Source of the DNA: a virus | Lineage: Duplodnaviria > Heunggongvirae > Uroviricota > Caudoviricetes | Virus record (IMG/VR): IMGVR_UViG_2667527582_000008 | Coordinates: 1-15,755 of that record | Strand: one strand, 5' to 3' | Length of the DNA stretch: 15,755 bases | Shown here: one piece after another, positions 1 through 15,755 of the stretch | How the letters are laid out: each line of letters begins with the position of its first letter | Position numbering within the stretch: position 1 is the stretch's first letter | Made by a program: the position numbers and the translations under genes | The notes under the pieces: model-generated | Database searches by the model: none | Seen by the model: only the letters and a program-made list of their open reading frames with translations | Told to the model about the DNA's origin: nothing

Positions 1-1194
1 GTGGCACGGACAACACGCCCCCTGACCAACACCGAAGTTCTGCGCGCAAAAGCAATCGATAAGGATCTAACGCTGCATGATGGCGATGGACTTTTCCTGC
101 TAGTGAAAACCAGCGGCAAGAAACTATGGCGCTTTCGCTATCTACGTCCGGCAACAAAGCAGCGGACCATGATGGGGCTCGGAGCCTTCCCCTCCCTTTC
201 ACTTGCTGATGCTCGAAGTCTAAGAGCGGATTACCTTGCTTTACTAGCCAACAAAATCGACCCACAAATTCAAGCCGAAGCCGCAGAGGAAGAGCAGCAA
301 ATCGCTCTGGAAAGTATTTTTTCAACGGTCGCCGCTAACTGGTTCAAGCTAAAAAGCAAAAGCGTTACCCCTGACTACGCAAAAGACATTTGGCGCTCAC
401 TGGAGAAAGACGTATTTCCTGCAATCGGTGAAATCCCTGTTCAGCAAATCAAAGCACGAACATTGGTTGAAGCCCTTGAGCCAATAAAAGCTCGTGGAGC
501 GCTTGAGACGGTACGTCGACTGGTGCAGCGTATTAACGAGATAATGATTTATGCCGTAAACACTGGTCTGATTGATGCAAACCCAGCATCAGGTGTTGGA
601 ATGGCCTTTGAAAAGCCAAAAAAACAAAATATGCCGACGCTTCGGCCAGAAGAATTACCAAAGCTGATGCGTTCTCTAGTAATGTCAAATCTATCTGTTA
701 CGACTCGCTGTCTCATTGAATGGCAGCTTCTGACCCTTGTGCGTCCTTCTGAAGCATCTGGTACTCGGTGGGCAGAGATCGATCTCGAAGCAAAGCTCTG
801 GACCATTCCAGCCGAACGTATGAAGGCTAAGCGCGAGCACATAGTTCCACTATCTCTTCAGGCATTAGAGATTCTTGATGTTATGAAGCCTATCAGTGCG
901 CATCGTGAACATGTTTTTCCGAGTCGGAATGACCCAAAGCAACCAATGAATAGCCAGACGGCAAATGCTGCTTTAAAACGGATTGGATATGGGGGTAAAT
1001 TAGTTGCACATGGTTTACGCTCTATAGCGAGTACAGCAATGAATGAAGCTGGTTTAAATTCAGATGTGATTGAAGCAGCGCTTGCTCACATTGAGAAGAA
1101 TGAGGTTCGCAGAGCATACAATCGTTCCACTTACCTTGAAAAAAGAAAGGGCCTTATGAATTGGTGGGGCAATTTCATAGTGAATAGCAAGTAA
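1..1194 (+). CDS. int: P4-type tyrosine integrase; start at or just beyond the window edge
   Basis: 397-codon ORF from the window edge (GTG at 1) to TAA at 1192-1194. N-terminal LTNTEVLRAKA...DGDGLFLLV...GKKLWRFRY matches the arm-binding N-terminus of P4-family integrases; C-terminal HGLRSIAS and RAYNRSTY match the tyrosine-recombinase catalytic boxes. Confidence 0.9.
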   Translation: MARTTRPLTNTEVLRAKAIDKDLTLHDGDGLFLLVKTSGKKLWRFRYLRPATKQRTMMGLGAFPSLSLADARSLRADYLALLANKIDPQIQAEAAEEEQQIALESIFSTVAANWFKLKSKSVTPDYAKDIWRSLEKDVFPAIGEIPVQQIKARTLVEALEPIKARGALETVRRLVQRINEIMIYAVNTGLIDANPASGVGMAFEKPKKQNMPTLRPEELPKLMRSLVMSNLSVTTRCLIEWQLLTLVRPSEASGTRWAEIDLEAKLWTIPAERMKAKREHIVPLSLQALEILDVMKPISAHREHVFPSRNDPKQPMNSQTANAALKRIGYGGKLVAHGLRSIASTAMNEAGLNSDVIEAALAHIEKNEVRRAYNRSTYLEKRKGLMNWWGNFIVNSK

Positions 1195-1204
1195 GGATAT
1201 AAAA

Positions 1205-2320
1205 ATGAGCACGAGAGAATTCCCATGCAAAGCATCAAATATTTATGATAAAAATATTAACTTTCTATTTGGCTCAGGAGCTTCAGCATCGTATATACCA
1301 ACGCTGTGGCTTGCTGAAAACACCACTTATGAGACATTATTAACGCATAAAGATTGTATCGATGTTAAGGATTTTATCTTATGTTCTTATTTCAATAAAA
1401 TCATTAGAAAAACATTTTGCATTGAGCCAAGTGTAGAAAACAAAAAATACACCTCAACAATAAATAGCTATACAGATTTTCTAGATGAACTTGTTACTTT
1501 ATTAGAAAAAAAAGGCTCCAATCAAATAAGACGAGCCAATATTTTCACAACTAACTATGATCTTTTTTTTGAAACAGCAGCAGACAATGCATTAGCTAAG
1601 AAAACATTCCATTTCAATGATGGTGCTATAGGTTTTAAAAACAGAAGATTAAACATTAGTAATTTTCATATTACTACTTGGCATCAAGGAACTCATGATA
1701 TGTACAAACATGAGTTACCAACTATCAATTTAATTAAAATGCATGGTTCGGTCTCATGGAAAAGAGATGAGAATGAAACAATAAGCATCAACTACCCAAG
1801 TGTTTCACCTGAATTAATAAATTTAGAGACAGATAAAACCATAGATGATTTAGTAATTACCCTAAATACAACTAACGATGATCTAGCTGATTACTTGGAT
1901 TTAAATGCTAATGACCAAAATTCTCTTGAAGAATTCAAATCATACTATAACTCACTCGCGATAGTTAATCCGACCAAAGAAAAGTTTTCAGAAACAGTAT
2001 TTCAGCAACACTACTATCAGAGCTTAAGATTATTAAGCTATGAATTAGAGAAACCACAAACTGTATTAATTTGTTTTGGGTTTTCATTTCAAGACGAGCA
2101 CATTCTTGAAATAATAAAAAGATCTTTAAGTAATCCAACACTAAAAGTATTTGTTTTTTGCTACAACAATCAAAGCAAGCAAGATATAAATAATACAGTA
2201 AATGACCCCAGAATAACCTTCATTTATCCTAAAGAAGTTGATCATAAAATTTCTTTTGATACTTTTATTGATAGAATTTTCAAATCAGAAACAGGAGATT
2301 GGGTAACATGGACGAACTGA
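1205..2320 (+). CDS. SIR2-family (sirtuin-like NADase) protein, first gene of a SIR2-HerA type anti-phage pair
   Basis: ATG at 1205 with AAGGA 7 nt upstream, 10 nt after int stop. Motifs read from translation: FLFGSGASASYIPT (Gly-rich NAD-binding loop), IFTTNYD (defense-type SIR2 motif), KMHGS (candidate catalytic His). No CxxC...CxxC zinc ribbon. Gene is AT-rich. Confidence 0.8.
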   Translation: MSTREFPCKASNIYDKNINFLFGSGASASYIPTLWLAENTTYETLLTHKDCIDVKDFILCSYFNKIIRKTFCIEPSVENKKYTSTINSYTDFLDELVTLLEKKGSNQIRRANIFTTNYDLFFETAADNALAKKTFHFNDGAIGFKNRRLNISNFHITTWHQGTHDMYKHELPTINLIKMHGSVSWKRDENETISINYPSVSPELINLETDKTIDDLVITLNTTNDDLADYLDLNANDQNSLEEFKSYYNSLAIVNPTKEKFSETVFQQHYYQSLRLLSYELEKPQTVLICFGFSFQDEHILEIIKRSLSNPTLKVFVFCYNNQSKQDINNTVNDPRITFIYPKEVDHKISFDTFIDRIFKSETGDWVTWTN

Positions 2321-4077
2321 ATATAGGTAAAGTGACCCAAGTAAAAGGAACCACTGTCAAAGCAAAAATAAACCATGACTTGTTCCAATCAACATACTTC
2401 CACAATGGAAAAATATTGCGTGGTATATCAATAAATGAATTTGTATTAGTTCGTAAAGGTTATCAGGACATTGTAGGTAAGATCATAGGTGAGGAAATTG
2501 TTGAGAACTTTAACATTCGTACTGATGACATTGAGCAGAAAAAATATGAAAGATTCGTTGAACTAAATATTCTCGGGTATTTTTTTGAGGGTAAATTCTA
2601 CTCTGGAATAAAATATCTCCCAATGATAAATGATAGACTTTATTTAATTTCGGATGATAAAATATCTGAAATTTATAGTTTTAGCAAAAATACAAAAACT
2701 CCGCTCATTAACATTGGCAAATCCATGCTAGAGGAATTACCAATAAACATTCCCATAAACGGTGTTTTTAATTCTCATATAGGTATTTTTGGAAATACAG
2801 GAAGTGGAAAGTCAAATACTCTAGCAAAAATATATCAATCACTTTTCAATAGAATTGAAAACAAACAACAATTGATCGATAAGTCAAATTTCGTATTGAT
2901 TGATTTCAATGGTGAATATGGGACATTAGAGAATTCCTTTCCAGAACTATGTCACTCCACAAAACTTAGCACAAAAAAAGATGGTGATAAGATATATTTC
3001 GGTGAAAAAGAATTTTGGGATGATGAACTGTTGTCAGTTTTATTCTCTGCAACCGAGAAAACACAAAAACCATTTCTTACACATTTAATAAAGAGCAAGT
3101 TAAAATATGATGACGATCTTAACACATATTTAAAAAGAACAATTGAAATAATGTTTGGAACAAATCCTCACAAAGAGACCGTTAATTTATTAAAAAGTCT
3201 ACTGCCTTATTTCGATGAGAGCGATCAACAAAAGATACGAGATGAACTATCTCTCTTTACTTGGCATTCAAACCAAGAAAAATATACACATCCTTCGAGT
3301 TGGCTTGACACTACTGCTGAAGTTTTAAAACACACTCAAGCAACATACAATAGCCAATTCCATGTTACTAGTGTATTTGATGAAATTGCTATACGTGCAA
3401 CACTGCAATTAATAAATTCTGTATCCAGAAACTATGTTCAATATGATCACATATATCCTTTGATAAACAAAATAATAGCAATGAGCTCATCTCTAGCAAA
3501 GGTTATAGAAATAAACCGCGCTCAACAAAGCTATAAACCAATATCCATAATCTCTCTCAAAGAATGCAATCAAACCATAAAAAAAACGATTCCGATGATG
3601 ATTGCGAAATGTTCCTTCATAGATCACAAATCTTCGGACAACAAAAAAGAAAGCTTTCATTTAATAATAGATGAAGCTCACAACATTCTTTCCGAAAGCT
3701 CTGTGAGGGAGGCTGAGACTTGGAAAGATTATCGACTTGAATTATTTGAGGAGATAATAAAGGAAGGTAGGAAGTTTGGTTATTTTGTAACTATTTCAAG
3801 CCAGCGACCATTTGATATATCGCCAACAATCGTATCACAACTTCATAATTATTTCATACATCGCTTGGTAAATGAAAACGACCTTTACCTTCTTAAAAAC
3901 ACCTTAAGTACATTAGATGCAGCATCCAGAACACTTATACCTACCCTTCCTCCAGGCGCATGCATAATTTCGGGAACAGCATTTCATACTCCGCTTCTTG
4001 TGCAGATCGATAGACTTTCTGAAGAAAGTGCACCGCAAAGTGACACGCTCGATCTTGAGAGTCTGTGGCGTCTTTAA
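2308..4077 (+). CDS. HerA-like P-loop ATPase, partner of the upstream SIR2 gene
   Basis: Walker A GIFGNTGSGKSNT at nt 2791-2814; Walker B / DEAH-like HLIIDEAHN at nt 3661-3684. ATG at 2308 with AGGAG 10 nt upstream is preferred over the track's TTG at 2299. Overlaps the SIR2 stop by 13 nt, implying translational coupling. About 589 aa, AT-rich. Confidence 0.8.
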   Translation: MDELNIGKVTQVKGTTVKAKINHDLFQSTYFHNGKILRGISINEFVLVRKGYQDIVGKIIGEEIVENFNIRTDDIEQKKYERFVELNILGYFFEGKFYSGIKYLPMINDRLYLISDDKISEIYSFSKNTKTPLINIGKSMLEELPINIPINGVFNSHIGIFGNTGSGKSNTLAKIYQSLFNRIENKQQLIDKSNFVLIDFNGEYGTLENSFPELCHSTKLSTKKDGDKIYFGEKEFWDDELLSVLFSATEKTQKPFLTHLIKSKLKYDDDLNTYLKRTIEIMFGTNPHKETVNLLKSLLPYFDESDQQKIRDELSLFTWHSNQEKYTHPSSWLDTTAEVLKHTQATYNSQFHVTSVFDEIAIRATLQLINSVSRNYVQYDHIYPLINKIIAMSSSLAKVIEINRAQQSYKPISIISLKECNQTIKKTIPMMIAKCSFIDHKSSDNKKESFHLIIDEAHNILSESSVREAETWKDYRLELFEEIIKEGRKFGYFVTISSQRPFDISPTIVSQLHNYFIHRLVNENDLYLLKNTLSTLDAASRTLIPTLPPGACIISGTAFHTPLLVQIDRLSEESAPQSDTLDLESLWRL

Positions 4078-4432
4078 TTCAATTGCCGCCTAATCCTCAT
4101 CTTCATCATGAAGACGCATTTGATGGAGTTGCAAAGATGGAAATAGGCCACGCCCTAAAGGCGTTGGCCTAAATTGGCGTAACATTTAAACACATGCAAA
4201 ACCATGCATCCTATAGAGGTTTATGCCTTGATAAACAGCCTCTCAAAGATTCAACCTCACCTTTTTATTACTCCATATACGGCTGTTCTCAATTTTAGAC
4301 TTTAACCTCATACGCTGGGTTGTTTAACCCTAGCTCACTGACTTCCTTTTGCTTCCTTACAGCGTACAAAATAGCAAGCCCCCCCTTATTTACCCTACCG
4401 CATTATCGATGAGTTGTATGCTCGGCATCCTT

Positions 4433-5467
4433 TTACCTCGAAGCGCGCGCTCGTAGCCCCGCCACGCCTGCCCGCTTTAGGGAGTGGTTTTCATGCAGTT
4501 GCATGATAGGCTCTAAACCGCGCCTTATCTGGTCTGGGAAGTAAAAATGCAAGTGCATAAAGTCATGCGATTTCATGCAGTATAGACATGCACTCAGGCT
4601 ATAGACATCAAAAAACCCGGCACTGGCCGGGCTTAAGTGAGCTTTTCTGTTCAGGTCAAAACAGCTTACTTTTTTTCTGTCGTCATGCGATCCTGATACT
4701 GGAGCTGAACCGGTCAGGCTCATCACGTCGTCCCGGAATCTTAACGGTAATATTTCATTCGTCCACTTCAGCATTAGATTCAGGATAAATTCACGATACA
4801 GCGTATCTGCATCATTTGTGCCTTCAATAATGCCCGGTATATGTGCTGAGCTATATCGCTCAAATTGTCTGTACTTCATCCTGAGCAGGCCGCTCAATTC
4901 GGCACCGTGGAAAATAAAAAAGTCTCGTAAAAGCTCATCGATACGCTCCTCAGTGATGCCATGATGGCAGTTTATATAAACGTTTGCCTTACGCGTGGTC
5001 GCTTGAGCCAGTACCGGCAGCTGATCTTCTTTTTCAGTAATCAGCCCGGCGAGTTCTGTGGCTGTTTCCTGTTGTTCCAGATACTCAGCCCGGAGAGCTT
5101 TCATCTCCGGCGTTACGATGCCGCCGCTCTGGTTAAGCAGTTCCCTGAACTGCGCCCGATTGTCTTTGCTGGCCTGCTCAGTTTCGGTCTGATGCTGGCG
5201 CAGAGCCCTGAGGTTCTCAATGGCTGCTTCTTCGGCCTGTCTGGCCTCCACCCAGGCCTGCATTTTTTGGTAAAGGTCGATAATTCGGGACTGCCAGTCG
5301 GAGGAAAGGCTTTTTGTCAGTTTTTCCGTCTCGCGGGCGATTTCATTTGCAGGCAAATTCATGAGCCAATCCGCATCCTGAAGCGGTTTTTTTGCCCTCG
5401 CGAGGAGTGTTACTACGTGTCCGGTTGCGGCCTGAATCTGGTTTTCCGTCAATTGTTGTTCTGTCAT
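4433..5467 (-). CDS. Satellite late-operon protein, Sid-like paralog (hypothetical); 3' end uncertain
   Basis: ATG at 5467-5465 with GGAGG 9 nt upstream, 19 nt after the delta-like stop. N-terminal half is coiled-coil-like and shares motifs with ORF 6312-7064 (FRE..Q..MTP.MK.LRAE; S..IG.V..TNDP...L..FI). The frame runs without a stop through the terminator hairpin and the cos-like GC spot, so the last ~70 codons may not be real. Confidence 0.55.
   Translation of the reverse strand: MTEQQLTENQIQAATGHVVTLLARAKKPLQDADWLMNLPANEIARETEKLTKSLSSDWQSRIIDLYQKMQAWVEARQAEEAAIENLRALRQHQTETEQASKDNRAQFRELLNQSGGIVTPEMKALRAEYLEQQETATELAGLITEKEDQLPVLAQATTRKANVYINCHHGITEERIDELLRDFFIFHGAELSGLLRMKYRQFERYSSAHIPGIIEGTNDADTLYREFILNLMLKWTNEILPLRFRDDVMSLTGSAPVSGSHDDRKKVSCFDLNRKAHLSPASAGFFDVYSLSACLYCMKSHDFMHLHFYFPDQIRRGLEPIMQLHENHSLKRAGVAGLRARASR
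4610..4631 (-). terminator. Intrinsic terminator-like hairpin on the minus strand, inside the 3' part of ORF 4433-5467
   Basis: Minus strand reads CCCGGC-CAGT-GCCGGG followed by TTTTTT: a perfect 6-bp GC-rich stem, 4-nt loop and U-tract. Confidence 0.5.
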
Positions 5468-5486
5468 ATTTTTGTTCCTCCCCAAT

Positions 5487-5759
5487 TTATTGTGCATGAC
5501 GGTCTTTAAGGGTACAGGCTGAACCGTAGCGGCCCAGTGTATGCGGCTGACGTACAAGAGAATCGCTCTGTGATTCAGGTTCAGGCGCCACTGGTTTATG
5601 GGGCTTCATAATTATCGTGTCCACACTTTCCAGGGCAGTAAATGTGCAGGAGCATTCAAGATTCTGGCACTGATACCATGAGCGTTTAACCGATGGAGCT
5701 TCATAGGCGCTGGTTCTGGCGTGTGCGACCGTGCCACATTCAGGACATTTCAGGGCCAT
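5487..5759 (-). CDS. Ogr/Delta-family zinc-finger late transcriptional activator
   Basis: 90-aa protein MALKCPECGTVAHARTSAYEAPSVKRSWYQCQNLECSCTF with the CxxC...CxNxxC zinc finger and HARTS/YxQCxN signature of P2 Ogr / P4 Delta. AGGAGG 8 nt upstream of ATG at 5759; starts 2 nt after the psu-like stop. Confidence 0.85.
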   Translation of the reverse strand: MALKCPECGTVAHARTSAYEAPSVKRSWYQCQNLECSCTFTALESVDTIIMKPHKPVAPEPESQSDSLVRQPHTLGRYGSACTLKDRHAQ

Positions 5760-5760
5760 A

Positions 5761-6315
5761 TCAGTCCCCTCCTTTTTCATTAAGCCTGTTGAGGCGGGCC
5801 AGAAAAACTTTATGTTTTGCCGGGGTGAAAATGGCTGAAGCATCAGCTCGCATTGATGCATCCACCGTTAATCCGGTTTCGTCGATAACGCTCTTATATG
5901 CTGCTGAAATTACAGGAGTACGGATTTCGGTTTGTCGGACTACAGCGGTGCGTAATATTTTCATTGCCGCCTCAAGCCCGTATGGTGCGCAAAGAAAAGG
6001 AGCCAGAGCGTCAGTGAGTGCATTACCATGCTCGCTCATGAAGTTTTCAGTTGCGCCTGTAACACAGCTTTCCAGCACAATCTGGTGAGCATAAAGACCG
6101 TCCCTGGCGGCGCAGTTAATCTGCCATTCGAGGAGAGCAATACGCTCACGAAGATTCTCAAGCTGGCTGGCATATGCTGCCGGTTTTTCTTCAGTATCCA
6201 GCAGAGCCGCCAGACGAAGTTGGCTGGTACTTTGCACATTACGTAGTGTCAGCCAGCTTTTTATCGCCGCGCGATAGTTGTTGAGAGCTTCCTTAGTAAT
6301 GTTTCCAGGATTCAT
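5761..6315 (-). CDS. psu: Psu-like protein (polarity suppression / capsid decoration family)
   Basis: 184-aa protein; segments HGNALTDALAPFL and FTPAKHKVF resemble P4 Psu as recalled from memory (not searched). Start ATG overlaps the upstream gene stop (ATGA). Confidence 0.7.
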   Translation of the reverse strand: MNPGNITKEALNNYRAAIKSWLTLRNVQSTSQLRLAALLDTEEKPAAYASQLENLRERIALLEWQINCAARDGLYAHQIVLESCVTGATENFMSEHGNALTDALAPFLCAPYGLEAAMKILRTAVVRQTEIRTPVISAAYKSVIDETGLTVDASMRADASAIFTPAKHKVFLARLNRLNEKGGD

Positions 6316-7064
6316 CCTTTCTCTTCCCCTTTAACCATGTCACGCTGTTTAAGCATCCGGGAACGCGCTGCAGGGCTGGGTGATTGCCTGGCATCCTGTA
6401 GGGCTTTATCGTCCGCATAAATGCTAATCCCCGGCAGGGCAATAACATCCGTTGAAGATACGTTACAGGACAGTGCCGGAGCGGTGAGTTGCTCGCTGAT
6501 AAATTGCTTCAGCACACTTTCGGGGTCGTTTACGGTATGAACTACGCCGATAACGGAAGAAGCGCTTCGCCCCAGAGTCATTTTCAGCAATCCAAGGATC
6601 TGAATAAGTTTCTGGCCGTGTTCCTTCATAAACTCATTCCAGAGCCACTCTGCATGAGTTTCAATCAGCCGGTTATGTTCGCTGATGTAGCGGTTTGCAG
6701 CATCCGCAGTTTTCCAGGGCAGGAATTCTTTTTCTGCGGCGTGAGCTTCAAGCAAATCTTCGAACTCATCAAGTGTTTCGCGTCCCAGGGCGATTTCTGC
6801 ACGCAGTTTTTTCATTCGTGGCGTCATATTCCCCTGATTCTCACGAAACAGGTTTCGCCATTCATCATTAAGCGCCTGCGTCTCCGTTTTTGTATCTTCC
6901 TGACGTTTACGGATAGTTTCAGTCATTGCAGCGGCTTCAGTTTGTATTCGCCGTTCTTCCTGCCAGACAGCTTTTGCTGCTTTAACTTTTTCTACCGCTT
7001 CGCGAATTTTCGGTGGGAGGGAGGGTGTAATGTTTGCATCAGGGATCTGGTTAACAGTTGTCAT
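6312..7064 (-). CDS. Satellite late-operon protein, Sid-like (candidate capsid-size determination scaffold); paralog of ORF 4433-5467
   Basis: ATG at 7064-7062 with GGAG 5 nt upstream is preferred over the track's TTG at 7097. Coiled-coil-like N-terminus; stop overlaps the psu-like start. Assignment as Sid is by position, size (~250 aa) and composition, not by a search. Confidence 0.55.
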   Translation of the reverse strand: MTTVNQIPDANITPSLPPKIREAVEKVKAAKAVWQEERRIQTEAAAMTETIRKRQEDTKTETQALNDEWRNLFRENQGNMTPRMKKLRAEIALGRETLDEFEDLLEAHAAEKEFLPWKTADAANRYISEHNRLIETHAEWLWNEFMKEHGQKLIQILGLLKMTLGRSASSVIGVVHTVNDPESVLKQFISEQLTAPALSCNVSSTDVIALPGISIYADDKALQDARQSPSPAARSRMLKQRDMVKGEEKG

Positions 7065-7165
7065 GGCTGCTCCGGTAGTGTTTTGTTGTTGTGTCAATTG
7101 TGCCGGTGCCCATACAAGCGCACTACCGATGAGGATTGTGCCAGTGACTGAACAATGACCTTGTT

Positions 7166-7177
7166 CTGGCTAGCCAG
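7166..7177. promoter_or_regulatory. Perfect 12-bp palindrome CTGGCTAGCCAG upstream of the late operon; candidate operator or activator site
   Basis: Sequence reads the same on both strands; lies about 100 bp upstream of the Sid-like start (7064) in ORF-free DNA. Confidence 0.3.
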
Positions 7178-7219
7178 AGAAAGGTGTCATGTCTGAGCTT
7201 CACCCTTCCTTTAATACAT

Positions 7220-7435
7220 ACTATTCACTACTGTTCACTTTCATAAAAGAATAGTAAATACATGTGGTTAAGGAGTGCAGGGTTTAAATAAAAGTGGTCA
7301 TCTACTGTTCATGACTGTTCACAGAGATAAATTTAACTTATATTTGTTTTTCATATAAATCGCGATATTTATTTCAGTTTATTACTGGATTTTTATTCCT
7401 CACCACTATTCACACGTATTCAACACTATTCAATA
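7220..7435. repeat. Cluster of iteron-like ACT(A/G)TTCA(C) repeats; candidate replication origin / primase-binding repeats or regulator sites
   Basis: Copies at about 7220-7228, 7229-7238, 7303-7311, 7314-7323, 7404-7413, 7416-7424 and 7425-7434, plus an inverted copy near 7148-7153, all in ORF-free AT-rich DNA. They resemble the TGTTCACC-type repeats of the P4 ori/crr regions as recalled. Confidence 0.4.
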
Positions 7436-7967
7436 TACAGTATAAAACGTGTCTTATGTCTGTTTAAAAATTCAACACTTAACCTCCCTACACTCGGTTG
7501 CATTTCAGGAAAATATCCATAAAAATGAATCTGTCTGATGCTCATTAAACACATCCGGATAAATTCGGAAGGATGCGGGTAATTTAATTTTTTTAGCCAT
7601 TAACTTAATTAATACATATGATGAACTGTTTTTTATGAACGTTTTTTGGCCCTTTTATTATTCCGGCGCTGTTTTCATCCTTATGATGTAACGCCCGGAA
7701 TGATATGGTCTGGTACAGACTTGAGCGGCGATCCTGCCTGGTGTAATAGACTTTTTTATTCTTGAAGCTCCTTATTATATTCCATGAAGGAATGATTTGT
7801 TTTTGTCCGTTTTATCCGGTTTTTAGCTGTTTTATTTTTTGAGAAGTCAATATTTCTCTCTAATTAAATAAAGCATGCGCGAGCCGCTTATATGAACATA
7901 ATAAGGAACTACCTGAATCCGGATGGAATTGTCCGGACTACTGAAAACATATTAGAGAGGTAGCGAA

Positions 7968-8092
7968 ATGCATACTATTTCCGTTTCCACCCCAGCACCA
8001 GCTGCTCCGGTGCTCCCGATTCCGACTGAGCAGGAGCGCTTCATACGATTACCTGAAGTGATGCACCTTTGCGGGCTATCCCGTTCAACCAT
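7968..8092 (+). CDS. AlpA-family phage transcriptional regulator, 5' portion only (cut by gap)
   Basis: ATG at 7968 preceded by GAGAGG; translation MHTISVSTPAPAAPVLPIPTEQERFIRLPEVMHLCGLSRSTI carries the RLPEV...GLSRSTI helix-turn-helix signature of AlpA-type regulators; runs into the N gap at 8093. Confidence 0.55.
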
Positions 8093-8102
8093 NNNNNNNN
8101 NN
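8093..8102. other. Assembly gap (10 N)
   Basis: Run of n; interrupts the AlpA-like CDS. Confidence 0.95.
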
Positions 8103-8106
8103 TAAA

Positions 8107-8140
8107 GGCTATCTTTTTCTATCGTTTGACTGTCTGGAGT
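8107..8140. repeat. 34-bp repeat, copy 1 (33/34 identical to 9449-9482)
   Basis: GGCTATCTTTTTCTATCGTTTGACTGTCTGGAGT; here it lies downstream of immunity gene 1 at a contig edge. Confidence 0.8.
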
Positions 8141-8192
8141 CCTCCACCTACTCTGCCATCAGCGCACACGATGTTTGATTATCCTTACATAC

Positions 8193-8576
8193 TTATTTTC
8201 CGTGGCCAAAATTCAGAATTCTCCCATCATTTTTGCCTATTTCTATAATAAAAACCCCACCAGCAATTTGGTCTGAGTGAATGGTACCTTCAACAACCCA
8301 ACTTGTTGTTAACTCAGTGATTTCGTATGGTTTTTCTTCTTCTGCGGCATCCTGTCCATAACGATTCTTAACATATATCTCAGCTAATTCCAATGCTATA
8401 GCTTTATTTTTAACCAAATTTCTAACGGTATATTTACCTTCACTTTCATACTTGCGCATTATTTTAATATTATTATTACACTGCGCCCATGTGTTGTATG
8501 TAAAAACAAACAAAGATACAATGACACAGTTCCTAAACAATATTTTTTTACATATTACCATGAACTCTGCAGACAT
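8193..8576 (-). CDS. Putative Rhs immunity protein for the toxin at 8548-9176
   Basis: 127-aa ORF directly after and overlapping the toxin gene; ATG at 8576 with AAAGGA 7 nt upstream; AT-rich. N-terminus is hydrophobic ([16 protein letters not shown]), which suggests a signal peptide or membrane anchor. Confidence 0.5.
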
Positions 8577-9176
8577 TAGGTAATCCTTTTCTGTTTGTTA
8601 TTTCCTTCCCGTGGTTATCTATTGCTTTAAAATTACCACTGGGCGTACCTAAATAAAATGACTTGATATTGTTATCTTTACTTTTAACTATTTTCTCATC
8701 TTTACCTGAAAATATTTCGTCCCAATATTCTCCATGACTATCTGCACCATGAGTATGATAAGCTGATACTTTCTCAGTACCATTAGGGCAAGGGCTATTG
8801 AATGGATATGATCCTTTTCTTTCTCCTCGGTTAGGTGCTGTTGAGAAATATCTGCCACTATTATCCTTACATATTAAACCAGCGAACTCTTTATCTTCGC
8901 AAATAGATTGGCTATTTATTTTATTTAAGGCGTCATATGCGGTGCTATCTATAGAATCAAATTTATCTGGACCTATCATAGCGGATAGTGTGCCGCAAAG
9001 ACCATTAGTACATGCCCCCGATTTTGCATCCTCCCACATAGATAAACCCAGGGGGTCGATGTCTGATATCGGATTCAATTGATATCCATACAGGTTCCAT
9101 CCCCCCTTCAGTCCAATCGGATCCTGAGTGATATATCGCCCCTGCAGCGGGTCATAATAGCGGTGGCGGTTGTAAT
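8548..9176 (-). CDS. Rhs C-terminal fragment: end of the conserved core plus a variable toxin domain of unrecognised family; 5' cut by gap
   Basis: Translation [44 protein letters not shown] is the conserved Rhs core end (DPxGL boundary); it is followed by ~165 aa of AT-rich, Cys-containing variable sequence ending at TAA 8548. Confidence 0.8.
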
Positions 9177-9186
9177 NNNNNNNNNN
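9177..9186. other. Assembly gap (10 N)
   Basis: Run of n inside the conserved Rhs core. Confidence 0.95.
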
Positions 9187-9187
9187 A

Positions 9188-9430
9188 TATTTGCCCGAGT
9201 ATAAATGCTCCGATATCTCTACGGATATAATTTTTGTCAGTGCAGAATTCAATTGCCAATCTAACAGCGTCTTGCCCCCCTCTTAACTGTAATACTCTGG
9301 CAGATGAAATCCTTTTCAAGGAATTGCGATCATCAAGTAAGCGAAATAATTCATCATCATTTAGTTTCTTACATTTATTATATAAACCATACTCTTTACT
9401 TGCCTTTCTTTTCTGGTATGTATTTGACAT
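9188..9430 (-). CDS. Putative Rhs immunity protein for the toxin at 9451-9935; 3' end cut by gap
   Basis: ATG at 9430-9428 with GGAGG 8 nt upstream, 21 nt after the toxin stop. Translation MSNTYQKRKASKEYGLYNKCKKLNDDELFRLLDDRNSLKRISSARVLQLRGGQDAVRLAIEF... looks like a helical (HEAT-like) repeat. Confidence 0.5.
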
Positions 9431-9448
9431 TGCAGGAACCTCCACAAG

Positions 9449-9482
9449 GGCTATCTTTTTTTATCGTTTGACTGTCTGGAGT
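9449..9482. repeat. 34-bp repeat, copy 2 (33/34 identical to 8107-8140)
   Basis: GGCTATCTTTTTTTATCGTTTGACTGTCTGGAGT; here it forms the last codons and stop of Rhs toxin 2. Confidence 0.8.
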
Positions 9483-9935
9483 GACGACAATTCCAGGCTT
9501 TCTGTGTGCTTTTTGCATCTTTAGCACTAATATCACCACAATCAATTAGTTCCTGAAGTACGTCACATCTGTCGGGTTTTTTCCCATCACTCCAGAATCT
9601 GTCATTTATTATGTCATTGACACGATCAGTTATCCCTGTGTCTGCAACATTTCCACGAGAAGCTATCATTGTTATATCTAATGCTAGTCCCGGATTATTC
9701 AATATTAGAGAGTCAAATATTCTTTGTGATGCTGTATCGTTCCACCATTTTGTCAATGCTTTTGCAGCATTATCATCTGCTTGCTGCTGTGCAGGGCTTT
9801 TGGGCCATGGAATTGGCAAGGGGAATGGTCTAGGAAAAACTTCTAACCCCAGAGGATCTGTATTCGTAACTGGATTCAACGGATACTGATAAAAATTCCA
9901 TCCCCCCTTCAGCCCAATCGGATCCTGAGTGATAT
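9451..9935 (-). CDS. Rhs C-terminal fragment: end of the conserved core plus a second, different variable toxin domain; 5' cut by gap
   Basis: Upstream codons read [30 protein letters not shown] (Rhs core end with DPxGL), followed by ~130 aa of variable sequence ending ...SRQSNDKKR. Confidence 0.8.
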
Positions 9936-9945
9936 NNNNNNNNNN
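9936..9945. other. Assembly gap (10 N)
   Basis: Run of n between the Rhs core and the truncated cbeA-like gene. Confidence 0.95.
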
Positions 9946-10594
<649 letters not shown>

Positions 10595-10659
10595 ACATTG
10601 CGTACAACCTTCCCGATTTACATTTCTGAACTTCCTCCCTTGTTTACCTATTGCGTAAT

Positions 10660-10695
10660 GCGCCTGCTACTACCCGGCAGGCGCGTTATCTTTTT
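10660..10695 (+). terminator. Rho-independent terminator after the cbtA-like gene
   Basis: GCGCCTGC-(9-nt loop)-GCAGGCGC perfect 8-bp stem followed by GTTATCTTTTT. Confidence 0.6.
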
Positions 10696-11342
10696 ACGGA
10701 CAAACAATCATGCAACCAGAAGTTGAAGTATTAACCGATCATAATGAGCTAATTTGTTCGAGCTTTATTGAACACATTGCCAACACATTAAATTTAGGAG
10801 TGGTGTACAACTAAACCTGCAGCCAAGGATGTATAGTGAGCGAAGCCCTATCAGGCCTTTTTGGTCAGTAGATAAGATTGATCTTCGTTGATAGAATTTA
10901 CTTACACCAGCTGTTACATTAAGATAATTTTTTGGTGGGAGAATGATAAGATCTTACGTAACAATTTGATTTTAATGGTGCGATAATAGGAACAAATAAA
11001 CCAACTTAACTCGTTGTTTTGCAAAAATTTATTCTTATCGGCAAATAATCCTATACACATGGCTATACACATTGGCGGGAGCGTTCAAAACTCGTCCACC
11101 TCATCGCACAACAAAATACTTTTTCTTAAGAAAAGCGTACATACTATTCACCATCATATTTTTATATGAAATATCAATATGATAGAAGTTAACCGTTAAG
11201 TGAAGAGTGAACAGCAAACCCTACATTTGATCTTAGACCATAATAAAACCCAGCATTCGCCGGGTTGGTGGTCCACTCGCATTAAATTTATGATAGGTCA
11301 AAACTATCTTTTCCTAAATTTTAACCTATTCCAAAAGAACAG

Positions 11343-11361
11343 GGCTGTGAAGTTAGCCCCA
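11343..11361 (-). terminator. Possible terminator hairpin after the standalone SIR2-like gene
   Basis: Minus strand GGGGCT-AACTTCAC-AGCCC followed by a T-rich tract (TGTTCTTTTGG), about 20 nt after the stop at 11379; stem is short. Confidence 0.35.
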
Positions 11362-11378
11362 TCCTTAACCTATTAAAT

Positions 11379-12476
11379 TTATTCAAGATATAAGGATTGC
11401 TCAATGAACTGACTGGCACCACATAAATGAACTTTAACCTCACGCTCACCAAAAAACGCCTGCCAATATTTTTTTATATCCTTTTCTTTTTCTTTATCTC
11501 TTTCATATGTTACGACTTCAATTTTAACACTTCGTTTAATCATTCGAGATAAAAGTTGTCTCATTTCAAAATCGGCATTCGGCAACGAATAACCTATGAA
11601 GATTATTTTGTCAGCTTCAGATAATTCAATACCAGCGTTCTGCCAAATTATTTTGTATTGAGGATTTGATAGATCCTTTAGAAAGGTAGGCATAATAAGA
11701 TTTGATATCAGTCTATTCTCTTTATTTACTGCGTCATGATTTTTATCACAATGCCTACATGTTGCCCCTCTCGCAACCCCTATTTTTTTATTAAACCCGA
11801 CATAAAGGCGCATGCATCGCGAACATTGTAGCCAGTTAAGTGAACCATGAATCTTCAGCAGTTTCACATTAAAACCACCTGCTCCTAACATTTCTAGACC
11901 CGGCTTTACCGTTTCGTCCCTTTCTTCTAAGGAGCTTATATAACAGCAATAATCAACAACTGCACGTCCGTGGTAGTTCCTTTGGATATAATCATACAAT
12001 GAATTATCTAGTAGAATATCCCAGTTGGTACTAATAACGCTTACAGAATCATGCTGTCTATAATTACCACCCAGCCTCTCGCTACATTTCCTCACTAAAT
12101 ACTCAGCAAAGTGGTCAATATATTCCTTACTATTCCCTTTTCTTTCCAAGATCCTCCTAATGGCCAAACCAATGATATTAAAAACAGCATCCCTTGTCTT
12201 TGTCATTTGCTCAATAGACAGACCTCTAAACTGGATATTATCCGCCAAGCACCGGTCTAAAGGAGTGAACATATCTTCAATCTGAACATCTTTAAATTGC
12301 TCACGTTTATAATATAATTGTTCAGTAAGTAAGTTTTCAAAAAGCTGAAAATCTGAACCATTAAAATAGTTTGAATTCTCTTGGTGTATTTTAAATATCT
12401 CACCCATTATTTCCGCCTGCATAGGCGCGCCAGCTTCTTTTGAAAATCCAGCGCCAAGCACAAATACAGTTTTCAT
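11379..12476 (-). CDS. Standalone SIR2-like (sirtuin-fold) protein with Cys4 zinc ribbon; candidate single-gene NAD-depleting defense effector
   Basis: ATG at 12476 with AAGAGG 6 nt upstream (track's TTG at 12482 not preferred). Translation has VFVLGAGFS at residues 5-13, VISTNWD, and KIHGSLNW followed by CSRC-(18 aa)-CRHC, the sirtuin-type zinc ribbon placement. No N- or C-terminal extra domain (365 aa). AT-rich, with terminator-like hairpins on both sides and a candidate promoter. Confidence 0.75.
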   Translation of the reverse strand: MKTVFVLGAGFSKEAGAPMQAEIMGEIFKIHQENSNYFNGSDFQLFENLLTEQLYYKREQFKDVQIEDMFTPLDRCLADNIQFRGLSIEQMTKTRDAVFNIIGLAIRRILERKGNSKEYIDHFAEYLVRKCSERLGGNYRQHDSVSVISTNWDILLDNSLYDYIQRNYHGRAVVDYCCYISSLEERDETVKPGLEMLGAGGFNVKLLKIHGSLNWLQCSRCMRLYVGFNKKIGVARGATCRHCDKNHDAVNKENRLISNLIMPTFLKDLSNPQYKIIWQNAGIELSEADKIIFIGYSLPNADFEMRQLLSRMIKRSVKIEVVTYERDKEKEKDIKKYWQAFFGEREVKVHLCGASQFIEQSLYLE

Positions 12477-12490
12477 CCACAACCTCTTAA

Positions 12491-12530
12491 ATTATATTCT
12501 GCGGTAAGATATTTGAAGATTAGCTTATTC
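12491..12530 (-). promoter_or_regulatory. Candidate sigma70-type promoter for the SIR2-like gene
   Basis: Minus strand shows TATAAT (plus 12491-12496) about 15 nt upstream of the ATG, with a weak TTCAAA -35-like hexamer about 15-17 nt further upstream; lies just after the primase terminator. Confidence 0.35.
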
Positions 12531-12541
12531 ATATGTCAAGA

Positions 12542-12566
12542 AAAAACCGGCTTCCACCGGTTTAAA
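12542..12566 (-). terminator. Terminator-like hairpin after the primase C-terminal fragment
   Basis: Minus strand AACCGG-TGGAAG-CCGGTT (6-bp stem) followed by TTTTT, immediately after the stop at 12570. Confidence 0.4.
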
Positions 12567-12569
12567 AAC

Positions 12570-12886
12570 CTATTTTGTGATTTCGAGACTGCACTTCGGT
12601 AGCCAGTCAGCATTGCATTCTTCTCTAAGTGCCAGATTGGTCTGCATTCCCTGATTGGTCCGCCGCTTCTCGTACTGCAGCCCATACTCTTTCAGCATTA
12701 ACGGCAGCCCCTTGCCAAACATGGTCAGACTGAGCGTATTTTTATAGCCGTTGGCTTCCATGTAGACCAGATAGGCATGGTAAAGGTATGTACGTGGCTG
12801 GCGCGGGACAATATTGGCGTTCCCCATAAACATGCCGTTGGTGTCGGGTAATGCCTCAAGATAGCCACAAAAATCAAATGCTGGAT
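12570..12886 (-). CDS. C-terminal fragment of a P4-family (alpha-like / D5-like) primase-helicase; 5' cut by gap
   Basis: Translation ...PRQPRTYLYHAYLVYMEANGYKNTLSLTMFGKGLPLMLKEYGLQYEKRRTNQG... shows the aromatic-rich ...Y..Y.....NG......S...F...L...G pattern typical of the C-terminal domain of P4-type primases; stop TAG at 12570. Confidence 0.55.
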
Positions 12887-12896
12887 NNNNNNNNNN
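12887..12896. other. Assembly gap (10 N)
   Basis: Run of n; the track ORF 12570-13190 that spans it fuses two unrelated proteins and is an artefact. Confidence 0.95.
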
Positions 12897-13190
12897 ACCA
12901 CCCTGTTGCAGCAGGATCAGCCACGGACTCTGCCCGCCTGCAAGCTGCGTGGCCACGTCGGTGAACTGCGCAGGCAGCATACGCATGGCGGCTTTATACT
13001 GCCCGACGGAAATCCCCGCTTTCTGTGCAGCCAGCGCCTGCCGGCTCATCGACTGTTCAACGACTGCCGCTGTTTTTTTCGCATCACTTTCCGTACCGGA
13101 AAAATGACGCCTGACTCTGGCCATCTGCTCGTCAAATCTGGCCGCATCCAGACTCAAATCAACGACCAGATCGCCTACCGGTTCAGCCAT
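12897..13190 (-). CDS. H: Tail tape measure protein, N-terminal 98 codons only (cut by gap)
   Basis: MAEPVGDLVVDLSLDAARFDEQMARVRRHFSGTESDAKKTAAVVEQS...QFTDVATQLAGGQSPWLILLQQGG matches the lambda gpH N-terminus as recalled; ATG at 13190. Confidence 0.9.
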
Positions 13191-13620
13191 ACCGGACTCC
13201 TCCTGCGATCCCTTCTGATACTGTCATCAGCATTACGTCATCCTCCGTCATGTCCGCCACATCCGGGGAAGCGGGGATAACTTCATTCCCGTCCGGGCCA
13301 AAACGAACGCCTCCGGCAAGCCCTGCCGCTTTCTGCATCAGCACATCATCTTCAGGCTCTTCGTCAGCCTCACGCCGGTTCAGCAGACTGAAATCCAGCG
13401 GATGCATCTCCGGATCGCTGAAAAACAGGCTGAGCACGGTGTACGTCAGCCCGGAAAAGTGCATATCCAGCAGAACATCATGAAAATAATGGGTACTGTA
13501 AAAGCGGTGCCAGTCGGCATACTCCGTGGATGACATCCCGGCAAGCATGGCACGCCAGTCGGGTCGCCCCATCTCACGCGCCAGTTTCAGGGCAAAACTC
13601 AGCTCACCGTCGAACACTTT
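13183..13620 (-). CDS. T: Tail assembly chaperone T segment, expressed as a G-T fusion by -1 programmed frameshift
   Basis: ORF in the -1 frame relative to G, opening at the slippery site and ending overlapping the H start; translation ends ...MFDGELSFALKLAREMG..., lambda T-like. Confidence 0.8.
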   Translation of the reverse strand, partial: KVFDGELSFALKLAREMGRPDWRAMLAGMSSTEYADWHRFYSTHYFHDVLLDMHFSGLTYTVLSLFFSDPEMHPLDFSLLNRREADEEPEDDVLMQKAAGLAGGVRFGPDGNEVIPASPDVADMTEDDVMLMTVSEGIAGGVRYG

Positions 13621-14021
13621 CCCGCAGAAACAGGCTCTGCAGGCCCGGCGTCCTCTGCCTGTTCAGGAGCATCATTCACCACAAACTCATACATACCGGA
13701 CAGCCGGTACACCACGTTTTCAGCATGAGAAATTGCCTCTGTGGGCCAGGTGGTAAGCACTTCCTGCTCAATCTGTTTAACGGCTTCATTCATGGACGGC
13801 ATCTGCGTCTTCTGCGGATGGTTATGCCACAGGGACATCGCCACCAGAAACGCGCCGGTTCTGATGGCGTCTTCCACAGTAAACTTCCGGTTGCTGTCTG
13901 ACTCCGCCTGTTCTGCCTGCCGTTTCATCAGGGCGAGATGCTCAATACGCTGCAGGGCTGACAGTTCAGAAAGCGTGACGGTCACGCCGTTATGTTCAAA
14001 TGATTCGGTTTTCAGGAACAT
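13599..14021 (-). CDS. G: Tail assembly chaperone G
   Basis: 140-aa protein MFLKTESFEHNGVTVTLSELSALQRIEHLALMKRQAEQAES..., near-identical to lambda gpG as recalled. Confidence 0.9.
   Translation of the reverse strand: MFLKTESFEHNGVTVTLSELSALQRIEHLALMKRQAEQAESDSNRKFTVEDAIRTGAFLVAMSLWHNHPQKTQMPSMNEAVKQIEQEVLTTWPTEAISHAENVVYRLSGMYEFVVNDAPEQAEDAGPAEPVSAGKCSTVS
13617..13623 (-). promoter_or_regulatory. Programmed -1 ribosomal frameshift slippery heptamer GGGAAAG (G to G-T)
   Basis: Minus strand reads G GGA AAG about 16 nt upstream of the G stop codon; the T frame opens exactly here. Confidence 0.75.
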
Positions 14022-14036
14022 CGCTGACTCTCCGGA

Positions 14037-14777
14037 TTAACTGTCGGTGACAGTGATTTCTGCAACCGCAGCAAGTTCACCATTACCGGATACAACCGGA
14101 ATGTTGACCTTACCTGCAGCAACGCCTTTCACGGTGATGGTTATACCACTGACCGACACGGTGGCTTTTGTTTTATCCGCTGACACCGCACGGAAGCTCT
14201 TGTCAGTTGCGCCCTCCGGCTGGAATGCCACGGTCAGCGTGGTGCTCTGCCCTTTCACCACCGAGGAGCTGGCAGGCGTCACGGTCATACCGGTTGCCGC
14301 CGTCACCGTACTGCGATCTTCTGCCATTGACGGACGGCCCACATTGGTGACCTTCACCGTACGGGTGATCACTTCCTTCGCCGTCACCGCCTTACCGATA
14401 CTGCTGACCCAGCCACGGAACACATCGACCGTGCCGTTCGGGAAGCGGATTTTATAGGCACGGGTATCACCTTCATTAAACCACGCCAGCAGCGCCTGCT
14501 GCCCCTGCTCTCCGGGCATCCACGCCAGCGTGAAGCTGGTATCTCCGGCGGATTTCTGCCCCTGCCCGGTCGCGGTCCAGTCCGCATCTTCATCATCGAG
14601 ATAACTGTCGTCATAGGACTCAGCGGTCAGTTCGCCGGGCGTCAGGTCTTTAACTTTTGCCAGACGCGACCAGTCAACGTCTGAAAGCGGGTTCGCATAA
14701 GGGTCACCGCTCCCCTTATAAACCCACAGGGTGGTCCCGGCACCTTTCACCGGCATTGTAGGATTTGGTACAGGCAT
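14037..14777 (-). CDS. V: Major tail tube protein V
   Basis: 246-aa protein from ATG at 14777: [45 protein letters not shown]..., lambda gpV-like including the C-terminal Ig-like region. Confidence 0.9.
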
Positions 14778-14784
14778 AGCGTCC

Positions 14785-15180
14785 TCACATTTCATAGGTA
14801 ATGACATAAGTCAGATCGGCTGAACTCCACAGGCCCGCATCATCGTCGCGCCGGTAGTCATAGCCACTGGCCACCATACTGGTGATCAAATCTGACAGTG
14901 CCGGGATATCGCTCATCACCGGATAAATCCGGGACTCCATCCACGCATCCAGCTCTGAATCCGGCACCTGAGCAGGCAGGAAAACTTCGATATGCAGCTC
15001 CGCCTGCCAGGTATCGCTGTCCAGCTCTTCGCCCGTGTATTCAGCGCCGGTGAGATAAACGGCAATTGCCGGAAAATCTTCCTCATCAAAAACAGCGGGG
15101 CGACCATCAAAAAGCGTCGCCCCGGTGTCATGCTTCTCCAGTGCATCCAGTACGGCTGCACGGAGTTCAGTATGTTTCAT
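14785..15180 (-). CDS. U: Tail terminator protein U
   Basis: 131-aa protein [52 protein letters not shown]..., lambda gpU-like. Confidence 0.9.
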
Positions 15181-15755
15181 CGCTTTATTACCATCCTCAG
15201 TTGATGCTGCAGCGCATAGCCCAGCTCTTTCGGAAGACGCTCACGCCGTATCCGCTCAATATTCTGTTTAAACGCCGTGGTCAGCGGCACCGCCATCGGG
15301 ATTTTCACCACATCAATGGGGTAACGGTTTTTCCCGGCCACACGCTGCATGACATGCCAGCGGCCATTTTTCAGTTGCTGAATAAACGCGCCGGGAATAC
15401 GACGGTTTCCCACCACAAGCACGCTGCCGCCACCTTTCAGGGCTGAACGCTGCCCCTTTTTACGACGCCTGCGTCGGGACAGGACAATCCGCGCGTTACC
15501 CAGCTTTATTACGGGCAAATCCCCCCGGTTAACCCTGATTCTGGCCTGCGGATTTTTGACCGTGGCCCTTTTCAGCCTGGCCCTTTCCTTTACCAGTTTC
15601 CGGCGTACCTTTGTCTCACGGGCAACCTGTGACGCCGACTGCGATATCGCGGATGAAGCAACGCGGTTAATGGCCATTGCGGCGGCACCGGGCACCGCCG
15701 TTCTGCTGATACGGCTGAGGTTTTCAACGGCCTGCTCAAGACCTTTTATGACCAT
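15177..15755 (-). CDS. Z: Tail completion protein Z
   Basis: 192-aa protein M(V/A)IKGLEQAVENLSRISRTAVPGAAAMAINRVASSA..., lambda gpZ-like; start codon lies at the window edge and the stop overlaps the U start. Confidence 0.9.
   Translation of the reverse strand: MVIKGLEQAVENLSRISRTAVPGAAAMAINRVASSAISQSASQVARETKVRRKLVKERARLKRATVKNPQARIRVNRGDLPVIKLGNARIVLSRRRRRKKGQRSALKGGGSVLVVGNRRIPGAFIQQLKNGRWHVMQRVAGKNRYPIDVVKIPMAVPLTTAFKQNIERIRRERLPKELGYALQHQLRMVIKR

What the first reader, a model, noticed from the sequence alone, without database searches (positions are those of the whole stretch)
1205..4077. SIR2 + HerA-like ATPase two-gene cassette in the integrase-proximal cargo slot of a P4-like satellite
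Seen in sequence: two translationally coupled genes (13-nt overlap); the first has Gly-rich NAD loop, TTNYD and HGS motifs, the second has Walker A (GNTGSGKS) and Walker B/DEAH (IIDEAHN). Both are strongly AT-rich and sit between the integrase and the cos/psu side of the satellite. Established knowledge: this pairing matches the SIR2-HerA anti-phage system, and the int-to-psu interval of P4-like satellites is a known defense hotspot. The system type is known, but this is the clearest complete immune system in the window, and a second, unrelated SIR2 gene lies elsewhere on the scaffold.
Basis: partly seen in the sequence, partly recalled or inferred. Interest (0 to 1): 0.65.

Follow-up and report, generated by a model that had tools for sequence, protein, structure and literature searches.

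The report
SIR2-HerA defence cassette in P4-like satellite
The two overlapping genes are an intact SIR2-HerA anti-phage system in the known cargo slot of a P4-like phage satellite, an arrangement already catalogued in E. coli, so the finding is correct but ordinary.

Summary
It has two intact genes: sir2 at 1205-2320 (371 aa) and herA at 2308-4077 (589 aa). They overlap by 13 nt, have 30-33% GC against about 46-47% in the flanks, and carry all the quoted motifs.

- PADLOC HMMs give SIR2 2.7e-66 and full-length HerA 1.2e-199.
- The AlphaFold model of the Sir2 matches only Sir2 subunits of solved SIR2-HerA complexes before any canonical sirtuin.
- The catalytic Asn117/His180 and Walker A Lys168 align with residues whose mutation kills characterised systems.
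- The gene pair is conserved as far as Listeria and Gilliamella, and dN/dS is 0.04-0.10.

The cassette lies between a P4-type integrase and a cos-like block, followed by delta, psu and sid. In E. coli genomes with the same flanks, unrelated cargo fills this interval.

Rousset et al. 2022 already list SIR2+HerA among the systems in this P4 hotspot. Their table contains the HerA accession of a 76%-identical relative. The exact Sir2 protein is already in NCBI.

Two caveats apply. This lineage is only about 17% identical to Nezha and falls below NCBIfam equivalog cut-offs, so its trigger is unknown. The window is a scaffold with four 10-N gaps, so the "second SIR2" is on another contig.

The parts
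1..1194 (+). P4-type tyrosine integrase; left border of the cargo slot
   Evidence: Pfam Arm-DNA-bind_3, Phage_int_M and Phage_integrase. It equals the int next to ssrA in E. coli S21. Homology with satellites carrying other cargo stops at about 1170-1175.
1193..1197 (+). Shine-Dalgarno-like AAGGA for sir2, overlapping the int stop codon (1192-1194)
   Evidence: Read from the sequence. The 10-nt int-sir2 gap is conserved in the 86% and 76% variants.
1205..2320 (+). sir2: SIR2_2-family NADase effector, 371 aa; Gly loop 23-27, catalytic Asn117 (TTNYD) and His180 (HGS)
2293..2297 (+). Shine-Dalgarno AGGAG for herA, inside the 3' end of sir2
   Evidence: Read from the sequence.
2308..4077 (+). herA: HerA/FtsK-type hexameric ATPase, 589 aa; N-terminal beta-barrel, Walker A 162-169 (Lys168), Walker B Asp455-Glu456, invariant Arg500
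4078..4442 (.). 365-bp non-coding spacer that travels with this version of the cassette; contains a stem-loop at about 4145-4170 with no U-tract
   Evidence: Found only in the 3 E. coli genomes with the near-identical cassette. It has no ORF of 50 aa or more and no Rfam hit. Fold.
4443..4600 (.). cos-like conserved block (GCGCGC..CCCCGCCACGCCTGCCCGC plus ATGCA repeats); right border of the cargo slot
   Evidence: Conserved among satellites with different cargo and backbone. About 75% identical to non-coding DNA of P2-like phages. The canonical P2/P4 19-mer was not found, so the cos assignment is inferred.
4613..4634 (-). Intrinsic-terminator-like hairpin ending the satellite late operon
4656..5467 (-). 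Psu-like paralogue (context, variable between satellites); its 3' end is frameshifted here by a T7/T8 homopolymer difference
5487..5759 (-). Ogr/Delta zinc-finger late activator (context)
5761..6315 (-). psu polarity-suppression / capsid decoration gene (context)
6312..7097 (-). sid-like capsid size determination gene (context)

Best explanation
The locus is a complete two-gene SIR2-HerA abortive-infection defence system. It is carried as cargo in the cos-adjacent int-psu hotspot of a P4-like phage satellite; the near-identical element in E. coli S21 sits at the tmRNA gene ssrA.

Proposed mechanism:
1. sir2 and herA are translated from one mRNA (13-nt overlap). That mRNA probably continues from the integrase gene, because the gap is only 10 nt and no promoter-like site lies in it.
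2. HerA forms a hexameric ATPase ring. Its N-terminal barrel docks a ring of Sir2 subunits, and the complex stays quiescent in uninfected cells.
3. Phage infection changes the state of the HerA-Sir2 assembly. The cue may be replication proteins, DNA ends or ATP drain; it is unknown for this lineage.
4. The Sir2 active site (Asn117/His180) then hydrolyses NAD+ to ADP-ribose and nicotinamide.
5. NAD+ collapse arrests the infected cell. This stops phage production and protects sister cells and the resident satellite.

Shown here: gene identity, intactness, catalytic residues, fold, conserved pairing, purifying selection, and location in a variable cargo slot.

Inferred from characterised relatives: complex formation, NADase activity, the abortive outcome, the trigger, and co-transcription with int.
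For: Family assignment. PADLOC SIR2 2.7e-66 and HerA 1.2e-199 over the full length. Pfam SIR2_2 and HerA central domain both pass their cut-offs.

Catalytic residues.
- Sir2 Asn117/His180 align with SaSir2 N226/H287. H287 mutation abolishes NADase activity (PMC11514289).
- HerA Lys168 aligns with K157 of the 8XAU HerA. K157A abolishes defence (PMC11291478).
- These residues are invariant in 42 Sir2 and 37 HerA homologues down to 38-45% identity.

Fold.
- Sir2 AlphaFold model: pLDDT 83. Foldseek ranks 1-37 are all Sir2 chains of E. coli, S. aureus and Paenibacillus SIR2-HerA complexes (E 4e-15 to 4e-10). Canonical sirtuins follow only at 1e-3.
- HerA model: pLDDT 81. Top hits are HerA of SIR2-HerA, DUF4297-HerA and HerA-NurA.

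Conserved pairing. The sir2-herA pair is adjacent or overlapping in Listeria and Gilliamella, outside any satellite.

Selection. dN/dS is 0.04-0.10 against the 86% and 76% nt variants, with no indels against S21 inside the cassette.

Context.
- Window 1-8092 is 99.5% identical to the element ssrA-int-SIR2-ATPase-...-psu-sid-...-primase in E. coli S21.
- Other genomes share the flanks but carry Dcm+HEPN+DUF262, or DUF3226+AAA, in the same interval.
- Rousset 2022 defines this hotspot and lists SIR2+HerA in it. Their Table S1A has 'SIR2_2 + DUF87' with WP_032172094, the HerA of the 76% relative in strain C11.
Against: - There is no functional data for this lineage.
- It is only about 15-18% identical to solved Sir2 proteins and 16-20% to solved HerA proteins.
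- It scores far below the NCBIfam equivalog cut-offs: SIR2_antiphage 86 bits against 500, and HerA_antiphage_2 123 against 850.
- Zhang et al. 2026 tested representatives of eight E. coli Sir2-HerA clusters and reported robust defence for four of them, with differing mechanisms and non-interchangeable HerA partners. Activity and gating therefore cannot simply be transferred to this lineage.
- No sigma-70-like promoter was found upstream of sir2 beyond chance, so expression is unproven.
- The AT-rich cassette could be silenced.
Confidence: 0.87

Rival explanations
1. It is a SIR2-HerA system, but of a mechanistically distinct subtype. It would differ from Nezha's passive ATP-gated model, for example through a specific phage-protein trigger or a HerA nickase step as in E. 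coli type III, or through an effector output other than simple NAD+ hydrolysis.
For: - Sequence identity to Nezha is about 17%, and the cassette falls below the NCBIfam equivalog cut-offs.
- By sequence, the closest solved HerAs are those partnered with DUF4297 nucleases: 8xau at 1.7e-30 and 9c1m at 8.7e-28, against Nezha 8j4u_M at 2.5e-22.
- Zhang 2026 shows that E. coli subtypes differ in spectrum, catalytic repertoire and gating.
Against: - The same catalytic dyad and the same fold class as all solved HerA-associated Sir2 proteins.
- Nothing in the sequence points to an added domain.
- The lineage is not type III by residue numbering. Type III has Sir2 N238 and HerA D218; here the equivalents are N117 and T218.
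Confidence: 0.35
2. The cassette chiefly serves the satellite rather than the host. It might act as an addiction or stabilisation module, or as a weapon against competing helpers and satellites. Its expression would be tied to integrase transcription.
For: - The 10-nt int-sir2 gap, with an SD overlapping the int stop, is conserved in three diverged lineages.
- int, sir2 and herA have co-diverged: 89/86/84% and 75/75/71% nt identity.
- No independent promoter was detected.
Against: - The same gene pair occurs outside satellites, in ordinary defence-island contexts next to TA and RM genes.
- Characterised relatives defend against unrelated lytic phages (PMC13434337).
- Benefit to the satellite and benefit to the host are not mutually exclusive.
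Confidence: 0.15
3. The cassette is a silent or decaying remnant with no current function.
For: - It is rare: 16 of 5426 complete E. coli genomes carry any version.
- It is strongly AT-rich foreign DNA.
- It has no recognisable promoter.
- The neighbouring psu-like gene carries a homopolymer frameshift in this assembly.
Against: - Both ORFs are full length, with all invariant residues intact.
- dN/dS is 0.04-0.10.
- All 12 differences from S21 inside the cassette are substitutions, with no indels.
- The exact Sir2 protein is found on 92 contigs across several enterobacterial genera.
Confidence: 0.05
4. The genes are housekeeping: a HerA DNA-repair helicase plus a protein-deacetylase sirtuin. 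They would not be an immune system.
For: HerA also matches archaeal HerA-NurA repair helicases. Sir2 distantly matches sirtuin deacetylases.
Against: - There is no NurA or Mre11/Rad50 partner.
- The Sir2 belongs to the SIR2_2 family. The gap from HerA-associated Sir2 hits (1e-10 or better) to canonical sirtuins (1e-3) is seven orders of magnitude.
- The cassette sits on a mobile satellite in a variable cargo slot.
Confidence: 0.01

Closest known systems
SIR2+HerA cargo of the P4-like psu-int hotspot (Rousset et al. 2022, PMC9122126; system type from Gao et al. 2020)
   Same: - The same slot, between int and the cos/psu side of a P4-like satellite.
- The same two-gene SIR2_2 + DUF87 architecture.
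- Their Table S1A lists WP_032172094, the HerA of the 76%-identical relative found here at ssrA in E. coli C11.
   Different: The window carries a different allele, about 75% amino-acid identical to that relative. Neither was tested experimentally in that paper.
E. coli Sir2-HerA / Nezha (PDB 8J4U, 8SU9, 8UAE)
   Same: - Two-gene operon.
- Sir2 with the Asn/His dyad and HerA with Walker A/B.
- Sir2 fold is the best structural match class.
- Abortive infection by NAD+ depletion is the expected outcome.
   Different: - Only about 17-18% (Sir2) and 16% (HerA) identity.
- Sir2 here is shorter at the N terminus: N117, against about N165 in the 415-aa EcSir2.
- Below the NCBIfam equivalog cut-offs.
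- Whether the C-terminal helix used for the EcSir2 dodecamer is present was not tested.
S. aureus SaSir2-HerA (PDB 8YHX/8YHO; PMC11514289)
   Same: - Best HerA structural hit (8yhx_A, 2.2e-26).
- Catalytic N226/H287 align with N117/H180.
- The model is HerA-induced allosteric opening of the Sir2 active site.
   Different: - 15-20% identity.
- SaSir2 has a roughly 110-residue longer N-terminal part.
- SaHerA lacks ATPase activity, whereas here Walker A/B and Arg500 are invariant.
E. coli Sir2-HerA types I-III (Zhang et al. 2026, PMC13434337)
   Same: E. coli Sir2-HerA lineages that are 13-22% identical to Nezha. This cassette is likely to belong to one of the eight clusters they define.
   Different: - It cannot be mapped, because the supplement is not held.
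- It is not type III by residue numbering: type III has Sir2 N238 and HerA D218; here N117 and T218.
DUF4297-HerA (PDB 8XAU-8XAY, 9C1M)
   Same: Its HerA is the closest solved HerA by sequence (1.7e-30). Walker A K157 aligns with K168, and the HAS-barrel/RecA-like/helical-insert architecture is the same.
   Different: The effector there is a Cap4-like nuclease, not a Sir2, and the output is DNA degradation rather than NAD+ depletion.

Membership tests
SIR2-HerA anti-phage system (Gao 2020 type; PADLOC SIR2 + HerA) | A SIR2-family protein with the NAD-binding Gly loop and the catalytic Asn/His dyad | tested here: met
   Pfam SIR2_2 at 44.3 bits (cut-off 24.5) and PADLOC SIR2 at 2.7e-66. N117/H180 align with SaSir2 N226/H287. 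They are invariant in 42 homologues.
SIR2-HerA anti-phage system (Gao 2020 type; PADLOC SIR2 + HerA) | A HerA/FtsK-type ATPase with N-terminal barrel, Walker A and Walker B | tested here: met
   PADLOC HerA at 1.2e-199, covering 3-588 of 589 aa, and Pfam DUF87 at 59.7 bits. K168, D455 and E456 are invariant. The model has beta strands over residues 5-113 followed by a RecA-like core, and all top Foldseek hits are HerA.
SIR2-HerA anti-phage system (Gao 2020 type; PADLOC SIR2 + HerA) | The two genes are adjacent, co-oriented and conserved as a pair across taxa | tested here: met
   The 13-nt overlap is seen here and in the 86% and 76% variants. The pair is also found in Listeria (1-nt junction) and in Gilliamella (4-nt overlap).
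SIR2-HerA anti-phage system (Gao 2020 type; PADLOC SIR2 + HerA) | Sir2 fold of the HerA-associated clade rather than a deacetylase sirtuin | tested here: met
   Foldseek ranks 1-37 are all Sir2 of SIR2-HerA complexes; canonical sirtuins start at E 1e-3.
SIR2-HerA anti-phage system (Gao 2020 type; PADLOC SIR2 + HerA) | [quoted passage not shown] | not testable with these tools
SIR2-HerA anti-phage system (Gao 2020 type; PADLOC SIR2 + HerA) | Infection-triggered NAD+ depletion and phage resistance | not testable with these tools
   Requires phage challenge and NAD+ assays.
Nezha / NCBIfam equivalogs SIR2_antiphage (NF042942) and HerA_antiphage (NF042943/4) | Score at or above the curated equivalog cut-off | tested here: not met
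   Scores were 86.3 bits against 500, 122.6 against 800, and 123.3 against 850. The cassette is therefore a different sub-lineage of the same system type.
E. coli type III Sir2-HerA (Zhang 2026) | Sir2 catalytic N238 and HerA nickase D218 | tested here: not met
   The catalytic Asn is N117 and HerA residue 218 is Thr. This is a comparison by numbering only, because the type III sequences are not held.
P4-like phage satellite | Core genes: P4-type integrase, psu, delta, sid and alpha primase | tested here: met
   int, Ogr/Delta, Psu and a Sid-like gene are in the window. The contig ends at 8092, before icd and the primase, but the 99.5%-identical element in S21 continues with HTH, icd, DUF5375 and primase-helicase.
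P4-like phage satellite | A cos site shared with P2-like helper phages | tested here: inconclusive
   The canonical P2/P4 19-mer is absent at up to 3 mismatches. However, a block at 4443-4600 is conserved between satellites and is about 75% identical to non-coding DNA of P2-like phages.
P4 psu-int defence hotspot (Rousset 2022) | Conserved flanks with unrelated cargo in different genomes | tested here: met
   EC11 carries Dcm + HEPN + DUF262. MB06172 carries a hypothetical gene, a portal pseudogene, DUF3226 and an AAA ATPase. Break points lie at about 1175 and at 4443 or 5602.

The most novel reading that the evidence does not exclude
This Sir2-HerA lineage has compact Sir2 proteins (about 370-400 aa), is about 17% identical to Nezha, and has a HerA whose closest solved relatives by sequence partner with DUF4297 nucleases. 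It could be an uncharacterised functional subtype with its own phage trigger. In P4-like satellites it could be expressed as a downstream extension of the integrase transcript, so that immunity level would be set by satellite int regulation.
Probability: 0.15. Interest if true: 0.4.

Novelty: already known. Interest (0 to 1): 0.15.

Why it matters
The finding is a correct annotation, not a discovery. The system type, its abortive NAD+-depletion logic, the P4 psu-int hotspot, and the occurrence of SIR2+HerA in that hotspot are all published. The proteins are already in public databases, though RefSeq names them only 'SIR2 family protein' and 'ATP-binding protein'.

Its practical value is modest:
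- It gives a clean, intact representative of a Sir2-HerA lineage for which I found no solved structure or trigger study.
- It shows that int and the cassette have co-diverged across three satellite lineages.

Tried and rejected
- Canonical P2/P4 cos 19-mer (GGCGAGGCGGGGAAAGCAC) at up to 3 mismatches: no match. The cos assignment therefore rests on a conserved block shared with P2-like phages.
- Promoter scans of 1-1300 and 900-4800: nothing above chance upstream of sir2. The expression route is inferred only.
- Terminator after herA: none with a U-tract. There is only a stem-loop at about 4145-4170.
- Rfam on the whole window: no hits.
- Mapping the cassette to the eight E. coli clusters of Zhang 2026: no supplementary text is held. 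Only type III could be set aside, by residue numbering.
- NCBIfam equivalogs: matched but far below cut-off. I did not file the cassette as Nezha.
- I first read the window as a truncated satellite fused to other elements. That reading is wrong: the joins are 10-N scaffold gaps.
- The long ORF 4433-5557 (-), which appears to cross the cos block, is an artefact of a T7/T8 homopolymer difference.
- Rival readings rejected: DNA-repair HerA, deacetylase sirtuin, and decayed pseudogene.
Full report
**Observation**

The window has two co-oriented ORFs at the stated coordinates.
- ORF1 runs 1205-2320 (+), 371 aa, with an ATG start.
- ORF2 runs to 4077.

ORF2 can start at TTG 2299, but the ATG at 2308 is the better start. 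It is preceded by AGGAG at 2293-2297, and RefSeq annotates it in a 99.6%-identical copy. ATG 2308 to TGA 2320 gives the reported 13-nt overlap.

All quoted motifs are present.
- Sir2: GSGAS 23-27, TTNYD 115-119, HGS 180-182.
- HerA: GNTGSGKS 162-169, IIDEAHN 453-459.

GC is 30.4% (sir2) and 33.4% (herA), against 47.0% for the integrase gene and 46.1% for 4078-8092.

**What the genes are**

*Profile searches*
- Pfam assigns ORF1 to SIR2_2 and ORF2 to the HerA central domain, both above the gathering cut-off.
- PADLOC gives SIR2 2.7e-66 and HerA 1.2e-199, the latter covering residues 3-588 of 589.

*Solved structures by sequence*
- ORF1 matches only Sir2 subunits of SIR2-HerA complexes: 8j4u_A, 8yhx_G and 8w9l_A.
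- ORF2 matches HerA proteins of DUF4297-HerA (8xau 1.7e-30, 9c1m 8.7e-28), then HerA of SIR2-HerA (8yho, 8wiv, 8j4u_M), then archaeal HerA.

*Catalytic residues*
- The alignment puts Asn117 opposite SaSir2 N226 and His180 opposite H287. PMC11514289 proposes N226/H287 as the catalytic dyad, and a point mutation at H287 abolishes NADase activity.
- Lys168 aligns with K157 of the 8XAU HerA. The K157A mutant loses defence.
- The Gly loop, N117, D119, H180, the whole Walker A, D455/E456 and R500 are invariant in alignments of 42 Sir2 and 37 HerA homologues, down to 38-45% identity.

*Predicted folds*
- Sir2 model: pLDDT 83. It hits Sir2 chains of the E. coli, S. aureus and Paenibacillus SIR2-HerA complexes at ranks 1-37 (E 4e-15 to 4e-10). 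Canonical sirtuins follow only at 1e-3.
- HerA model: pLDDT 81. It has an N-terminal beta-barrel, a RecA-like core and a helical insertion, and it hits only HerA proteins.

'DEAH' in IIDEAHN is therefore the Walker B of an ASCE HerA/FtsK ATPase, not an SF2 helicase motif.

**Is the pair a system, and is it alive?**

*Conserved pairing*
- The exact Sir2 sequence is already in NCBI. Its 90% cluster has 659 members on 92 contigs and carries NCBI names from Enterobacter kobei and 'MULTISPECIES'.
- HerA has 99% matches in E. coli and Enterobacter, and 92% matches in Klebsiella and Salmonella.
- Distant Sir2 homologues are each followed by a DUF87/HerA gene with an abutting or overlapping junction, outside any satellite. 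This holds in Listeria (40% identity) and in Gilliamella (47-48% identity). In Gilliamella the pair sits beside a toxin-antitoxin pair and a restriction-modification pair.

*Selection and intactness*
- Against two diverged E. coli variants of the cassette (86% and 76% nt identity), dN/dS is 0.05 and 0.10 for sir2.
- For herA it is 0.04 against the closer variant; synonymous sites are saturated against the other.
- Relative to strain S21, the cassette differs by 12 substitutions and no indels.

The genes are intact and under purifying selection.

**Context**

*The element*
- Window 1-8092 is 99.5% identical to a region of E. coli S21.
- That region reads ssrA (tmRNA), integrase, SIR2 family protein, ATP-binding protein, hypothetical, ogr/Delta, psu, sid-like, HTH, icd-like, DUF5375 and primase-helicase.
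- This is a P4-like satellite at the tmRNA gene.
- In the window the integrase carries Arm-DNA-bind_3, Phage_int_M and Phage_integrase domains. Ogr/Delta, Psu and a Psu-fold Sid-like gene are confirmed.

*The variable slot*
- Genomes with the same flanks carry different cargo in the interval. EC11 has Dcm + HEPN + DUF262. MB06172 has a hypothetical gene, a portal pseudogene, DUF3226 and an AAA ATPase.
- Homology breaks at about 1170-1175, inside the last codons of int.
- It resumes at 4443 (against MB06172) or at 5602 (against EC11).

*The right border*
- Position 4443 is the start of a block (GCGCGC..CCCCGCCACGCCTGCCCGC plus ATGCA repeats) conserved among satellites of different backbone.
- The block is about 75% identical to non-coding DNA of P2-like phages.
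- I read it as the cos region, although the canonical P2/P4 19-mer is not present.

*Distribution*
- Any version of the cassette is found in 16 of 5426 complete E. coli genomes.
- All three diverged versions I inspected sit in the same slot at ssrA, with the same 10-nt int-sir2 gap.
- int, sir2 and herA show parallel divergence. The cassette has therefore travelled with the integrase, while the psu side is mosaic.

**Comparison with what is known**

- Rousset et al. 2022 describe this psu-int, cos-adjacent hotspot and name SIR2+HerA (Gao 2020) among the known systems found in it.
- Their Table S1A lists 'SIR2_2 + DUF87' with HerA WP_032172094. That is the accession annotated in strain C11 for the 76% relative.
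- Hochhauser et al. 2023 list the tmRNA locus as an E. coli defence hotspot that can hold P4-like satellites.
- Zhang et al. 2026 show eight Sir2-HerA clusters in E. coli. They report robust defence for Nezha and types I-III, which are 13-22% identical to one another, differ in spectrum and gating, and have non-interchangeable HerA.

The window's proteins are about 17% identical to Nezha. They are far below the NCBIfam equivalog cut-offs. They do not fit type III residue numbering. I could not map them to a cluster because the supplement is not held. So this is a member of the SIR2-HerA system type, but not of the Nezha sub-lineage.

**Mechanism**

By analogy with the characterised systems (PMC11514289, PMC11472057, PMC13434337), I propose the following.
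1. A HerA hexamer docks a Sir2 ring through its N-terminal barrel and holds it inactive.
2. Infection remodels the assembly. The cue is unknown for this lineage.
3. Sir2 (N117/H180) hydrolyses NAD+, which causes growth arrest and aborts infection.

Expression probably depends on transcription reading through from int.
- The gap is 10 nt.
- The sir2 SD overlaps the int stop codon.
- No promoter-like site above chance lies upstream.

All of these steps are inferred, not shown.

**Caveats**

- The window is a scaffold, with 10-N gaps at 8093-8102, 9177-9186, 9936-9945 and 12887-12896.
- The finding lies wholly in the first contig.
- The 'second SIR2' (11379-12482, minus strand) is on the fourth contig, downstream of the 3' end of a P4-type primase gene. 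It shares only the HGS region with the first Sir2 and gives only weak SIR2 hits.
- Whether it is physically linked to the cassette is unknown.

**Verdict**

The observation and the interpretation are both correct. The arrangement is already known, so interest is low.

Noticed in passing
window 8093-8102, 9177-9186, 9936-9945, 12887-12896: Four runs of exactly 10 N. The window is a scaffold of five contigs, so gene order and linkage across these points are not established. ORFs that span a gap, such as 12570-13190 (tape-measure N-terminus joined to primase C-terminus), are artefacts.
   Followed up: yes
window 11379-12482 (-): A second SIR2-like ORF of 367 aa with GAGFS, STNWD and KIHGS motifs plus CxxC...CxxC. 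It lies directly downstream of the 3' end of a P4-type primase gene. RefSeq calls it 'hypothetical', and it is present in 13 of 5426 E. coli genomes, in the one inspected (LR-21-1) at the primase end of a P4-like satellite. It has only weak SIR2 hits (PADLOC 6.8e-9; Pfam SIR2 0.005, below cut-off) and no PDB sequence match. It may be a single-gene SIR2 candidate at the other end of the satellite.
   Followed up: partly
window 4670-4676 (and 4378, 7334): The window has T7 where S21 and MB06172 have T8. This frameshifts the last codons of the psu-like gene and creates the spurious 374-aa ORF 4433-5557 (-), which runs through the terminator and the cos block. At least two of the three indel sites relative to S21 (4378 in a C run, 4669-4676 in a T run) fall in homopolymer runs, which suggests sequencing error or slippage.
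   Followed up: yes
window 4656-5467 (-): An extra Psu-like paralogue (PHROG 6165, 1.3e-20; no Pfam hit) lies between delta and cos. It is present in the window, S21 and MB06172, and absent from EC11, BKQWHE and C11. The right edge of the variable region therefore differs between satellites.
   Followed up: partly
window 4078-4442: A 365-bp non-coding spacer lies between herA and the cos block. It is found only in the three genomes with the near-identical cassette and is absent from the 86% variant. It has a stem-loop at about 4145-4170 with no U-tract, no ORF and no Rfam hit. Its function is unknown.
   Followed up: partly
window 1192-1212; L003 2698-2720: The int stop, a 10-nt gap and the first cargo gene are arranged identically for an unrelated cargo gene in MB06172. 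The first bases of both cargo genes are the same (ATGAGCAC). This suggests the exchange junction lies at or just inside the first cargo codons, and that plus-strand cargo is read with int.
   Followed up: no
window 8193-9174 (-) and 9451-9879 (-): Two orphan polymorphic-toxin C-terminal tips with the DPxGL junction motif lie on two short AT-rich contigs. One has a DUF4329 domain and is followed by an Imm-NTF2-2 immunity gene. The other has an Ntox34 domain. They look like Rhs-type toxin/immunity fragments.
   Followed up: partly
window 9975-10594 (+): A CbeA antitoxin / CbtA toxin type IV TA pair sits on the same contig as the second SIR2-like gene.
   Followed up: partly
window 12897-15755 (-): A lambda-like tail gene block (tape measure 5' end, T/G, V, U, Z), 98% identical to lambdoid phages such as mEp332 and 434. 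It is unrelated to the satellite.
   Followed up: partly
window 2308-4077: By sequence, the closest solved HerAs are those that partner with DUF4297 nucleases (8xau, 9c1m), not those from SIR2-HerA complexes. By fold, the SIR2-partnered HerAs rank first. This is consistent with effector swapping on a common HerA chassis.
   Followed up: partly

Follow-up and report, generated by a model that had tools for sequence, protein, structure and literature searches.

Satellite P4 and its helpers among the P2-like phages are the closest described systems with which the locus studied here can be compared. The P4 late operon, Psid-sid-delta-psu, has a TGT-N12-ACA dyad about 81 nt before sid, codes for Sid, Psu and an Ogr/Delta zinc-finger protein, and is followed by a terminator and the cos site. 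The order of psu and delta is swapped in 20% of P4-like elements (PMC8628076), and the P4 defence hotspot directly adjoins cos, between psu and int (PMC9122126). Sid is an external scaffold that sets capsid size (PDB 7JW1), and its C-terminal helix makes most of the contacts with the capsid protein gpN (PMC7552001). As reported by PMC9122126 from Ziermann & Calendar (1990), the cos sites of P4, P2, 186 and Fels-2 have 19-nt 5' cohesive ends; according to the same authors as cited in PMC5247547, about 55 bp around cos, mostly on the right-end side, are shared by P2-like phages.

The stretch of DNA that we analysed (hereafter the window, the 15,755 nucleotides of the IMG/VR record IMGVR_UViG_2667527582_000008) is identical to contig JRSG01000018.1 of the Escherichia coli assembly GCA_001413685.1 and carries a P4-like satellite with a minus-strand late operon in the order sid-psu-delta-sid2 (Table 1). 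A preliminary description, based on the letters of the window, had remarked that the last open reading frame (ORF) of this operon runs through an apparent terminator and a GC-rich, cos-like island. Our comparisons with related satellites and helper phages lead us to explain this ORF as a frameshifted allele of sid2 that accidentally overruns an ordinary, non-coding terminator and cos site, a reading to which we assign a probability of about 90%.

Table 1. Coordinates, strand and supporting evidence of the features discussed in the window.
Feature	Coordinates	Strand	Evidence
Tyrosine integrase (int)	1-1194	+	
SIR2 protein	1205-2320	+	PADLOC SIR2/HerA model match
HerA-like ATPase	2299-4077	+	PADLOC SIR2/HerA model match
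Frameshift extension, residues 267-344 (VSCFDLN...RARASR, then stop), non-conserved	4433..4669	-	
cos core, 65 bp, ATCATGCAACTGCATGAAAACC...AAAGCGGGCA + 19-mer + CGCGCGC	4443..4507	-	
Predicted 19-nt cohesive end, GGCGTGGCGGGGCTACGAG	4450..4468	-	aligns with annotated cosL/cos of P2 and 186
Distal cos element, three GCATG-containing repeats (GTGCATGTCTATACTGCATGAAATCGCATGA)	4563..4593	-	
Late-operon intrinsic terminator, AAGCCCGGC-CAGT-GCCGGGTTT + T-run	4610..4634	-	sequence and fold
Ancestral TGA stop, out of frame in the window	4656..4658	-	
sid2 CDS at family length, last late-operon gene; residues 1-266 authentic here	4656..5467	-	
Homopolymer A7 (T7 on +), site of the 1-nt contraction	4670..4676	-	closest relatives have A8
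delta, Ogr/Delta zinc-finger late activator, 90 aa	5487..5759	-	
psu, 184 aa	5761..6315	-	Pfam PF07455, 2e-33
sid orthologue, 250 aa according to the annotation in relatives	6312..7064	-	PHROG 6165, 1.9e-88
TGT-N12-ACA dyad, candidate Delta/Ogr-activated late promoter	7137..7154	-	read from sequence

A P4-like satellite with a fourth late gene

The late operon of the window resembles that of P4 both in its candidate promoter, a TGT-N12-ACA dyad placed about 81 nt ahead of the sid start codon, as in P4 Psid, and in its content, as it encodes Sid and Psu along with an Ogr/Delta zinc-finger protein, and a terminator and cos come next. By contrast, it differs from the P4 operon in the order sid-psu-delta, in having a Delta protein made of a single 90-aa unit, and in the presence after delta of a fourth gene, sid2, coding for a predicted Sid paralogue of 270 aa. 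These minus-strand late genes converge with the int, SIR2 and HerA genes of the plus strand, and the SIR2/HerA defence hotspot starts just past cos. Although the P4-like core genes int, psu, delta and sid are present, the copy in the window is probably a truncated, decaying remnant. Similarity to the intact satellite of strain S21 ends at position 8092, within an alpA-like gene; the alpA/ASH side is kept in S21 and in L011, a second strain with a seven-base A-tract in sid2. Beyond 8092, alpha and epsilon were not found in the window, apart from a lone, reversed alpha fragment (12591-12886, 89% identity). From this position onward, the window contains Imm-NTF2-2/DUF4329/Ntox34 toxin-immunity genes, a CbtA toxin gene and lambdoid tail genes, as well as a chimeric ORF that joins the N-terminus of a tape-measure protein to the C-terminus of a Pox_D5 primase. 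When compared with complete E. coli genomes, positions 8093-15755 form a mosaic and have no near-full-length match, which makes this part uninformative about homopolymer error rates. Such probable decay of the satellite makes a tolerated frameshift plausible. A search of the whole window against Rfam retrieved no family at gathering score, and thus no known RNA element that would explain the region.

The 270-aa product of sid2 resembles the Sid protein encoded by the window. It matches PHROG 6165 (1.1e-20) and shares with the window Sid 30% identity over 185 residues (E = 2e-16), and its direct comparison with P4 Sid gives a weak match (pairwise E = 0.002). P4 Sid (7JW1) was also the only match, again weak (E = 0.16), when the sequences of the PDB were searched with the family profile. 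An AlphaFold2 model of the protein (mean pLDDT 72, pTM 0.57) had its best TM-score, by a wide margin, with P4 Sid (chain 7JW1_E; 0.52/0.59, rmsd 5.5 Å), which ranked fourth by Foldseek E-value (0.04) with generic coiled coils alongside and no hit reaching E <= 0.001. On the basis of the PHROG 6165 match, the identity to Sid, and the PDB and model matches, we call the sid2 product a predicted Sid-like paralogue. Our Pfam scan of both the 344-aa and the 270-aa proteins detected no significant family and no match to the Psu model; precomputed tables do list PF07455 for the sid2 protein. With P4 Sid it has in common, besides PHROG 6165, the long antiparallel helices predicted for it. Unlike P4 Sid, it has about 50 additional residues at its N-terminus, and its C-terminal tail, which is basic, predicted to be disordered and closed by an invariant Phe, takes the place of the Sid helix α6. 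By analogy with the C-terminal helix of P4 Sid and its contacts with gpN, this conserved basic tail, ...RKxKxF, may be important for the sid2 product, and a protein in which its last four residues are swapped for 78 unrelated ones may be impaired.

The end of sid2 and the A-tract

In agreement with the preliminary description, the ORF begins at the ATG at 5467 of the minus strand and meets no stop before the TAA at 4435-4433, for a total of 344 codons, and all the elements that had been pointed out along it are present, with coordinates right to within about 3 nt. That description had left the choice between a coding sequence (CDS) that in reality ends earlier, because of a frameshift or a sequencing error, and an unusual overlap of coding and cis-acting sequences. 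The former is supported by the gene ends of all full-length relatives examined and by the one extra A that the closest of them carry. The eight complete E. coli genomes in which we found the region (93.6-99.4% identity) all annotate a CDS of 813 nt (270 aa). Among 5.8 billion proteins, the 344-aa ORF retrieved 34 homologue clusters with full-length members of 270 or 274 aa, the latter in some Pantoea-type relatives, together with a few truncated, frameshifted or fused variants. In none of the 34 clusters does the alignment extend past residue 270 of the query (coverage <=78%): instead of continuing to the C-terminus at 4433, homology ceases around residues 266-270, and the C-terminal F270 is invariant in the alignment. 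The proteins of relatives end in ...DRxKxKxF, to which the 274-aa forms add PGQK. The same picture emerges at the DNA level from 19 loci of Escherichia, Enterobacter, Pseudocitrobacter, Erwinia, Pantoea and Pseudescherichia: each has ...RKxKxF followed by a stop (in a single locus, of 274 aa, after an additional PGQK). Seventeen of these loci share the cos core of the window, and their stop lies 176-203 nt upstream of it.

Alignment of the window with S21 and with a more distant strain leaves a single gap, corresponding to a run of seven A in the window and eight in the other two. S21, H14 and PO06101, which are 99.4% identical to the window, have A8 and encode ...SHDDRKKSKLF followed by a stop, the A8 frame being GAC AGA AAA AAA AGT AAG CTG TTT TGA (D R K K S K L F stop); in the window the frame is lost four codons before this normal TGA. 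We therefore propose that an A8 tract (...R-K-K-S...) located four codons before the stop contracted to A7, which would shift the frame and cause the TGA to be skipped, the new frame being open by chance down to the TAA at 4433. Along its way, this accidental frame would cross the terminator, the GCATG repeats and the 19-nt cohesive-end sequence. The 78-residue tail is thus translated non-coding DNA, namely the T-run, the GCATG repeats and cos. The odd composition noticed in the preliminary description is real, since the share of Cys, His and Phe rises from 5.6% in residues 1-266 to 19% in the last 78 (Fisher p = 8e-4). Its Cys and His codons belong to the GCATG repeats, and the T-run of the terminator supplies two of its six Phe codons. 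As an A8 contraction near the 3' end of a gene, found on several backgrounds, this allele is similar to the homopolymer frameshift alleles and pseudogenes of prophages and satellites. It differs from them in that its new frame stays open for 78 codons over cis elements, hence the apparent overlap.

The missing A could reflect either true slippage in the genome or an artefact of sequencing or assembly; in the latter case the true genome would carry A8 and the 344-aa WP_064759933.1 would not exist in the cell. Error is a serious possibility to which we give somewhat less than even odds, and we slightly favour the mutation. Homopolymers of 7-9 bases are classic sites of miscalls, and the three indels that, together with 37 substitutions, separate the window from S21 over 8.1 kb are all located at homopolymers. 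Two of them are non-coding (C7 versus C9 at about 4378, and one base at 7334) and the third is the A-tract, within the last four codons of sid2. However, this 3:37 ratio of indels to substitutions, with indels confined to non-coding DNA or to the last four codons, resembles natural variation filtered by selection; the six substitutions within the ORF are all synonymous, as residues 1-266 do not differ between the window and S21. Only two assemblies, with neighbouring accessions, are known to contain WP_064759933.1, namely GCA_001413685.1 (on a 2.85-Mb contig) and GCA_001413005.1 (on a 30-kb contig), possibly the work of one project and platform. The Logan read assemblies lack this 344-aa form, and the exact 270-aa sequence of S21, by contrast, occurs on 78 contigs. 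Against an error stands the fact that A7 is common to two assemblies of such unlike contiguity, which are two substitutions apart in 6.6 kb and have a different structure beyond 8092, and thus come from different isolates or, at least, from different data. The length of the tract also varies elsewhere: A8 is found in S21, H14, PO06101, 700462, PCP06022, EC261, LR-45, MB06172 and L013; A7, besides the window, in L011, L158 and L162; and A9 in L159-L161. The A7 alleles belong to three sequence backgrounds, and the A9 allele to another one. Some of these other odd-length alleles come from multi-megabase contigs, probably long-read assemblies, which would agree with miscalls; on the other hand, the A9 allele (272 aa, ...RKKKKAVLT) is present on six contigs, including one read-based Logan assembly. 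The overall pattern fits real replication slippage under weak selection, and it also fits a recurrent miscall. Neither outcome would change our reading of the region.

Much less probable is the second explanation put forward in the preliminary description, that of an unusual overlap between coding and cis elements, which would imply a function for the long frame. A-runs of this length can slip in replication and, weakly, in transcription, and intrinsic termination can in principle become less efficient when ribosomes translate through the hairpin. One could imagine that programmed slippage at the A-tract, or a phase-variation switch, produces a long isoform that modulates termination via the hairpin, and the recurrence of A7, A8 and A9 alleles on different backgrounds would be in line with it. 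As a contingency switch, ribosomes translating through the hairpin in the A7 state would weaken termination, allowing read-through across cos and antisense into the SIR2/HerA genes and thereby coupling tail variation to defence expression; we hold this version to be very unlikely, just as the more general one. Comparative data speak against both the tract and the extension. The A-run is absent from Erwinia/Pantoea-type relatives and interrupted by a G in L012 and L014. Stops interrupt the extended +1 frame in 15 of 17 relatives that share the cos core of the window, the two exceptions, of which only one is independent, being the near-identical S21 and the distant relative L026, in which the frame is probably open across the region by chance; in addition, as mentioned above, no homologue aligns past residue 270. 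A7 also occurs in Enterobacter hormaechei P0048 and E. ludwigii P0006, but the P0048 tail has 51 aa and ends in ...IRRG, versus 78 aa in the window, so that frameshifted tails are not conserved in extent. Moreover, helper phages conserve the DNA that encodes the tail, and in them it is non-coding. We also considered programmed -1 frameshifting on A AAA AAA and rejected it, because the -1 frame at the heptamer of the A8 tract runs into a TAA at once. Neither a conserved slippery tract nor a conserved open extension, both expected of programmed recoding, is found, and the available genomes largely refute this reading.

The terminator and the cos site

The intrinsic-terminator hairpin claimed in the preliminary description is confirmed, with a 9-bp stem containing six G-C pairs (4634-4613) followed by T6 down to 4610. 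In the frameshift reading that we favour, it is an ordinary element of the late operon. The hairpin stem starts 21 nt after the ancestral TGA of the window, and a GCCCGG...CCGGGC hairpin with a run of five to eight T occupies the same place in all of 20 satellites, where the T-run begins 30-47 nt after the stop. The loop and the loop-proximal positions vary among satellites. The local fold of the window hairpin has an estimated energy of about -14.6 kcal/mol, within a range of -14.6 to -18.4 kcal/mol across satellites. The possibility that the hairpin is part of cos was examined and discarded as the main reading: helper phages share the cos blocks without carrying this hairpin there, whereas all satellites have it immediately after the stop, which marks it as an element of the operon rather than of cos. 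Its conservation and its homology among satellites suggest that this terminator would end late transcription after sid2.

The GC-rich island had been likened, by a partial match over its first 12 nt, to the cohesive ends of P2 and P4. The reverse complement of 4450-4468 is indeed GGCGTGGCGGGGCTACGAG, and its first 12 nt are identical in 186 and Fels-2 (12/12) and nearly so in P2 and P4 (11/12), but the case for cos turned out to be stronger than initially claimed, as the window contains a complete Fels-2/186-type cos region and not just a 12-nt likeness. Over the 19-mer, identity amounts to 18/19 with Fels-2, 14/19 with 186 and 13/19 with P2 and P4; over the 65-bp core, it is 92% with Fels-2, 91% with phage 500465-1, 80% with 186, 75% with P4 and 65% with P2. 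The blocks follow one another in the order GCATG repeats, variable spacer, ATCATGCAACTGCATGAAAACC (4507-4486), AAAGCGGGCA, 19-mer and CGCGCGC (4449-4443), collinear with the joined ends of P4, P2 and 186. The GCATG repeats are almost unchanged in helper phages of the Fels-2 type and can still be recognised in P4 and 186, such that the window possesses both the conserved core flanking cos and a shared upstream block. Approximately 160 nt of the window (4594-4431) match 152 phage records at about 75-77% identity, and the matching phages that we examined are P2-like (Fels-2, RE2010, Klebsiella and Yersinia P2-likes, 500465-1). The matching segment of Fels-2 and 500465-1 has the replication/accessory genes on one side and the portal gene Q on the other, which is where the cos sites of the P2 family are located.

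At least 119 IMG/VR contigs contain the exact 19-mer. We read 80 of them, among which 58 have a P2-type portal gene, detected by tblastn with a fragment of Fels-2 Q, that converges on cos from a distance of 188-3512 nt and identifies these contigs as helper-type phages, and seven are sid2 satellites in which the gene ends 190-204 nt upstream of the 19-mer. Among the 19 other satellite loci, 15 have the 19-mer without any change and two more have one-base variants of it, and conservation among satellites ceases right after CGCGCGC. For the variant cos of L012 and L014, a search of the phage collection for a helper gave no match. That the island resembles P2/P4 cos by chance and has no packaging role, a suspicion that the partial nature of the initial match could raise, is hardly credible given an expectation of 0.01 matches in the window at the 18/19 level, phage cos homology running over some 160 nt, an alignment collinear with the P4, 186 and P2 ends, and an exact 19-mer shared with most other satellites and adjacent to the portal gene in P2-like phages.

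The predicted cos site thus has the properties of those of P4, P2, 186 and Fels-2. It comes after the last late gene and its terminator, abuts the hotspot and int, has the same orientation, and displays in collinear order the GCATG repeats, the ATCATGCA..TGCATGAAAACC box, the AAAGCGGGC box, the GGCGNGGCGGGG start of the overhang, and CGCGCGC. It differs from the P2/P4 site in the overhang, GGCGTGGCGGGGCTACGAG in the window versus GGCGAGGCGGGGAAAGCAC, six bases apart, and from that of Fels-2 by a single base (…GATACGAG). With an overhang so near to that of Fels-2 and far from that of P2 and P4, the predicted helper would be a Fels-2-type P2-like phage and not P2. By homology with these sites, the terminase of such a helper would recognise cos, cut it to leave 19-nt 5' overhangs and package the satellite.

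Implications for P4-like satellites

The overlap between coding sequence and cis elements in this satellite is accidental, and its terminator and cos are ordinary cis elements, with nothing surprising for the field. In practical terms, WP_064759933.1 (344 aa) is best regarded as the frameshifted version of a protein that normally has 270 aa, and its C-terminal 78 residues are unsuitable for family building or domain discovery. The comparison also provides a clean, alignable anatomy for one sub-family of P4-like satellites, comprising the gene end, the terminator, cos and the boundary of the hotspot. In this sub-family, the Fels-2-type cos predicts helper specificity, and the start of the defence-hotspot cargo is marked about 7 nt after the cohesive end. 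Finally, these satellites have a conserved second Sid-like gene after delta, whose putative role in capsid hijacking is possibly worth the attention of specialists.

The second Sid-like gene and its A-tract

The fourth gene of the late operon is conserved. Its product, a second Sid-like protein, is 270 amino acids long, is extended at the N-terminus and has a basic tail whose final residue is an invariant Phe. This gene, sid2, lies 3' of delta in one sub-family of P4-like satellites, whose hosts include Escherichia, Enterobacter, Citrobacter, Salmonella, Klebsiella, Pantoea and Erwinia. Across public assemblies, the A-tract located four codons ahead of its stop varies in length. Eight adenines (A8) represent the majority allele; three sequence backgrounds carry A7 (E. 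coli, E. hormaechei and E. ludwigii). A9 is found on a background separate from those of A7, in six contigs, one of them a Logan read assembly, and its product has 272 amino acids (...RKKKKAVLT). Another homopolymer is also polymorphic, C7 in the window versus C9 in the near-identical E. coli strain S21; it falls in the non-coding spacer separating the HerA gene from cos, the satellite packaging site.

At the other end of the operon, a TGT-N12-ACA dyad constitutes a candidate Delta/Ogr-dependent late promoter, and its distance to sid equals that in Psid, the late promoter of P4. In E. coli 700462 the psu annotation corresponds to a truncated pseudogene; sid, delta and sid2 are all intact in this strain.

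Features of the window and of the satellite loci compared
Feature	Locus	Position	Remarks
SIR2 + HerA gene pair	window	1205-4077	PADLOC HerA model, 7.5e-200
C7/C9 polymorphism	window	4372-4378	
sid2	window	4656-5467	
sid2 A-tract	window	4670-4676	
TGT-N12-ACA dyad	window	7137-7154	~81 nt 5' of sid start codon
Polymorphic-toxin cassette	window	8092-9900	Imm-NTF2-2 immunity gene, DUF4329 protein, Ntox34 toxin domain
CbtA-family type IV toxin gene	window	10190-10594	Pfam, 3.8e-67
Chimeric ORF	window	12570-13190	N-terminus lambda-type tape-measure (TMP_2), C-terminus Pox_D5 primase
alpha-like segment	window	12591-12886	reverse-oriented
psu pseudogene	L002	7347-7511	E. coli 700462
A7 sid2 alleles	L158, L162		
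A9 sid2 alleles	L159-L161		
Variant cos core	L012	4860-5060	Enterobacter intestinihominis
Variant cos core	L014		Pseudocitrobacter vendiensis

An apparently truncated copy in a mosaic

Similarity to the intact satellite stops at position 8092, within an alpA-like gene, and the copy in this strain looks truncated. The polymorphic-toxin cassette follows this limit, and the CbtA-family gene is flanked by this cassette and a prophage remnant. Further on, in the region of the chimeric ORF, one segment matches the 3' end of a P4-like alpha gene at 89% identity. This region is a recombination junction, where the lambdoid prophage remnant meets a P4-like element other than the satellite.

Variation around cos

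The SIR2 and HerA pair fills the defence hotspot of the satellite, with int on one side and cos on the other; at the same site, relatives carry different cargo (a reverse transcriptase, a Cap4 nuclease or a DEAD helicase). In an Enterobacter bugandensis protein annotated as 'integrase' (P0010, 403 amino acids), the N-terminal half of the satellite integrase is fused to sid2 residues ~29-250. The integrase gene and sid2 normally converge, so their fusion implies that an inversion or deletion took out cos and the hotspot. In L012 and L014 the cos core itself differs (…GGGCAGGCGGGCGGGGCAG…), and a search for this variant core in the phage collection returned no match. Both satellites nevertheless retain sid2, the terminator and the GCATG repeats, which suggests cos swapping, that is, the acquisition of a different helper.

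Follow-up and report, generated by a model that had tools for sequence, protein, structure and literature searches.

What are the two Rhs toxin-immunity cassettes that lie side by side on the minus strand of a 15,755-nucleotide stretch of viral DNA? The stretch (hereafter the window) comprises positions 1 to 15,755 of the IMG/VR virus record IMGVR_UViG_2667527582_000008. The locus raises three questions in particular: whether the toxin domains belong to new families, whether the tips are the ends of full-length rhs genes or displaced modules, and where in the target cell the toxins act. The initial annotation of the window correctly described two minus-strand cassettes, each with an Rhs tip and an immunity gene directly downstream of it. 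They are the rhsB-yhhH and rhsA-yibA cassettes of E. coli K-12. The feature is thus genuine, yet it was known before, being made up of fragments of textbook K-12 genes.

The window includes four runs of ten N, three of which are listed in Table 1; the fourth is located at positions 12887-12896. These spacers join five contigs, whose matches are unrelated E. coli loci. Positions 1-8092 are a P4-like satellite carrying a SIR2-HerA defense pair, as determined from matches in complete genomes and from PADLOC. The two cassettes occupy one contig each, and both are read on the minus strand. We call these contigs piece A (8103-9176) and piece B (9187-9935). Positions 9946-12886 carry genes which we take to be cbeA/cbtA-like; they were read by eye from the translations, with no database match. 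Lambda-like tail genes are found at positions 12897-15755.

In the annotation of K-12, rhsB is located between nikR and yhhJ, and rhsA is located between yibF and yibH. Because the contigs of the window are joined by 10-N spacers and flanked by unrelated loci, the gene order in the window is a concatenation and not a genomic context. The practical lesson is that neighbors in the window carry no information about the genomic surroundings of a gene.

Table 1. Positions of the cassette features and of the adjoining contig spacers in the window
Feature	Positions	Strand	Remarks
Contig spacer, 10 N	8093..8102	none	
yrhC leader, 37 nt, end of piece A	8103..8139	-	yrhC is a pseudogene, a yibA paralog downstream of yhhH
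yhhH, 127 aa, Imm-NTF2-2 immunity protein	8193..8576	-	Pfam PF15631, 2.5e-26, 92 bits
RhsB C-terminal tip, 164 aa and stop	8548..9042	-	Tox-JAB-2 / DUF4329
rhsB core, last 44 codons including PxxxxDPxGL	9043..9176	-	cut by gap; 100% identical to K-12 rhsB
Contig spacer, 10 N	9177..9186	none	
yibA-type HEAT-repeat immunity gene, first 81 of 280 codons	9187..9430	-	cut by gap
RhsA C-terminal tip, 130 aa and stop	9451..9843	-	Ntox34 in the last ~75 aa; Pfam PF15606, 7.3e-44
rhsA core, last 30 codons including PxxxxDPxGL	9844..9935	-	RHS_core positions 1232-1261; cut by gap
Contig spacer, 10 N	9936..9945	none	

Families of the tips and of their immunity partners

Piece A is identical to E. coli K-12 MG1655 at all 1074 of its 1074 positions, which cover the end of rhsB, the whole of yhhH, and 37 nt of the yrhC leader. 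Its reading frame (8548-9176, minus strand) enters from the gap with 44 core residues, continues into the 164-aa tip (tip 1), and ends with a stop codon at 8548-8550. The core fragment corresponds to positions 1218-1261 of the 1261 positions of NCBIfam RHS_core and also matches TIGR03696. The translated tip is identical to the C-terminus of K-12 RhsB. Compared with K-12 rhsB-yhhH (b3482-b3483), the end of the core, the DUF4329 tip, the overlap of the two genes, and the start of the yrhC leader are all identical here. The present part shows no differences from K-12, while ~3.6 kb of upstream rhsB sequence is lost to the contig break.

Piece B agrees with K-12 rhsA-yibA at 742 of 749 positions. 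Its frame (9451-9935, minus strand) enters with 30 core residues, followed by the 130-aa tip (tip 2) and a stop codon at 9451-9453; the translated tip is identical to the C-terminus of K-12 RhsA. The initial annotation had described open reading frames that pass from an Rhs core into AT-rich C-terminal domains, and this was borne out for both tips (164 aa and 130 aa, GC content 0.30-0.40). The PxxxxDPxGL junction of core and tip is intact in both cassettes. Both cores are indeed cut by assembly gaps, i.e., by the 10-N runs at 9177-9186 and 9936-9945.

A small open reading frame with its own ribosome-binding site had been claimed to follow each tip. This is correct for yhhH, which overlaps the end of the toxin gene by 29 nt, has AAGGA 9 nt upstream of its ATG, and encodes a 127-aa protein identical to K-12 YhhH. 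The second gene does have a ribosome-binding site (GGAGG, 8 nt upstream of the ATG at 9430, which itself lies 20 nt past the stop codon of tip 2), but it is not small: the supposed short frame represents the beginning (81 codons) of a gene for 280 aa, which the gap truncates. These 81 codons correspond to positions 1-81 of the 285 positions of NCBIfam PRK09687, and their product matches YibA of known structure (PDB 1OYZ) with 78 of 81 identical residues (E-value 6e-47). The 97-aa frame listed by the program at this site reads through the Ns.

Both toxin domains had been described as belonging to no recognized family. Profile search assigns tip 1 to Pfam PF14220 DUF4329 (Tox-JAB-2) with 136 bits against a Pfam gathering threshold of 28.6 bits, profile positions 2-114 of 116 being covered. 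Tip 2 matches PF15606 Ntox34 with 148.2 bits against a gathering threshold of 25 bits, over profile positions 1-80 of 80. Moreover, a paper of 2012 had already described the two families together with their immunity partners (Zhang et al., PMC3482391). The Pfam scores and the 2012 listing refute the earlier claim. It is true that no solved-structure relative of either tip is detectable by sequence and that neither family has a demonstrated biochemical activity; we nevertheless see practically no chance that these domains represent families still to be recognized. The locus therefore carries little weight as a discovery, both toxin-immunity family pairings having been cataloged already.

According to the 2012 description, Tox-JAB-2 (DUF4329 in Pfam) has the motif E, H[ST]H, S, D, and its immunity protein belongs to Imm-NTF2 family 2 (Zhang et al., PMC3482391). 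Tip 1 conforms to the JAB/MPN (deaminase-like) fold of Tox-JAB-2 / DUF4329. Its JAMM residues E52, H96-T-H98, S112, and D115 (in tip numbering) are invariant in five homologs. We take tip 1 to be an active zinc hydrolase; most likely it is a zinc-dependent hydrolase of the JAMM type. The literature predicts Tox-JAB-2 to be a nuclease or RNase and calls its activity and substrate unknown.

Five cysteines of tip 1 are invariant in the alignment of close homologs (A3). The same E/HTH/S/D residues occur in RhsD-CT, where cysteines stand in similar sequence contexts (compared by eye, the tips being unaligned). K-12 rhsD-ybbC is thus a paralogous system: its Tox-JAB-2 tip has the E/HTH/S/D motif and the cysteine pattern of tip 1, and its partner is of the Imm-NTF2-2 family. 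Its sequence, however, is diverged, and YbbC is 48% identical to YhhH. The likeness to JAMM/MPN metalloproteases (AfJAMM, Rpn11, BRCC36, Cap3) and RadC is more distant. In those proteins about 7 residues separate HxH from SxxD, whereas tip 1 has 13; unlike them, tip 1 also has a helical, cysteine-rich N-terminal extension, and its mode of delivery is that of an Rhs toxin tip. Sequence searches of the PDB with both tips and YhhH gave no significant match. We found no experimental report of RhsB-CT toxicity or of its neutralization by YhhH in the literature.

At least 80% of piece A is present in 2686 of 5426 complete E. coli genomes, where the genes are annotated as rhsB, yhhH, and “DUF4329 domain-containing protein”. 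In all 15 of the 15 top piece A matches listed, the match is split in two and overlaps an annotated IS1 element. At the one locus looked at (L001, 6774-7471), IS1 interrupts the rhsB tip, each half of which is annotated as a pseudogene. In the window, the rhsB tip is uninterrupted.

Ntox34 was described as an all-alpha domain with the motif GNxxD … WxCxH and an Imm-HEAT immunity partner (Zhang et al. 2012, PMC3482391). Tip 2 contains the motifs GNxxD (as GNVAD), PDRC, and TxKAWxCR, and its WNCRH fits WxCxH. In 17 diverse members of the family, no variation is seen at G, N, C39, T, K, C65, and S, while the final H is not conserved. Invariant or nearly so in the same members are G-N-x-x-D, the Cys of PDRC, a Leu, and T-x-K-A-W-x-C-R-x-S-R. 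An exhaustive search found only 41 Ntox34 relatives among 1.84 billion cluster representatives. The predicted Ntox34 model is all-helical but of low confidence: with one usable homolog in the alignment, its pLDDT is 56, which is too poor for the model to be used.

Two further suggestions about tip 2 were rejected. The E. coli sequence suggests a CCCH zinc site, but the family as a whole does not conserve C102 and H121, and such a site is therefore unlikely. A marginal match of the 17-member profile to the competence pilin ComGC (PDB 6txt_A, E-value 0.027) covers the DTG…L..L..sG.IS…KA helices (9454-9680) and not the invariant Cys and Trp; because these conserved residues are missing from it, we treat the match as chance. 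PDB searches by sequence and by profile found no solved-structure relative of Ntox34.

At least 80% of piece B is present in 1742 of the 5426 complete E. coli genomes, with the annotations rhsA, yibA, and “polymorphic toxin type 34 domain-containing protein”. In 2011, Aggarwal and Lee reportedly observed a disturbance of the translational machinery by cloned RhsA sequences. As summarized in PMC3150448, Vlazny and Hill (1995) found that RhsA's C-terminal region blocks recovery from stationary phase and that yibA neutralizes this effect.

By analogy with other members of the family, a full-length Rhs protein would form a shell, or cocoon, of YD repeats that encloses the C-terminal tip. An aspartyl autoprotease would then cut at PxxxxDPxGL and free the tip; autoproteolysis at this motif is required for killing (PMC8765631). 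The released tip is expected to poison a neighboring cell, and in siblings the product of the downstream gene would bind and neutralize it. Tip 2 would be a small all-alpha toxin; that it is toxic and that YibA neutralizes it is known from experiments in K-12. New tips enter by recombination in the conserved core, pushing old tips downstream (PMC2935791).

Contig ends and the yibA-type fragment

The ends of both pieces coincide with repeats. K-12 rhsA and rhsB have a last shared stretch of 77 nt; the start of piece A falls within it, and that of piece B 2 nt beyond its end. At the opposite end of piece A, positions 8103-8139 repeat the yibA leader (9445-9481) in the same orientation, apart from 2 mismatches; the piece ends exactly at the last of the three sites that separate the yibA and yrhC leaders. 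We are highly confident that the region consists of two small contigs of a short-read E. coli draft, carrying the rhsB-yhhH and rhsA-yibA ends, which are separate because the assembly broke at repeats.

The Rhs cores lie outside the window, and for the attachment of the tips to full-length genes K-12 and further complete genomes are the sole guide. The tips might instead be displaced orphan rhs-CT/immunity modules that follow some other rhs gene. The rhs loci of E. coli commonly contain orphan tips with a short piece of core (PMC2935791; yibJ and ylbH are K-12 examples), just 44 and 30 codons of core are visible here, and IS1 parts the rhsB tip from its core in several complete genomes. However, the same tips end full-length rhsB and rhsA in K-12 and in most annotated matches, and the contigs stop where the rhs copies turn identical, which is what a repeat break of a full-length gene gives. 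We thus consider displaced modules quite improbable and regard the two pieces as the probable ends of full-length rhsB and rhsA.

The 3' part of piece B needs a separate explanation. Compared with K-12 rhsA-yibA (b3593-b3594), the tip protein, the yibA leader, and the first codons are identical. The rest of the fragment differs from K-12 yibA by seven bases, which cause three amino-acid changes (Q19K, H35R, and S64T), and all of these differences are yrhC-like. Indeed, at all seven of the seven sites that distinguish yibA from yrhC in K-12 (9376, 9327, 9278, 9248, 9241, 9236, and 9187), piece B has the yrhC-type base. The switch to the yrhC type falls within an identical stretch of 68 nt (9377-9444), and piece B ends on the diagnostic site 9187. 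Positions 9187-9482 are identical at 293 of 296 positions to a HEAT pseudogene located downstream of yhhH in another genome. An exact copy of piece B occurs in none of the 5426 complete genomes; the best match among them is 99.3% identical and has yibA-type bases at five of the seven diagnostic sites.

Judging from the sequence, the yibA fragment of piece B is probably a mis-join to, or a collapse with, the rhsB-locus pseudogene yrhC. In the simplest reading, a path in the de Bruijn graph would leave the rhsA tip, cross a node shared by the two paralogs, and exit into the yrhC branch. Draft contigs are often correct, though, and the long identical stretches common to both paralogs would also permit gene conversion of yibA from yrhC, in which case the fragment would be a true allele with no assembly chimera or collapse. 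Three observations make this unlikely in our opinion: all seven yrhC-type differences sit on one side of the identical 68-nt stretch, contig A stops exactly where that stretch starts, and the best complete-genome match is still of the yibA type at five of these sites.

Site of action of the RhsB tip

The hydrophobic N-terminus that the initial annotation noticed in the first immunity protein is confirmed by hydropathy and is conserved in homologs. In YhhH a basic segment (KK..R) is followed by the hydrophobic core CVIVSLFVF and then by TWA|QC, which together form a Sec-type signal. Homologs down to 65% identity retain this N-terminal signal pattern and a nearly invariant N-x-W-A. The positive-inside rule puts the NTF2 domain of YhhH outside the cytoplasm. 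Its paralog YbbC, encoded after the RhsD Tox-JAB-2 tip, begins with MKYSSIFSMLSFFILFAC, which contains a lipobox (LFAC). The two proteins thus differ in the type of signal: YbbC has a lipobox, whereas the signal of YhhH is of the Sec/SPase I type. Imm65, the partner of Tox-JAB-1, is a lipoprotein (Zhang et al. 2012, PMC3482391).

The export signals of YhhH and YbbC, the conserved cysteines of the tips, and the lipoprotein nature of Imm65 suggest a periplasmic action. We tentatively propose that the Tox-JAB-2 tips of RhsB and RhsD work in the periplasm, as zinc (iso)peptidases directed against a target in the envelope, a proposal that we hold to be possible but would not call probable. Under this proposal the target may be the peptidoglycan cross-links or the Lpp-peptidoglycan bond. 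Two points weigh against it. Salmonella Rhs-DUF4329 proteins have been tabulated with CdiI-type partners that have neither a signal peptide nor a transmembrane segment, and the conserved cysteines could bind metal instead. If true, a periplasmic action would differ from what the literature predicts, namely a role as nuclease or RNase. In any case, the exported immunity proteins of JAB-type tips provide a cheap and testable hint on where the toxin acts.

Further searches and neighboring contigs

PADLOC gave no match for the four proteins of the two cassettes. Word-indexed homolog searches returned almost only E. coli and Salmonella, so the alignments are shallow. A scan for promoters and terminators returned fewer sites than were obtained in shuffled controls.

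The AT-rich defense pair of the P4-like satellite (positions 1205-4077, plus strand, GC content about 0.30) comprises a SIR2 gene (PADLOC PDLC04089, 2.7e-66) followed by a HerA gene (PDLC04097, 7.5e-200). In the annotation of complete genomes, the surrounding satellite genes encode an integrase, psu, ogr/delta, and a helix-turn-helix regulator. The entire 8-kb satellite stretch is present in 3 of the 5426 complete genomes. Another AT-rich open reading frame, of 367 aa (positions 11379-12482, minus strand), has weak matches to SIR2, the best of which is PDLC04093 (6.8e-9); it shares its contig with the presumed cbeA/cbtA-like genes.

What the first reader, a model, noticed from the sequence alone, without database searches (positions are those of the whole stretch)
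11379..12530. Standalone AT-rich SIR2-like gene with sirtuin-type zinc ribbon next to a P4-family primase: candidate undescribed single-gene defense effector
Seen in sequence: a 365-aa monocistronic ORF with GAGFS near the N-terminus, a TNWD motif and HGS followed by CxxC-(18)-CxxC, its own RBS and a candidate promoter, terminator-like hairpins on both sides, and AT-rich composition unlike the flanking primase and TA genes. From established knowledge: SIR2-fold NADases are effectors in Thoeris (ThsA), DSR, SIR2-HerA and SIR2-associated short Argonaute systems, but those SIR2 proteins carry extra domains or partner genes. This one has neither and keeps the zinc ribbon of housekeeping sirtuins while sitting in mobile-element cargo. 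Inference: a compact NAD-depleting abortive-infection or toxin module, possibly of a family not yet described as defensive.
Basis: partly seen in the sequence, partly recalled or inferred. Interest (0 to 1): 0.8.

Follow-up and report, generated by a model that had tools for sequence, protein, structure and literature searches.

The report
Standalone zinc-ribbon SIR2 in P4 satellite
A 365-residue sirtuin-like (SIR2) enzyme gene sits alone as end cargo of a P4-type phage satellite in E. coli; it belongs to a widespread, highly conserved, unnamed family that is probably a one-gene anti-phage NAD-consuming defence, but no experiment shows this yet.

Summary
A 365-aa ORF lies on the minus strand at 11379-12476. 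It carries GAGFS, TNWD, HGS and CxxC-18-CxxC, its own RBS, flanking terminator-like hairpins and low GC (0.36 against about 0.50).

The gene is the last gene of a P4-like satellite at thrW, between the alpha primase and attR. That interval is a published minor defence hotspot. The same gene rides with Hachiman, DRT3 or SIR2-HerA in the main hotspot.

It occurs in 13 of 5426 complete E. coli genomes. Across 78 genomes from many phyla it has no conserved partner gene. It lies in islands with type I R-M, AbiTii and HEPN/RES genes, and in 13 of 76 loci beside a complete SIR2-HerA pair.

No curated model (Pfam, NCBIfam, PADLOC) reaches its threshold, and I found no paper naming the family.

Best reading: a single-gene NAD+-consuming abortive-infection effector, a new variant of SIR2-based immunity. 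The function is inferred, not shown.

The parts
11379..12476 (-). CDS of the standalone zinc-ribbon SIR2-family protein (365 aa, WP_057688149.1). Predicted catalytic residues are N151, D153 and H210; zinc ligands are C218, C221, C240 and C243.
   Evidence: ORF and motifs. AF2 model with pLDDT 85.5. Fold matches. hhalign to SIR2-HerA SIR2s at 97% probability. Exact look-up.
12483..12488 (-). Ribosome-binding site AAGAGG, 6 nt upstream of the ATG.
   Evidence: Read directly.
12511..12539 (-). Candidate sigma-70 promoter: TTGACA, 17 nt, TCAAAT. It overlaps the T-tail of the primase terminator.
   Evidence: Read directly. The consensus scan did not report it because the -10 is weak. Inference only.
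12544..12563 (-). Terminator-like hairpin ending the primase (alpha) transcription unit. It insulates the SIR2 gene from upstream.
11333..11360 (-). Short hairpin (GGGCT/AGCCC) plus a T-rich tail, 20 nt after the stop codon.
   Evidence: Read. Conserved in enterobacterial satellites.
11247..11266 (-). Stronger terminator-like hairpin (8 pairs plus a T run), 113 nt after the stop.
   Evidence: Conserved.
10996..11246 (-). Conserved non-coding tail of the satellite between the SIR2 terminator and attR, with TTCAC-type repeats. It may be the P4 cis replication region. It is not evidently part of the SIR2 unit.
   Evidence: Nucleotide conservation up to attR in five other satellites. No Rfam hit. 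No conserved ORF.
10976..10991 (-). attR, a degenerate copy of the 3' end of tRNA-Thr (thrW): TCCTATTATCG-CACCA. It is the right border of the P4-like satellite.
   Evidence: Homology among satellites stops exactly here. thrW sequence and short matches. Breakpoint of E. coli matches at query 1013-1059.
12570..12886 (-). C-terminal end (Pox_D5 domain) of the P4 alpha primase-helicase, cut by the N gap at 12887. It is the gene upstream of the SIR2 gene.
   Evidence: Pfam. Full-length 777-aa primase in gap-free relatives.

Best explanation
The gene encodes a minimal, stand-alone SIR2-family enzyme. It is accessory cargo in the secondary defence hotspot (alpha primase to attR) of a P4-like phage satellite integrated at thrW.

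**Most likely mechanism.** It is a single-gene abortive-infection effector. It is held inactive in uninfected cells. On infection it consumes NAD+ through the N151/D153/H210 site, by hydrolysis to ADP-ribose and nicotinamide, as in SIR2-HerA, ThsA and DSR2. This stops phage replication.

**Sensing.** There is no separate sensor domain or partner. Sensing must therefore reside in the protein's own large helical small domain (about residues 20-134) and the zinc ribbon (218-243). Trigger-induced oligomerisation or relief of small-domain autoinhibition are the likely routes.

**Shown.** The fold, motif conservation, single-gene organisation, mobile and defence-island context, rarity, and absence from curated families.

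**Inferred.** The NADase chemistry, the infection trigger, autoinhibition, and the defence phenotype.
For: **Fold.**
- The AF2 model has pLDDT 85.5 and pTM 0.88.
- Foldseek against PDB puts SIR2 of E. coli SIR2-HerA first, at E 2e-12.
- A profile-profile match to SIR2-HerA SIR2s scores 97% probability, E 8e-11. GAGFS, TNWD and HGS align with their GAGxS, TNYD and HGS.
- The equivalent residues N163/D165/H212 are given as the putative catalytic residues of PsSIR2, and mutating the catalytic residues abolished protection from T7 (PMC11472057).
- The motif residues are invariant in 42 diverse homologues.

**Context.**
- It is the last gene before attR of a P4-like satellite in gap-free relatives.
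- The primase-att interval is reported as a minor P4 defence hotspot holding 7% of P4 systems (PMC13586616).
- In that paper, 8 of 11 incomplete and 6 of 8 unannotated P4 hotspot cargos protected against phages.
- The same gene combines with Hachiman, DRT3 or SIR2-HerA in the main hotspot.
- It is in 13 of 5426 complete E. coli genomes and in 78 of about 185,000 species representatives spread over many phyla.
- Neighbours include SIR2-HerA (13 of 76 loci), type I R-M, DUF4917, HEPN/RES, NERD-UvrD, AbiTii, a Pycsar-type cyclase and integrases.
- A HepT (HEPN RNase) fusion exists.

**Single-gene status.** No neighbour family recurs beyond HerA, and no conserved small ORF lies next to the gene.
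Against: - There is no experimental evidence of any kind.
- A 365-aa protein with no recognisable sensor leaves the trigger unexplained.
- The retained zinc ribbon is said to be essential for deacetylation in classical sirtuins, and the same paper reports it absent from bacterial defence SIR2s. This argues that the enzyme may act on a protein substrate rather than simply burning NAD+.
- The family is unusually conserved for an immune protein. Median pairwise identity is 64% in A1. It is 52% among loci where the adjacent HerA is only 33%. That fits interaction with a conserved cellular component better than an arms race.
- Scores against defence SIR2 models are low: at most 33 bits in PADLOC, against 222 bits for the window's genuine SIR2-HerA SIR2.
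- The published hotspot statistics mostly concern the main hotspot, not the primase-att one.
Confidence: 0.58

Rival explanations
1. It is a protein-directed sirtuin-type enzyme, either an ADP-ribosyltransferase or a deacylase. It uses the retained zinc ribbon and small-domain cleft to bind a specific phage or host protein, or a nucleic acid. Any immunity or satellite benefit would come from target modification, not from bulk NAD+ depletion.
For: - The four-Cys ribbon sits exactly where sirtuins have it, 8 residues after the catalytic His. It aligns with Sir2-Af2 (LHGSxxxLxCxxC...CxxC). It is invariant in A1 and present in 110 of 130 full-length cluster representatives.
- The paper read reports that bacterial defence SIR2s lack the zinc finger and links it to deacetylase activity.
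- Very high conservation suggests a conserved target.
Against: - The core motifs are of the SIR2_2/defence type (TNWD, GYSLPxAD), not sirtuin-type. There is no GIPxFR loop, no TQNxD and no FGE loop.
- Pfam SIR2 scores 17.3 bits, below its gathering score of 24.
- No linked macrodomain or substrate gene, as in SirTM operons, is seen.
Confidence: 0.2
2. It is a companion or accessory of SIR2-HerA. It would be a second SIR2 that cooperates with, backs up or is activated by a SIR2-HerA system encoded nearby or elsewhere in the genome, rather than an autonomous system.
For: - 13 of 76 loci have a complete SIR2+HerA pair within -16 to 2684 bp. The pairs appear in at least five arrangements and across divergent HerA clades, with median identity 33%.
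- In three loci the gene follows herA directly on the same strand, with gaps of 9, -16 and 308 bp.
- E. coli 65COLEC carries SIR2-HerA and this gene on the same satellite.
- The window's own genome has a SIR2-HerA satellite at 1205-4077.
- The closest solved structures are the SIR2-HerA SIR2s.
Against: - 63 of 76 loci have no HerA within 8 kb.
- 12 of the 13 E. coli carriers lack both SIR2-HerA types that I searched by DNA.
- The gene travels equally with Hachiman or DRT3.
- Orientation and order relative to SIR2-HerA vary, including divergent and convergent layouts.
- Every adjacent HerA already has its own cognate SIR2.
Confidence: 0.1
3. It is non-defensive cargo. It could be a satellite or host-physiology factor, for example one that modulates the helper phage or host metabolism, or a decaying orphan. 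It would have no anti-phage role.
For: - No phenotype is known.
- Some loci carry split or truncated copies (L045, L057, L062, L076).
- Some immediate neighbours are ordinary metabolic genes.
Against: - Strong purifying selection acts over the full length in more than 1000 homologues.
- The gene has an intact promoter, RBS and terminator.
- It sits in a defence hotspot and in defence islands.
Confidence: 0.1
4. It is a housekeeping CobB-like protein deacetylase.
For: - Some sources label relatives 'NAD-dependent SIR2 family protein deacetylase'.
- The zinc ribbon is present.
Against: - It is in 0.24% of complete E. coli genomes, always inside a satellite.
- There is no conserved synteny.
- It scores below the Pfam SIR2 threshold.
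- CobB ranks far below the SIR2-HerA SIR2s in Foldseek (E about 1e-4 against 2e-12).
Confidence: 0.02

Closest known systems
SIR2 subunit of the SIR2-HerA (Nezha / Gao_Her) anti-phage system
   Same: - The profile match is 97% probability.
- It shares the GAGxS, TN(Y/W)D, HGS and G(F/Y)S...D motifs.
- It has a comparably large helical small domain.
- It is often encoded next door.
   Different: - Identity is only about 15%.
- Its HMMs score at most 33 bits here, against 222 for a true member.
- No HerA partner is present in 63 of 76 loci.
- The target carries a four-Cys zinc ribbon, which the paper read reports as absent from the SIR2-HerA SIR2s.
- The target family is far more conserved.
Canonical sirtuins (Sir2-Af1/Af2, Sir2Tm, CobB, SIRT5)
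   Same: - The Rossmann core matches.
- The catalytic His is followed 8 residues later by CxxC...CxxC.
- The start of the cofactor loop is similar: GAGFSxEAGAP against GAGISAESGIP.
   Different: - There are no GIPxFR, TQNxD or FGE motifs.
- It scores below the Pfam SIR2 gathering threshold.
- It has about 100 extra residues of helical insertion.
- It is accessory, mobile and rare, not housekeeping.
Other SIR2-based immune effectors: ThsA (Thoeris), DSR1/DSR2, SIR2-APAZ (SPARSA), Avs5 SIR2-STAND, KomC (Kongming), human FAM118B
   Same: - The SIR2 catalytic core is shared.
- NAD+ consumption as the effector logic is expected, by inference.
   Different: All of these have a fused sensor or regulatory domain (SLOG, a large C-terminal domain, APAZ, STAND) or obligatory partner genes (ThsB, pAgo, KomA/B). 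This protein has neither.
Cargo of the P4-like satellite primase-att minor defence hotspot (PMC13586616)
   Same: The gene occupies exactly the interval between the alpha primase and attR. It combines freely with different main-hotspot systems.
   Different: The gene itself is not among the systems named or tested in the text of that paper. Its supplements could not be read.

Membership tests
SIR2 superfamily (fold level) | Rossmann-type NAD-binding fold, structurally similar to solved SIR2 domains | tested here: met
   [not shown]
SIR2 superfamily (fold level) | Gly-rich loop GAGxS, an Asn/Asp motif and a catalytic His (HG), all conserved | tested here: met
   G8-S12, N151, D153 and H210 are invariant in 42 homologues. 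They are in register with SIR2-HerA SIR2.
Canonical sirtuin deacylases (Pfam PF02146, CobB-like) | Score above the Pfam SIR2 gathering threshold | tested here: not met
   17.3 bits against a threshold of 24, covering residues 201-298 only.
Canonical sirtuin deacylases (Pfam PF02146, CobB-like) | Four-Cys zinc ribbon after the catalytic His | tested here: met
   C218, C221, C240 and C243 are invariant. They align with the Sir2-Af2 ribbon.
Canonical sirtuin deacylases (Pfam PF02146, CobB-like) | Cofactor and substrate loops GIPxFR, TQNxD and FGE (recalled from sirtuin literature; the FGE loop is also named) | tested here: not met
   The family consensus has GAPTQ, STNWD and IMPTFxKD at these positions.
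Canonical sirtuin deacylases (Pfam PF02146, CobB-like) | Housekeeping distribution with stable synteny | tested here: not met
   It is in 13 of 5426 E. coli genomes, always in a satellite. Neighbourhoods vary across 76 loci.
SIR2-HerA (Nezha) system | Adjacent herA gene forming a two-gene operon | tested here: not met
   None is present in the window contig or in gap-free relatives. HerA is adjacent in only 13 of 76 loci, and each of those has its own cognate SIR2.
SIR2-HerA (Nezha) system | Strong match to SIR2-HerA SIR2 profile models | tested here: not met
   The best PADLOC SIR2 score is 33.1 bits, against 222.2 bits for the window's own SIR2-HerA SIR2. NCBIfam SIR2_antiphage scores 16.5 bits against a cut-off of 500.
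Thoeris ThsA | SIR2 fused to a SLOG domain, with a TIR-domain ThsB gene nearby | tested here: not met
   The protein is a single domain of 365 aa. No TIR neighbour family recurs.
DSR1/DSR2 | Large protein (about 1000 aa or more, recalled from the literature) with a C-terminal sensor region | tested here: not met
   It is 365 aa. The family is about 350-450 aa throughout.
SPARSA / short pAgo-associated SIR2 | SIR2-APAZ fusion with an adjacent short Argonaute | tested here: not met
   There is no APAZ region. Aga_SIR2 models score at most 25 bits. No Argonaute family recurs among neighbours.
P4-like satellite defence-hotspot cargo | Located in a variable locus of a P4-like satellite, here between the alpha primase and an att site | tested here: met
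   Gene order in L001, L080 and L088. The attR border is defined by the alignment. The hotspot is described in PMC13586616.
P4-like satellite defence-hotspot cargo | Confers resistance to phage infection | not testable with these tools
   This needs plaque assays. None were found in the literature searched.

The most novel reading that the evidence does not exclude
This may be the founding member of a distinct class of SIR2 immunity. The class would be a sensor-less, zinc-ribbon-bearing minimal SIR2. It would either recognise and modify a conserved protein or nucleic-acid target, by ADP-ribosylation or deacylation, instead of merely depleting NAD+. Or it would be a free-standing SIR2 that plugs into SIR2-HerA-type machinery in trans. 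Either reading would explain three features together: unusually high conservation across phyla, the retained sirtuin zinc ribbon, and repeated independent linkage to SIR2-HerA.
Probability: 0.2. Interest if true: 0.8.

Novelty: new variant of a known kind. Interest (0 to 1): 0.55.

Why it matters
SIR2 NADases are among the most widespread immune effectors. Every characterised one is controlled by a fused sensor or by a partner protein.

A 365-aa SIR2 that works alone would be the smallest such system. It would pose a clean question: how does a bare SIR2 domain sense infection and stay off otherwise?

The retained zinc ribbon bridges housekeeping sirtuins and defence NADases. It could show how one evolved from the other.

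The family is large. There are 220 cluster representatives at E <= 1e-30 and about 5500 at E <= 1e-3. It is unannotated, so naming it would add to defence-system catalogues.

Its recurrent linkage to SIR2-HerA hints at cooperation between NAD-targeting systems. That is relevant to phage counter-defences that rebuild NAD+.

Tried and rejected
**Sequence and family searches that gave nothing**
- phmmer of the protein against PDB sequences gave no hit. The profile search gave only insignificant hits.
- Rfam on the whole window gave nothing.
- tblastn against 50,697 phage genomes gave no match.
- Plasmids held only six distant relatives at 24-26% identity.
- BFVD viral structures returned only giant-virus sirtuins.
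- Ten distant family representatives scored only weakly against PADLOC SIR2 models, at most 38 bits.

- The afdb50 fold library was not available.
- ARAGORN finds no tRNA in the window or in L001, because only a partial thrW copy is present.
- A direct-repeat search for attL/attR in L001 gave only chance repeats. The border was found by multi-satellite alignment instead.
- A search for the P4 crr repeat TGTTCACC was inconclusive.
- The PADLOC scan of 138 immediate neighbours returns only family counts. I could not compute the fraction of neighbours that are defence genes.

**Partner-gene hunts**
- Clustering of 1094 neighbour ORFs found nothing recurrent except HerA.
- Clustering of 919 small flanking ORFs found nothing recurrent.

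**Rejected hypotheses**
- *The CbtA/CbeA pair is the gene's context.* It lies beyond attR, in a CP4-6-like element.
- *The window's SIR2-HerA (1205-4077) is on the same satellite.* In strain S21 that satellite sits at ssrA and has nothing after its primase. Linkage across the N gaps is artefactual.

**Literature**
- Seven full-text searches and nine papers read found no description of this family.
- Accession searches returned nothing.
- This is absence within the held library, not proof that the family is undescribed.
Full report
**1. The observation**

The window is a pseudo-scaffold. Four N10 runs at 8093, 9177, 9936 and 12887 split it into five contigs. It comes from E. coli assembly GCA_001413685.1 (L082). 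Sister assemblies join the same 2.9-3.3 kb contig to quite different sequences. Only 9946-12886 is therefore truly contiguous with the finding.

Within that contig the described ORF is real. It runs on the minus strand from the ATG at 12476 to the TAA at 11381-11379 and encodes 365 aa.

The expression signals are as follows:
- An AAGAGG RBS lies 6 nt before the ATG.
- A TTGACA-17-TCAAAT candidate promoter lies just upstream (read; the scan did not call it).
- A terminator-like hairpin closes the upstream primase gene at 12563-12544.
- Two hairpins follow the stop codon, at 11360-11333 and 11266-11247.

GC is 0.362 for the gene, against 0.489 for the primase fragment and 0.509 for ykfI.

**2. 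What the protein is**

Curated sequence models barely see it:

| Library | Best model | Score | Threshold or comparison |
|---|---|---|---|
| Pfam | SIR2 (PF02146) | 17.3 bits | gathering score 24 |
| NCBIfam | SIR2_antiphage | 16.5 bits | cut-off 500 |
| PADLOC | best SIR2 model | 33 bits | 222 bits for the window's own SIR2-HerA SIR2 (1205-2320) |

An AlphaFold2 model built on 42 homologues is confident, with pLDDT 85.5 and pTM 0.88. It is clearly a SIR2 fold.

- Foldseek puts the SIR2 subunits of E. coli SIR2-HerA first at E 2e-12. Classical sirtuins follow at about 1e-5.
- A profile-profile comparison with 14 SIR2-HerA SIR2s gives 97% probability (E 8e-11). It puts GAGFS, TNWD and HGS in register with their GAGxS, TNYD and HGS.
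- The corresponding N163, D165 and H212 are given as the putative catalytic residues of PsSIR2, and mutating the catalytic residues abolished protection from T7 (PMC11472057).

In that alignment the CxxC...CxxC segment is an insertion absent from the SIR2-HerA proteins. The same paper states that the zinc finger and FGE loop of archaeal and eukaryotic sirtuins are absent from bacterial defence SIR2s.

Here the ribbon sits 8 residues after the His and aligns with that of Sir2-Af2. It is invariant in the family alignment. It is present in 110 of 130 full-length cluster representatives.

The protein therefore has a defence-type (SIR2_2-like) catalytic core and keeps the sirtuin zinc ribbon.

**3. 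Where it sits**

Complete E. coli genomes split the contig in two. The yafW/ykfI part is common. The SIR2 gene plus primase part is found in only 13 of 5426 genomes, always annotated 'hypothetical protein'.

In gap-free relatives the gene is the last gene of a P4-like satellite:

| Locus | Strain or assembly | Gene order |
|---|---|---|
| L001 | LR-21-1 | int, DRT3ab, delta-psu-sid, ..., icd, primase, SIR2, then host yagP' |
| L080 | 65COLEC | thrW, int, SIR2-HerA, delta-psu-sid, ..., primase, SIR2, then yagP' |
| L088 | gap-free sister assembly GCA_001413005.1 | Hachiman..., primase, SIR2, then CP4-6-like cbtA/cbeA |

An alignment of six satellites shows near-identical DNA from the stop codon for about 400 nt, up to TCCTATTATCG-CACCA. 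That sequence is a degenerate copy of the thrW 3' end. Beyond it the sequences diverge completely. This is attR, at window 10976-10991.

The primase-att interval is described as a minor defence hotspot of P4 satellites, holding 7% of their systems (PMC13586616). That study found that 8 of 11 incomplete and 6 of 8 unannotated P4 hotspot cargos protected E. coli from phages. The text of that paper does not name this gene, and its supplements are not held.

**4. The family and its neighbourhoods**

The 90%-clustered protein database returned 1033 homologues. Nearly all are 360-390 aa and 55-60% identical to the query. They span Gamma- and Betaproteobacteria, Nitrospira, Desulfotalea and Bacteroidota.

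The exhaustive profile search of 50%-identity representatives found 220 hits at E <= 1e-30, 1794 at <= 1e-10 and 5515 at <= 1e-3.

A scan of one genome per species found 78 loci. They lie in Proteobacteria, Bacteroidota, Bdellovibrionota, Acidobacteriota, Verrucomicrobiota and Planctomycetota.

I called 1094 neighbouring ORFs and clustered them. No family recurs except one, present in 13 of 76 loci. No small ORF recurs next to the gene outside closely related satellites. The unit is a single gene.

The recurring neighbour is HerA, always with its own cognate SIR2.
- The SIR2-HerA pair lies -16 to 2684 bp away.
- It can be upstream or downstream, on the same or the opposite strand.
- The HerA proteins belong to divergent clades, with median identity 33%.

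Other neighbours include type I R-M subunits, DUF4917, another SIR2_2 protein, HEPN/RES, NERD-UvrD, 8xMP membrane proteins and KTSC.

Two further proteobacterial contexts fit the same picture:
- In Pectobacterium the gene lies in an integrase-bounded island beside AbiTii. In one of the two places shown, a Pycsar-type cyclase and an nSTAND ATPase lie further upstream.
- In Pseudomonas aeruginosa it lies in an integrase-bounded island.

Rare members carry an N-terminal HepT (HEPN RNase) domain. No phage genome encodes the family. Plasmids carry only distant relatives.

**5. Mechanism**

*Shown:* a SIR2 fold with an intact, invariant N/D/H site; single-gene organisation; mobile, patchy distribution; embedding in defence loci.

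*Inferred:* the protein consumes NAD+ on infection, like SIR2-HerA, ThsA and DSR2, and causes abortive infection. With no sensor domain, control must be intrinsic. PsSIR2 is autoinhibited by its small domain, and this protein has a comparably large helical small domain plus the ribbon. The most economical model is trigger-dependent relief of autoinhibition, perhaps coupled to oligomerisation. I put this at about 0.58.

Two observations do not fit comfortably.
- The zinc ribbon, tied to protein deacylation in sirtuins, is strictly kept.
- The family is far more conserved than its neighbours. Median pairwise identity is 64% in A1, against 23% for the SIR2-HerA SIR2s (A2). It is 52% against 33% for HerA within the same loci.

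Both suggest binding to a conserved macromolecule. This is the basis of rival 1, a protein-directed ADP-ribosyltransferase or deacylase (0.2).

The repeated linkage to SIR2-HerA supports rival 2, a companion of SIR2-HerA (0.1). Against it:
- 63 of 76 loci lack HerA.
- 12 of 13 E. coli carriers lack both SIR2-HerA types I searched for by DNA.
- The gene travels equally well with Hachiman or DRT3.

A housekeeping CobB-like role is excluded by the distribution.

**6. Comparison with known systems, and novelty**

The protein works most like the SIR2 effectors of SIR2-HerA, Thoeris and DSR. It fails the membership tests of each:
- no HerA operon and low model scores;
- no SLOG or ThsB;
- not a large DSR protein;
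- no APAZ or pAgo.

It is also not a canonical sirtuin. It scores below the Pfam threshold, lacks the GIPxFR, TQNxD and FGE motifs, and is not housekeeping.

It does fit the class of cargo in the P4 primase-att hotspot.

I found no paper naming the family in seven full-text searches and nine papers read. Its accession numbers return nothing. This is absence from the held library only.

I rate it a new variant of a known kind: SIR2-based immunity in a minimal, partner-less, zinc-ribbon form.

**7. Verdict**

Interest is 0.55. It is a good, cheap experimental target rather than a surprise. It would rise to about 0.8 if the zinc ribbon signals target modification, or if the SIR2-HerA linkage proves functional.

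Noticed in passing
window 1-8092: This is a second, different P4-like satellite. It carries int (1-1194), SIR2 (1205-2320) and HerA (2299-4077) in the main int-to-delta hotspot, then delta, psu and sid (5487-7097, minus strand). In E. coli S21 the same element sits at ssrA and has no gene after its primase. Its apparent linkage to the finding is an artefact of scaffolding.
   Followed up: yes
window 8093-8102, 9177-9186, 9936-9945, 12887-12896: N10 gaps join unrelated contigs. ORFs that cross them are chimeras, for example 12570-13190, which fuses a tape-measure N-terminus to the primase C-terminus. Sister assemblies of the same project join the target contig to different partners.
   Followed up: yes
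L017, L020, L021, L024, L025, L027, L030, L031, L035, L039, L049, L073, L079 (target at about 8001-9100 in most): In 13 of 76 loci a complete SIR2+HerA pair lies within 2.7 kb of the target family member. The pairs appear in at least five arrangements and across HerA clades only about 33% identical. This is more than defence-island chance would suggest. No functional link is established.
   Followed up: partly
alignments A1 and A2; loci as above: The target family is unusually conserved for a putative immune gene. Median pairwise identity is 64% in A1, with 107 invariant columns. The SIR2 partners of HerA show 23%, and HerA in the same loci shows 33%. This is unexplained.
   Followed up: partly
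P0165 (539 aa), P0164, P0167: Rare family members carry an N-terminal extension of 150-175 aa. In P0165 it is a HepT-like HEPN RNase domain (Pfam E 2e-14). P0164 has a weak PIN_12 hit below threshold. P0167 has no hit.
   Followed up: partly
window 4433-5557 (minus strand): A 344-374 aa ORF lies between herA and delta. The precomputed annotation of L082 labels it Psu family, while my Pfam scan of the 374-aa version found nothing. It may be a third Psu/Sid-like paralogue in the satellite.
   Followed up: no
window 8103-9935: These are fragments of polymorphic-toxin (Rhs-type) loci. The called genes of L082 include Ntox34, DUF4329 and Imm-NTF2-2 immunity genes.
   Followed up: no
window 9946-10594 and 10595-10975: The yafW'/ykfI (CbeA/CbtA type IV TA) end of a CP4-6-like element abuts the satellite's attR. 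Two elements are therefore integrated in tandem at thrW.
   Followed up: partly
window 10996-11246; L005 about 9280-9330: The conserved non-coding tail between the SIR2 terminator and attR contains TTCAC-type repeats, expanded to CTCTTCAC x3 in the Pantoea satellite. It may be the P4 cis replication region (crr). The repeat search was inconclusive.
   Followed up: partly
L009 6588-7952; L017 6901-7944; L025, L029: Other SIR2-superfamily genes lie directly beside the target in some loci: a 455-aa SIR2_2 protein and DUF4917 proteins. SIR2 paralogues tend to cluster.
   Followed up: no
window 12897-15755: These are lambda-like tail genes on an unrelated contig: tape-measure N-terminus, tail assembly proteins, a tail tube with a Big_2 domain, and tail proteins U and Z.
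   Followed up: no
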